A DNA stretch of 64,000 nt from Limisphaerales bacterium. GTDB lineage: Bacteria > Verrucomicrobiota > Verrucomicrobiia > Limisphaerales > AAA164-E04. Of the stretch, positions 1 through 64,000 are shown piece by piece. Made by a program: the position numbers and the translations under genes. The stretch spans positions 1,107,371 to 1,171,370 of the forward strand of contig OZ245740.1 in the NCBI GenBank assembly GCA_965227305.1, given 5' to 3'. A model generated the notes under the pieces. That model saw only the letters and a list, made by a program, of their open reading frames with translations, was not told where the DNA came from and did no database searches. Position 1 is the first letter of the stretch, and each line of letters opens with the position of its first letter.

Positions 1-3000
1 AACCCCGGCGCTTCCGAGCTGGGGGCAAAGTGGACGACCACGCGTTCGCCTCCGGCAAGCACGGCGCCTGGGGGGAATTGCCACGCGGCATTTCGGGTGA
101 GCCGGTCGGTGAGGTAGAGCGGTTCAAGGCTGACGGGAAAGGGTGATGGGTTTTCCAATTCCACCCAATCACCCGGGGCTAGGTCGGGGTCGATTGGAAA
201 GGAGCGATTATCGGCTAAGACTTCGCTGATTCGAACCGTATTGGCGCCGCCGCCGGTGACCTCTGCCTCTAGGGAGAACCCGAACACCACGTCACTGCTC
301 GTCGGGCTGGATTGGTGGACTTCAACGGCTAATAGGTTCTCTCCGGGTTGAATGAGCGTGGTGTCTACCGGAATCGCGGTAATCCAGTCGGCATCGATCA
401 CGTGGGACGCATGCGTGAGATAGCTGATGGCGCGATCTTCGGGCAGGCGGACGCGGCTGATTTCGTGGCCGTTGAGGTATATAACGGCTCCGTCGTCGAC
501 CAAGAGATCAAACTGAGCGGTGTGGGGGGGCAAGAGACCGTCGTACTGGAAGGTGGTGCGGAAGTAGGTGGTGATTCGGTTCGGGGAAAGGGTGGTGCCG
601 AGTTGGCCGGGCAGGTTGGGCTCGCCGGCTGCGAGGATGCCGGGGCCACTGGGCCACTCCGTGTCTTGAAAGCCAGTCGTGCGCCAGGTGTCGCCCTGAT
701 CATTGCCGGAGTCTTCGTAGCGCCACACTTGCGATTGGGATACGAGTTCTTGGCGGACGAGCGTGGTGGAAGGGCCTTCCGAGGACGGACCGAAGCCAGG
801 GGTTGGTTGGGACAGACGGTCAATGCCGCCATTGGCATTTCGAGCTTCGGAGATTCCTTCGCGTTGAGGTCCGTGCCAGACGCGATCACTGTTGCGGCCA
901 TCGGTGGTTTGCAAGCTGAGCACGCCAGGGCTCGAAGGGAGGGCGAAGGGGAGTCTGCGACTGGATGCGAGCGTAGACGCGTCTTCGGTGAGTGTGAATC
1001 GAGCCCCAGCTGCGAGAAAGCTGTAGGCGGGGAATTGACCGCGCCGGGGTTCGGTCTCCGGAAGGTTGCTGAAGAAGAGGTCTCCCAGGGAGACGGGCAA
1101 GGCACTCGTGTTGACGAGTTCGAGAAACTCCCTGTGCTCGTCGGCGGGGCCGGGTTGCGTGAGGTATTCGGCTATTTGGACTCGGGCGGGATCGCCGGTG
1201 AATCGGGCGCGATTGAGTCCTTCCGGAGTCGGGTGCGCAAGGCGCCAAGTATCGATGTCAAAGCGCGCGAGGGTCGCATCCGGTAGCTGTGGCCCGAATT
1301 CGATTTGGTCCACGATTTGACCAGTTGGGCTGGAAAGGAGCACGGTTTCGCCGTTTCCGTTGAGTTGGAATGGGAAATCTGTACCAGAATGGATGACAAT
1401 GAATCCATTCGGCGAGAGGGTTGTGCCGGGGGCGAAGGTGAACCGGTTGAGAAAGCTGGGATCATCCGTCAGCCCGTAGCCCGTGAGGTCGAGTGCGGTG
1501 TCGGCCCGGTTGGCCAATTCGATCCAATCGCCGCTACCGGCGAGGTTGGCGGCTATCTCACTGATTTGGACCCTTGGAGCGTTGGGTTGGAAGTCGAAGA
1601 CGGCTTCTTGGGACCCCATGAGTTCATTTCTGCGATCGAAGAACTGGATTGTGAACGGTAGGAGACCGGCCTCGCTCGCGGCGGGGGACCAATTGGCTCC
1701 GTTTTGGATCGTGGTTACTGTGTCGCTTCCGACTGGGGTGATTTCGATTCGGTCGATTCCGGGTGCCCACAGAGGAATCATCCCGCCGGTTTCAGGCCAG
1801 GAGAGTGATGTTGCTGGGAAGAGATCCGGTAGGGGCGGACTGTCAGGGCCAATGTTCACATTGGCGCGTCCCGTCGCTAGGAAAGGCGAGCCGGGTAAGA
1901 TTCGAGTCTCATCCAGGGCACGCTCCACGCGCCATTCGGAGGCGGGGATGACGGCGGTGGAGGTATCGGCGAGTGGCTCGTCTGAGATGTTGTGATCGAG
2001 TATGAGGTTTGCGGAAGTATCGGGATCTTGGGTAACCAATATGCCGGAGCTGAGCTGGTGGTGTAGGTTATTCACCCACTCACCGTTAAGCTGACCTTTG
2101 GTGACTCGGATGGCACTACTTGCAGTTTCGAAGAGATTATTGTGGGCCGCAAGGGTGATGTCGCCGTCGGTTTGAATCGGGTTTGTAATCTGCCGGAATT
2201 CGTTGAGAACGACGTCGGTGTGATGCGCTGTGGGAGTTGTTTTGACGAGGCGGATGCCGGCTGAGATCTGTTCTGAGCTGTTGGACGCAAAGAAATTGCC
2301 CGCAACGATCGGGGCGGCATTTTCGGTCTGGATTGCCGGGCCGGATCCAATTTCAAATCGGTTCTCTTTGAAGAGAGGCGGTGCTAGGTCGGGGGACCCA
2401 TAGCTCAGCAGAATGCTGGGAGCTGAGGCATTGGGATGAATCAGGGTGGACCGGGTGATTTGAGTATCGGCGCCTGGAGATGTAGCTGTGATGGTGATCA
2501 TGGACTCCGAGGCGTCCGTCGTGAACCGACAACTCTCCAGTGCCAGGGTGGATTCTTCGCACCGGATGATTCGCCCTTGAATGGCGTCCCAAACGCAATC
2601 GTGTGCGTTTAGGGACGCGTGATGGACGGACAGGGCGCCTTCTTCAGCTGGAGGGCGGATATTCTCAAAATGCGTGTGCGTGAGGAGTGTCTCGGAGCCG
2701 GCCTCCAGGGAAAGTCCTGACCATGGGTTGGTCGTTGCGCTGGTTAATACGACGGGGTGAGTCCGAGAGCCGACGAGCTCGAGTTTTCCGTGAGCCCGAA
2801 GACGAACTCCGGGCGCGAATTGGAGTTGCACGCCGGCATCTACGGTGAGTGCGACACCCGACGGGATCAGAAGTGGTGCATCGATTTGGATCGGGCTTTG
2901 CTCCTGAGTCCAGTGGGTATCGGTTGTGAGCGTGGGTTGGTTGAGACGTGTCTCCGGGGGAGAGCTCGGAACGTTCACCGTGAATACGAGCTCCTCGATG

Positions 3001-5378
3001 GCTTCGCCCTGCGGGTTCCACGATTGGAGGATGAAACGATTTCGGCCGGCGGCAAGCGGGATCTCGGTGTGGCTCCAAGTGGCTGAAACCGGGTCCCATT
3101 GGGTGTCCGTGCCGTTTAGCGTGACGCGGGCGGTTTGGGTGGCGTCGCTGGATCCGGTGATCAGCGGGAGTGAACGCATCCCGGATGGGGCCTCGAAGGT
3201 GTTGGCTTGTCGCGGGAGTGCTAGATCAAGGCTCAGCGAGCGTGGGATGGAATCTAGGATGAACCGGGCGCGGGTCTCGGCGAAGCTAATGGTTTGCGCC
3301 AGCCGCGATTCGGGGACTTGGCTGTGTTCAAGGATCCGCGGCAGTAGCGAGCGCAGACTGTCGGCTGAAAGTGGCCCTTCTGCCACTTGCACGAGATTCG
3401 AGTAGTATAGCGGAGCGAAGTTGGGCCAGGTGAGAAAACGTCGGATGGCGGTTCCGCGGGTTGCTAGCCAGAGGCCGGCAGTGGGGCTTGCCGGAGTGTC
3501 GCCCTGTCCCAGGATAGTATCCTGGTCGTAGGGGATGAGTCGGAATCGGCCATCTTCTACTGAGCGATACATGGCGTAGTCATCCCCGACACCATTGCCC
3601 AGGGCCGACTCTTGGTTGACGTAGAAGGTTTCCGCAGCGAGGAAGCGAGTCCATTGATTCACATCGATCCATTGCCTTACTTGGGTTTCGAACTCTTCGT
3701 CCGGGACTTCGGAAAGTGTCCGAGTCAGGGCAATGAGATCGGACCAATCGTCTTCCGTTTGGTTGGTTTCTTTGAAGTAGACGCGGCGGTAGAGGGTTGT
3801 TTCTTCGCCGAGATATTGGAAATCCGCTTCCTCGACTCCGCTGGCGCGGATGCCGCGGTAGATGTTGGCTCTTCCGAGTCCTTGATTCTGAGCATAGTCA
3901 CTGTTGATGACGTCATTGGCGGCGTAGCGTCCATAGGAGGCAAAGGATTCGGGTGCGTTCGGCATGCCGTTGAGGAAGACCTCGGCGAGACGGGACGGCG
4001 CTGCGATGAGGCCGACTTGTTGGGAGAGCGCCGCACCCATGGTTTGGATCCATGGGAATTGCGCGTTGAGGTTGAGTTTTTCGACCCCGCGCCAACGGCG
4101 ATCCGAGGGGAAATCGATCCGAAAATTATTGGGGGTGCGTTCGCGGCTGCCGTTGCCTCGATTGCGAATGTCGACCTGATACCGGACGCGTTGTTGTCCG
4201 TCGAATGTCGAGACAACCGTCGCGTTGAATCGGCTGTCGGCGTAGATCTTAAAATTGCGAGAACGTTCGCCCGCCTCGTTGAAGTTCCAGGGTTTGACCG
4301 CGTCTCGAAAGCGTTGGCTTTCACTGGGCGTCATGATGATGTGAAATTCGGGATAGGCCTCTGCCGGAGACCGGTCGATGACTTGGTAGTGCGCGTTGGC
4401 TTCTTGAAGCGATTCGGGCAAGGTAGGCCGAGGCCAGGTGGCGCTGGCTCCCGTGTCGTCGCTGGCCTCGATGTAGAAGGCGATGATGGTTTTGTCAGGC
4501 TGCGGCGGTAGGATCGCGGTGGCCCGACGCTGGGACTCTCCGTCGGATGAGCCCAAAACGACGGGTGCTTCTTGAAACGGTGCGTCGTTGTCAGAGTAGA
4601 GTAGACGGGCATTGAGGGTGTCCGGAATCTCATCATGTAAATCGAAGGTGATGCGAACGGATTGATTCGACCGAGGGATCGGCGGGGCGTGTGTCACGTT
4701 CGAGATTAAGGGGGCGGCGTTGTCCGTGTCCGAAGAATTGGCTCGGCCGGGGGTTCCATGGGGGATTTGGCTGGCAGACCAGTTGCTGCCCAACTCATTG
4801 GGGAGGCGTCTTTGCCGAAGTTCGAGGCTCGGTCCCTCGCCATCATGGCGGGCGACCCATCGCAAGCCTCGGACGTTGCGTGATAGGGTCCGATGCCGCT
4901 CTGCGAAGGCTCCTTCGTCGGCGTAGGTGACGGAATCTATCGTGTCACCATCCTTATCGACCAAGCGGAGGCTTTCGCCGCGGTCGCTCAGCCGGCCCTG
5001 CCAAGGCCCGTATATGCGTTGCGGTGATAGGTCTGGGTGTAGGGATGCTAAGCGAGCGGGGTCCGCAGCGACGACTAGGTATTGCCCGGGCAAGAGCCGA
5101 GATTGGTTGGGGAAGGTCCATGAGACACCGCGGTCTAGGGCCCAATCGCCGAGATCGATAGGGATGCTGGCGGTGTTGTGGAGCTCGATGAACTCTTCCC
5201 GGGAATCGTCACTCACCGGGTGGTAGTGGATTTCAGAGAAGAGAATCTGGGCTGAGACTCGGGGCTCGGCGAGGAATAATAAACCAATCACGCCCGCCAG
5301 CAGCACGAGGAGTTGCCTTGCGAATCCGGGCCTGGTCGAAAGGGCCGACGGACGGGGAGTGGGAATCCTATAAGGCAT
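1..5378 (-). CDS. Giant exported multi-LTD / CotH kinase-family protein, 3'-partial (at least 1792 aa, continues beyond window start); NOT present in the supplied ORF track
   Basis: The reverse-strand frame with codon first bases at positions = 2 mod 3 has no stop from ATG 5378-5376 down to base 1. I spot-checked several segments. No ORF-track minus ORF in 1-5390 uses this frame, consistent with the tool dropping ORFs that lack an in-window stop. My translation starts MPYRIPTPRPSALSTRPGFARQLLVLLAGVIGLLFLAEPRVSAQILFSEIHYHPVSDDSREEFIELHNTASIPIDLGDWALDRGVSWTFPNQ (signal anchor plus lamin-tail domain). A CotH-like core follows (..EKLNLNAQFPWIQTMGAALSQQVGLIAAPSRLAEVFLNG..YRRVYFKETNQTEDDWSDLIAL..RLIPYDQDTILG), then a beta-helix-like segment. 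Three further LTDs follow (VQISEIAANLAGSGDWIELANRADTALDLTGYGLTDD; VQIAEYLTQPGPADEHREFLELVNTSALPVSLGDLFF; VRISEVLADNRSFPIDPDLAPGDWVELENPSPFPVSLEPLYLTD). The start lies 8 nt after the stop of the upstream gene. Confidence 0.85.
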   Translation of the reverse strand, partial: MPYRIPTPRPSALSTRPGFARQLLVLLAGVIGLLFLAEPRVSAQILFSEIHYHPVSDDSREEFIELHNTASIPIDLGDWALDRGVSWTFPNQSRLLPGQYLVVAADPARLASLHPDLSPQRIYGPWQGRLSDRGESLRLVDKDGDTIDSVTYADEGAFAERHRTLSRNVRGLRWVARHDGEGPSLELRQRRLPNELGSNWSASQIPHGTPGRANSSDTDNAAPLISNVTHAPPIPRSNQSVRITFDLHDEIPDTLNARLLYSDNDAPFQEAPVVLGSSDGESQRRATAILPPQPDKTIIAFYIEASDDTGASATWPRPTLPESLQEANAHYQVIDRSPAEAYPEFHIIMTPSESQRFRDAVKPWNFNEAGERSRNFKIYADSRFNATVVSTFDGQQRVRYQVDIRNRGNGSRERTPNNFRIDFPSDRRWRGVEKLNLNAQFPWIQTMGAALSQQVGLIAAPSRLAEVFLNGMPNAPESFASYGRYAANDVINSDYAQNQGLGRANIYRGIRASGVEEADFQYLGEETTLYRRVYFKETNQTEDDWSDLIALTRTLSEVPDEEFETQVRQWIDVNQWTRFLAAETFYVNQESALGNGVGDDYAMYRSVEDGRFRLIPYDQDTILGQGDTPASPTAGLWLATRGTAIRRFLTWPNFAPLYYSNLVQVAEGPLSADSLRSLLPRILEHSQVPESRLAQTISFAETRARFILDSIPRSLSLDLALPRQANTFEAPSGMRSLPLITGSSDATQTARVTLNGTDTQWDPVSATWSHTEIPLAAGRNRFILQSWNPQGEAIEELVFTVNVPSSPPETRLNQPTLTTDTHWTQEQSPIQIDAPLLIPSGVALTVDAGVQLQFAPGVRLRAHGKLELVGSRTHPVVLTSATTNPWSGLSLEAGSETLLTHTHFENIRPPAEEGALSVHHASLNAHDCVWDAIQGRIIRCEESTLALESCRFTTDASESMITITATSPGADTQITRSTLIHPNASAPSILLSYGSPDLAPPLFKENRFEIGSGPAIQTENAAPIVAGNFFASNSSEQISAGIRLVKTTPTAHHTDVVLNEFRQITNPIQTDGDITLAAHNNLFETASSAIRVTKGQLNGEWVNNLHHQLSSGILVTQDPDTSANLILDHNISDEPLADTSTAVIPASEWRVERALDETRILPGSPFLATGRANVNIGPDSPPLPDLFPATSLSWPETGGMIPLWAPGIDRIEITPVGSDTVTTIQNGANWSPAASEAGLLPFTIQFFDRRNELMGSQEAVFDFQPNAPRVQISEIAANLAGSGDWIELANRADTALDLTGYGLTDDPSFLNRFTFAPGTTLSPNGFIVIHSGTDFPFQLNGNGETVLLSSPTGQIVDQIEFGPQLPDATLARFDIDTWRLAHPTPEGLNRARFTGDPARVQIAEYLTQPGPADEHREFLELVNTSALPVSLGDLFFSNLPETEPRRGQFPAYSFLAAGARFTLTEDASTLASSRRLPFALPSSPGVLSLQTTDGRNSDRVWHGPQREGISEARNANGGIDRLSQPTPGFGPSSEGPSTTLVRQELVSQSQVWRYEDSGNDQGDTWRTTGFQDTEWPSGPGILAAGEPNLPGQLGTTLSPNRITTYFRTTFQYDGLLPPHTAQFDLLVDDGAVIYLNGHEISRVRLPEDRAISYLTHASHVIDADWITAIPVDTTLIQPGENLLAVEVHQSSPTSSDVVFGFSLEAEVTGGGANTVRISEVLADNRSFPIDPDLAPGDWVELENPSPFPVSLEPLYLTDRLTRNAAWQFPPGAVLAGGERVVVHFAPSSEAPG

Positions 5379-5386
5379 GGTCAGGA

Positions 5387-8300
5387 TCAATACTCAACCC
5401 GGATGCGGAAGTATTCAGATGGTTTTGATTGGGGCAGCCGCACGTCGGTTGCCACTGGGTTTGGCGTCGGTTCGAATCTCTGTCGCTCGCTCCAGGGAGC
5501 GTCGAGCGTCTCGCGGGATTCCAGGATGTAGCGGCGTTTGGTTTGGGGAGTGAAACTTAAGATGACTTCACCGTTCAAGAGCTGGCTGCCGAGGCTGAGT
5601 CGGCTCGTTGGATCAAGCGGGTCGGTGCCAGCTAGATATTCGGCCCGCGTGTTGGCGCCGTCGGCGTCCCAATCGGCATCGGCTTGCACCGTAAAAAGAT
5701 CCGTGAGGGTATCGTCGGGACGCCGTTGGATGAGCGCGTTTTCCCAGTCATCGGGAAGTTCGTCTTGGTCCAAATCAAGGGCAGTTTGCGCGTGGAGGCT
5801 TGTCTCAAAGGTCAAATCCGAGCTCCCGAGCGTGGTGTTGAAGACTTGGACGGCCAAGACGTTGGGGCCTAAGCGAAGGGCGTTGAGGCCGTCCGTGTTG
5901 AACTCGACCCGAGCGTCCCGAGGCGGGAAGTCGGATTCGTTGGCAAACCCGTTGAATGGAGCGAAGTCCCCGCGATTACCAGCGACGCCCACTCGGGCCA
6001 CTTCAACGCCATTCAGCCAGGCGATGAAGCCGTCGTCGTAATTGGCATTCAAGGTAAGAGAGCCTAGGTTAGCCAAAGTTTCGACGTGAAAGGGGCGGCG
6101 GAGAAAGAGCGTGCTGTATTGGAATTGCATGTCCGTGAGTGTGGTCCCATAGGGGCCGTCGCCGTAGCCGAAGGGGGCGAGTCCGCGCGCCCAGGTGCTG
6201 TCGTCAAAACTTGCTTCCCGCCAGGCGGTCGGTGGATTGGATGCCTCGGCGGTGCCTTTTCGGTAGGCCCACTCGGAACCGGGTTCGCTGAGCGTGGTCT
6301 CATTGGACAATCCCGGAAAGCTGAGTTGGTATACGGCCTGTCGGGGCACGACGGTGGCGTTCTCCGGAGCGCTGAGTCGAAGTGTCAGGTTGCCGGAGGT
6401 GAGCGGCATGCCCGTTCGGGTGACTTGGATCGAAAACTCTTGGCTCGTTTGGCCCGGCTCAAAACGAAGGGATTGTGCTGAGACTGTGACCCATTCCGAG
6501 ACTTCGGCGGAGCTGGGAATTACGTCGAGTTGAACGGTGATGGCCCGGGGCGCGAACACGCTGAGACCGACTTGAATGGGGAGGCGACCTGGGGTTTCGG
6601 GGGCGGTTGCCGACGGTGTTAGGAATCCAATGCCTACGGAGGCGCTCTCATGGCTGAGGAAGTTGTTGAGTGTCGCGGGGTGATCGGGAGAGGAAAGCCA
6701 AACGGTGTTCTCGGGATAGTTGCTGAGTTCGCGTCCCAAGAGGTTCCCTCGGATCGCCATCTTGGCGAGGTCTTCGTCCCATAGATTGGCGGTCAGTCCC
6801 CAAACATCGCGCTGATTGAAGATGGAGATCGATCCGGTGGATTGGAGGAAACCCGAGTGCTCCCGGAAGTAATTGTCTCCGAAACGCAGGCCGACCAAGT
6901 TGCTCGTGAACAAAGAATCGGTAACAGTGACTCGGGGCGAGAGGTAGCCGGTCTCGACGCCCTGACCGTTGTTGAGGAAGACGGATCGGTTGACGTTCAC
7001 TCGCTTGTTGGTTCCTGAGAGCGCCATGCCTTCGTGGAAACAGGCCTCAAACCAACAGCCGTCGATAGTGACCTGGCCGGGATCATTTCCACCCGCGTCG
7101 ACACCATCGTCTTTGGTCCAGCCGACTAAGGTATCGGTGAGTTGGTGTGTGCCGAAGGTGAAATAAAGCGCGTCGTTATCCCCATCGACGAACATGGGGC
7201 TTTCGAACGGAAACTCGATCAGAGCGCTCGATTCGATCGTCATGGCACCGTCGTTGATCTGGCCCACGGTTTGGCATCGTTGCACCAGGGAATGACGCAA
7301 GCGGATGGTGGCATCCTCGCCGTGGAAGGCTTGGCCGGCGTTGTCGATGAGATAAACGTGGTCAAAATCGCCAACGGTCTTCGGTCCGAAGTAGAAGGCG
7401 GCTTGTTCCGGGCGATGGGAGCGGCCGCCTTGGTTGGCGAAGAACCAAGTCCGGTGGGCGCCGCTGCCGGTTACTATCGTATGCGCTACGTTGATCTGAG
7501 CAGGTTCTTGCCACAGGAAGACACCGCCCCATTGCGTGTTGCGTTCGTACGGCGCCAAAAGGATGGGCGCTTCCTGCGTGCCTTGGAGGTGAAGCGTGCC
7601 ATCAACCGTGATGTTCACGTTCGGATTTAACGCGAGAATCGTCCCGGGCTCGACCGTCAGGGTGGCGCCGGGGAGAATTCGGATCGACTGAGTGAGACGA
7701 ATTCGGGAATGGCTTTCCCAACTGGTGTCTTCCGTGATGTCGCTGCTAAGGCTGATCCATTCCGTCGCGGATTCTCGCTCGAACGCGCCCTCGGTCTGGA
7801 GGGAGGCCACGTGCGCGCGGCTGGTCACGTTGCTGAGTTCGCCCGAAGGCATCGTGGCGGGCGGTATCAGAATAGAACCCACACCCCGGCGAAGGATGAG
7901 GGTTTGGGGTGTCTCTCCGATCTCAAGATCTAATCGTCCGTTGACGCGGCGGACCCGATCATCGGGTTCGCGAATCCAAGAGATGACGGGGAAATCCATC
8001 TCGGCTGGGATAGCGGCGGGGTGGATGAGTTCGATCTGAGCTCCAGAGAATTCTTCCGGGGCGGAGTCCACGACAGGGCGTGGGGTCCAAGGCGCCAATC
8101 CCCACTCGCTGCCACCACGGACCGGATCCTGGACGACGAAGCGATAGACCCTGCGTTCGGTTTGGTTGGAGTTGTTCGGCGTGCGTTCCACTTCAAAGAC
8201 GTGGTAGCCCGGGTGTGCGAACTGCCAGTATTGGGGGCTCACAGCGCGTTGGTCGAGCCAGGCGCGGTAGCGGAAACCGTCGGCCATTTCGATCCGGAAG

Positions 8301-8503
8301 CCAACCCGCCCGACATAGGTGGAGCGATCGGCAAGGTTCTGGACTTCGATGGCGACGAGGCTCGTGAAGGCGCCGGACAGAAGGCATAGGACCAAGCCGA
8401 GGAGGCGAGGTAAAGCGAGGATCGGAGTTCCACCGAGACGCAGACGCGTGTCACCGAGGTTCGTTCGGGAGATCGGTGAGAGCGTTCGTTTGGCCCGGGT
8501 CAT
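5387..8503 (-). CDS. Exported right-handed beta-helix (pectate-lyase-fold-like) protein with Calx-beta-like segment and Asp-rich C-terminal module
   Basis: 1038-aa ORF with an N-terminal hydrophobic anchor (LLGLVLCLLSGAFTSLVA). Beta-helix-type repeats: ILPGATLTVEPGTILALNPNVNITVDGTLHLQG; DGVDAGGNDPGQVTIDGCWFEACFHEGMALSG; NRSVFLNNGQGVETG; DSLFTSNLVGLRFG. Calx-beta-like segment: ITVQLDVIPSSAE..FEPGQTSQEFSIQV. A jelly-roll module is shared with the CotH proteins (YDDGFIAWLNGVEVARV..NVLAVQVFN). C-terminus: DLDQDELPDDWE..DADWDADGANTRAEYLAGTDPLDPTS..EYFRIRVEY. Likely co-transcribed with 1..5378. Confidence 0.7.
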   Translation of the reverse strand: MTRAKRTLSPISRTNLGDTRLRLGGTPILALPRLLGLVLCLLSGAFTSLVAIEVQNLADRSTYVGRVGFRIEMADGFRYRAWLDQRAVSPQYWQFAHPGYHVFEVERTPNNSNQTERRVYRFVVQDPVRGGSEWGLAPWTPRPVVDSAPEEFSGAQIELIHPAAIPAEMDFPVISWIREPDDRVRRVNGRLDLEIGETPQTLILRRGVGSILIPPATMPSGELSNVTSRAHVASLQTEGAFERESATEWISLSSDITEDTSWESHSRIRLTQSIRILPGATLTVEPGTILALNPNVNITVDGTLHLQGTQEAPILLAPYERNTQWGGVFLWQEPAQINVAHTIVTGSGAHRTWFFANQGGRSHRPEQAAFYFGPKTVGDFDHVYLIDNAGQAFHGEDATIRLRHSLVQRCQTVGQINDGAMTIESSALIEFPFESPMFVDGDNDALYFTFGTHQLTDTLVGWTKDDGVDAGGNDPGQVTIDGCWFEACFHEGMALSGTNKRVNVNRSVFLNNGQGVETGYLSPRVTVTDSLFTSNLVGLRFGDNYFREHSGFLQSTGSISIFNQRDVWGLTANLWDEDLAKMAIRGNLLGRELSNYPENTVWLSSPDHPATLNNFLSHESASVGIGFLTPSATAPETPGRLPIQVGLSVFAPRAITVQLDVIPSSAEVSEWVTVSAQSLRFEPGQTSQEFSIQVTRTGMPLTSGNLTLRLSAPENATVVPRQAVYQLSFPGLSNETTLSEPGSEWAYRKGTAEASNPPTAWREASFDDSTWARGLAPFGYGDGPYGTTLTDMQFQYSTLFLRRPFHVETLANLGSLTLNANYDDGFIAWLNGVEVARVGVAGNRGDFAPFNGFANESDFPPRDARVEFNTDGLNALRLGPNVLAVQVFNTTLGSSDLTFETSLHAQTALDLDQDELPDDWENALIQRRPDDTLTDLFTVQADADWDADGANTRAEYLAGTDPLDPTSRLSLGSQLLNGEVILSFTPQTKRRYILESRETLDAPWSERQRFEPTPNPVATDVRLPQSKPSEYFRIRVEY

Positions 8504-8752
8504 TCCGTTTTTTTGCCGTGTCTTGGTGCCTGTGTTTTGACCGTGTCGAATTGCGAAATTCCTTTGGTTTAGCAGATCTCATGCCGCTGGGAATGGTGTG
8601 ATCGACCCGTGGATATTTGTTGCATTCGGGTCACGTTTTCAAGCAAGAATCAGGACGTGACGGGCTGGTTTAAGCCGACCAGGGGTGAATGGAGTTGGAG
8701 GCGGAACAACGGCCTGCCATATGGGGAGAAGGTGTCCACTTTTTGCCGCACC

Positions 8753-11700
8753 ATGCTGGCGCTTCTGCTGACGATTGGCGGTCTACGGAGCGTGGCGCTC
8801 ACCGAGGGGCAAGTGGTGATCAATGAGATTCATTACCATCCCGCAGAGACTCTGGACGATCACGAATTCATTGAGCTTCACAATCCGACGAATCAGGCGA
8901 TTGATCTTTCGGGTTGGGAGCTGGAGGGAGCGGTTCGGTATCGATTCGACGACGGAGCGCAAATCCCTCGTGGCGGGTTCTTGGTCGTTGCGGGTAATCC
9001 GGCTGCATTGACCGACGCATTTGGCGTCACTGTTTTGGGGGCGTTCGACGGGCGTCTTTCGAATGACGGTGAGGTGCTGCGGTTGGAAGATGCCAATGGA
9101 GAACTCGTGGATGAGGTTGCCTACCAAGGGGGGTTCCCCTGGCCGACGGCAGCGGCTGGAGGCGGTGCTTCAATGGAATTAGTTCATCCCATGGCGGACA
9201 ATTCCCAGGGCGGGGCTTGGCGTTCTTCAGGATATGCCGATGTGCGTCCGCTAGAGCTTCGATTGGCGCAATTGCAGGTGGACCGACCGGAGTGGGGGCA
9301 ACCGTCCCCGGGGTTGCCCAACCGAAACTCTCAATCCGAGTCGCCGCCCTTGGTGGTTCGGGTCGAACACCTGCCGGTGCAGCCCACGAGTGCGGACGCT
9401 CTTACCATTGAGGTGCGTGTTCGAGATCTCGCGTCTGTCGCAGGCGTCACGCTTCAGGTGCAAGAGGTGGCTCCCGGTGCTTTTCAGCCCGCTTACTTGC
9501 CGCTCGCGATTCCGGTGTTGCGAGCGGAGCCGGATCGCGTGCCCGCGCTGAATCCCGCTTTCACAGATCCCAATTCTTGGAACACACATCGGATGACGGA
9601 TTTGGGCGAAGCGGGAGATCGTGTGGCTGGGGACGGTGTTTTCTCGGTTCGGTTGCCCTCGTTTGAAAACCGAACCTTGGTCCGGTATCGGATCGAAGTG
9701 GAACGTACAGATCCGTTGTTGGTACCCGTGATTGTTCCTTATGGTGATGATCCTTCGCTAAATTTTGCGTGCTTTGTCTACGACGGTGTTCCCGCGTATC
9801 CCACTACGATGCGTTCCATCTTGGAGGAAGGTGTGGGGGCGGTGCATTCCGCCGACGCTATGCGTTCGTTACCTGTGTATCATTTCTTGACCCGAGAGAA
9901 CGATTGGATGGTGTGCCATGGCTATGACCCGTTTGACCGGATTCAACTGGATCTCAAGGACGCACGGCGGGTGTTCAATTGGGAAGGAGCCTTTGTCTAC
10001 GAGGGCGTGGTCTATGATCATGTGGGGTATCGTTTGCGCCAGAACAACGATCGCTACAATCACCGCCAAGGGGGTAAGCGGGCGTTGCGATTTCGCTTTA
10101 ACCGGGCTCAGCACCTCCAGACTCGCAATGCGGCAGGCGAATTCTACACCGTACCTTGGCGGAGTCTGAATCTGAGTAAGATGATCGACGGTAAACAGAA
10201 TCAAACTTTTGGTCTGCCGGAGGCGATGAATTCCTGGCTTTGGAATCTGGTGGGTGTGCCGGCACCTCAGACGCACTACGTCCAGTTGCGGGTGGTCGAT
10301 GGCGCGGATGAAAATCCCGCGGGCGAAGAAGGCCAGTTTCATGGTGATTTCTGGGGGTTGTTCCTCGCTCTGGAAGACTATGATGCGGGGTTTGTGCGAC
10401 GGCACGGATTGCCCGATGGCAATTTGTATAAACTAAAGTCGTTCATCTTTGATGGGAATGAGCTCAAGCGGCACCAGGGGCGTGGTGCGACGGGCGGGGA
10501 TGAAGACTATCAGAACATCCGACACCACTTGCGACCGGAGCGGGATGCGGATTGGTTACGGAATCACGTCGATTTTTCGCGCTGGTACCGCTACCACACC
10601 GTCAATGAAGCCGTGCGACATTTTGACTACCTTCCGAATGATCGCTTTCAAAAGAACCGGGCCTGGTTTTTTGAACCGACGCCTCAGACGGAGCTTGGTC
10701 GTCTCTGGGTGTTACCGTGGGATTCGGATACTTCTTGGGGACCGAATTGGGGGACCGGTTTGGATTATCCCAAGCAGGCGATCTTTGGCTTTGGTGGGAA
10801 ACCGGTGTTCAAGACCGAGTATCGTAATTTTATTCGGACCTTTCGGGATCTGATTTGGACGCGAGAGAATATTGAGGCGCGTTTGGATGCGTTGACGGAT
10901 CGCATCCGTTTGTTGAGCCGGGCGGATCGCGATCGGTGGATCGATGCGCCGTTTGGGCCGCCGATTCCTTATGGGAGCCTGGCCGATAAAGTGGCGGACA
11001 TGAAGGCGTTTGCGTTTGAGGGTTGGATTCCTTGGGACGAACGGGATCCGCCGGTGCCGGCCGGGGGGCGAGCGCGCCACTTGGAGGAGCTGGCCCAAGC
11101 CGAAGGGGAAGGGGATTTGCTACCGCCACGTCCCGTAATCCGTTATGCGGGACCCGAGGGCTTCCCGCTGGGCGGGGAGTTTTTTCAGATCGAAACGCCG
11201 GGTCCGGTCGGCACAGCGGGAGGTAACTGGCTTTTTCGTTGGCGCTTGGCGGATCGGGATACAGCGGCAATGCGTGCGGACGGACGGCGACCGCAGTTGC
11301 CGGAGTGGCCCGGGTTGTGGGTTTCAGATTTGGCTGCGGTGAGTTCCGGTGAGTGGCGTTTGCCGTTGGGGATGACCGAGCCAGGCGTGCGGTATCGGGT
11401 TCGCGTTCAGCTCCTGGATCGGGAATTGCGGGAGGGGCGTTGGTCGGAGCCGTTTGACTGGGTCGCGGGATCGGTTGGTGAAACCGGCGTGGAATCCGCG
11501 GCACTTCGGGTCGTGGAAATTTTCTACAATCCGGGGGATGCGGAGAATCTAGAATTCATCGAGCTGATGAATGTCGGTGAGCGAAGTATCTGGTTGGGGG
11601 GGCTGGAACTACGTGGTGGGGTTGAATTCATACTGGCGTCCCAAGACGAACGCGCAATAGGACCGGGAGAACGAGTCGTCGTCGTGCGGGATCGAGAAGC

Positions 11701-12379
11701 TTTTTTGCAGACCTATCCGGGAACGCGGGAGCACGTTGTGGGGGCTTTTGCCGGGAAGCTCTCCAATGGGAGTGATGATTTTTCGCTTTGGTGGGGCGGA
11801 GAGCGTTTGCAAGACGTGGCCTACGATGATGACTGGTATCCGGAGACGGATGGTCTCGGCGCGAGTCTGGTTGGAGCCGGGGGAGACGGGACTCCGAATG
11901 CGACGAGTCGTAGTGCGTGGTTGCCGGGTAGTGTTTTGGGCGGTACTCCCGCCGGGATTTCGCAGTTGGGGGATCGGGATGCTGACGGGATCCGTGATGC
12001 CTGGGAGTTGGCGCAAGGACTGGACCCATTTGATGCTCGGGACGCGGGCCGGGTAGCGACTGATTTGGGGGAGAACTGGTTTCAACGCTGGGAGTCGAGT
12101 CAGTGTGAACGCTTCCGACGAGAGCGGTTCGAGATTGGGGTTGGTCGAGACGGGGATCAGATTGAGTTGCAAGTGTGTCCTCAGGGGGATCCAGAGTTGG
12201 ATGATTTGGCGTTCGTCCGAGAGGTTCGGTTTGAGAAACGGTCGACCCTAAACGCCGAGTGGGAGGCGTGTTCGCCGTGGGTGGCGGAGGATGGTTCGGG
12301 GGTTCGATTGCGAATTCCCGTGGCTGGATCGTCCGAACAAACGTTTTTCCGGGCGGTCATGCGTTTGCGGGATCGGTAG
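8753..12379 (+). CDS. Exported LTD - CotH kinase-family - LTD protein
   Basis: ORF 8609..12379. I place the start at ATG 8753 (MLALLLTIGGLRSVALTEG, signal-like); GTG 8732 is also possible. N-terminal lamin-tail domain: VVINEIHYHPAETLDDHEFIELHNPTNQAIDLSGWELEG..NDGEVLRLEDANGELVDEVAY. CotH core: LRFRFNRAQHL..WRSLNLSKMIDGKQNQTFGLPEAMNSWLWNLVGVPAPQTHYVQLRVVDG..GNLYKLKS. Second LTD: LRVVEIFYNPGDAENLEFIELMNVGERSIWLGGLELRGG. Asp-rich tail: GDRDADGIRDAWELAQGLDPFD. Divergent from the 8503 gene. Confidence 0.85.
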   Translation: MLALLLTIGGLRSVALTEGQVVINEIHYHPAETLDDHEFIELHNPTNQAIDLSGWELEGAVRYRFDDGAQIPRGGFLVVAGNPAALTDAFGVTVLGAFDGRLSNDGEVLRLEDANGELVDEVAYQGGFPWPTAAAGGGASMELVHPMADNSQGGAWRSSGYADVRPLELRLAQLQVDRPEWGQPSPGLPNRNSQSESPPLVVRVEHLPVQPTSADALTIEVRVRDLASVAGVTLQVQEVAPGAFQPAYLPLAIPVLRAEPDRVPALNPAFTDPNSWNTHRMTDLGEAGDRVAGDGVFSVRLPSFENRTLVRYRIEVERTDPLLVPVIVPYGDDPSLNFACFVYDGVPAYPTTMRSILEEGVGAVHSADAMRSLPVYHFLTRENDWMVCHGYDPFDRIQLDLKDARRVFNWEGAFVYEGVVYDHVGYRLRQNNDRYNHRQGGKRALRFRFNRAQHLQTRNAAGEFYTVPWRSLNLSKMIDGKQNQTFGLPEAMNSWLWNLVGVPAPQTHYVQLRVVDGADENPAGEEGQFHGDFWGLFLALEDYDAGFVRRHGLPDGNLYKLKSFIFDGNELKRHQGRGATGGDEDYQNIRHHLRPERDADWLRNHVDFSRWYRYHTVNEAVRHFDYLPNDRFQKNRAWFFEPTPQTELGRLWVLPWDSDTSWGPNWGTGLDYPKQAIFGFGGKPVFKTEYRNFIRTFRDLIWTRENIEARLDALTDRIRLLSRADRDRWIDAPFGPPIPYGSLADKVADMKAFAFEGWIPWDERDPPVPAGGRARHLEELAQAEGEGDLLPPRPVIRYAGPEGFPLGGEFFQIETPGPVGTAGGNWLFRWRLADRDTAAMRADGRRPQLPEWPGLWVSDLAAVSSGEWRLPLGMTEPGVRYRVRVQLLDRELREGRWSEPFDWVAGSVGETGVESAALRVVEIFYNPGDAENLEFIELMNVGERSIWLGGLELRGGVEFILASQDERAIGPGERVVVVRDREAFLQTYPGTREHVVGAFAGKLSNGSDDFSLWWGGERLQDVAYDDDWYPETDGLGASLVGAGGDGTPNATSRSAWLPGSVLGGTPAGISQLGDRDADGIRDAWELAQGLDPFDARDAGRVATDLGENWFQRWESSQCERFRRERFEIGVGRDGDQIELQVCPQGDPELDDLAFVREVRFEKRSTLNAEWEACSPWVAEDGSGVRLRIPVAGSSEQTFFRAVMRLRDR

Positions 12380-12383
12380 TTTT

Positions 12384-12685
12384 GGGCCGCCCTTACAGGG
12401 CTTGTGGGCTTTTTTGGGGGGATTCCCAGGGCGTTGCCCTGGGCTAGTATGAAGCGGACCTTCGGCCCTGATTCAAAAGCGAACCTTTGGCCCTGGTTCG
12501 AGCCGTAATTAGCACCAGCGGTGCGTACCCGTTTCAGCCCAGGGTGTTGCCTTGGGCTAGTATGATGCGGGCCTTCAGCCTTGAATTGAACCGTTTTCAG
12601 CGCCAACGGTGCGGGCCTGTATCAGCCCAGGGCAACGCCCTGGGAATCGCGTTTCTACTTTAATCTGAGCCCTGTAAGGGCGGCC
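12384..12685. repeat. Family-2 structured repeat cluster: nested inverted repeats enclosing two tandem ~110-bp units
   Basis: The outer arms gggccgcccttacagggct (12384-12402) and agccctgtaagggcggcc (12668-12685) are reverse complements. The next layer, gattcccagggcgttgccctggg (12421-12443) and cccagggcaacgccctgggaatc (12625-12647), is also inverted. Each contains the hairpin cccagggc-gtt-gccctggg. Direct units: cccagggcgttgccctgggctagtatgaagcggaccttcggccc (12427-) and cccagggtgttgccttgggctagtatgatgcgggccttcagcc (12537-). Confidence 0.85.
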
Positions 12686-12752
12686 GATTGCCACCGAATG
12701 TTTTCGGTGATTTCGAGGCGACAGAATGGCCGGATCTCATTAGGGTATCCCC

Positions 12753-14369
12753 ATGCGAAGCCTCTTAAATCTTGGTGTGGTGTGCTCGTTGGCGATGGGT
12801 CTGCCGATGGCGGCATGGAGCGGGCAGGAGAAACCGGCGCCTGCCTATCACGAATCCGTCCCGAAGCCGACCTTGAGTAACGTCCACTACGGGCCCGATG
12901 AGCGCCAGGTGTTGGACTTCTGGCAGGCCGACTCGGACAAACCCACTCCGGTGGCGTTTGTGATCCATGGCGGCGGTTGGGTGGGTGGTTCCAAAGAACG
13001 CCTGCATCGGTTTGTGGATCCCGGGGCGCTGCTCCATGCCAAGATCTCGGTGGTGGCCATCAATTACCGTTTGATTCCTCGTGGGAAAGATTCCCCGGTT
13101 CAGCCGCCGGTTCAGGCGCCTCTCCATGATGCCGCCCGGGCGCTTCAATTCGTCCGTAGTAAGGCTGAGGAGTGGGGTTTGGACTCGGAACGGATCGGGG
13201 CGGCGGGAGGATCTGCCGGTGCCTGTTCCAGTCTTTGGTTGGCGTTTCATGATGATTTGGCGGATGCGGACAGTGGGGATCCCATCGCTCGGGAATCCAC
13301 GCGTCTCTGGTGTGCCGCGGTCAACGGGGCTCAGACCTCGTTGGACCCGAAGCAGATGAAGGCTTGGACGCCGAATTCACGTTATGGTGGACACGCGTTT
13401 GGCTTTGGGAATTTTAGTGCGTTTCTGGAAGGGCGAGAATCCGTCTTGCCGTGGATCCGTGAGTATTCGCCGCTGGAGTGGGTGGATGCTGGCGATCCGC
13501 CGGTCTATTTGACTTACGGACGCCCTCCCGCCTTGGGGGAAGAGCAAAAGGACCCGACGCACACCGCCAACTTTGGACTCAAGCTCCAGGAGCGGTGCTC
13601 GGCTGAGGGCGTCTACTGTGAGTTGGTTTATCCCGGTGCCTTCGGTGTCACCCAGCCTACCACAACCGATTATTTGGTCGCGACACTGACTCAATCGCGG
13701 CAGCCCGAATGGCAACAGCTGTTTAACGGCAAGGACCTAACGGGATGGACGCCCAAGATTCGGTATCAGGATTATGGGGACGATCCGAAGAAGACGTTTC
13801 GCGTGGAGGATGGTGTGATCAAGGTGGGTTATGAAAACTACGATGCCTTTCGGGAAACCTTTGGCCACTTGTTCTACCAGACGCCGTATTCGAAGTATCG
13901 GCTTCGTGTGGAGTATCGTTTCTTGGGGAGCCAACTGCCTGACGGTCCGGGTTGGGCTTTCCGGAATAGCGGGCTGATGCTCCATGGCCAGGATCCCATG
14001 ACGATGGCAAAAGATCAGGACTTCCCGAATTCGATCGAAGTACAGTTACTCGGCGGAGGGGGGCAAGGGGAACGCAGCACGCTTAATCTTTGCACGCCCG
14101 GAACCGATGTGGTGATGAACGGAAAGTTGTTGAAGAACCATTGCATCAACTCGAGTTCGAAAACCTATCACGGCGACCAATGGGTAACGGCCGAGGTCTG
14201 GGTTGATGGTTCCAAGGGATTTAAGCACCTCATCGATGGTGAGGTGGTGTTGGAGTATCAGAGCCCACAGTTGGACGATGGGACTTTGTTGGAGTTCGGT
14301 TCGATTTCGCTCCAGAGCGAGAGCCACCCCTGCGAGTTTCGCAAGGTGGAACTGATGGTTCTGGAATAA
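12753..14369 (+). CDS. Exported alpha/beta-hydrolase (esterase/lipase, HGGG type) fused to a DUF1080 (3-keto-disaccharide hydrolase-like) domain
   Basis: 538-aa ORF with a signal-like N-terminus (MRSLLNLGVVCSLAMGLPMAAWS). Oxyanion motif FVIHGGGWVGG and nucleophile elbow GAAGGSAGA. The C-terminal half starts with the typical DUF1080 opening (WQQLFNGKDLTGWTPK..FRVEDGVIKV) and ends ISLQSESHPCEFRKVELMVL. Confidence 0.8.
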   Translation: MRSLLNLGVVCSLAMGLPMAAWSGQEKPAPAYHESVPKPTLSNVHYGPDERQVLDFWQADSDKPTPVAFVIHGGGWVGGSKERLHRFVDPGALLHAKISVVAINYRLIPRGKDSPVQPPVQAPLHDAARALQFVRSKAEEWGLDSERIGAAGGSAGACSSLWLAFHDDLADADSGDPIARESTRLWCAAVNGAQTSLDPKQMKAWTPNSRYGGHAFGFGNFSAFLEGRESVLPWIREYSPLEWVDAGDPPVYLTYGRPPALGEEQKDPTHTANFGLKLQERCSAEGVYCELVYPGAFGVTQPTTTDYLVATLTQSRQPEWQQLFNGKDLTGWTPKIRYQDYGDDPKKTFRVEDGVIKVGYENYDAFRETFGHLFYQTPYSKYRLRVEYRFLGSQLPDGPGWAFRNSGLMLHGQDPMTMAKDQDFPNSIEVQLLGGGGQGERSTLNLCTPGTDVVMNGKLLKNHCINSSSKTYHGDQWVTAEVWVDGSKGFKHLIDGEVVLEYQSPQLDDGTLLEFGSISLQSESHPCEFRKVELMVLE

Positions 14370-14391
14370 GTTCCCGCGCTGCTGCAATCGG

Positions 14392-15843
14392 CTACCGCTC
14401 GATCGCGTTTTCGGGGATCCAGGTGGTCTTATCCCGCTCTCGCTTGATCTGCCACGCGCGTTTGGCGCTTTGGGTTTGGGCGTCCGTGCGGTGATCGATG
14501 GGCCAATTGGGATCGGGGCGATGCGCGGCGATAAAGATGTTGCGGGCTTCGCTTACCAGATCCGGGCGGAAAGATGCCAAGTCAGTGGTTTCGCCGGAGT
14601 CGTTGTTCAGGTTGTAGATTTCAATCGGTTTATCGATGCCATTCCGAACCGCTTTGAATTGTCGGAACCGAGCGGCTTGCACGGGGCGATTGCCTAAGTG
14701 GAGTTCCCAGTAGAAGTAATCTCGTGCGGGTGCGCCGCCGCCTTTGAGATAGCTCAGTAGGGAGTGTCCGTCGGTTTCGTAGCCTTCTGGCGTGGTGGCT
14801 CCACTGAGTTCGACGAAGGTGGGGAGGAGATCCCAAAAAGCCCAGGGTTGCGCGTCGACTCTACCGGCGGGAACGGTGCCCGGCCACCACGCGAGGGCGG
14901 CTTGCCGGAGGGCGCCTTCGTACATGCCCCGCTTGTAGCCTCGGAGTCCGTTGCTCGCTTGATCGAAGCGTTTGCCGATTTCGGATTCCGGATTGAAGGA
15001 CGAGCCGTTGTCGCCCGAGAAGACGATGAGCGTGTTTTCGGCTATGCCGAGATCCTTCAGGGTATCCATCAGTTCGCCCATGTCGGTGTCCACCCGCGTG
15101 ACTTGGGCGGCGTAGGCCTTTTGTTTCTCGGTCCAGGGCTTGTCGGAGTAGATGCCGTAGTCATCGATTTCGTGCCGCCCATGCGGCAGGGTGATTGCGT
15201 AGAAGAGCATGAAGGGTTGCTCGGTGTAGTTTCGGAGCCACTGGATTAAATCTTTTTGGATGAGTTCTTGGGCGTAGGTTTCTCCCGTCGTGCGACCGTC
15301 ATTGCCTGGGAGTCGAAAGGGTTGGTCATCATCGTAGAGGTAGGTGGGAAAGTAGGAGTGGGCATGGCGTTGGCAATTGTAGCCGAAGAAATGATCCACG
15401 CCTTGTTGATGCGGGCTGCCCGTGGTGTTGAAGAAACCCATGCCCCATTTCCCGAAGGTGGCGGTGGCGTAGTTGGCGGCCTTGGCCACTTCGGCGATGG
15501 TCACGGTGTTCGCGGGGAGCGGCAGTTGGCCTTCGGGCGGGACTTCGTAGTTCCCGCGGATGGGACAATGGCCGGAGTGAAGGCCCGTGAAGAAGGAGGC
15601 CCGACTTGGGGCGCAGACGCTGGTGCCGCAGTAGGCTTGGAGATAGCGCGTGCCCTCGGCTGCCATTTGATCCAAGCGTGGGGTTTGAATCAACTCTTGG
15701 CCGTAGCACCCCAGGTCGCCTTGGGCGATGTCATCACTGAGGACAAAGATGAAATTCGGGGGCGACGCTTCGCCGGCACGAGGGGAAAGGAGGGGGACGA
15801 GTGCCGTCAGGGCGATCAGGATGAGTGGACTCGGGTTCTTCAT
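14392..15843 (-). CDS. Arylsulfatase-family (formylglycine-dependent) sulfatase
   Basis: ORF 14392..15942. I trimmed the start to ATG 15843 ([26 protein letters not shown], signal peptide). Sulfatase signature: [20 protein letters not shown] and [18 protein letters not shown] (C-x-P-x-R). Convergent with the hydrolase gene across a 22-bp gap. Confidence 0.9.
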
Positions 15844-16020
15844 TGCGACACTAAGGAACACGGTCCTGACGACGATCGCACCACGCGGTGTCGGCAGGAC
15901 GGGGTTACGCCCTGATCTTAGGACGAAGCGAAGAGACCTCAAAGGAAATCCCGCCGGATAGAGGTGTGATTGTATTGGGTGACGTGGTTACCCGAGAGTC
16001 GTCCTGAGGTCGGTTCCGGA

Positions 16021-16382
16021 AGGTGGGGCGAGCGTACCCGCGAGCCGTCGTCACGATGGCGATCGATCGACACATGCCGTTCGTGGCGCACGAAAAGCAT
16101 CCTTCCATGGAATTTTTTTGGAGGGCCGATAGTGGTGCGCCGTGATCCTTTTAGGTTTAGCGGATACACTCGTGCCGACAGCTCGCGGGTACCAGACCCT
16201 GTAAATAATCCCGTTGGCAACTCCATCGCGTTAGTCAAAGCGACAGCTCCGCTCTCGCACTCCAAATTTCGTCCGCAAATCGAGCGTTTTTTGGAGTGCG
16301 AGAGCGAAGCTGTCGCTTTCACACTCTCTTGCCTGCAGGGGGGAACGGACTTTTTACACGGTCTGGTACGCTCGCCCCACCT
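16021..16382. repeat. Composite nested inverted-repeat element (family-1 related modules), MITE-like, non-coding
   Basis: A perfect 18-bp inverted pair, aggtggggcgagcgtacc (16021-16038) and ggtacgctcgccccacct (16365-16382). Inside it lies a long near-perfect hairpin: aaagcgacagctccgctctcgcactccaaa (16238-) pairs with tttggagtgcgagagcgaagctgtcgcttt (-16320), about 30 bp with 1 mismatch. The module ggtggggcgagcgtacccgcgagccg recurs at 31266 and 31417. The gtaccagacc(c/g)tgtaaa module occurs at about 16189 and, inverted, at about 16352. Confidence 0.8.
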
Positions 16383-16453
16383 TTGGCTTCAAGCTTTGAG
16401 AGTCAGGAAGGCTCTTCGGTTTCGGATGCCCGATTCTTTAATCTATGCTGGGC

Positions 16454-17743
16454 CTAAGAATCAGCGGCTTGTTTGGCGAACACTCGGGAGAGGAGCTTGG
16501 CCACCATGGTGTCACCGAACAGGTTGGTTTGCGTGCGCAAGGCGTCTGAGATGAAATCGATCGAGGCGAAGAGGGCGATCATCACGGGGACTTGTTCGGC
16601 CTCGATCCCGAGTCCGAGCGAGACAGATACGGCCATGATGATGGATTTGAGGAGGGAAACGCTCGCTCCGGGGGCTGCTGCAGTGGCGATTGAGGCGGCC
16701 ATGACGGTGAAGCCAACCTCAAGGATGACGCCGAATGTGATATCGATCCCCAGGCTCTGGAGAATCACGCAGAGAACGACCATGATGTGGGCGCAGGTGC
16801 CGTCCATATTGACGGTCGCTCCAAAGGGGAAGATGAAGTTCCGAATGCTCTCGGGGATCCCGGCCTTTTCGGCGCACTGCATGGTCGTGGGGAGCGTGCC
16901 CATTGAGGAACGGCTGGCGACGGCTACCAGGTAGGCTGGGCTCATGATTTTGACATAGCCCCAGATCTGCGAGCGAAAGATCAGATACATGAGGATGAGG
17001 AGTGTGCCTTGATGGCCGGCGAGAGCGACCACGTCGGCGGCTAGGATCTTGCCCATCTTGCTCACGAGGAATCCAATCCCGTTCTCGCCGACGACGCTTA
17101 GGGACATCATGAAGACAGCAACCGGGAGCCAGAGGAGGACTCGTTTCATCCAAGCCATACAGAGGTCTTGCATGATTTCGAACATTTCGTTGAGGCGTCG
17201 CGTGGCGTTCGGGAGGAAAGGGACGAACAAGAACGCTTTTGCGGCCATGTAGGCGATCAGTCCCAGGAGTCCGACATCCGAATTTAACGGGGTGGTAAAA
17301 GGCGATTTGAGAAAGGCGATGGATTTCGCAAACCAGTCGGGAAAGCCGCTGGCATCGGCGACCTCAAAGGAAATGCCATTGCCAGGGGCAAGAATGACTC
17401 CGGCGAACGCGCCCCAACCGAGTGCGATTGAGGTGGTCAGGGCGAAGAAAAAGACGGCCGTCAGAGCGATCCCGACACTCTTGCTGTTCTTGGACACAGC
17501 GCACCAGACCGAGCTAGCGACCAAGGGATGGATGAAGAGGGTAAGGAGCCAGATAAAGAATCCTCCCAACCCCGAAGCGAGGGCAACCACGTAGGCGCCT
17601 GGACCGGAGAAGGCCGAGATTCGACAGAGTAGGCCGCTAAGCGAGCCCGCGATAAAGGCGATGGCCAGCGCTCGGAGGAGACGGCCGGGTTGGCTGTCGT
17701 CGACGCAGATGTTGCTGAGGATTGAGGATAGGAATTGCTTCAT
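16454..17743 (-). CDS. Dicarboxylate/amino acid:cation symporter (DAACS, GltP-like) family transporter
   Basis: 429-aa polytopic membrane ORF. Family-typical segments: SRSSMGTLPTTMQCAEKAGIPESI, FIFPFGATVNMDGTCAHI and IDFISDALRTQTNLFGDTMVA. Confidence 0.85.
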   Translation of the reverse strand: MKQFLSSILSNICVDDSQPGRLLRALAIAFIAGSLSGLLCRISAFSGPGAYVVALASGLGGFFIWLLTLFIHPLVASSVWCAVSKNSKSVGIALTAVFFFALTTSIALGWGAFAGVILAPGNGISFEVADASGFPDWFAKSIAFLKSPFTTPLNSDVGLLGLIAYMAAKAFLFVPFLPNATRRLNEMFEIMQDLCMAWMKRVLLWLPVAVFMMSLSVVGENGIGFLVSKMGKILAADVVALAGHQGTLLILMYLIFRSQIWGYVKIMSPAYLVAVASRSSMGTLPTTMQCAEKAGIPESIRNFIFPFGATVNMDGTCAHIMVVLCVILQSLGIDITFGVILEVGFTVMAASIATAAAPGASVSLLKSIIMAVSVSLGLGIEAEQVPVMIALFASIDFISDALRTQTNLFGDTMVAKLLSRVFAKQAADS

Positions 17744-17876
17744 GAATCGGACGGTCTTTGCCTCGGAGTGGAACAGAAAATCGAGATTGGTGCAGTAACA
17801 ACTGTTCGAATGGATTGTAAAAGGGTGCGTGGGCAGTGGGAACAGGAGCGAATCGGGCGCCGAATGTGGCCGAATG

Positions 17877-17975
17877 GGCCGCCCTTGCAGGGCTTGGATT
17901 ATTTTAGATCCGATTTCCCGGGGTGTCGCCCCGGGCTAGAATGGAGCGGACCTACGGCCCCGAGACCGTTTGGAT
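17877..17975 (+). repeat. Family-2 dispersed repeat, single unit
   Basis: gggccgcccttgcagggcttgg..tttcccggggtgtcgccccgggctagaatggagcggacctacggcccc aligns by eye with 12384-12480 (gggccgcccttacagggcttgtgg..attcccagggcgttgccctgggctagtatgaagcggaccttcggccc). The hairpin keeps pairing after substitutions (cccggggtgtcgccccggg). Confidence 0.8.
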
Positions 17976-18054
17976 CCCCAATACCTCGGTGGCATGATTG
18001 ATTTTTTTGACGAATTTGATGCAGGAGACGAATTCTGTGGCAGGCTCCGTTGTT

Positions 18055-18504
18055 ATGAGAATTCTTGAAGCAATTGGATTGATGGCTTTGGCACTGCTGG
18101 TCGGTAGTTCCGTGGCGGGTGCGGAAGACGCGAAAACATCCGACGGGAAGATTGTCGGAAGTTGGAAGATCGTTTCCGTCGAAGCGAACGGAGAGAAAAA
18201 GACGGGCGGCGATGTCACCATGGGGGCCGTCAAGTTTGATGACAAGAAACTCTATCTGGGCGAGGGCGAATTCTCCTTTGTGATGAACTACAAACTCGAC
18301 AAGTCCGCGTCGCCGCATCCCGTGACGCTGTCTATTGCGAGTAGCCCGTTTGGAGCTGATCCGACGCCCCATGCTGGACTAATTTCAGTAGAAGGAGATA
18401 CGATGAAGCTAATTTATGCGATGCCGGGTGAAGCCGCGCCCAAGGCGTTTAAGGCGCCTGCCGGTGGACGGTATCGGAACATGGTGCTGAATCGGGTGAA
18501 GTAA
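18055..18504 (+). CDS. Small exported protein, TIGR03067-type (PVC-restricted lipocalin-like family)
   Basis: ORF 17998..18504, trimmed to ATG 18055 (MRILEAIGLMALALLVGSSVAGA, signal peptide). Pattern GKIVGSWKIVSVEANGEKK..YKLDKSASPHPVTLSI..GLISVEGDTMKLIYA..PKAFKAP resembles the TIGR03067 family as I remember it. Confidence 0.6.
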   Translation: MRILEAIGLMALALLVGSSVAGAEDAKTSDGKIVGSWKIVSVEANGEKKTGGDVTMGAVKFDDKKLYLGEGEFSFVMNYKLDKSASPHPVTLSIASSPFGADPTPHAGLISVEGDTMKLIYAMPGEAAPKAFKAPAGGRYRNMVLNRVK

Positions 18505-18530
18505 TTTTTTTGACCCACTTGGGGTGAGTT

Positions 18531-18564
18531 GCCGTCCGGCTGGAGTGCCGGACGGCTTTTTTGT
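18531..18564 (+). terminator. Rho-independent terminator
   Basis: A perfect 10-bp GC-rich stem gccgtccggc/gccggacggc with the 6-nt loop tggagt, followed directly by ttttttgt. It starts 27 nt after the stop at 18504. Confidence 0.85.
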
Positions 18565-18594
18565 GGGGTACGCTTGCGCCACGTGACGCGGCGG

Positions 18595-19755
18595 CTAGCG
18601 AATTTCCAGGCGGAAGAAGCCTTGCGGTTGTCCCGTTTCTGCCTGGTAGCTCAGGGGGCCGGATTCTTCTGCCTGCCTCGTGGCGATGCGGGTCCACTCG
18701 GAGAGGTTGGTCGAGAATTGAATCTCATAATCGCGCCCTTCGATTCCTGGCCATTCAAAGTGGAGGCTCCCGTCGGGTTGGTGCCGGGGAGATAGCTGAA
18801 AGAGGGATGCAGGGTTCTGCGGATCGGTGCCGGGGATTTGTTCGTCGGCATCCGTCACGCCGTCGCCGTCGGAATCGTGGCTGAGCGACAAGCTGCGGAG
18901 GGCGCCATCGGGGGAATCGTTGACATAGATCGTGTTGCCATCGTTGCTGAAGGCGATGCTATTGGGGAGGGGGAATCCGGCGTCGAGGAGTGTGCCGTCA
19001 TTGCGTCGACTGCGAGGATTGCCGGCGAAATGGTGGATGGTGCCATTGCGGTCGATCCGGTAAATCCGGCGATCACTGGCAGGGGCGTAGACGAAGCCTT
19101 GGTGGTAGCCGATCTGGTTGACGTTGCCGCGGATATCCGCGAAGAGTTCCAGTTCTCCCGGACCGGTGCTGCGGTAGATTTGACCGGACTGCCAGTTGCC
19201 GACGTAGAGATTCTCGTCCTCATCCAGAGCGAGGCCGATCACATCCTGAAGCCCTTGACCGACGAGGTAATCGGACACGGCGCCCGAGCGGTCGATTTTG
19301 ACGACCCGGCTTCCGGTGCCACTAAAATTGGCGCCGAATTCCGATACGAAGATCTCGTCGTTGCCATTAACAACCAGGTGCGCGGGGCCGTTTAGCCCGG
19401 AGGCAACGACGGAGGCTTCTCCGTCGGGTGTGTATTTCACGACGTTGTTCTGGCGGTAGTTCACGACGATGAGATTGCCCTGCGAATCAAAGTCGATCCC
19501 GGTCGGGCTTCCGTGTCCCTGGGCGAAGATGCTCCGCTCGCCTTGCGGGGTGATGCGAATCACGGTTTCGATGCCACGGCCCGGGCAGCCGAAGATGTCT
19601 CCGTTCGGGCCCACGGCAATGGCGTCCCCAATGCCCGTTGAGGGACGGTGCAGGGTTTGGACCGGTTGGTCCGATGCGAGGAGGTTGCTACTGGCGAGCG
19701 TGAGGAGTGTGAGTCGTGCCAGGGTGAGTGAGATGGAGTTTTTGCCTGTATTCAT
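18595..19755 (-). CDS. Exported NHL/SMP-30-like beta-propeller protein with Asp-rich C-terminal module
   Basis: ORF 18595..19860, trimmed to ATG 19755 (MNTGKNSISLTLARLTLLTLASSNLLA). Repeated blade motifs: GIDFDSQGNLIVVNY, HLVVNGNDEIFVSEF, GLALDEDENLYVGNW, SIAFSNDGNTIYVND. C-terminus: DSDGDGVTDADEQIPGTDPQNPASLF..LHFEWPGIEGRDYEIQFSTNLSEW..GFFRLEIR. Confidence 0.75.
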   Translation of the reverse strand: MNTGKNSISLTLARLTLLTLASSNLLASDQPVQTLHRPSTGIGDAIAVGPNGDIFGCPGRGIETVIRITPQGERSIFAQGHGSPTGIDFDSQGNLIVVNYRQNNVVKYTPDGEASVVASGLNGPAHLVVNGNDEIFVSEFGANFSGTGSRVVKIDRSGAVSDYLVGQGLQDVIGLALDEDENLYVGNWQSGQIYRSTGPGELELFADIRGNVNQIGYHQGFVYAPASDRRIYRIDRNGTIHHFAGNPRSRRNDGTLLDAGFPLPNSIAFSNDGNTIYVNDSPDGALRSLSLSHDSDGDGVTDADEQIPGTDPQNPASLFQLSPRHQPDGSLHFEWPGIEGRDYEIQFSTNLSEWTRIATRQAEESGPLSYQAETGQPQGFFRLEIR

Positions 19756-19905
19756 AGTTCGATTGGTTCCGTGCGGTGGTCCCGTTCGCGCAGTCGAGCG
19801 AGAGCGGTCCGCATGGAGGCAAGTATCCACCGAAGGGCGGCAGGCGTCGTCCGACTTCATGAAGTCGGACCTTTTTCTGGAGTTCGGACCTTTGAAAGGG
19901 CGGTC

Positions 19906-21060
19906 CTAGGCGGCCTGGGGGCTCGGGGGGGAGGCTTTGGTGCTTGGGTGAGGGGTGGTTTTGAGGAATTTGGCGGGGGTCGCTCCGGTGTGTTTTTTGA
20001 ACGCGGCGTTGAAGGTGGATTTGGAGTTGAATCCGGCTTCTAGGGCGAGCGCCAGGATCGTCTCGTGGGCCAAGCGATCCGGGGTGGCCAATTGTTTGAA
20101 GGTGGCGACGCGGTGTTGGTTGACGAAGTCGAAGAAATTCATGCCGTGACATTCGTTGATGACCCGTGACAGGTCCCTGGCGGGAATGCCGAGCTGCTGC
20201 GCCAGATCGGAGAGAGAGAGTCGAGGCTGACGGTGGGGTTCTTGTTGATGCATCTGATCGGCGATTCGACTCGAGAGTTTTTCAAGATCCGTTGACGCGA
20301 GAGAGGAACCCTCGTATTTCTTGGGTTCGATTGAGAGTGCCAGGGAGTCGCGTTCGGCCATCGCAAAGTAGGCCAGTATGGCCGTCGTCAAAGCCATGAG
20401 GATCCAGGCGATATCGGGGCGGAGGAACTGGAAGGTGTCGACCGTGGGAAAAAGAAACACGAGTCCACTCAAGAACCAGGCTAGCCAGCAGGCTCCCATG
20501 GACAACAGAAATGCCGCGAGGTAGTGGAGAGCAGGCTGATCCGAGTGCTCTTTGGCGCCAGCCTCACGAAACTGGCGGAGGAGCCGGTAGCTGGCGATAA
20601 GGTAGCCGCCGATTTGCACGGTGGCGAAGACGATCACGAAGGGAGCCATGGGAAAGTCTTTTGTGGCGAGCCGAGCCAAGATGGCCGATTTGGATTCAAA
20701 GAAATAGCGTCCCAGATGGATCAGATGGAGTCCCAGGGGGAGGAAGTGACGCCAGCCGTAGCCGTCTTTCAGCGGTTTTCCGGTGAGGAGCGAGCGGGTG
20801 TAGAGGTAAATGAGGGGGCCGAACGCCATCAGGGGAAAATCGAGGAAGAAGACCAGATGAGGGTACTGTCGCACCAAGGCCCGGTCGTTCGCATTCATCA
20901 GGCTTCCCAATAAGACCAGCGAGATGAGAAGGATGAGAACGGATAGAATCCGGTTGGCCTCTCGGTTCGGGCCCCGGTTGCGGCTGATCGCGAGGACGAG
21001 CACGATGCCCTGGAGGCCGCCAAAGCACGTGACGAGTGAGAGGAGCGAGTATCCGTTCAT
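19906..21060 (-). CDS. AraC-family transcriptional regulator with N-terminal multi-pass membrane domain
   Basis: 384-aa ORF. The N-terminal ~230 aa hold several hydrophobic helices. C-terminal HTH_AraC: SLSDLAQQLGIPARDLSRVINECHGMNFFDFVNQHRVATFKQL..ILALALEAGFNSKSTFNAAFKKHTGATPAKF. Confidence 0.85.
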   Translation of the reverse strand: MNGYSLLSLVTCFGGLQGIVLVLAISRNRGPNREANRILSVLILLISLVLLGSLMNANDRALVRQYPHLVFFLDFPLMAFGPLIYLYTRSLLTGKPLKDGYGWRHFLPLGLHLIHLGRYFFESKSAILARLATKDFPMAPFVIVFATVQIGGYLIASYRLLRQFREAGAKEHSDQPALHYLAAFLLSMGACWLAWFLSGLVFLFPTVDTFQFLRPDIAWILMALTTAILAYFAMAERDSLALSIEPKKYEGSSLASTDLEKLSSRIADQMHQQEPHRQPRLSLSDLAQQLGIPARDLSRVINECHGMNFFDFVNQHRVATFKQLATPDRLAHETILALALEAGFNSKSTFNAAFKKHTGATPAKFLKTTPHPSTKASPPSPQAA

Positions 21061-21455
21061 GTTTTTTCGTGAGGTGGGCGCAATTCAGGCTTTGTGGCTA
21101 TCGTAGTGCCCGGTTTTTAGCAAGTTTGACGCCACCTCTGCGATAGCTGACCGGTTTATCAGGGAGAAAACGCTCCGACATTCTGTTGGACGAGCCATTG
21201 GACTTCCTATGCTCGGGTTTGCACGAAACAGCCTTGTTTGGTGCTTTTTGACTAACAGTGGCGTCAATCGATCTGAGAGATAGGATCGATTTGAAATGGC
21301 GGCTCAGATTGTTGAACGGGGGGCTTGGCGGAGGGGAGCGTGCGTAGTACAAAGCCGGGTCGCCATTGCCAAAGGAGCTTCGGGGGGGCCTCAAGCGTAA
21401 CTCTAGTGGCGTTGGCGTGGTCTAGAAAGCAACGGCGTTAGTGTTGATGAGCGGT

Positions 21456-21477
21456 GCTCCATGAATGGAGCGGTTCC
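21456..21477 (+). repeat. Variant UGAA-tetraloop hairpin (family-1-like) in the SulP 5' leader
   Basis: gctcca-TGAA-tggagc followed by ggttcc. It has the same architecture as the GGAC-TGAA-GTCC + GTTAC copies but a different stem, and is nested in an outer pairing gagcgg..ccgctc. This is the weakest member of the family. Confidence 0.4.
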
Positions 21478-21557
21478 CGCTCCGTGGCTAACTTGCCTTA
21501 CGATTGGATGGTTTTGGAGAGACGGAAGGTGTCCCGGCGGCGCCAAGGAAGACGATC

Positions 21558-23801
21558 ATGAGTTCAGAGACAAACGGAAACGGCAGTTATTGGAAATTAT
21601 TTCCCCGAGATCTTTCCTCGGGTGTCGTGGTGTTCTTGGTGGCCTTGCCCCTCTGTTTGGGGATCGCCGTAGCGTCCAATGCCCCGCCGCTGTCCGGTCT
21701 CATCGCCGGCGTGGTTGGTGGTTTGTTGATTGCGTGGTTGAGCGGATCGCACACCAGTGTCAGTGGACCCGCAGCGGGACTGACCGCGGTGGTGATTGCT
21801 CAGATCGAGAATTTGGGAAGTTTTGAAGCTTTCCTGGTTGCGATCATGATCGGAGGGGCTCTCCAAATCATCTTGGGGCTGCTCAAGGCCGGGTCGTTGG
21901 CGGCTTTCTTTCCGTCCAGCGTGATCAAGGGATTGCTGGCGGCGATCGGAATCATTCTCATTCTCAAACAGTTCCCTCACTTGTTCGGACATGACCCAGA
22001 CGCGATGGGAGAAATGGGATTCGTGCAGCCGGACGGAGAAAACACGTTTACGGAGATCATGGCCACCATGGCTGATATCCACCCGGGTGCCTTAATGGTG
22101 GGGATGGCTTCGCTGGTGCTGCTGCTGATTTGGGATAAGACTCCGTTGAAGCGCACCGGGGTGCCGGCTCCGCTGGCCGTAGTTGTCTTTGGGATTCTTT
22201 TGGCGGAAGCGTTGCGGATGATCGCCGGGCCTGACGCCGGCGAGAATGATCGTTTGATGATCGGTTTGAGTCATTTGGTCCAAGTTCCGGTAACGGACAG
22301 CCTGGGATCCTTGTTTGATGCCCTTCCACGCCCGGATTGGTCAGTGGTCTCCGCCCCGGCGGTCTACGTCGCCGGCGTGACCATTGCAATCGTCGCGAGT
22401 CTGGAAACGCTGCTCAATCTTGAGGCGGTGGATAATCTGGATCGGAAGAAACGGGTGTCGCCACCCAACCGTGAGCTGCTTGCGCAGGGGGTTGGAAATA
22501 TGACCTCCGGATTTCTTGGTGGACTGCCTGTAACTTCGGTGATTGTCCGAAGCTCGGTCAATGTCAGTTCGGGATCGGAGACTCGGGTTTCGTGCTTTAT
22601 TCATGGTGTTTTCCTGGCGCTTTTGGTGGCGTTTTTTCCCGGGATTTTGAATCGAATCCCGCTGTCGTGTTTGGCAGCCATCCTGATGGTGACGGGGTTC
22701 AAGCTGGCTAGCCCGGCCAACTTCAAACGGATGTGGAAAGAGGGTATGAACCAGTTTCTGCCTTTCGTTGTGACCATTCTGGCGATCATCGTTACCGATC
22801 TGTTGGTGGGTATCCTGATCGGGATGGTGGTGTCGATCGGCTTTATCTTGCGCAGCAATCTCTCGCGGCCGTTGCGTCGGATCATGGAAAAGCATGCCGG
22901 GAGTGAAGTCCTACGAATCGAATTGGCCAACCAGGTGACGTTCCTGAGCCGGGCCACGCTGTCTTCGACCCTGCGCGATGTGCCTCGCGGGGGGCACGTG
23001 GTCATCGATGCTCGGAATACCGACTACATCGATTCGGATATTTTAGATCTCTTGGGCGACTTCGAACGCGAGATCGCGCCGGCAAACGGGCTGAAACTGA
23101 GTATGGTCGGTTTCAAGGACCGATACCGCATCGAGGATCGCATTCAGTATGTCGATGTTTCGACCCGGGATGTGCAGGCAAAGGTCACCCCGGAGCAAGT
23201 GGTGGAGCTGCTCAAGGACGGGAACGAGCGTTTTCTGAATGGTGACCAACTGACCCGAGATCCCCGCCGGGATATTGAAAAGACGTCCGATGGCCAATTC
23301 CCGTTGGCAGTGGTGCTAGCCTGCATGGACTCGCGTATTGCTACGGAAACGGTGTTCGATCTGGGAATTGGCGATATCATTAGCGTGCGCGTGGCGGGTA
23401 ATGTTGCCGCTGAGAAAGAGTTGGGGAGCATCGAATACGGCTGTGCCGTTGCCGGTGCCAAAGTGTTGATCGTGATGGGCCATACCCGGAGTGAGGTGGT
23501 CAACGCGACGATCGATTTGATAGCGGATGGGAAAAATCCCCGAGAAGCCACGGGGTGTGATCATATCGAAGCGATTACTTCATCAATTACGCGTGCGATC
23601 ACCAGTGAAACTTCGACGACAAGTGATCGACGGTCTTCCAACGAGGCCTTTGGTGAAGCTGTTACCCAGCTCAACGTGCTTCAGACCATTCGAGATATTC
23701 AGGAACAGAGCGCCACAATCAAAGGCTTAGTTGACTCTGGCAAGATGAAGATTGTCGGCGCGATATACGACGTCCGAACGGGGAAAGTTCGCTTTCTTTA
23801 G
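21558..23801 (+). CDS. SulP-family anion transporter - STAS - beta-carbonic-anhydrase-like fusion protein
   Basis: ORF 21504..23801, trimmed to ATG 21558 (preceded by aaggaag). SulP membrane core: GVVVFLVALPLCLGIAVASNAPPLSGLIAGVVGG..LAQGVGNMTSGFLGGLPVTSVIVRSSVN. STAS-like region: VLRIELANQVTFLSRATL. C-terminal beta-CA motifs: CMDSR, GDIISVRVAGN, SIEYG. The HxxC motif reads HTRS (see findings). Confidence 0.85.
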   Translation: MSSETNGNGSYWKLFPRDLSSGVVVFLVALPLCLGIAVASNAPPLSGLIAGVVGGLLIAWLSGSHTSVSGPAAGLTAVVIAQIENLGSFEAFLVAIMIGGALQIILGLLKAGSLAAFFPSSVIKGLLAAIGIILILKQFPHLFGHDPDAMGEMGFVQPDGENTFTEIMATMADIHPGALMVGMASLVLLLIWDKTPLKRTGVPAPLAVVVFGILLAEALRMIAGPDAGENDRLMIGLSHLVQVPVTDSLGSLFDALPRPDWSVVSAPAVYVAGVTIAIVASLETLLNLEAVDNLDRKKRVSPPNRELLAQGVGNMTSGFLGGLPVTSVIVRSSVNVSSGSETRVSCFIHGVFLALLVAFFPGILNRIPLSCLAAILMVTGFKLASPANFKRMWKEGMNQFLPFVVTILAIIVTDLLVGILIGMVVSIGFILRSNLSRPLRRIMEKHAGSEVLRIELANQVTFLSRATLSSTLRDVPRGGHVVIDARNTDYIDSDILDLLGDFEREIAPANGLKLSMVGFKDRYRIEDRIQYVDVSTRDVQAKVTPEQVVELLKDGNERFLNGDQLTRDPRRDIEKTSDGQFPLAVVLACMDSRIATETVFDLGIGDIISVRVAGNVAAEKELGSIEYGCAVAGAKVLIVMGHTRSEVVNATIDLIADGKNPREATGCDHIEAITSSITRAITSETSTTSDRRSSNEAFGEAVTQLNVLQTIRDIQEQSATIKGLVDSGKMKIVGAIYDVRTGKVRFL

Positions 23802-23968
23802 GCGTTAATTGCGCGGCCAATTTGCAACCCAACCTCTCCCGACTGCGCCGGCGGGGGGGAGTTTGAAGCTGTCCGAGGGGGCGGCCGCCTCTCGGACATT
23901 CCGATCGGATTCTTGCCAATAAGGGCTTCTGGGTTCATGTTTGGTACAGTTGTTGCCTTGGTAATCCT

Positions 23969-25297
23969 ATGAATCGAATGAAACGGCGCATCCTTTACTC
24001 TTCCATCTCGCTCGTACTCGGCCTGAATTTGCTGTTTGGCGTCCTGATCTACCGCTATTCGGCGGAAGCCGCCACGGCGGATGATCTCTACGAAAACTTA
24101 GAGCTTTTTAGCCGCGTGCTGGAGCGGGTGCGTTCGGATTACGTCGATGGCGACGGTCTTTCTTACAGCACGCTGATCCGAAGTGCCCTGACCGGGATGC
24201 TGGGTTCTCTGGACCCTCACAGCGAGTTCATGGTGCCGGTCAAATTTGATGAGCTCAGGAAGGATACGGAAGGCGCGTTCGGTGGCGTCGGAATCGTGGT
24301 GGGGCTACGGGACGGCTATCTCACCGTGATCGCGCCAATGGCGGATACGCCCGCGTATCGAGCCGGAGTGCTCTCCGGGGATCGGATTGTGAAGATCGAG
24401 GGGCGCAATTCCGAGTCGGTCACTCTCGCCGATGCCGTCGAACGCCTGCGTGGCGAACCCGGAACTGAGGTCACGATCACCGTTGCTCGGAAATCGAGCG
24501 AGGAAACGCTCGATTTCACCTTAGAACGGGCCGTCATCAAGGTGCAAACCGTGAAAGACAGTGAAGGGGGCACCGATTTTGAGTTGGGCGAGGATGGGGT
24601 TGGTTACATTTGGATTACTCAGTTTGGTGAGAAGACGAGTGCTGATTTGCAACGAGCGCTCGATAAATTGACCGCTCAATCGATGAAATCTCTCATTCTG
24701 GACCTGCGCGACAATCCCGGTGGTTTGTTGGACCAGGCGGTGGGGGTGAGTGAGAAGTTTTTGGAAGCTGGGCAGATGGTGGTCTACACGCAAGGGAGGC
24801 GCCGGCAAATGCGTTCCGAGCGATATGCGCGCTCCAAGAATCCGATCTTGGACCTGCCGATGGTCGTGTTGGTGAATAATGGAAGCGCCAGTGCCTCGGA
24901 AATTGTCTCGGGTTGTTTGCAGGATGTCCAGCGGGCTGTGATTGTGGGGGAACAGACCTTTGGGAAGGGTTCCGTGCAGAGCATTCTGCCACTTCCCGAC
25001 GGTTCGGCGTTGCGGCTCACGACGGCCAAGTATTATACCCCGAGTGAAAAGACGATTCACGATGTCGGGATTGCTCCGGATATCAAAGTATCGATCTCGG
25101 ATGAGGATAAGCAGGCGCTTTACTTGCAGAAAGTGCCTGGAGGGGTGGATGCATTGACTCATCTAACGGAGGAGCAGCGCGAAAAGGTGCGTAACACCCG
25201 TGATATTCAGCTGGAACGAGCTCGGGATATCTTGAAGGGGATCCGTTTGTTCTCGGAGCGTTCGGAGCCGCGTCTCCAGGAGGTTGCCCGCAAGTAG
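23969..25297 (+). CDS. ctpA: C-terminal processing peptidase, family S41 (Ctp/Prc-like) with PDZ domain
   Basis: 442-aa ORF. PDZ segment: GGVGIVVGLRDGYLTVIAPMADTPAYRAGVLSGDRIVKIEG. S41 blocks: LILDLRDNPGGLL, VVLVNNGSASASEIVSG (Ser nucleophile), GEQTFGKGSVQ (Lys). Confidence 0.9.
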   Translation: MNRMKRRILYSSISLVLGLNLLFGVLIYRYSAEAATADDLYENLELFSRVLERVRSDYVDGDGLSYSTLIRSALTGMLGSLDPHSEFMVPVKFDELRKDTEGAFGGVGIVVGLRDGYLTVIAPMADTPAYRAGVLSGDRIVKIEGRNSESVTLADAVERLRGEPGTEVTITVARKSSEETLDFTLERAVIKVQTVKDSEGGTDFELGEDGVGYIWITQFGEKTSADLQRALDKLTAQSMKSLILDLRDNPGGLLDQAVGVSEKFLEAGQMVVYTQGRRRQMRSERYARSKNPILDLPMVVLVNNGSASASEIVSGCLQDVQRAVIVGEQTFGKGSVQSILPLPDGSALRLTTAKYYTPSEKTIHDVGIAPDIKVSISDEDKQALYLQKVPGGVDALTHLTEEQREKVRNTRDIQLERARDILKGIRLFSERSEPRLQEVARK

Positions 25298-25320
25298 GGA
25301 CGGCTCCGGAAAATCGGTCC

Positions 25321-26379
25321 ATGACGATTCTGGCCTTCGAAAGTAGCTGCGACGAAACCAGTGTCGCCGTGGTGCGGGGCGGTGCCGTGGTGACCAATGT
25401 CGTTGCTTCTCAAGTCAGCCTTCATACCGAGTACGGAGGTGTGGTTCCGGAACTGGCCGCCCGGCAACACTTGGCGAATATTCGCTATGTCACCCAGGAA
25501 GCGTTGGCTCAGGCCGAATTGAAGCCGACTGAAATTGATGGCGTTGCAGCAACCCGCGGGCCGGGTCTACCACCTGCCTTGATGATTGGCTTTCGGGCCG
25601 GACAAGGGTTTGCCTTCGCACTTGAGAAGCCGTTTTGGGGACTCCACCATCATGAGGCGCACTTGTATTCGCCCTGGATCGAGATCGAGAAGGGCGAGCC
25701 CTATCCACGGGCCAACTGGGACGGGTTTGAGCCCAACGTGTCCCTAATCGTGAGTGGAGGGCACACATTGTTAGTCGACGTGGCAGGCTGTCTCCAGCAT
25801 CGTATCCTTGGCGGGACAATCGATGATGCCGCCGGGGAGTGTTTCGATAAGGTGGCCAAGATGATTGGTTTGCCCTACCCGGGAGGCCCCGAGCTGGATC
25901 GGCTCGCGTCTGAGGGCAATCCGAAGGCGTATGAGTTTCCGCGCCCCTTGCTAAAAGATCCGAGTGACGATTTTAGCTTCAGTGGTTTGAAGACCTCAGT
26001 ACGTTATTTCATTGAGAAACGTCCCGAAGTGTTGGACGGAGTGGCATCGATTCGTGATCTTTGCGCCAGCGTGCAAGCGGCGATCGTCGAAGTGCTCGTG
26101 ACGAAGACCGTGCGGGCGGCCGATCGGTTGGGCTACCGGATGGTGACCGCGTCCGGTGGGGTGACCTGCAATCGAGGTTTGCGATCAGCGTTGGCGGACG
26201 CTTGCGAGGCTCGGCAACTGAGTCTGCGGCTGGCGAATCCATCCTTTTGCACGGACAATGCGGGAATGGTTGGAATCTTGGCTGAGCGTTATGCCATGAG
26301 CGATCGGATGGAGCCGGTCGGGGATGAGGACATCCGAGCGGGGTGGGCTCTTCGTTCACTCGATGCTGAAGCGGTTTAG
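25321..26379 (+). CDS. tsaD: tRNA N6-adenosine threonylcarbamoyltransferase TsaD (Kae1/Gcp family)
   Basis: 352-aa ORF starting MTILAFESSCDETSVAVV. Other blocks: HLANIRYV..GVAATRGPGLPPALMIG..HHHEAHL..VSGGHT, FDKVAKMIGLPYPGGPELD, GGVTCNRGLR. It starts 23 nt after ctpA, so probably the same operon. Confidence 0.92.
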   Translation: MTILAFESSCDETSVAVVRGGAVVTNVVASQVSLHTEYGGVVPELAARQHLANIRYVTQEALAQAELKPTEIDGVAATRGPGLPPALMIGFRAGQGFAFALEKPFWGLHHHEAHLYSPWIEIEKGEPYPRANWDGFEPNVSLIVSGGHTLLVDVAGCLQHRILGGTIDDAAGECFDKVAKMIGLPYPGGPELDRLASEGNPKAYEFPRPLLKDPSDDFSFSGLKTSVRYFIEKRPEVLDGVASIRDLCASVQAAIVEVLVTKTVRAADRLGYRMVTASGGVTCNRGLRSALADACEARQLSLRLANPSFCTDNAGMVGILAERYAMSDRMEPVGDEDIRAGWALRSLDAEAV

Positions 26380-26402
26380 TCATTCGTGATTCCGTGGGAA
26401 CC

Positions 26403-26440
26403 GGAAGCGGGGGGTCGACACGCTTCGCTCGTTTTTTTTT
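26403..26440 (+). terminator. Candidate intrinsic terminator after tsaD
   Basis: Stem gaagcg/cgcttc (6 bp, 11-nt loop), then gctcg and a run of nine T (26432-26440). The stem is short and the T-run is offset by 5 nt, hence the low confidence. Confidence 0.4.
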
Positions 26441-26478
26441 GAACTTTTTCGCTCCGCCGTTCGACTGGTCCGTGAACG

Positions 26479-27027
26479 ATGGAAAAAACGAAGGAGCAAA
26501 TCGAAACTGAGCTCCTGGCATTGCGAGCTTCTGGCGGCGATGCCGATGCCTTGGATGCGTTGCTCCGCCGGTGGCAAGAACCGCTTTGGCGTTATCTGCG
26601 GAGTCTCTGTGGGGATGATCAGTCTGCCTGGGATTTGTTGCAGGAGACCTGCCTTTCTATCGCCAAATCCATTCCCCGGCTCAAGCAGCGAGAGTCGTTC
26701 GCAGCGATGGCTTACCGGATTGCTCACCGCCGCTATGTGGACTTCGTAAGGTTGGCCTCTCGTCAGAGAGAGTTGTCACGGAAAGCCTCCGAGCAATCGG
26801 AAGCGCTGAAAAGCACCGAACCCGAACCCAGAGAGGGGCAACAGATTCGGGATGCTGTGGCGCAACTCAACGAGTCCGATCGGACCCTCATCACCATGGT
26901 CTACGTGGAAGGGTTTTCCTACGAAGAGATTGCTGGTCTCCTGCAGGTGCCCTTAGGCACGGTCAAATCCCGAGTGCACCACGCCAAAGCCCGAATCAGA
27001 GACATCATCGAGAGGGACGTGTTATGA
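26479..27027 (+). CDS. ECF-type RNA polymerase sigma-70 family factor
   Basis: 182-aa ORF. Region 2-like: LLRRWQEPLWRYLRSLCGDDQSAWDLLQETCLSI. Region 4 HTH: LITMVYVEGFSYEEIAGLLQVPLGTVKSRVHHAKARI. Confidence 0.9.
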   Translation: MEKTKEQIETELLALRASGGDADALDALLRRWQEPLWRYLRSLCGDDQSAWDLLQETCLSIAKSIPRLKQRESFAAMAYRIAHRRYVDFVRLASRQRELSRKASEQSEALKSTEPEPREGQQIRDAVAQLNESDRTLITMVYVEGFSYEEIAGLLQVPLGTVKSRVHHAKARIRDIIERDVL

Positions 27028-27395
27028 ACGATCTGGATGCCAAGCTAAAGGATGCGCTGCAGATTGAGTCACCGCTCTCCGCGCAGAAATTCGAACGAAT
27101 CAGAAAGGAAACACGAGCTATGTACGAACAAGAGAAGAAAGTGAACCAACGTTGGACGTTTGGGCTGACGATTGCGGGATTTGTCGCAGCGGCCCTTTGG
27201 GGGTGGTTGTTTTGGCATTCGGAGACGACCAAGTATCAAATCCTTTGGGCGGGTTTGTTGATTGGTGAAGGTTTGGGCATTTCATTGGTCTACCTGGGAC
27301 ATCTGATCACGGAGCATAGCCTAAGCGATCGACAAGCCCACCGCGAATTGGAGTTGCAACTCGCCGAGCTTCGCGAGCGACTTGGGGCTGACTAG
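27024..27395 (+). CDS. Putative membrane anti-sigma factor / ECF-coupled membrane protein
   Basis: 123-aa ORF whose ATG overlaps the sigma gene stop (ATGA). Two hydrophobic helices: WTFGLTIAGFVAAALWGWLFW and ILWAGLLIGEGLGISLVYLGHLI. The function is inferred from position only. Confidence 0.5.
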   Translation: MNDLDAKLKDALQIESPLSAQKFERIRKETRAMYEQEKKVNQRWTFGLTIAGFVAAALWGWLFWHSETTKYQILWAGLLIGEGLGISLVYLGHLITEHSLSDRQAHRELELQLAELRERLGAD

Positions 27396-27445
27396 CCCCC
27401 GTAAGGTGGTGTTGAAGCGGAGAGTTCCAAGCCTACAAATAGCAA

Positions 27446-27477
27446 AACGTCCCGGTTATTGGCATCACCGGGGCGTT
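27446..27477. terminator. Candidate bidirectional intrinsic terminator between convergent genes
   Basis: aacgtcccgg / ccggggcgtt form a 10-bp stem with one G-U (plus-strand RNA) or C-A (minus-strand RNA) position and a 12-nt loop. On the minus-strand RNA a T-rich tail follows (ttttgctattt). On the plus-strand RNA the tail is weaker (tttgatt). Confidence 0.4.
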
Positions 27478-27507
27478 TGATTCGCGGACGGTCCGTTCAG
27501 GATTTTT

Positions 27508-29412
27508 CTAGTCCGTAGGCGCCTTGCCCGGCGGCAGATCGAAGTGAGTCGTCGTATCCGTCTTTGCGCCATCGTTCCCTGCCAGCAGCACGAAACTGAA
27601 GTTATAGCCCTGGATCTGGGCAACGCCATGACAGCCCATGCATCCCCCCATGTTGACCGGCGTCAAACCAGAGACCGTGTTGGTGCCCTGGCGGTAGAAG
27701 ACGGCAGCTGAGCTCGGATTGCCGGACAGTCCCGCCTTTTGATAGCGCTGCACGATGTTGGTTTTGTTGATGAGAGGGGGCAAGCCACGGAATGTCTGTA
27801 GGCCGTAGTTGGTCTCGATCACCAGATTGGCGAGATAGTTGTTCTGGCCGTTATCCGTTTCCCATTTGCTGGGGGGGGTTGAGAACTCCACGTCTTTGGT
27901 TTTCGTTGGCGGATACTCTAGGTTTGTGTTGTAGGCCATGTATTGGGTGCCTACCAGTTGGTAGTGCAACCAGTGAGAATCCTTTTGAGCGGTCGGTAGG
28001 GCGGCGCGGATCGCGTTGTGTACTTCCGTGTTCACCTTCACGGTCTGCGGCAGGATGGCGTTGGGACGACGCTGAATTGGGTAGGCGTCTGCAACGGCCG
28101 GGACGAACTTGGCTTGGGTGCCAAAGCCCGTGCCATTCTGTGCTGGGTCTAACCAGTTGGAATACCGATACTGGGTGTTGGGCGGCGCATTGCCAGGCGT
28201 AACCGATTCGTGTTCCCAGGTTGAGAATAGAAAGGTGCCGCCAAGTCCATGGTCTCCAAAGTGGACGCGTTGAATGATGTGGAGTCCGATGAGTGCGAAA
28301 ACGCCCTCCTGGGCCACCGGCTGCTCCGTTGTCGTGTCGGTCGCGTAGTAGGCCGCGTCCGAGACGTGGTAGGTGTCGATCGCGAGATCGGTGCGCTCTT
28401 TAGTCGTTAGGGTGGAGAGCGATTTGTCGCTGAGTTTGATCCAGGCGGCTTTCACGTGAATCGAACCGATGCCGGGAAGCGTGGGAAGGGGGGCGAGCGG
28501 GGTGCTCTTGATTTTCTTTGTGATGTTCGTGTAGGTCGTGGCAGTCGCGGTGGCCGTGTAATTCGTTATGCCCGAGGTGTTCTTGCCGCTTCCGAGCAGG
28601 GTGCTATTGGACGTTCGGTAGGGAAGGCGGATTCCTTTAGCGCTGGATTTTGGCAGTTTCGCTTTTTGCCTGAGGATTTCGTCAATGTAGAGGTCATTGG
28701 TGATCACGTAGTCAAAGAAGTCTTTGTTGACTTTGACTTCATACAGGACCGGCGTATTGACGTTCCCGTTGGTGTTGTGGAGCCAAACGCGGGGCGCGAC
28801 CACTTTGTTGGTAGTGGTCATATTCGGTTCGCGTCCCTCCGCTTTCACTTCAATCGTTTCATCCAGGGCGTTGTAGGGGAATTTGAAGCCCGGGATGAGG
28901 AGTTTCTGACTGGCTGGGTGCTGTTGGCCGGATGCCGGTGTGTAGGTTTCCTGGTCCGCGGGCCGATAGGGGCCATAGTTCGGGGCGTGATGCCATTCTG
29001 CCAGCGAACGGTTCTGCGTCGGCATGAACGTCTTGTTGGTCACGTTGTAGGTCCCGATGTTGAAGACCTCTCGCTTCTCTTTAAACGTTTCCCAGACGGT
29101 TCGAGAATCGGGAGAAGCCAAGGCGAAGGACGCATCCGTATCGGGTACCCCCCTGACCGCATTGGAGGTGGTGGTCGAGGAGCGGTGGAGCGCCGGCCAG
29201 TTGAGAGCAATAAATGTGTTCCAAGCGAACCGATCGATGTTTCCCGTCGCATTGTTCGTGATCGTACTGATCGGAGTTGGGGGGGCGGGTAGAGCCAGCG
29301 TAATGTTTGTGCTTTCTTGGGCGGATCCCGTTGCGATGGCTGTGAGGAGAAAACTCAGGGCGGTCGCGAGCGTTCCGTGCCGGGACCAACGGCGGTTTGG
29401 GAGTGTTTTCAT
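27508..29412 (-). CDS. Exported hypothetical protein with a single C-terminal CXXCH (c-type heme attachment) motif
   Basis: 634-aa ORF with a signal peptide (MKTLPNRRWSRHGTLATALSFLLTAIATGSAQ). The body is Thr/Asn-rich and contains no other cysteines. Near the C-terminus: PVNMGGCMGCHGVAQIQGYNFSFVLL (CMGCH at 27628-27642). I recognise no family. Confidence 0.6.
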   Translation of the reverse strand: MKTLPNRRWSRHGTLATALSFLLTAIATGSAQESTNITLALPAPPTPISTITNNATGNIDRFAWNTFIALNWPALHRSSTTTSNAVRGVPDTDASFALASPDSRTVWETFKEKREVFNIGTYNVTNKTFMPTQNRSLAEWHHAPNYGPYRPADQETYTPASGQQHPASQKLLIPGFKFPYNALDETIEVKAEGREPNMTTTNKVVAPRVWLHNTNGNVNTPVLYEVKVNKDFFDYVITNDLYIDEILRQKAKLPKSSAKGIRLPYRTSNSTLLGSGKNTSGITNYTATATATTYTNITKKIKSTPLAPLPTLPGIGSIHVKAAWIKLSDKSLSTLTTKERTDLAIDTYHVSDAAYYATDTTTEQPVAQEGVFALIGLHIIQRVHFGDHGLGGTFLFSTWEHESVTPGNAPPNTQYRYSNWLDPAQNGTGFGTQAKFVPAVADAYPIQRRPNAILPQTVKVNTEVHNAIRAALPTAQKDSHWLHYQLVGTQYMAYNTNLEYPPTKTKDVEFSTPPSKWETDNGQNNYLANLVIETNYGLQTFRGLPPLINKTNIVQRYQKAGLSGNPSSAAVFYRQGTNTVSGLTPVNMGGCMGCHGVAQIQGYNFSFVLLAGNDGAKTDTTTHFDLPPGKAPTD

Positions 29413-29717
29413 TTCTTTTTTGGGATGGGGACACCCATGGGGTTTCTTCGGATTCCGATAGCCCTCCCATTACCTTGGTAGAAAACGGGGGTTCTATTTG
29501 CGGTCAAAAGTATAATAAGGCGCATTTTTGTCAACACTGCTGTGTTTTGCAAATCAGGCGCGTTAAAGGGTGGTGAAGATGGTTGAGGACCGGCCCTTGA
29601 CTGGGCTGGTTTCGCAGGAGTGACAGCCAACGGCTTGGGGGCAGGCGATTGCCACCCAGCAGATTCGTTCCTGGCAGGGACTGGACAGACATGGTCTGGG
29701 TTCCTTACTTTGTGGGT

Positions 29718-31253
29718 ATGGTACGGATTTTAGCCAGATACGTTGGGCTCCTCACGCTCTTGAGCGGGATCGGATTCCTTACGCACGCGAGTTCCGCGGC
29801 TGAGACAAATCGCTATTTTGGTATACGGGTGGTGGATCGGGTAACCCAGCGGGGTGTGCCCCTGGTGCGGCTAACAACAGTTTCCAAGGTGCGCTACTAT
29901 ACCGACAGTGGGGGCTGGGTCGCTTTTGATGAGCCGGGGATGATGGATCAGGACGTCTTTTTTGAGGTGTGGAGCCACGGTTACCAATACCCGAAGGATG
30001 GGTTTGGCAGTCAGGGAGTTGTTTTGAAGACGGTTGCGGGCGAGTTGGCGACTATTGAAATTGATCGCGTGAATCTGGCTGAGCGCCTTTATCGAGTGAC
30101 GGGGGCGGGGCGGTATCGGGATAGTTGGCTCTTGGGCCAGGAAGTTCCGAGTAATCAGCCTTTGCTGAATGGTCAAGTTGTGGGCCAGGATACGGTTCAA
30201 GCAACCGTCTATCAGGGTAAGGTCTATTGGTTTTGGGGGGACACCAATCGCCCTCGCTACCCGCTCGGACATTTCAAAACGGCGGGAGCGACTTCGCTGT
30301 TGCCATCTGCGGGCGGCTTGAACCCACTTGTGGGCATTGATCTGGAATATTTTGTCGACGAGGACGGCTTCTCCAGCCGCATGACACCGGTCGAGGGACC
30401 AGGGGCAGTCTGGTTGCATGGGCTCTTCAACTTGCGGGATGAAGGTAAGCAGGCCTTGTACGGACATTATTCCCGAGTCAAATCCCTGGGGGAACAATAC
30501 GAACATGGGCTGTTAGCGTTTGAGGATGCTTCGGAAACGTTTGTGAAGGCGGAGCGCTTTGCAGACGATGCCATGCTATATCCTAGGGGCCAGGCGCTTT
30601 GTTACGAGCATACGATCCAAGACTACGTTTACTTCTGTCGGCCGTTCCCTTCGGTTCGAGTTCGAGCGGATCGCGAGGCCTTCGGCTCCTCGGAGAATTA
30701 CGAAGCCTATACCTGCCTGCAGGTGGGGGCTCGGTATGATGCCGACGCGCCGAAGATTGCGCGGGACGCGAATGGGGACGTGTCTTGGGCGTGGCGTCGA
30801 GACACGGACTACATCGACGCTCGCCGGATGCACACTTTGATTCAAGGCGGGCTGGTGAAAGCGGACGATGCGCCGCTGGTCTTGCGATCCAAAGGAGATT
30901 TGGTGTATGTGGACTCCGGGAGTGTGCACTGGAATGAGTTTCGTCAGAAATGGGTGATGATCGCCGGGCAGTTGGGTGGGGAGCACTCGTTTCTGGGGGA
31001 TATCTGGTATGCGGAAGCGGATCAATTGGAAGGGCCGTGGGTGAATGCGAATCGGGTGATTTCACACGAGGGATACTCGTTCTATAATCCGGCTCATCAT
31101 CGGTTCCTGGATCAGGATGGCGGTCGCGTGATTTTGTTCGACGGGACCTATGCGAGTACGTTTGCCAAGACGAAGGTGCCGACGCCACGGTACGATTATA
31201 ACCAACTGATGTATTCGCTGGACTTGGGCGGGGACTGGTTGTCGGGGGACTGA
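29718..31253 (+). CDS. Exported hypothetical protein (beta-rich, family not recognised)
   Basis: ORF 29649..31253, trimmed to ATG 29718 (MVRILARYVGLLTLLSGIGFLTHASSA). Good coding character throughout (..VYWFWGDTNRPRYPLGHF..WYAEADQLEGPWVNANRVISHEGYSFYNPAHH..FDGTYASTF). Divergent from the CXXCH protein gene. Confidence 0.6.
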   Translation: MVRILARYVGLLTLLSGIGFLTHASSAAETNRYFGIRVVDRVTQRGVPLVRLTTVSKVRYYTDSGGWVAFDEPGMMDQDVFFEVWSHGYQYPKDGFGSQGVVLKTVAGELATIEIDRVNLAERLYRVTGAGRYRDSWLLGQEVPSNQPLLNGQVVGQDTVQATVYQGKVYWFWGDTNRPRYPLGHFKTAGATSLLPSAGGLNPLVGIDLEYFVDEDGFSSRMTPVEGPGAVWLHGLFNLRDEGKQALYGHYSRVKSLGEQYEHGLLAFEDASETFVKAERFADDAMLYPRGQALCYEHTIQDYVYFCRPFPSVRVRADREAFGSSENYEAYTCLQVGARYDADAPKIARDANGDVSWAWRRDTDYIDARRMHTLIQGGLVKADDAPLVLRSKGDLVYVDSGSVHWNEFRQKWVMIAGQLGGEHSFLGDIWYAEADQLEGPWVNANRVISHEGYSFYNPAHHRFLDQDGGRVILFDGTYASTFAKTKVPTPRYDYNQLMYSLDLGGDWLSGD

Positions 31254-31555
31254 TGGATTCGGATGGTGGGGCGAGCGTACCCGCGAGCCGTTGGGCACGG
31301 CACGGGGACTGGAACACCTTGGTGGTCTCGCGTTGGCGGGACCCATACGCGCATCGGGGGTTGGGGCTTTGCTGCGGGGCGCGGACCGTTTGAAGCGGGA
31401 CTGATGGATTCGGATGGTGGGGCGAGCGTACCCGCGAGCCGTTGGGCACGGCGCGGGGACTGGGACACCTCGGTGGTCTCGCGTTGGCGGGATCCTTACG
31501 CGCATCGGGGTTTGGACCTTTGCTGCGGGGTGCGGACTGAAGTCCACGGTTACTC
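31246..31555 (+). repeat. Tandem duplication (2 x ~151 bp) of a family-1 repeat unit
   Basis: The unit gggactgatggattcggatggtggggcgagcgtacccgcgagccgttgggcacggc(a/g)cggggactgg(a/g)acacct.ggtggtctcgcgttggcggga.cc.tacgcgcatcgggg starts at 31246 and again at 31397. Only copy 2 ends in the intact hairpin gcggacTGAAgtccacg + gttac (31532-31553). Copy 1 overlaps the stop codon of the 29718..31253 gene. Confidence 0.9.
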
Positions 31556-34500
31556 CTAGTTCGCGGATAGGGAGTAGGCTTCGAAGACGATTTTGATGTC
31601 TGTGATGCCTTGGCCGCTCCGTTCGCCGGATTGGAAGTTGGTGACCGGACCCTCGATGAATCGAGTAAGGCCTTCAACTTGATCCGCTAAAAGCGTGCGG
31701 CCCGGGATGATCAAAAGCCAACGGTTGTTCCAAACCGACCGACCGACCAAACGACTGTTGCGGGTGAAATCTGTCGAAGGAAGCGGGTCCCGGAAGGCGA
31801 CTGCCTTAAAGGCTCCGAATCTGCGGATCGCACCGAGCGAGCCATTGAGGCCGTTGAGGGTTGGAACCCAGTCGGGCTGAGTCAGAGCGAGCGGGGCGCC
31901 GCCCGTGAAAGGATCGCGCTGTAGCGGGAATGGGACGGGTAGGGTCTGTTCTAGGATGCGCCATTCTCGCGTCTGTTGGTTTGCGAGATCCGATGGGGAT
32001 CGCATGATGTCCACTCCCAAAGGCACTAAATAGACCAGGGGCTGTGAGGAAATGCCCGCCGTTTCTAACGAATCAAAGAGCACGGCTACGGAACGAATCT
32101 TGGTGGAGAACTTCGTCGAGTCAAATTGTTGCTGATTTGGTGCGAGCGGATTCCCGAAGAAATTCTGCCCGGCATTGATGGTCGTGGCGAAGGGAATGAC
32201 GAGCCCGGGCTCCTCCGGGTCTCGGGGTGAGAACGGAATGCAGTAGCGATTAAACTCGGGTATCGCCAGGATGTTGGAAACGCGGAACGCATCAAGTCGT
32301 TCCTTCCACAAGATATGGCTTCGGTTCGGATCCGCATTCAGGTCGTTGTCCGGGAGGATGTTAAAGGCGTCGAACCGGAGTGAGAACACGCCTCGATCCG
32401 GTTGGGGATTATTGAAGCCGAGTTGTCCCTTGAGGTTCAGCGTCCAGTTGGCGTTTAAACGGGCCATGGCATCGGCCAGTCCGGGATCGCCTTGTCGACC
32501 ACCCGTTACGGGGTTGAAGGTGCCATCACCGTCGTTGTCGATCAGGATACCCAACGAGCGCGAGCGGACGATTTGGTTGAGGAAGTCTTCTCCGGCGCCG
32601 CGTGGGTCATTGGGGAGGAAGTTGGTTTCGTAATCATAGGCGCGAGCGGCCAAGTAGGCGTAGCGGCTGGCGAGATCGAACTGGGCTCGGTATTTCTGAA
32701 GCGCATCATTGCGGAAGATGCGGTAGGCCATGTTTTTGTAGCGCTGTTGTTGGATGGCTGCGGCCGTTTCCAATCGGAACCGAGTGAAGGAATCGAGCAG
32801 GCGTTCTCCTTTGGCCAGAACAGCCGTGAACTGAGCTGCCGCTTGGTTCATCGCTTCGGCTTGCACCAGGAGTTCATATTTCAGGGCCTCCTGATCGCGG
32901 ATCATGGATTCGAGGTCGGCAATGGCTTCTTGCAGCGCGAAGCTTCCTTCGAGTTGGGCGATCCGCAGGTTGGTTCGTAATTGGGTATTCTCTTTGGCCA
33001 GTTCCATGTCGCCCGCGGCGGCTTCGGCGACATTGCTCAGAGTTGCCATGGCAAGGGCGGCCTTGGTGCCTGAGATACGGATGGCACTGCGTGCGGGCGC
33101 CGTGCCGTCGGTCGAGGTGCCGACCACTTTAGGGAGGGCTTCGGCGATGGCTTCGCCTGATTCTTTGACGTCGCTAGCCGAGGTTGAGAGGAGGAGACTC
33201 AGGTTTCTGGAAATCCCGATGGCAACGTTGAGCCCGCGCGCGGACTTGGCTTGATCATCCAGCAATTGGATGCTCTCTCGATTGATGTTGTGTTGGGCCT
33301 CGATGAGTTCGGCACGAGATTCGATGTCATCGATCAATTGTTGGTAGCTCGCCAACCCGGCCCGGAGCGTGCCGACCATCTGCAAGAGATCGGAGCGGGC
33401 GGATTGAATTTCACCGGCGGAGAGTCGTGTGGACCAATCGTCCGGTTTTACCAAACCAAAGTCCGGGGAGTAGTGATACCGAATCGTGCGACTCGTGCTG
33501 GAGAGGAGCCCGTCCTCTTCATCGATCGAGACGTCTAGATCCCCGCTTCCGGCTTGGAATTCAAAGGGTTCCTGCTGGTATTCGACGGTGAAGTCCTGGG
33601 TGGTGAGTTCCAGTTGGTCTCCGTCATTGACCAAGCCCAGAAGTTCGGAACGGTCCACATAAGTGTAGTGATAGATATCGGGTCCTTTGTAACCGAGTGG
33701 GTAGGTTCCGGATCCGCCGATGTCTTCGCGGTAGGGCTGGCCGAAGACTTCGATCAGGCGGCTTTGGAAGTCGCTCTCGCGGGCTTCTACCTCGTTTTGG
33801 TATTCCGTTAGCTCATCGGACTGCCGCCGGAGCTGTTGGGTGTTGTTCAGGGCGTAGTTGAAGACCGTAACGGCACTGCTCAGTGCGGTGATAGCGCGGT
33901 CGTAGATTTGCTCGAAGAAGGTGCGATTGGCATCGATCTCACTGGCGGAGATATCAAAGGGCATGACGTTCTTCTCCAAGCCGAGCGGGTTGAGTCCGCG
34001 ATCCGCGTTGTCGACTTCGGCCTGGATCTGCCGATAGGCCGTGGCGATTTCACCGAGGTCGCGGACAGAGGAGCGGTCAATCGGTCGGTTGTCCGCTTGA
34101 CCATTGGGCGCCGCATTGGCGGGGAGGGTTGCGTTGCCGAGGGCCCAGTCAAAGTAGGCGCCTTGGCCGGCTCGTGTGCCCCAGTCCGCGAGCCCCCAGG
34201 CGCGTTCGCGGTTGCCGTCTTGGTAGCCCTGATATTGCCCGCGCGGATTCTCGACGTAGCGGGACCGATAGGTGAGGTTGACGATCTCTGCGCCAGCGGT
34301 CGCTTTGGCGGCGGCGGCTTTGGCGAACTTCTGTTCTTCGACGAAATCCACGGTCACATCGGCGCCTCCAATGGAAGCGGTCTCGGATCGCGGGATCCAA
34401 TTGAAGAGCGGATCGTGGAGGAGGCGGTAGTAGTAGGAAAGGGAGGAGAGGTAGTGGCCCCAAGCATCGCCGTGACCCTGAGGGTAGGCATTTGCGGCGT

Positions 34501-37500
34501 CATTCTCGTCGAGCTTCCCGTCGAACGAACCCGGGCTGTCTTGGATATCGTAGTTTAGTTGGTAGGCCACCTCACCCAAATCGCCGGAGTAATTCCAGGG
34601 GAGTCGGTTGTAGATGGGACTCGTGCTCACGGGAGGCAGCGTATCGTCGGAACGGCCGCGGAGGAGGACGAGTTCCTCGGTCAAGAGATCGGGCGTGGCC
34701 TGCAATCCGGCAAAGGCATGCAGCGAGGTGGCGGCTGCGGCGTAGGCTTCGGGGGAGTCACTGACGATCCCGATGGTGGGATCCGAAGCATCGGCAAACG
34801 CTTCGTTCCCCAGCAAGAGATAGAGATCCGAGATCCGGCTGGCCATCAACAAGAGGGCGTTGTTCGCGGGTTGGTAGGCGATGCCGGCGTCGATACTCAG
34901 TGCGGTGGCCCGGTTGTAGACGGTTTCGTAGATCTCAATGAGTCCGAAGTCGTCTGCGGCGTCACAGTTCAAGGGGACGGAGCCTTCCCAACGACGTCCC
35001 GCCTGGGTCAGCATGTCGACGGTGGTGTTTAATTGCCGGGAGGGATCACTCAGATCTTCGAAGCGCTGTTCGAAGGGGGTGAGCCCTTCGAGCACACGCT
35101 TGATCCAGCCTGGAGCGAGCTTTGCCGGTGTCCAGTCGCTCCAGCCTTCGGGGTTTTCTGGCGAGGCGAAAAGCGGGTTTTCCAGCGGGCGATAGCGAAC
35201 GATGAGCCAGTTGTCGCTGAGCGTGAAGGGTGAAGCGCCTTCAATAATGAAGCTCGCTTCACCGGTGCCCTCGGCGACGAGGTCCCATCCCTCCGTGCTG
35301 TCACTGGGACTTTGAGGGATGCTGGCCGGTTCCGTTGGGTCCGTGTTTTCGTCCTCAGCACCATCGGGTTGGAGGCGCCACTCAAAGTGAAACGATTCGG
35401 GTTGGCCGCCGAAATCGCCTTGGTGATGGAGGGTGAGCTTCTCATCAAAGAAACAGCTGGGTTCGATCACCGCAACCTCGCCTCGGAAGGCGCCCTCAAC
35501 CCGAATGACCTCGAGGCTGACGGGAAGGTCTTCATTGCAGAGGCTGGCTTCGCGGTTCTGAAAGGCGAGCGTGACGAATCCGGTTCCAGTTGCGGCTCCG
35601 GCACTGAGGGCAAGGAGTTGCGGCTCGGTATTGGCTTCAGTGAACGCCAGGTTTTCACGCGTGAGTTCCGCCAAGCGGGTGATGGCGACGTCCCACTCCT
35701 CGTCTTCCGGAATGAGCTGCTTGAGCACCGCCTCATCGGTGGCCGAGATCACGTTGAGTAGCAGCGTGGGGGGGCCGATGGCAGGACGACGGTAGATCCC
35801 GCGGAACTGCAAGGTGGCCTCTGTATCCGAGATCCGGGCATAGCTCAATCGCTCCGCGAGGTGCGGGGGTAAGCCTCGAAAGCGGGTTTCGCCACGGACG
35901 ATCTCGATGGCATCGGGTTCGGGGAGGAATCCCGTGGTGACCTGATGGGCGCGTAGCGGATCGATCAATCGAACACTGTGACTATCGGGATTGTTGGCGG
36001 AGGCCGCTTGGAAAATGATATCGACACTGCAGGGTCCGGATCCGGGCGTGCCGTCCGCGCTGGGGGGCACGCCGATCGTGGGGAGACCCCGTGTCGCTTC
36101 CACCAAAGTTTCGCCGACTCTCAGCACAGGCGCATCCTCTGGCCAGCGGATGGTGTAGTTGACTTCGACGGGTTCACCGGGCGTGCCACGGTGGAGATCC
36201 AAGAAAGGAACGCACTGCGGAGCTTGCGGTGCCGGGTAGTTTTCAGGGAAGTAGTAGGTTTCGCGCACCGGATACCAAAAGCGCATACGGCCGGGGCTGG
36301 TGCTGATGCCATCCGGATCCGCCGATCGGGCCCAGTGGCCGCCTTTGCGGTCTTCGAAGATCGTGGGGCTTTCGACGGCGTGGTTTTCCAAGCAAATCGG
36401 ATCGTCGCTGATTGGACGCGGTGGAAACAGGGGTTGGCCGGCTACAACTTGGTAGTTGAAACCTTGTGTCTCGGTTTCGGCGACCACGCGGAAGAGCTCC
36501 ATCGAGGGTTCCGAGGTCTCCGGATTGACGTAGGTCATCAACACGTAGGGTTCGCTGGTCGTATCGCTGCCGAGGTCGCTTCGTAGCGGCATGAGCGTGC
36601 GATGGCCATTGATGTTGTTAGCGATGCGGGCGTGCTCGTCGTTGGGGTTGAATCCGGGTTGCGTGGGGTCGTTTTGAAAGTAGAGGTTCCATTCACCGCC
36701 GTAGGTGGCCGGATCGATTTCCCCGGCGCCTAGTTCGCTGGCGATCACAATCTGCGGCGTTCCGATGGAAGGCGGCCATTCGGGGTTGTACTGGCGAGTG
36801 GTGTAGGGCCAGCAGATGTCATTGGGTTCGCGGGTTTGTGTGGCGGCGTCGAGGACGGCCCCCATTTGATAGTAGGCAATGATCAAACCGTTCTGTTCGA
36901 GGTCCGTCACCAGGTTGACCGGGATGATCGGGCCGGTGCGAGTGGCGCGATCGTAGAATCCGGGGGCCGCACAGTAACGGCCCATTCGCGGCATGACGAA
37001 GGGACCGCCGCACCCGGGGTCATGTACCGATTCGCCCGGTTGGATAGCGGTGCCAATGACGGCGGGCTCCGCTGCGAAACCAGGGGCCTCTAACCAGGAA
37101 TAGCTGTGGATTAAAATGAACTTGGGCGCGGCATCTGGTCCGGCGGCTGAGAGGCGAATCAAGCTGCGGCCAGGGGTTCCCGCGGCGAAGACCTTGTCAC
37201 GGGAGACGCGATCGGCATCGGCGTTCGTTTCTGTATCGTGGAGTTGGGCGATATCCACATTTCCTAGCGAGACGTCAGGAGTCCCATAGACGTGGCTTTG
37301 GTAGGCGTCGGGAGATTCCGGCCAGACGAACGAGGCGGTGGTCGAGGCCATGGTGTCGCCGTTGATCTGGTTCCAATCGATCCGATACTCACCGGAGCGA
37401 ACGGCGTAGAGTTTGCGTTGGTTGTTGTCCCAGACGACGGGACGATCGCTCGGATTCGCCGGCTCGTTGCCGAGTACAGGGCCCGTGGGTGGCAGGCGAT

Positions 37501-45812: not shown

Positions 45813-47315
45813 TTACGGTAGCGCTTTGATATCCGGGTAATTGAGGAGAAACTCCCGGCGTTGGTCTGCAAAGGTCTTCAGGCTCATGATCGTCCGTTCT
45901 CCGCGTGGCATGTCGGTTTCAACCAGCGTGCGGAACGCTTCATAAGAAGCGAGCTTGCGCGTATCGCGTTTGACATCGGGATCAATCATCGCTTGATAGC
46001 GCCGAGCGATGGGGCCTAAACGGTCCCAGTCGAGCCACTTCTTGGCGATGTCTCGTACGATCTCTAGATACCGCGTTCGGAGGGAAGGCACGGCAAGGAG
46101 TCGGCTCAGTAAAACCTTGTCGGGATCTTCCGATCCGATGAAGGGATCCAGATCGGTACCGCGTTCCGCGTCGCCTCGGATACGCGCTGGGGCATCGTAG
46201 AAGGCCTCATTCCCGTCGTGCGGGTAAACTACGAAGCGACCGTCTTTTCCGCGGTAGAGGTTGTAGTCGCTGGCACGGATCCAGTAGCCGTCATCGTTGA
46301 TGAACGCGCTTTCGAGCGCGAGGAACCGCAGGGCGGCTTCGATATCAAAAATCGGTTCGAGCTCGGCTTCGAGTTCGTCGAGTGGCGTGTTGGTCAGTAC
46401 ATTGCAAAGTTGGATGAGAGCCTGCCAGGCTTCCGGATCTTCTTTGCTGTGGAGTTCGTAGTGTTTGCGATATGCGTCGACGTCATCGCCGATGTAATTG
46501 AGTCCCGCCGTGGCCCACGGGCTGCCGGGGGCTTTCCAGCGGTTGCCCGATTTGGTGCCCCACCAATCTTTGATGAAATCCTTGTCTTCTTGTTGGGTGT
46601 TGACATAAACGCCCCAATACTTGCCGTTGATGATCAATTTGACGAAGTTGGCTTCGGGAGCCGCAGTGTATTCGCGGGCGATTTGGTAATACAACACCGC
46701 CTTGAGCATGGTGGGGTCCCCGTTTGAGTTGAGGAGGTTGAAGGTGCGGTAGCCTTCCAAGTTCTGACCGGGGACGACGAAGTCCAGTTTGAGGTTGAGC
46801 GAGCGTTTGCGTCCCTCGGCGACGAAGAGGAAGGACGAGGCGCCACGGCAGTGCACGCCGACGTTTTCGAAGCGTTTGCGATCGACGATCAGACGGGCGG
46901 GCACGTCGATGTCGGTGAAGCGAAATTCGGTGAGGGCGCGTTCCCAGTCCGGGTCTTCAAACTCGAGAAAGAAGGTGCGCACGGTAAGCGGGTCAAATGC
47001 CGGTCGCCCCGGGTAGGCGCGCACATCGGATTGGCGCACGGGGTGACCGGGGCGGGTGGGTTCGCCACCGGGGAAGGGGCGGGGCCGTCCGGACGGCGGG
47101 CGTTTGGCGGCTTCTTCGGCGAGGGTTTTGCGGGCGACTTGGCGTTCGGCAGCATTGAGCCAGCCGTCTTGGTTGGCATCGAAGCGGTCTTGGGCTTGTT
47201 CTTCGATCGAGAGGGTTTTGGCCCAGGGCGGGGCTTGGCGGCGTTGGGCGGATGCCTCGGGTGCCAGGGTGAGGACCAGAAGGCACACGAGGGCGGCAAG
47301 AGAAACATGTGGCAT
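45813..47315 (-). CDS. Exported CotH kinase-family protein (stand-alone, 500 aa) with EF-hand-like N-terminal loop
   Basis: Signal peptide MPHVSLAALVCLLVLTLAPEASAQ; loop DANQDGWLNAAE. CotH core: FLEFEDPDWERALTEF..RKRSLNLKLDFVVPGQNLEGYRTFNLLNSNGDPTMLKAVLYYQIAREY..NFVKLIINGKYWGVYVNTQQEDKDFIKDWW..YELHSKED. Confidence 0.85.
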   Translation of the reverse strand: MPHVSLAALVCLLVLTLAPEASAQRRQAPPWAKTLSIEEQAQDRFDANQDGWLNAAERQVARKTLAEEAAKRPPSGRPRPFPGGEPTRPGHPVRQSDVRAYPGRPAFDPLTVRTFFLEFEDPDWERALTEFRFTDIDVPARLIVDRKRFENVGVHCRGASSFLFVAEGRKRSLNLKLDFVVPGQNLEGYRTFNLLNSNGDPTMLKAVLYYQIAREYTAAPEANFVKLIINGKYWGVYVNTQQEDKDFIKDWWGTKSGNRWKAPGSPWATAGLNYIGDDVDAYRKHYELHSKEDPEAWQALIQLCNVLTNTPLDELEAELEPIFDIEAALRFLALESAFINDDGYWIRASDYNLYRGKDGRFVVYPHDGNEAFYDAPARIRGDAERGTDLDPFIGSEDPDKVLLSRLLAVPSLRTRYLEIVRDIAKKWLDWDRLGPIARRYQAMIDPDVKRDTRKLASYEAFRTLVETDMPRGERTIMSLKTFADQRREFLLNYPDIKALP

Positions 47316-47351
47316 GCCAAAAGCATTCGGTTTGCGGTAGGAAAGTCAAGG

Positions 47352-47373
47352 GTAACTGAGACTTCAGTCTCAG
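47352..47373 (-). repeat. Family-1 REP-like hairpin copy
   Basis: Reverse complement reads gggctgagacTGAAgtctcag-ttac. Intergenic, 37 nt upstream of the CotH start at 47315. Confidence 0.8.
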
Positions 47374-47501
47374 CCCACGCAGGTGTCCTTGACAAACAAC
47401 GCACCGATTCCATCAAATAGCACTCAAACCGGCGCCAGCCCGTTTGGCGTGCCGTTTGTACGTCGGCCCAATGTTGGGCCAAGGAAGGCAGGTAGTTCGC
47501 G

Positions 47502-48185
47502 ATGATGGATAGCGACGCTCAACGGCAATCGTCCGACTGCGGCGGGGCATGGACTGAAGTCCATGTTACCCTGCGCGACCGTTTCCAAAACCTGTGCCGA
47601 CGAACCGAGCTCCCGACCGACCTCACCACACGCACGTGGGAACGACTGACCACCCGCTACAACGAACCCCATCGCGCGTATCATAACCTCGCCCACATCG
47701 AAGCCTCACTCGCGCTCTTCGACTCCCTGAACACGGACGCGTTGCCTCTGGAATGGGCGATCTGGTGTCACGACGTCATCTATGAACCACTCGCCACGGA
47801 CAACGAGGCTGCGAGCGCTCGATGGTTCGTCGAAGCCATCGGAGACGCTATTCCCGCCGGATTGAGCGATGCCGTCCAAAGGCTCATCCTGGCCACGGAC
47901 TTGCGACAGCAGCGTTCGCACGCACCCGATGAAGATCTGATGATCGACATCGATTGGAGCATCCTGGGAACGGACCCCGAAGCCTATCGTCAATACGCAG
48001 CCGCGATTCGGCAAGAGTATCAGATGGTGCCGGATGAGGCATTCACCCAGGGCCGGGCGGAGGTATTGGGGCGGATTCTCAAAGAACGGATTTATTGGAC
48101 GCCACATTTCGCCCATCTGGAGGCGCCGGCACGGCAGAATTTGGAGGCGGACCGGGACTGTTTGGTTGCCGCAGATTCTGATTGA
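47502..48185 (+). CDS. HD-superfamily metal-dependent phosphohydrolase (COG4339-like)
   Basis: 227-aa ORF with LTTRYNEPHRAYHNLAHIEASL and WAIWCHDVIYEP (H...HD). The first ~20 codons (..GGAWTEVHVTL) are encoded by a family-1 hairpin repeat, so the real start may lie further downstream or be non-canonical. Confidence 0.75.
   Translation: MMDSDAQRQSSDCGGAWTEVHVTLRDRFQNLCRRTELPTDLTTRTWERLTTRYNEPHRAYHNLAHIEASLALFDSLNTDALPLEWAIWCHDVIYEPLATDNEAASARWFVEAIGDAIPAGLSDAVQRLILATDLRQQRSHAPDEDLMIDIDWSILGTDPEAYRQYAAAIRQEYQMVPDEAFTQGRAEVLGRILKERIYWTPHFAHLEAPARQNLEADRDCLVAADSD
47548..47569 (+). repeat. Family-1 REP-like hairpin copy
   Basis: ggggcatggacTGAAgtccatg-ttac. It lies inside the 5' end of the HD ORF as called. 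Confidence 0.8.
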
Positions 48186-48188
48186 GAC

Positions 48189-48533
48189 ATGGCTACGACG
48201 ACGCGCGAGGCGATCCGGACGTATCGGATTCATTTGGAATCGGTCGGGGCCGCTTGTGACCGGCCTGAGGATCAAATGATCGATCGCGGTTCGTATTTCT
48301 ATTTTGCCTATCCGGAGAGGTGGATCGGACGGAATGGGGTCTTCGTGGATAAGGCTTCGGGGCGGCTGTTTGTTGTCGGGAGTATTGCTGCCTCGATTGG
48401 CTTTACTCTGGTTGCCAGATGCCGCGGAAGAAGGTGGGGGCCTGTGAGGACGGGATGGTGCGGGTTTGTCGGTGTTGGTAGCGTTCGAATCGGATTTCTT
48501 CCTGAGGGATCCATTGGTGCAGATCTTGGCTAG
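48189..48533 (+). CDS. Small hypothetical protein (YrhB/immunity-protein-like N-terminal ~65 aa?), 3' part overlaps a convergent giant gene
   Basis: The ATG is 3 nt after the HD gene stop. The N-terminal 65 aa look protein-like (IDRGSYFYFAYPERWIGRNGVFVDKASGRLFVVGS). The last ~45 aa (RCRGRRWGPVRTGWCGFVG..) look like antisense read-through of the 48403..54492 gene. Confidence 0.4.
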   Translation: MATTTREAIRTYRIHLESVGAACDRPEDQMIDRGSYFYFAYPERWIGRNGVFVDKASGRLFVVGSIAASIGFTLVARCRGRRWGPVRTGWCGFVGVGSVRIGFLPEGSIGADLG

Positions 48534-51500
48534 ATTCGACGGTAACGACCCCCTCGCGGCTTGAGGTGATATCGATTTGGCTTTCGCCGAATTCATCAAC
48601 ATAGATGTGAAGTCCGACAGCTGAGGTGGGGGGGCGCAGCCGCCCGTCGTTTGTGGCGTTGCCTCTCGGGTGCTGCCACGCGTTAGGGTCGAGTGTGACG
48701 CCCGGTAACTTGTGAACCGACAGAACAAGGTCGAGCAAGTAAAGATTGCCTTCTGGCCCAATCGAGCCGGGTGACTGCCAAGAGCCGCCAAGGTACTTTG
48801 CTATGAGTGAACCATCCGTTGAGTCCAGTCTGTGAGTTTGGATTGATTCAGAGACAAATACCGTGCCGTCCGAAGCCACGACCGGAATTATGGAATGGTG
48901 ATTTGGGCCCCATTTGCTCGGGGTTGCCTCCCAAAGGATTGAACCGCTTCGGATGTCTACCGCATAAACAGTGCCCCTAGCTCCCAGGTAGACTTGCCCG
49001 CTGCTTGCGATACTAATGTTCGTGGGGAAGGTGTCTGGAAGAGATTGTCGAGCTTTCTCAGGTTCGACTTGAACTCGCCACAATTCAGTGCCGGTGTCAC
49101 CGTCTAGGGCGATGATGGTTCCGTCATTGATGGTGCTGCATACCGCGACGCTTCTGTCTGCCGGGTTTGTGCTTGTCGGAGGTTCATGCCACAGGGCTAC
49201 ACCGTCTCTAAAGCGGAGATCCGGGTGCGTTGCTTTCCATGAGATGACTTGGTTTTCTGGATCGATGGCGAAGATAGTGTCCAGTACATGACGTCTTTCT
49301 CCGCCAACCGCAAAAAGACGACCTTTGGTATCAATGCTTACCGATCCTATGTGTGGCGCTTCGGGCAGTTCTAGTAGGCCGTTGTCTGTGCCTGAGTTGC
49401 GGTTGTATTTTTGATTGCCGAGCCAAATTGTTTCGTGGGCGTCGATTGCTGGGAAGCTGTCCTTTTGGTTGCTGGTCACTGACCAAAGTGTTGAACCATT
49501 GGTTGCATCGTAGGCACTAAGGGTTACCGGTTTTCCGGAGCCTTCTATCGTTGGGAAGATGACGACGTTGGGGGACGGCAGAATGGGGGGGAGGGCACTG
49601 TAGATCTCAATATTCTTTCTCCAGATACTATCACCCGTAAAGCGATCTAACGCTTCCAATGAGCGGCTGTATCCGTAGAACAGCATCGTGTCAGTCAGAG
49701 CTCCGGGGGCATAGGGTTCGAAGCTTAGTCCACTCGATGCCCAGTGCCTATCATTGGTGTCAGGGACCACTAACGCTCCGATAGTTAGGTCGCGTCCTTC
49801 GCCTTGGATCTGAATCGAGGGGGACAGTACGTCAATGGTGTCTTGGATCGGCGGTGCCGTGTTAAATGTCCAGGAGTGAAACACTTCACCGGGGGCCAGA
49901 AGGGGACTAATTGTTACTACTTGGTCTTGTCCATATCGTTCTTGCCGTGGGCTGACTTTGACTTTGTCGAAAAAGGATAGGACGGTGAGTCTCCAGCCCG
50001 GTTCGACGGGGATTGGTGTCGACCACGCCTCTCCGTATGCGTTCTTGGCTTGAAGTTGATAGATCGACTCAGGCTCGTCGTAGCTCTCGCGTTTGACCGT
50101 GAGAATGGTCGCGTTGGCCCCTTCAATGGCTTCTCCATCTTTCCACCATTGAAATTCAAACGGAAGAGTGCCTTCAAATCTTGCGTAGATCTCGGTCCCT
50201 GTGGTGACGAATGCTCCGGTCGGGTCACGCCCGGTGCCGACGGAGTAGGTGTGACCGCTAGCTGAAATGAATTCTGGTGGTCTGCCGCGAGTTAAATGTG
50301 AGTTTGGGAGTGGGGTGCCGGGGGACTCCGTGATCTCCGCTTCCGATCTTTGAATGCGCGTGAGTTCACCGAACTGATTCACTCCGTAGACATAGTCCTG
50401 GTAGACAAATCGGCTGTTCATGGAGATTTGGCTGCGCCAATGAATCTCGCCCGTTTGTGTGTCGAACGCGGTTAGGCCCTCTGCTGTGCTGAAGTAGATG
50501 GTCTCGCCGCTACTGAGGGTTTCCGGGAATGGCGTCGGCGTTGGCGCCCGCCATCGAACGGCTCCAGTCTTCTTGTCAATGAAGAGGATACCGTCATTTC
50601 GGTTTTCGCTTTCGGGATCTTTTCGACCAATGACCAGGCCGGTGGGGGTCGTCGCTCGAAATCCGAGCAGGGTTTCCGGTGTCTCAATCGCCCACAAGGG
50701 TTCGCTATTGTATGCGTGATAAGCTTTAAGTTTGTTGCCTGAGACTTCGTAGATGGTCTCTGATTCTTGGTCGAGTATGGCGATAGGAGTGCCTCGGGCG
50801 GTGAGTGGGCGAGGGAAGGATTGGAGTCTGGGATACGTGCGAGAGCCAGCTGGCTGACCGGTCAAAGCGTCAATGGGAGCCAGACGACGTGTGAAACTGC
50901 TTTGATGACCGCCATAGATGAGACTGCTGGCGGTTGGGGTAATGTGGTTGAATTCCGTTTCCCAGAGTTTTGCCCCCGTGGTGGTGTCGTAGGCGAGAAG
51001 CCTTTCGATGATATCGGAGAGCAGTAGGTCGGGCCCCGCCCAATAGAGAATTCCTTTTGAGTTGATCTGAAATACGTTGAGGATGGCGCCGTCTAGATCT
51101 AGGAGGGTCAATTCACCCGCCAGAAGTGCGATTTGATCCGGAGTTGAGATCATTTGAGAGGGGCTATGCGTAGTGAATGTCCGGGGAACTGGGCGGCGCC
51201 ATTGAACGGCTTCGGTTTCCAGATCATATGCGACAATGCTGTGGCCGTCCTCATCTTCCGTGATCGCGACCAGGAGCCGCGGATTCGGTCGTGTCATTGG
51301 TCGGATCAGTCTTGAGGGCGGATTTTCGAACGCGACGCTAGATCCGGGGAGCAGGGCTGGATTCTTGGTGAAGCGAGCGAGGAGTTGGCCCGAATGGTTG
51401 GGTGCGAATGTGAGTGGATTGTCGGTGCTTGTTTGGTCTTCGTATTCCCAACTTTGAAAGACCCAGCTTTGATTCCTTGGAATAGCGGTGGCAGTTAGGC

Positions 51501-54492
51501 TGTCGCCGGGAGCGACGATGCCTGAACTATCCTCGAACTGTATTCGTCCATTGCCGCGAATAGAGGGGGTCATTTCAATCACGCCTTGTGCGGTGATCGG
51601 ATCGCTTGCTAGTTCACCATCCACCGTTCTCGCCACGAAGGTGTATTGACCGATACTGGTTGCTTGGGATTCTGAAATCGAAAGGGTTGGTCGAGTCTGA
51701 TCGACGAGTGCTACGCCATCGTGGAACCAGGTTCCTGAGATGTCCGGGCTTCGACTGATTTGAACTGGGATCTCGAGTCTTTCCCCGATCTTGAAACGGA
51801 GGCTTCTTGGCTGAGAAATGATTGAGGGAGGAGCATTGGCTAGAGGAGCTGTGCCTGCATTGGACGTGGCATGGCGGTTGGCCCGAGGCCAGGCGCTGAT
51901 GGCGGGCCGAAGTTCGGGGATCTCGAATGTGACCACTCGGCCATCTCGAGTTGTGGAGGTAAGACGATTCCCGGAAGCATGGATCAACGGACTTGATTCG
52001 AGAAGGCCTGGACTAGTGAGTCGGGACAGTTCAACTCCTGTCGAGGCCTCCAATTGGATCAATTCTCTGGTTGCATTCCCGAGGAAGAGCCGGTCGTGTG
52101 CGTCCAGGCAAATGCTGTCGTGCTGAGTCATTCCGGCGTCATAGGACCAATGCTGTTGTCCAGTATGGAGATCGATTCCGTAAATGTGGCCGTCGAAGCC
52201 GGTGGCGATAACGTGTCCGGTGTTTGAGATCAGAGGCGTTCCGGCTACCGGTGTTCCGAGATCGCGTTCCCACACGATCTCGCCCTGTTGAGTGGTCAGG
52301 CGCCGAACGATTCCATCCCAACCGCCGAGGTAGGCGTATCCTTTAAAATCAAGCGATATTCCGGCCTCCACGCTGTTTTCGAGTTGAGTGGACCAATGGA
52401 GGGATCGGGTTTTTGTGTCGAGTGCGTATACCCAACCAGCCATATCAGCGAAGTAGGCGATCCCGTTGAGATCGATTGCGGGTGCGGCGGCAATGCGTTC
52501 CTTGGCTTCAAACGAATGTTTCACGGCCCCCGTTTGCAGGTCAACGAAATGTAGCTTGCCTCCTTCAGTGGCCCAGATGACTTCGTCCCGTTCGATGACG
52601 GGCGGCGCCGTGCCTCCTCGCGGGAAGGTGCGTTGCCACAGGGGGGCGCCCGTTGCGGCGTCGAACGCGGAAAGGTTCCCTTGCAGGTCCCCAACGCAAA
52701 TGGTGGAGGCGGCAATTGCGGGGGCGCCGACTGTTGGGCCGATTGAGTGGGTCCGCCAAAGTTCCGTGCCTGAGCTTGGATCGATGGCGGCCAGCACTCC
52801 GTCGAGGGAAGCTGAGATCAGGGTGCGTTCTGGAGTTGCGGAAACCGCCGTCAATGCGCTGGCGCCAAGATCGGTTGCCCAGAGCGCATCGTGATCCACA
52901 GGCGGCAGCTCTCGGGAGTCTGGGGTGATCTTTTCGATCTGATTGGTTTCTAGATTCAGGCTATAGACGTTCCAAGTGGGGATAGTGGATGAGTCGACGT
53001 CTGAAGTAGGTTCGCCGGGTGGGACGGGGCTTGTGAAGATCAGTCTTCGATTATCTTGAGTGAAGAAACTTGGAAACCACATGGTTGAAAGTTGAGCACT
53101 CCAGCTGGCTAAGAGGCGTTGTTCCGCACGGATCGTGTCAAAGAGCTTGATATTGATTCTGTCTGGCGTGGTGCGAGCACTGTTGTTGGAGCGTTTGAGG
53201 CGGAGTAAGGTTTTCTCGATGAAGGCGATCCATCGCCCGTCTGGGCTGACCTTTGTGGCTTCTTGTGCGATGTTTTGAAGGTGTTGTTCAGAGCTACTCC
53301 GAGCCGTATGTGTGCCGCCGATCTGGAGGGGGAGTGTGCGATCATCCAAGCGGTCGTAAATGACGGCGTGACTCGTTCCAGCCGGGCCGTAGTTTGAAAT
53401 GCTTTCGGTGACTGCGGCGATGGTCGTGGTCCCGGAACGGTCGAGCGAGAGGCTGTCCTCAACGAGAATCGTCTGGTCGCGTAGACTACGACTATATCTA
53501 TGCTCCGCGCTCGGAAGGGGAAAGAGCCTCGTTTGTATTGTGTCGAAACTGAGTAAGTAAGTTTTCGCCAAAAAGGGTCCATTCGGTGCTGGAAGGAACG
53601 CTTGCCGTGGCTTCATGAGAAGTTTGTTTCCGGCGCCGGACAGGACGACTTCGGACGGATCGAAGAATGCGGGTCGATCACGGTTCCCTCCAATCGCCGC
53701 TCCGAATCTCGAGAAGTCGATGTGCGTCAGTTTCTCATTCGTCGCGTTCCAGATATAGAGCCCCCCAAACTTCCCCTCAGTAAATTCAGCGAGGTGATTC
53801 AGTCCCGAGGTGACGAGTGCGGTGTTTCCGGATTCATCGATGTTGATCACTCGGCTAGATGGATTCGTTTGGCTTGAGCGTTGGTTCGATGGCGTGAGCC
53901 GGGTCACCGTCTGCCGATGAAAACTGTAGGCGAAGGCATCGGAGCTGTTGTTTTGGTCGTCGTCTACGAGATCGAACGCGAAACTCTCGAAATACAATTG
54001 GGTCGCGCTGCTCGCCATTTTGGCGTTCCAGGAGTCGCCATTACCCGGGGTACTCGTGTTCTGGGCAGTAGAAACTAGGCGCACCGTTCGCGCCCAGCAA
54101 TCATAGACGAAGATATTCGAGCGTCGCGGGTGGACCGTCTGGTCCTCGGAATTTAGCGGCGCTTCGAAAGCGATGAACCTTCCATTGCCGCCTAGCGAGC
54201 CGCCTAACAGGTTCTGCCCCAATTCGACGCCTCGATAGTCTGGCAGCTCAATCGTTTCCGTCTTTCCCGTTGTGAGATCGTGTAGTAGTAGCGGTGAGAT
54301 GGCGGTTTGGGCGGGGTTCTGATTCCTTGCGTCGCCAAAATCCGAAAAGGTCAATAGGAATCGAGAATCAGCGGATGCCTCGATAGCGAATGAACTGGCT
54401 GCTTGGGTGGGCGGGTTGATCGAAATGAACGCGGCCAGAAGCAAACTGAGCTTGCCCGCAGATTCGAAGACACTTGGGGTTGAATTGTTCAT
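48403..54492 (-). CDS. Giant exported protein (2,029 aa): multiple PQQ/BamB-like beta-propellers, Ig I-set-like and InlB-B-repeat-like domains
   Basis: Signal-like N-terminus MNNSTPSVFESAGKLSLLLAAFISINPPTQAAS. At least 15 blade motifs of the PQQ-like type: GTELWRTHS, GAPLWQRTF, SLHWSTQL, EIVWERDL, QQHWSYDA, GAKLWETEF, EPLWAIETP, AVRWRAPTP, EIHWRSQI, DSIWRKNI, STLWSVTS, VISWKATH, TELWRVQV, SILWEATP. Ig-like: PPSIISQPRSLRFKIGERLEIPVQ..GQYTFVARTVDGE and FEFQWWKDGEAIEGANATILTV..IYQLQAKNAYGE. Visibly more A/T-rich than its neighbours (by eye). Confidence 0.8.
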   Translation of the reverse strand: MNNSTPSVFESAGKLSLLLAAFISINPPTQAASSFAIEASADSRFLLTFSDFGDARNQNPAQTAISPLLLHDLTTGKTETIELPDYRGVELGQNLLGGSLGGNGRFIAFEAPLNSEDQTVHPRRSNIFVYDCWARTVRLVSTAQNTSTPGNGDSWNAKMASSATQLYFESFAFDLVDDDQNNSSDAFAYSFHRQTVTRLTPSNQRSSQTNPSSRVINIDESGNTALVTSGLNHLAEFTEGKFGGLYIWNATNEKLTHIDFSRFGAAIGGNRDRPAFFDPSEVVLSGAGNKLLMKPRQAFLPAPNGPFLAKTYLLSFDTIQTRLFPLPSAEHRYSRSLRDQTILVEDSLSLDRSGTTTIAAVTESISNYGPAGTSHAVIYDRLDDRTLPLQIGGTHTARSSSEQHLQNIAQEATKVSPDGRWIAFIEKTLLRLKRSNNSARTTPDRINIKLFDTIRAEQRLLASWSAQLSTMWFPSFFTQDNRRLIFTSPVPPGEPTSDVDSSTIPTWNVYSLNLETNQIEKITPDSRELPPVDHDALWATDLGASALTAVSATPERTLISASLDGVLAAIDPSSGTELWRTHSIGPTVGAPAIAASTICVGDLQGNLSAFDAATGAPLWQRTFPRGGTAPPVIERDEVIWATEGGKLHFVDLQTGAVKHSFEAKERIAAAPAIDLNGIAYFADMAGWVYALDTKTRSLHWSTQLENSVEAGISLDFKGYAYLGGWDGIVRRLTTQQGEIVWERDLGTPVAGTPLISNTGHVIATGFDGHIYGIDLHTGQQHWSYDAGMTQHDSICLDAHDRLFLGNATRELIQLEASTGVELSRLTSPGLLESSPLIHASGNRLTSTTRDGRVVTFEIPELRPAISAWPRANRHATSNAGTAPLANAPPSIISQPRSLRFKIGERLEIPVQISRSPDISGTWFHDGVALVDQTRPTLSISESQATSIGQYTFVARTVDGELASDPITAQGVIEMTPSIRGNGRIQFEDSSGIVAPGDSLTATAIPRNQSWVFQSWEYEDQTSTDNPLTFAPNHSGQLLARFTKNPALLPGSSVAFENPPSRLIRPMTRPNPRLLVAITEDEDGHSIVAYDLETEAVQWRRPVPRTFTTHSPSQMISTPDQIALLAGELTLLDLDGAILNVFQINSKGILYWAGPDLLLSDIIERLLAYDTTTGAKLWETEFNHITPTASSLIYGGHQSSFTRRLAPIDALTGQPAGSRTYPRLQSFPRPLTARGTPIAILDQESETIYEVSGNKLKAYHAYNSEPLWAIETPETLLGFRATTPTGLVIGRKDPESENRNDGILFIDKKTGAVRWRAPTPTPFPETLSSGETIYFSTAEGLTAFDTQTGEIHWRSQISMNSRFVYQDYVYGVNQFGELTRIQRSEAEITESPGTPLPNSHLTRGRPPEFISASGHTYSVGTGRDPTGAFVTTGTEIYARFEGTLPFEFQWWKDGEAIEGANATILTVKRESYDEPESIYQLQAKNAYGEAWSTPIPVEPGWRLTVLSFFDKVKVSPRQERYGQDQVVTISPLLAPGEVFHSWTFNTAPPIQDTIDVLSPSIQIQGEGRDLTIGALVVPDTNDRHWASSGLSFEPYAPGALTDTMLFYGYSRSLEALDRFTGDSIWRKNIEIYSALPPILPSPNVVIFPTIEGSGKPVTLSAYDATNGSTLWSVTSNQKDSFPAIDAHETIWLGNQKYNRNSGTDNGLLELPEAPHIGSVSIDTKGRLFAVGGERRHVLDTIFAIDPENQVISWKATHPDLRFRDGVALWHEPPTSTNPADRSVAVCSTINDGTIIALDGDTGTELWRVQVEPEKARQSLPDTFPTNISIASSGQVYLGARGTVYAVDIRSGSILWEATPSKWGPNHHSIIPVVASDGTVFVSESIQTHRLDSTDGSLIAKYLGGSWQSPGSIGPEGNLYLLDLVLSVHKLPGVTLDPNAWQHPRGNATNDGRLRPPTSAVGLHIYVDEFGESQIDITSSREGVVTVESSQDLHQWIPQEEIRFERYQHRQTRTIPSSQAPTFFRGIWQPE

Positions 54493-55400
54493 TCGACCGG
54501 AGCTGTCATGCGCTTGGCGAGCCAGAGTGAATCTTCGTTGCGTCCTAGGGTTGGCCCGAATTGCCGCGTTTGTGTGGTGTAGCCGTTGCTATCAAGCGTA
54601 CGGTGGAGTCGGGTGCTGAGATGTTGCCAGCGATGGATCGAAGCGTGTCCATCGGCGTACCCGATGACCGTTCCGTTGCTGTGCATGGCGCTGGGTAGAT
54701 CCCTGAGGCTGGCGTGTTCGTAGAATGGACCCTTTTCGGCGTTCCACACATTGAGGATGAACTGGGGGTAATTGATAAGGTCGAGGTGTCGGCTAAGGAA
54801 GGTGATGTGTGACCCTGGTTCGGGGACGGTCAAGTCGGCGAGGTTGGTGTAATGTCTGAGATTTCGGAAGTCCCTGACAAACTGCCCACCCATCCATTGG
54901 TTGAGTCCGTAGGTTCGAACAATGGGTGAGACGGCGCCGTCGTTGTAGGCCTCGTTCCGACCTACCGCGGGATGTGACGGGCACCGAAATAGGTGGGCGT
55001 GGCCATTGAGATAGGGCCACATTGGGCTTTGTGGCGGGCCTACTGTCGGGTCGATCAGTTCGACTGGGGCCTGGCCTTGGACTCTGCCATTGACTGTCCT
55101 CTTTGCCTCCTGCCATCTGAATTCGCCCATACCGCTCCAGTCCTTGACGCTTTCACCGTCTTCGTTTGGCCCGGAACCCGCCCAGGGTATGCGGCCTTCC
55201 CGGTCATCAGCATAAAGCCGCCACGCCTGGTTCAATTGCCGGACGTTGTTCATGCACGCAACGGTTCGAAACGTGCCATGGTGCCGAGGGGGGGAGGCGG
55301 TCAGAAGGACGGAAGCGATAATAAAAGCTGATCCGGCTAGGGTGAGGACTTCTAGTCGACTGAAACCGGCCGGGCTTTTCGAAAACCAGTCTCCTTGCAT
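54489..55400 (-). CDS. Prepilin-type N-terminal cleavage/methylation protein with H-X9-DG motif (DUF1559-like pseudopilin)
   Basis: ORF 54489..55556, trimmed to ATG 55400 (MQGDWFSKSPAGFSRLEVLTLAGSAFIIASVLL). This gives G|FSRLE with Glu at +5 followed by a hydrophobic helix. C-terminal HSNGTVIGYADGH is H-X9-DG. The stop overlaps the ATG of the 2,029-aa gene (ATGA at 54489-54492). Confidence 0.75.
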   Translation of the reverse strand: MQGDWFSKSPAGFSRLEVLTLAGSAFIIASVLLTASPPRHHGTFRTVACMNNVRQLNQAWRLYADDREGRIPWAGSGPNEDGESVKDWSGMGEFRWQEAKRTVNGRVQGQAPVELIDPTVGPPQSPMWPYLNGHAHLFRCPSHPAVGRNEAYNDGAVSPIVRTYGLNQWMGGQFVRDFRNLRHYTNLADLTVPEPGSHITFLSRHLDLINYPQFILNVWNAEKGPFYEHASLRDLPSAMHSNGTVIGYADGHASIHRWQHLSTRLHRTLDSNGYTTQTRQFGPTLGRNEDSLWLAKRMTAPVE

Positions 55401-55489
55401 GAGGGGAGTGTGGCGTAGGTTGGGGGTGGGAAGCAATGATGGTTTTGGGGAATGGCTTGTTTTTGGGTGGCAGGCCAGTTGTGGTGGGG

Positions 55490-55511
55490 CATCGACTGAA
55501 GTCGATGTCAC
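55490..55511 (+). repeat. Family-1 REP-like hairpin copy (GTCAC variant)
   Basis: ggggcatcgacTGAAgtcgatg-tcac. It sits in the divergent intergenic region between the starts at 55400(-) and 55546(+). Confidence 0.75.
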
Positions 55512-55545
55512 CGCGGCACTGTTATTGCTGGCGTTTCCGGTGGTG

Positions 55546-58500
55546 ATGGGGCTCAATAGTGCGGTTGTGGTGAAGTTTGGTTTTGGGGTTTCTGGTCTTT
55601 TGCTGGCCTTGTTGGTCAGCAGCGGTGGGGTGTCGTGTGCGCAGAACCCGCCACCGGATCCCGGTCCGTTCGGGATCTCGGAGTTTTTGGCTTCAAACCG
55701 GTCCGGGCTTCGTGACGCTCAAGGGAATCGATCCGACTGGATCGAACTGTATAACCCCGGGCCCGGGACGCTGAATCTCGAGGGCTATAGCCTAACCGAT
55801 GAACCGGATCGCCCCCGAAAATGGGTGTTTCCTCGTGCGCCTGTCCCGGCTGGGGGTTACCTCATCGTGTTTGCAGTGGGCGATGCGGCGGAGTCCCTTT
55901 CGCGGGATAGCGATGGGCGGCTGTATGCGAATTTTCGACTGAGTGCATCTGGGGAATATCTTGCGCTGGTGGATCCATCGGGTTCCGTGGTTCAATCTTG
56001 GGATGATGGGTTTCCCCCTCAGCTTCCGGATGTTTCTTTCGGTCGATCCAATGGAGGGGCAGATGCGTTCTTTGCTCAACCGAGTCCCGGAGAGCCGAAT
56101 GGATCGCAGTCGTTTGCGGGCGTGGTGGATGCCGTCCAACTCAGTCATGAACGGGGCTTTTACGAAGCGCCGTTTCTGCTGCGACTGAATGTACCGACCG
56201 ATGGGGCGACGATCCGCTACTCGCTGGATGGTTCCAATCCAGATGGGCGCGGGGGGGCGATTTATCGCGAGCCGATCACGGTGGATGGCACCCGCATTCT
56301 CAAAGTGGTGGCGTCGAAGCCGGGTTTTTTGCCATCCGGCACCCAGACACATACCTATTTGTTCCTGGATCAAGTCGTCCAGCAACCGGCGGATCCCGAT
56401 GGTTTTCCGACGGATTGGGGACGGGATGGTGAAGTACCGGGACGTGTGGTTGCGGACTATGAAATGGATCCGCGAGTAACGGCATCGACGCTGCCTGGCT
56501 ATGGCGTGAAGGAGGCCCTGTTGGATCTGCCTTCTTTATCGGTGTCGCTTCCTGCAGACGATCTCTTTGGACCGTCAAGCGGCATTTATACGCACCCAAA
56601 GAGTCGCGGGAATGCGTGGGAGAAAGTGTGTTCGATCGAGTGGTTGGATTCTCAGGGCGAGTTGGGGTTTCAGACCAACTGTCAGATCGAAGTGCATGGC
56701 AATTCGAGTCGGCGTCCTTGGCGGATGCAGAAGCATTCGTTTCGACTGACGTTTTTGGGAGCCTTGGGCGCAACACGGCTGGAGCAACCTTTGTTCGCTG
56801 ATTCGCCGGTGGACCGGTTTAACAAGCTTGTACTGCGAGCGGCGTTCACGGATAGTTGGGGCTTGGTGAGCTGGGCTCCAGGGCGGTATCGACCGAACGA
56901 TTCCCAGTATGTTCGAGATATTTGGATGAAGGAATCTTTGCGCGATATGGGGCATGGCTCAAGCCACGGCCGTTGGGTTCACCTCTATTTGAATGGATTG
57001 TATTGGGGGATCTATAATGTCACCGAGCGGTTGGATGGGGATTTCTTCGCGGATCATCTCGGCGGTGACGCCGATGACTGGGAAGTGTTGCCAGACTTTG
57101 GAGGAAGCACGCCGGGCTGGTCGGCCCTGTTCTCAAGGGCGCGTGCGGCTCGGGCGGATGCGCCGGGCGTGGAAGAGGATTTGGCGGGGTTGCTCGATAT
57201 CGACAACTTTATCGATTACATGATGCTGCATTTCTATGCGGACGCCGAGGATTGGCCGCATCAGAACGGGTATGCGGCACGGAACGGCGGAGCGGACGGT
57301 CCATTTCAGTTCTTTGTTTGGGATCAGGAAATCGTGCTCGATAACCTGCAGATGCAGCGTTATGGCAGCGCTCAGGGGAGTCGACCCGGGGAACTCTTCC
57401 AACTGCTTCGGCGGCATGAGTTTTTTCGGTCGCGATTTGCCGATCGTGTGCAGTACCACCTCTTCGGGGACGGCGGTTTGAATCTCGCGGACTCACAAGC
57501 ACGCTACCGTCGCGTTTCCGCTGCCATCGATCGAGCCATTGTCGCTGAGTCTGCCCGTTGGGGGGACACGCAGCGAAGCACTCCTTACGGGAATCGAATC
57601 GAGCAACCCAGCAATCGGAATAACACGCGTGATTTGCGTTATCCCCCGGCGCCGAATGGGCCGGACTACTTCTTTACGCGGGAAGATTCGTGGCTGCCCG
57701 AACGGGAAAACGTGATCAACGATTACTTGCCGGCCATCTATGACCCTGCGGAACGCAATAGCCTCATCCGAGAGTTACGAGCACAACGATTGTATCCCAA
57801 CATCGATCCGCCGCGAATTGAAGCGAATGAACGTGGGGACAGCGGCTTCCGCGTGGCGATGGAGGTTCCGACTGGGCACACGGTCTACTACACCTTGGAT
57901 GGTTCGGATCCGCGCGTGGCGGTTGCGGTCGAGCGGGATACGGTTTCGCTGATTGATAGCGATTCTCGGGTGTATTATCGAATTCCCACTTCGGCTGGGC
58001 CGGGCCGGGATTGGATTGCGAGCGACTTCGATCACTCCGGCTGGGACTCGGGAAGCTTGGCAGTGGGGTATGAAACGAGTCCCGCTGACTACGCTGGATT
58101 GATTCGGTCGCGCGTTGGTGCGATGCGGAACCAAACGCCGTCTGTCTATCTACGAATCCCGTTTCGAGTGGGGAGTGGGATGGTGCCGTCGGGGGCGCGC
58201 CTCATGTTGCGGATGCGGTATGACGATGGGTTTGTGGCCTTCCTGAATGGTCAACGCGTCGTCGATGCCAATGCGCCTCGGACCCTGCGCTGGAATTCTC
58301 AAGCGACGGACAGCCATGCCGATGCCGCTGCCGTGCAATGGGTGGCGTTTGACGTGACGGAGCACCTCGGTGAGTTGGTCACCGGGGAGAATGTGTTGGC
58401 GATTCAGGGGCTGAACACGGCGTCCAGTAGTACGGACTTATTGATCCAGCCTGAGCTTTTTCTGGAGACCACGGTAGGGCCCGATCCGGGGGAAGTCGTC

Positions 58501-59445
58501 AATGGGACGCGCTATGTGGGTCCGTTTGATGTGGAGCATACGTCGACCTTGAGTGCGCGGTCTTTTCGGAATGGAGAGTGGAGCGCTTTGACGAGCGCGT
58601 GGTTTTTTGTCGGGGAAGCGGCTTCGGCACAGAATCTGGAGATTGCGGAGATTCACTATCATCCGGTCGGGGATGCGGATTCGGAGTATTTGGTTTTACG
58701 GAATCGGCTGCAGGATCGATCGGTGGATTTATCGGGAGCGGCGTTGGTTGCGGGGGTTGGTTTTGAATTCCCGGCTCGAACGGTCTTGGGACCTGGGGAG
58801 ACAGGGGTTCTGGTGCGTTCGGAAACGGTGTATCGGGCAGTATTTGGTGCAGGGCATCGTTTTTTGGGAGAATACGAGGGCGCTCTGGCGAATGGCGGCG
58901 AGCGGGTTCGGCTGGAGTCGGCGGACGGGGCTGTGATTGTGGACATGGAGTATGACGACGCGGCACCGTGGCCGATAGCGGCGGACGGTATGGGGTCGAG
59001 TTTGATTTTGGTGAGTGGTGCGGATCCGGTTTTGCCGACGAGTTGGCGGGTGGAAGTGCCGCTGACGCGGCCCGTGTTGCCCGTGGATGGGGCCGCGGAT
59101 CGGGATGGCGATGGGCTGAGTGCTTTGTTGGAGTATGCCTTGGGGACCTCGGATACGGACCCGGCTTCGGGGTGGGATGCGATTGATTACTCGGTTGAGA
59201 CGGAAGGGGACGATTCGTTTTTTGTGGTGCGGTTTCGTCCGGATCCGTTGGTGGTGGATGTGGTGATCCAACCCGAGGCGACGTTTGAGTTGGAGGTGCC
59301 GGAGTGGCGGGCGGATTTGTTGGTTGAAGTCGCGGGCGCGGGAGACGGGGATGGCTTTGCGGGTTGGCGGTCGTTTCGGTTGGTGCGGGCGATTGGGAGG
59401 AATGCGGTTGGGTTTGTTCGGTTGGGGGTTTTGGGCGGGCGGTGA
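55546..59445 (+). CDS. Exported LTD - CotH kinase-family - jelly-roll - LTD protein
   Basis: ORF 55246..59445, trimmed to ATG 55546 (MGLNSAVVVKFGFGVSGLLLALLVSSGGVSCAQ). LTD: GISEFLASNRSGLRDAQGNRSDWIELYNPGPGTLNLEGYSLTD. Chitobiase-C-like segments: GATIRYSLDGSNP and TVYYTLDGSDP. CotH core: NKLVLRAAFTDSWGL..IWMKESLRDMGHGSSHGRWVHLYLNGLYWGIYNVTERLDGDFF. Jelly-roll: LRMRYDDGFVAFLNGQRVV..NVLAIQGLN. C-terminal LTD: LEIAEIHYHPVGDADSEYLVLRNRLQDRSVDLSGA. Asp-rich tail: DRDGDGLSALLEYALGTSDTDP. Confidence 0.85.
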   Translation: MGLNSAVVVKFGFGVSGLLLALLVSSGGVSCAQNPPPDPGPFGISEFLASNRSGLRDAQGNRSDWIELYNPGPGTLNLEGYSLTDEPDRPRKWVFPRAPVPAGGYLIVFAVGDAAESLSRDSDGRLYANFRLSASGEYLALVDPSGSVVQSWDDGFPPQLPDVSFGRSNGGADAFFAQPSPGEPNGSQSFAGVVDAVQLSHERGFYEAPFLLRLNVPTDGATIRYSLDGSNPDGRGGAIYREPITVDGTRILKVVASKPGFLPSGTQTHTYLFLDQVVQQPADPDGFPTDWGRDGEVPGRVVADYEMDPRVTASTLPGYGVKEALLDLPSLSVSLPADDLFGPSSGIYTHPKSRGNAWEKVCSIEWLDSQGELGFQTNCQIEVHGNSSRRPWRMQKHSFRLTFLGALGATRLEQPLFADSPVDRFNKLVLRAAFTDSWGLVSWAPGRYRPNDSQYVRDIWMKESLRDMGHGSSHGRWVHLYLNGLYWGIYNVTERLDGDFFADHLGGDADDWEVLPDFGGSTPGWSALFSRARAARADAPGVEEDLAGLLDIDNFIDYMMLHFYADAEDWPHQNGYAARNGGADGPFQFFVWDQEIVLDNLQMQRYGSAQGSRPGELFQLLRRHEFFRSRFADRVQYHLFGDGGLNLADSQARYRRVSAAIDRAIVAESARWGDTQRSTPYGNRIEQPSNRNNTRDLRYPPAPNGPDYFFTREDSWLPERENVINDYLPAIYDPAERNSLIRELRAQRLYPNIDPPRIEANERGDSGFRVAMEVPTGHTVYYTLDGSDPRVAVAVERDTVSLIDSDSRVYYRIPTSAGPGRDWIASDFDHSGWDSGSLAVGYETSPADYAGLIRSRVGAMRNQTPSVYLRIPFRVGSGMVPSGARLMLRMRYDDGFVAFLNGQRVVDANAPRTLRWNSQATDSHADAAAVQWVAFDVTEHLGELVTGENVLAIQGLNTASSSTDLLIQPELFLETTVGPDPGEVVNGTRYVGPFDVEHTSTLSARSFRNGEWSALTSAWFFVGEAASAQNLEIAEIHYHPVGDADSEYLVLRNRLQDRSVDLSGAALVAGVGFEFPARTVLGPGETGVLVRSETVYRAVFGAGHRFLGEYEGALANGGERVRLESADGAVIVDMEYDDAAPWPIAADGMGSSLILVSGADPVLPTSWRVEVPLTRPVLPVDGAADRDGDGLSALLEYALGTSDTDPASGWDAIDYSVETEGDDSFFVVRFRPDPLVVDVVIQPEATFELEVPEWRADLLVEVAGAGDGDGFAGWRSFRLVRAIGRNAVGFVRLGVLGGR

Positions 59446-59496
59446 GTGCTTGGACGCGCGCTTTGGGCTTGGACTGAAGTCCAAGTTACGGCTGGC
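59406..59496 (+). repeat. Direct repeat A (~91 bp), left flank of the GH64 insert; contains a family-1 hairpin
   Basis: ggttgggtttgttcggttgggggttttgggcgggcggtgagtgcttggacgcgcgctttgggcttggacTGAAgtccaagttacggctggc. The first 40 nt encode the last 13 codons (AVGFVRLGVLGGR*) of the 55546..59445 gene. Hairpin at 59468-59489. Confidence 0.9.
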
Positions 59497-59661
59497 GCGG
59501 TACGCCGTCGGTCTGCTTAATCCTAGTAAATGAGGTGTATTCATCTTTCGAAGAGTGATTGAGACCTATGCTTGACTGATAATAGGCGACATTTTCTTGC
59601 TATACTGCGACAGAGATGGTAATCGAAAGAAACAGTAGCCATCCTGATTCCATCTCTTGTC

Positions 59662-60846
59662 ATGAGTTTTAATCTGAAAATAAACAACGAAAACACGGCC
59701 AATTACAGCAACAGTGAAGTGTATCTCGCCGTGATTACCCGAAAAGTCGCTGGGGGTGCCTTCTATTGGTATGATTTGGCGAGTAAGTCTTTGAAAGAAA
59801 TAAGCACGGCGGACAATACGCATTCGATCTCGCAGTACTCGCCGGGTTCGGGCAAAGACACCTACGCCAATTATTTCTTCAAGCTTTCCGATGTTTCGGA
59901 GCAAACCCTTAGCTTCAGCGAGACGTTGATTGGGAGTCGCATCTATGTCTCGTTGGGCGATTGGCTGCCCATTAAAGTGAACAGTTCGAGCGCCTATTCT
60001 CCGCCGTCGCCGACGAATCCCGTGTTGCCAGGGTATCAGACTATTTTTGACAAGCTCGAGCTCACCTATCAGCCCGACGCCAATGGAACGGACACGAAGA
60101 AACTCTACATTGACACCACCGCCGTCGATTTCATGGGGATTCCTATGACCCTGCAAATGGGTTCGGAAACCGTTGGTTTCTCCTCGACGCGAGCGAAATT
60201 GATCAGTGCCTTCACCTCCAAAGCGGCGACGACCTATTTGCCAGACTTGGTGGTTAAGAATCCGGCAAAGTCGACTGAGGTGCTTCGGATCTTGAATCCG
60301 ACGGGGACGGCTAATGATATGGGCTTGGTCATTCCGCAGGCAGCGGCTGACTACTTTGCCGGCTTCCTGACTGCGTATATCGATTCCGTGTGGAAAGCAT
60401 ACAAATCACCGCAATCCCTATCGATCAAGATCGGAGCCGACACGTATACCGGCCAAGTCGATGATTCTGATGTGTTTAATTTCTTTAGCGGCAGTGCGGC
60501 GAGTGGAACTAATGTGCTCGCACTCAATAAACCACCATCGTCCGATGTGTTGGGTTGTCGCAACTCCATGGCGTCCGGTAACGACGTGCAGAAGAATATC
60601 CAAAAGTTTCTGGCAGCGGCGATGGTGCGAACCGTTGCCCTAGAATCGCCCGGTACGGGGGATGCCTGGTGCTCTCAGTCGGCGAAGTATTACACGAATG
60701 CTCCTGTGTATGAATACGCCAACATTCTGCATGAACACAGTCACGACAAACTGTGCTATGCGTTTTCGTATGACGATGTTTGTGACCACAGCTCAACCCT
60801 GAAGACCAACACGCCATCGGTGACTTTGAACCTCAGTGCGTGGTAG
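59662..60846 (+). CDS. GH64-family (laminaripentaose-producing beta-1,3-glucanase / thaumatin-like superfamily) protein, no signal peptide
   Basis: 394-aa ORF. Family-like landmarks: MSFNLKINNENTANYSNSEVYLAVI, GSRIYVSLG, FDKLELTY (candidate acid Glu), YIDTTAVDFMGIPMTL (candidate Asp), YFAGFLTAYIDSVWKAY, YYTNAPVYEYANILHEH, CYAFSYDDVCD. No N-terminal hydrophobic segment. The gene and its 5' flank are visibly more A/T-rich than the surrounding DNA. Confidence 0.7.
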   Translation: MSFNLKINNENTANYSNSEVYLAVITRKVAGGAFYWYDLASKSLKEISTADNTHSISQYSPGSGKDTYANYFFKLSDVSEQTLSFSETLIGSRIYVSLGDWLPIKVNSSSAYSPPSPTNPVLPGYQTIFDKLELTYQPDANGTDTKKLYIDTTAVDFMGIPMTLQMGSETVGFSSTRAKLISAFTSKAATTYLPDLVVKNPAKSTEVLRILNPTGTANDMGLVIPQAAADYFAGFLTAYIDSVWKAYKSPQSLSIKIGADTYTGQVDDSDVFNFFSGSAASGTNVLALNKPPSSDVLGCRNSMASGNDVQKNIQKFLAAAMVRTVALESPGTGDAWCSQSAKYYTNAPVYEYANILHEHSHDKLCYAFSYDDVCDHSSTLKTNTPSVTLNLSAW

Positions 60847-60856
60847 TTGCTGGGCT

Positions 60857-60949
60857 GGTTGGGTTTGTTCGGTTTTGGGGGTATTGGGCGGGCGTTGAGT
60901 GGTTGGACGCGCGCTTTGGGCTTGGACTGAAGTCCAAGTTACGGTTGGC
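60857..60949 (+). repeat. Direct repeat B (~93 bp), right flank of the GH64 insert
   Basis: ggttgggtttgttcggttttgggggtattgggcgggcgttgagtggttggacgcgcgctttgggcttggacTGAAgtccaagttacggttggc. About 90 percent identical to repeat A by eye, with small indels that break the coding frame. Hairpin at 60921-60942. Confidence 0.9.
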
Positions 60950-60957
60950 TTGGCTCC

Positions 60958-61569
60958 ATGACGCTGGAGATTTATTCGGATTACGTGTGACCCTGGTGCT
61001 ACCTCTGCACCGGGCGTGTGGAACGATTGCAGAAGGAGTTCGAGCTGAAGGTGCGATGGATTCACTTTCCGTTGCATCCCGAAACGCCGGATGAAGGTCG
61101 GACCCTGGAACAGCTTTTCGCTGGGCGCGGCATCAACGTATCCGCAGCCCAAACGCGTATGGCGGGGTTAATGGCGGCCGAAGGGCTGCCCTATGGGGAT
61201 CGCACGATGACCTTCAATAGTCGGCTGGCTCAAGAGATTGCGGCCTGGGCGGTGGAGGAGACGGGGAATGAAGCGATTCACGGGGCCTTGTTTCGAGCGT
61301 ATTTTGTGGAAGGGCAGAATTTGGCCGATGTGTCGGTGCTCTTGTCTGTGATTCGTTCGCTGGGTTTGCCTATGGATGAGGCTAAGGACGTTTTGGAGAC
61401 CCGTCGATTTCGAGCTGCGGTGGATCGAGATTGGCAGCGGTCGGCGGAACAACGCGTTACGGGAGTGCCGAGCTTTTTGGCGGGGCTGCGTTGGCTAGAA
61501 GGAGCGCAGCCTTACGAGGCGTTGAAACATCTCGTTACGGTTGCTGGGGCGAAACCGCGGCTGGCCTAG
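60958..61569 (+). CDS. DsbA/FrnE-family thiol:disulfide oxidoreductase with in-frame TGA at the first Cys position of CXXC (candidate selenoprotein U-P-W-C; alternative: nonsense pseudogene)
   Basis: The ORF track starts at GTG 61018 (MERLQKEF..). The same frame read upstream gives ATG(60958) TLEIYSDYV-TGA(60988-60990)-PWCYLCTGRVERLQKEF.., which is the canonical family N-terminus (x-I-Y-S-D-x-x-C-P-W-C-Y) with TGA exactly where the catalytic Cys codon belongs. The rest matches the family: HFPLHPETP, FNSRLAQEIAAWA, ALFRAYFVEGQNLAD, RVTGVPSFL. 612 nt in total, giving 203 codons plus stop. Confidence 0.65.
60991..61032 (+). promoter_or_regulatory. Candidate SECIS-like stem-loops immediately downstream of the in-frame UGA
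   Basis: Hairpin 1 (60992-61014): ccuggugc / gcaccggg, 8 bp including one G-U, loop uaccucu. Hairpin 2 (61005-61032) excludes hairpin 1: cugca / ugcag plus cc/gg, with an apical loop starting GG about 22 nt after the UGA. I cannot judge by eye whether either satisfies a bacterial SECIS model. Confidence 0.3.
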
Positions 61570-61633
61570 GATCGACGCACGAAAACGAGCATGCCGCACG
61601 GGCACGCTCGAATTCTTTCTGGTATTTTTGGGA

Positions 61634-62872
61634 TTACTTCTCTTTGCCAGCGTTGGGGCCCAATACTTGGTATTGCGGGAGCGGTTTGAGGAGGAACAGC
61701 ATCTGTTTCTCACGCGTGCTTTCGATTTGGCTCTCTAGGATGAATCCCGCTTTCTGACCGGCATGCTGGAAGACCGACTTTGTGAAAGGCTTGCCACCCA
61801 TCGGGTCTGCCGAGGCTCCCAGGGCGACGTTTCCTTCTAAACGGTATTCAATGGCCGTATTTAACATGGCCTCCATGACTTGATTACCCAACTCGCGACT
61901 CATCGCGCCTGAGATCGCTGGGAAAACCAAGCGCCGTATCGGGTTCGGACTGTCTTTGGATTCTTGGTCGAACTGTTTGACCTCGGAGAGAAACTTTGCG
62001 ACGGGCTTGCGACACAAGGCTTCGAGAGCGTGGTAGTCTTGGTTAGCTTGATCAATGAGCTGGATCATGCCGTCCACGGTGGACCCTCCGGCTTGCTTGA
62101 ACTGGTTCCACGCTGAGTCCTGTTGTTCGACAGTGAACAGGTTGTTGAGGAGGGCTCTGGCGGCTGCTTCGGCCGAGGCTGCATCCGCCTCTGATTCGCG
62201 AATTTTTATCAGCTCGGTCCGGAGCCATCCCGCCATAAAGTGCTGCTCGGTTGGGACGGAATCGGCGATGGTATTGGGAGTGGGCACTCCGGCGATTCCG
62301 GCCTTGAGCTTCCGAAGGGCGTCGTCCGAGAATTGTCCGAAGTGCTCCGCAATGGTGGCTGCGCAGATTCGGTCAATGGCGTAATGGACCAAGAGGTTGA
62401 TAAGGATGGGAGATTGAGAGATATGACTGCTGAGGGTGTAGACCGAGAGGAGTTCATCGACCACGGCTTGTTCATTGCCATCTGCGAAATGAACCGCGGC
62501 TCGGACGCGAACGGTTTGCGCGATGGTGCGCGCTTCGGTGAGATACGGCAGCAGGAGATAGGGGCCTTCGGCCAGGTCGTCGCCCCAGTTGCAGCGAGCC
62601 GTCAAGGTGCGGGTCTTGGCCAGGCGACGGAAGGTCTCGTCGAATTTTGCTGCGAACTCGCGGGACTCGTCGGTGACTTCGATCTGTTCCCGGATGCGGG
62701 TGAATTGGTCTTGGTCAATTTCCGGCATCGTGGCGAATTCTCTCCAGTAAACTAGCGCCGGATTGGTGTTGCTCGGGAGTGCAGTTTCAGTGGCCCACGT
62801 ATTGGCTGGGGTTCCGAACAGTAGTAAGGCGATGAGAACGGCGATTCTTTTAATTTTGTAAAATGTTTTCAT
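61634..62872 (-). CDS. Exported alpha-helical hypothetical protein, third gene of an ECF sigma / anti-sigma operon
   Basis: 412-aa ORF with a signal peptide (MKTFYKIKRIAVLIALLLFGTPANTWA). Helix-rich composition, no family recognised. 62 nt downstream of the anti-sigma gene on the same strand. Confidence 0.6.
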   Translation of the reverse strand: MKTFYKIKRIAVLIALLLFGTPANTWATETALPSNTNPALVYWREFATMPEIDQDQFTRIREQIEVTDESREFAAKFDETFRRLAKTRTLTARCNWGDDLAEGPYLLLPYLTEARTIAQTVRVRAAVHFADGNEQAVVDELLSVYTLSSHISQSPILINLLVHYAIDRICAATIAEHFGQFSDDALRKLKAGIAGVPTPNTIADSVPTEQHFMAGWLRTELIKIRESEADAASAEAAARALLNNLFTVEQQDSAWNQFKQAGGSTVDGMIQLIDQANQDYHALEALCRKPVAKFLSEVKQFDQESKDSPNPIRRLVFPAISGAMSRELGNQVMEAMLNTAIEYRLEGNVALGASADPMGGKPFTKSVFQHAGQKAGFILESQIESTREKQMLFLLKPLPQYQVLGPNAGKEK

Positions 62873-62934
62873 AATCGTTTGGTGTTAAGAGGTTCGCTTA
62901 TGTATTCCCACGGAGGCTCGTTGGGTTCATTTTT

Positions 62935-64000: not shown

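Follow-up and report, generated by a model that had tools for sequence, protein, structure and literature searches.

Whether a TGA codon standing in the active site of a redox gene ends translation or is read as selenocysteine (Sec) is the question raised by a DsbA/FrnE-type gene in the 64-kb stretch of DNA analysed here (hereafter the window, meaning that stretch at its full length). The TGA occupies the place of the first cysteine of the CXXC motif, and an earlier note, made from the sequence alone, had proposed the locus as a candidate selenoprotein gene that ORF calling had missed. The explanation favoured here, at a probability of roughly 87%, is that positions 60958-61569 hold an intact, functional selenoprotein gene which has been annotated too short and which would encode a DsbA/FrnE-type oxidoreductase with the motif U11-P-W-C14. 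The 203-residue product is predicted to be a cytoplasmic, signal-peptide-less thiol:disulfide oxidoreductase in which the attacking residue would be Sec. The features of the gene are as follows.

60958..61569, + strand: putative Sec-containing DsbA/FrnE-like coding sequence, from ATG 60958 to TAG 61567-61569, 203 residues with Sec at residue 11
60988..60990, + strand: proposed Sec codon TGA (residue 11), for the nucleophile that opens the redox motif U-P-W-C (60988-60999)
61018..61020, + strand: GTG start of the 183-aa public call, an internal Val codon (residue 21) lying within the 3' arm of the putative SECIS
61459..61473, + strand: cis-proline loop T-G-V-P-S of the thioredoxin fold, with Pro171 at 61468-61470

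Between ATG 60958 and TAG 61567-61569 the TGA at 60988-60990 is the sole interruption, and the 192 codons 3' of it contain neither a stop nor a frameshift. Read from ATG 60958, the N-terminus is M-T-L-E-I-Y-S-D-Y-V-[TGA]-P-W-C-Y-L, exactly as the earlier note had described it, with the TGA on the first Cys of CPWC. With Cys read at the TGA, the resulting 203 residues match PF01323 (DSBA) with E=3.5e-31 and 108.9 bits (cut-off 25.6), and do so end to end (residues 2-192 on profile positions 1-189 of 191); they also align to the solved structure of FrnE (5cnw) with E=5.5e-20, the TGA codon falling on the first Cys of the FrnE CPWC. Both matches bear out the family assignment that had been made without database searches. 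The cis-Pro loop lines up with GVTGVPTF, which is invariant in the family, and with the ITGVPFF of FrnE, the Pro being kept. NCBIfam was found to hold no model specific to this DsbA-like Sec family, its best match scoring 21 bits against a cut-off of 190. The product opens at strand beta-1, without an N-terminal extension for a signal peptide, orthologue alignments begin at its residues 1-3, and its only Cys residues are C14 and C17. The gene was indeed missed by ORF calling: the mechanical ORF list has at this locus only the 183-codon ORF from GTG 61018, and the public entry (P0001, from a 10,495,379-bp contig, 90% query coverage) is the same truncated 183-aa ORF. A product begun at GTG 61018 would lose beta-1 and the whole redox motif. 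Horizontal transfer of the gene is not indicated, as its GC content (0.582) and GC3 (0.642) match those of the window (0.579 and 0.662).

Comparison with relatives bears directly on how the TGA is read. The orthologue set was assembled by scanning one genome per species, which gave 80 loci with products 48-60% identical to the window protein. The critical codon is TGA at 34 of these loci, TGC at another 34 and TGT at the remaining 12, and in all 80 it is flanked by LE[IV]F[ST]DY[VI] before and PWCYL after; the column is thus Cys or Sec in 80/80 relatives and Trp in none. The TGA carriers range over the Alpha-, Beta- and Gammaproteobacteria, SAR324, Planctomycetes and Thermoanaerobaculia. Such TGA/TGC/TGT alternation in an alignment reads as the standard signature of a selenoprotein family. 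The Cys/Sec alternation that the earlier note had named as a check is therefore present, and its contention that the position of the TGA is beyond chance holds, the same codon being TGA in 34/80 orthologues; given the pattern across the 80 loci, its argument that the stop had struck 1 codon in 203 is unneeded. Neighbour-joining places the window protein within a clade made up wholly of Sec forms, as sister to two Planctomycete copies. The residues that follow its motif are those of the Sec forms (L-[SC]-T-[VG]-R-[IV]-E), not those found at the same place in the Cys forms (L-G-D-N-R-V-K or L-A-S-A-R-V-A).

The earlier note had further stated that the rest of the gene shows no decay. This stands as regards further stops and frameshifts, of which there are none, and the window protein keeps 66/74 (89%) of the family-conserved columns, similar to other Sec forms such as L038 and L059. 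It does not stand in full, as the protein differs at 8/74 of these columns, and at two of the eight (G166R and T172S) none of the 80 relatives varies; these two changes and two further departures (G179W and V181E) all adjoin the cis-Pro loop. The best non-self match in a collection of 5.8 billion proteins is 61% identical, and that collection contains no closer relative from which dN/dS could be estimated. Since identity to the nearest relative is no more than about 60%, which places the gene on a branch some 40% diverged, the TGA, the hairpin described below and the open frame appear to have been retained together over a long independent history.

Insertion of Sec at an internal UGA in bacteria would call for a SECIS element in the mRNA, and three elements of the region 3' of the UGA are referred to in what follows.

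60988..61027, + strand: UGA and putative SECIS region, matched by covariance model R1 at 56.7 bits
61004..61022, + strand: best-supported SECIS hairpin, with 5' arm 61004-61010 (UCUGCAC), loop 61011-61015 (CGGGC) and 3' arm 61016-61022 (GUGUGGA)
60990..61017, + strand: UGA-proximal competing hairpin (an extended form of the first of two stem-loops in the earlier note), in which 60990-60999 pairs with 61007-61017

The hairpin at 61004-61022 has a 7 bp stem and a 5-nt loop, the loop starting after 20 nt (60991-61010) from the UGA. With columns numbered from the U of the UGA, the corresponding structure of the Sec forms is CUCAGUAC-CGKGC-GUAUUGAG at columns 16-36; it is present in every Sec form, has its onset 13-14 nt past the UGA and in the relatives has a stem of 7-8 bp. 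Across the 35 Sec forms (window included) it is paired in 90% of cells, and column shuffles matched the observed pairing or covariation in 0/500 cases. Pair 19:33 is compensatory, occurring as AU, UA, GC and UG among the Sec forms, as is pair 21:31, which is UA in 25, CG in 5 and never unpaired. In the window these pairs are U19-G33 and C21-G31, in each of which both partners differ from the consensus while pairing is kept. The loop nucleotides C24, G25 (in 35/35) and G27 are invariant in the Sec forms and kept in the window. In the 46 Cys forms, by contrast, the same columns are paired in 52.5% of cells, which is the level of the shuffles, and the hairpin is absent. The synonymous codons over the hairpin are likewise frozen in the Sec forms, with Leu as CTC in 33/33, Thr as ACC in 35/35, Val as GTG in 20/20 and Arg as CGT in 34/34, and third-position entropy at codons +5, +7, +8 and +9 is 0 in the Sec forms versus 0.6-1.25 bits in the Cys forms.

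A covariance model (R1), trained without the window on the 34 Sec forms among the orthologues, was searched against both strands of the 64 kb and gave a single strong match, at 60988-61027 (56.7 bits, E ~4e-22), the next-best match reaching 9.2 bits. The other Sec forms score 57.0-67.7 bits on this model and the Cys forms 12.9-34.4 bits, so that the window's score is the lowest among the Sec forms. The published bacterial SECIS (bSECIS) model asks for an apical loop of 3-9 nt, an upper stem of 4-16 bp, one or more G among the two leading positions of the apical loop, 16-37 nt between UGA and apical loop, and a folding energy of -7.5 kcal/mol or lower (PMC13188914). The hairpin at 61004-61022 agrees with this model in loop and stem size, in its leading G (loop position 2) and in its 20-nt spacing; with two G-U pairs it is, at -6.9 kcal/mol when taken alone, slightly weaker than the energy cut-off. 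The earlier note had made its proposal depend on an acceptable SECIS, and what was found is a covarying, Sec-form-specific hairpin of bSECIS geometry with a stability of -6.9 against -7.5 kcal/mol. No Rfam family matched at the gathering threshold anywhere in the window, nor at E values up to 10 in 60900-61150; bacterial SECIS elements of this type may have no fitting model in Rfam.

Folding energies alone do not pick out this element. The isolated 25-nt segment folds as the SECIS hairpin (-6.9 kcal/mol, 87% of the ensemble, z = -0.41), and the isolated hairpins of the relatives span -5.6 to -10.9 kcal/mol. In full context two other folds have the better predicted stability, and the pair probability of the SECIS hairpin is ~0; with the lower stem enforced the energy is -15.2 kcal/mol, and the unconstrained fold prefers another structure, at -19.5 kcal/mol. 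Minimum free energy (MFE) folding of the 63 nt after the UGA was no better than that of shuffles (z=-0.93), and mean folding energy does not differ between Sec and Cys forms (-12.6 vs -12.1 kcal/mol, p=0.45). Because z is only -0.93 and the two means are alike, bulk stability is uninformative as a test for a SECIS, and the element is revealed only by register-specific comparison.

Two stem-loops directly after the UGA, at 60992-61014 and 61005-61032, had been pointed out in the earlier note; both exist in the window, and neither is the best SECIS, which lies at 61004-61022. The second is not conserved: over the Sec forms 53% of its cells are paired, as many as in shuffles. The first, extended to 60990-61017, is mutually exclusive with the SECIS hairpin, than which it is by far more stable in the window: it is the window's MFE structure (-16.3 to -19.5 kcal/mol, pair probabilities ~1.0). 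This proximal helix can pair in 90% of Sec-form cells versus 63% in the Cys forms, and RNAalifold picks it on the Sec forms. It lacks covariation, its single freely varying pair (6:26) being unpaired in 21/30 sequences, and 499/500 shuffles did at least as well. Its 5' arm consists of the Pro-Trp-Cys codons, and its loop is 9 nt from the UGA with no G among its two leading positions. As a SECIS proper the first stem-loop was thus rejected, being conserved but without covariation and of the wrong geometry. The ribosome's footprint on mRNA is known, and we infer from it that, with the UGA in the A site, the 5' arm of the proximal helix would be inside the ribosome. SECIS function was assigned to 61004-61022 since the first stem-loop has no covariation, a misplaced loop and a 5' arm that would lie within the ribosome. 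In the Sec forms the proximal helix (columns 3-30) draws ACCGKG, nucleotides of the SECIS loop, into pairing with the codons for Pro, Trp and Cys. If selected rather than incidental, it could act as a built-in masking switch for the SECIS loop, an idea that we hold to be tentative and on the whole rather unlikely; were it true, the loop would be open to SelB only after the ribosome had unwound the proximal helix, and SelB recruitment would be coupled to the arrival of the ribosome.

The reading of the UGA as Sec is supported by its place on an alternating Cys/Sec column, by the membership of the protein in the Sec clade and by the presence of the clade's hairpin in the same register, and the candidate put forward in the earlier note is in this respect strengthened by the alternation among 80 loci and the Sec-specific hairpin. 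Decoding might proceed as follows. A ribosome that has reached UGA 60988 would already have unwound the UGA-proximal helix, and the hairpin 61004-61022 would then be positioned immediately outside the channel by which the mRNA enters. The G-containing apical loop CGGGC would be bound by SelB in complex with GTP and Sec-tRNASec, and SelB, competing with RF2, would bring Sec to the A site, after which translation would run on to TAG 61567. By analogy with FrnE, the product may serve as a cytoplasmic disulfide reductase or isomerase whose reactivity is raised by selenium.

The bacterial Sec pathway consists of SelA, SelB, SelC and SelD. ARAGORN predicted no tRNA, and hence no tRNA-Sec, in the 64-kb window, and Pfam and NCBIfam scans found no SelA, SelB or SelD among its 33 ORFs. 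A tblastn search with approximate E. coli SelD and SelA probes gave a match only at the orthologous locus L020, a Sec form that has selA 1.8 kb away. A six-frame scan of the window for in-frame TGA codons revealed nothing convincing as a further selenoprotein gene besides 60988. Elsewhere in the window UGA is a normal stop and is not reassigned: the 18 ORFs with domain support contain 273 internal TGG codons and 0 internal TGA codons, and three of them end in TGA.

The remaining explanations were weighed against this body of evidence. The host may recently have lost its Sec machinery, in which case UGA 60988 would now terminate translation and the gene would be a young pseudogene that has not yet acquired frameshifts. 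Bacteria commonly lose the Sec trait (PMC1794560), and such a relic would agree with the lack of any sel gene or tRNA-Sec within the 64-kb window, with an R1 score that is the lowest of the Sec forms (56.7 vs 57.0-67.7), with the weakening of the hairpin by two G-U pairs and with the change of 8 conserved columns, 2 of them invariant in all relatives, which could mean relaxed constraint. Against this, the frame runs for 192 codons past the UGA without a stop or frameshift, 89% of conserved columns are kept, much as in Sec forms such as L038 and L059, base pairing survives the hairpin substitutions (U19-G33, C21-G31), none of the invariant loop positions C24, G25 and G27 has changed, and TGA, hairpin and frame have stayed together on a branch ~40% diverged from every relative; a relic of this kind is accordingly judged improbable, less so than the three explanations that follow. 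An ordinary pseudogene would have arisen when a Cys-form dsbA/frnE was hit by a chance change of TGC or TGT to TGA at the active-site codon. One third-position transversion would suffice for this, and the public gene call does take the TGA as a stop, but a former Cys form should not have 40 downstream nt that score 56.7 bits on R1, when Cys forms score 12.9-34.4, nor a place inside an all-Sec clade, nor downstream residues of the Sec-form rather than the Cys-form pattern, and we regard this origin as very unlikely indeed.

The two other explanations leave the upstream codons or the TGA itself without the meaning proposed here. Mechanical ORF calling and the public database agree in giving a 183-aa ORF from GTG 61018, which might be the real gene and make a truncated protein without the redox motif; the ten codons before the TGA, though, encode in frame the family's conserved beta-1 (LEI[FY]SDYV), GTG 61018 lies inside the conserved hairpin, and the product would be without beta-1 and active site, so that very little credence is given to this annotation. 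The TGA could also be a sequencing or assembly error, since a single-base miscall is possible, or it could be decoded as something other than Sec, through genome-wide reassignment of UGA to Trp or near-cognate read-through; reassignment of UGA to Trp is known in some Verrucomicrobiota (PMC13462651). A miscall would not make a SECIS of the Sec-clade type. Reassignment to Trp is ruled out by the codon counts in the 18 ORFs (0 internal TGA versus 273 TGG, with three ORFs ending in TGA), and the column is Cys or Sec, never Trp, in all 80 relatives. Error and non-Sec decoding, taken together, are thus scarcely probable, and the interpretation of 60958-61569 as a functional selenoprotein gene is retained.

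The immediate setting of the gene comprises a GH64 beta-1,3-glucanase upstream (59662-60846) and, downstream, an unknown ORF in convergent orientation (61634-62872), followed by an anti-sigma-like ORF (62935-63567); annotation gives no functional link between the neighbours in 59662-63567 and the DsbA-like gene. The window also encodes a sulfatase, a PF07638 sigma factor and giant proteins, and its TsaD (25321-26379) has its nearest relatives, at 65-70% identity, in Verrucomicrobia subdivision 3 and Pedosphaera-like bacteria. The host has a 10.5 Mb genome and belongs to Verrucomicrobiota subdivision 3. If the gene is functional, the selenoproteome of this host would be under-counted by at least one gene, Sec use would be documented in a large free-living subdivision 3 Verrucomicrobium, and a member from the PVC group (Verrucomicrobiota) would be added to a selenoprotein family that is catalogued and functionally uncharacterised. 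Since the public call drops the active site, selenium use by the host may be overlooked altogether. Model R1 drew a clean line between the 35 Sec forms (window included) and the 46 Cys forms, and it could serve for the re-annotation of Sec genes that have been mis-called in this way.

Among known systems, the SECIS of E. coli fdhF, the paradigm of the bacterial elements for Sec insertion, offers the comparison at the level of RNA. Both elements lie within the coding sequence directly 3' of the UGA, and both have a small apical loop with a G followed by G/U. The upper stem of the window hairpin starts ~13 nt past the UGA, that of fdhF 11 nt past it. The sequences are unrelated, and the window hairpin differs in having no evident bulged U and in being accompanied by the competing UGA-proximal helix. 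At the level of the protein, the closest solved structure is FrnE of Deinococcus radiodurans (5cnw, 5cp1), a cytoplasmic DsbA-fold disulfide oxidoreductase/isomerase. FrnE residues 14-212 align to residues 3-190 of the window protein, and the two have in common a CPWC-type motif, the GVP cis-Pro loop and the lack of a signal peptide. FrnE, however, has Cys instead of Sec, and its 260 aa include a C-terminal tail that is missing from the window protein, at 203 aa; the tail of FrnE presumably carries an extra CxxxxC motif that is used for recycling. The window protein has no such Cys-containing C-terminal tail, as it ends at residue 203 with no Cys after C17. Because the alignment stops at FrnE 212/260 and no Cys follows C17, the window protein appears to be FrnE-like in its core and not an orthologue of FrnE.

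The closest correspondence is with the DsbA-like selenoproteins, and the statement in the earlier note that Sec-containing proteins of this type had been reported is correct. They were described (COG2761, UxxC) from the Sargasso Sea in 2005 by Zhang, Fomenko and Gladyshev, who found nine sequences (PMC1088965); in 2006 Anaeromyxobacter, Desulfovibrio and Desulfotomaculum were added as carriers (PMC1794560). Peng et al. (2016) counted 45 such genes in 41 bacterial genomes (PMC5029168), and a review of 2026 lists them as ‘DsbA-like protein form 1, PF01323, UxxC’ (PMC13188914). The window gene shares with form 1 the PF01323 domain, a UxxC motif with the putative Sec in the first (attacking) position, widespread Cys homologues, and a post-UGA stem-loop with a small G-containing apical loop. 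No fundamental difference was found between them, the window copy being ~60% identical at most to the members found. In every defining feature that could be compared at the sequence level, the window gene thus appears to be a member of DsbA-like form 1, an identity that was drawn from the shared domain, the motif and the 34 Sec-form orthologues; AACY01178397 and NIP15863.1 are published example sequences of the form. The family has been known since 2005, and the window gene is a new, mis-annotated member of it that leaves the understanding of Sec decoding unchanged.

Downstream of the UGA codon of the DsbA-like gene (window 60958-61569, plus strand), the Sec-form orthologues, which carry TGA at the active-site codon, can form a pair of mutually exclusive helices, and the Cys forms, with TGC or TGT at this codon, have neither. 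Columns are those of the Sec-form alignment (A1), counted from the U of UGA:

60990-61017, A1 columns 3-30: UGA-proximal helix
61004-61022, A1 columns 16-36: SECIS hairpin, competing with the UGA-proximal helix

In the UGA-proximal helix, the SECIS loop nucleotides are base-paired to the Pro-Trp-Cys codons. This pairing is possible in 90% of alignment cells across the Sec-form orthologues, in which the helix shows no covariation, and it dominates the fold predicted for the window. The helix may be either incidental or a masking helix.

The SECIS hairpin also overlaps an additional cysteine codon. Three residues past the UPWC motif lies Cys17 (TGC, window 61006-61008; U11-P-W-C14-Y-L-C17), a position that is Ser in most Sec forms and Cys in only a few others (L006, L024, L025 and L076). 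Because the Cys17 codon falls within the 5' arm of the hairpin, the identity of this residue may reflect a constraint of the RNA and not of the protein.

Apparent loss of selenocysteine is seen within a 33-leaf clade, where 25 Sec forms enclose eight Cys-form genes, all from Burkholderiales (L001, L004, L015, L002, L003, L007, L012 and L013). With the SECIS model, a covariance model built from the Sec-form orthologues, scores of 31-34 bits persist in three of these genes:

L001, L004 and L015, about 3028-3070: SECIS-model region of Burkholderiales Cys forms

In L001, CUCAGUAC...AUCGAG is retained and the loop is mutated. The nested genes look like recent Sec-to-Cys reversions with a decaying SECIS. 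Sec machinery was encountered beside one Sec form, in the Burkholderiales MAG locus L020, where selA (PF03841, E=5e-149) lies ~1.8 kb from the DsbA-like gene; no other Sec-machinery gene was seen among all 80 fetched loci:

L020 1-1212, minus strand: selA (PF03841)
L020 3001-3594: Sec-form DsbA-like gene

On its 3' side, the window's DsbA-like gene converges with the ORF at 61634-62872:

61586-61610: GC-rich 10-bp hairpin between the two genes

Its T-run is on the minus strand, and it resembles a terminator of the ORF on that strand, perhaps shared by both genes. In bacteria, TAG is generally the least common of the stop codons; in the window its share is unusually high, both among 18 domain-supported ORFs (TAG 11, TAA 4, TGA 3) and among all 33 long ORFs (18, 7 and 8, respectively).

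The window also encodes three CotH-kinase-domain proteins within 64 kb, two of them large (1256 and 1399 aa) with Lamin-tail domains too, near two further long genes, and a fusion protein, from one ORF, of a SulP-family sulfate permease domain with a beta-class carbonic anhydrase domain at the C-terminus:

8609-12379 (+), 45813-47315 (-), 55246-59445 (+): CotH-kinase-domain proteins
31556-41743 (-): FG-GAP repeat protein, 3395 aa
48403-54492 (-): PQQ/beta-propeller protein, 2029 aa
21504-23801 (+): SulP-carbonic anhydrase fusion (PF00916 plus PF00484)
25321-26379 (+): TsaD

The best non-self match of TsaD is only 70% identical, on a 9.77 Mb contig, and the window's own contig measures 10.5 Mb, so the window comes from a sparsely sampled lineage whose genome is very large; by its TsaD, the source organism belongs to Verrucomicrobiota subdivision 3 and is Pedosphaera-like.
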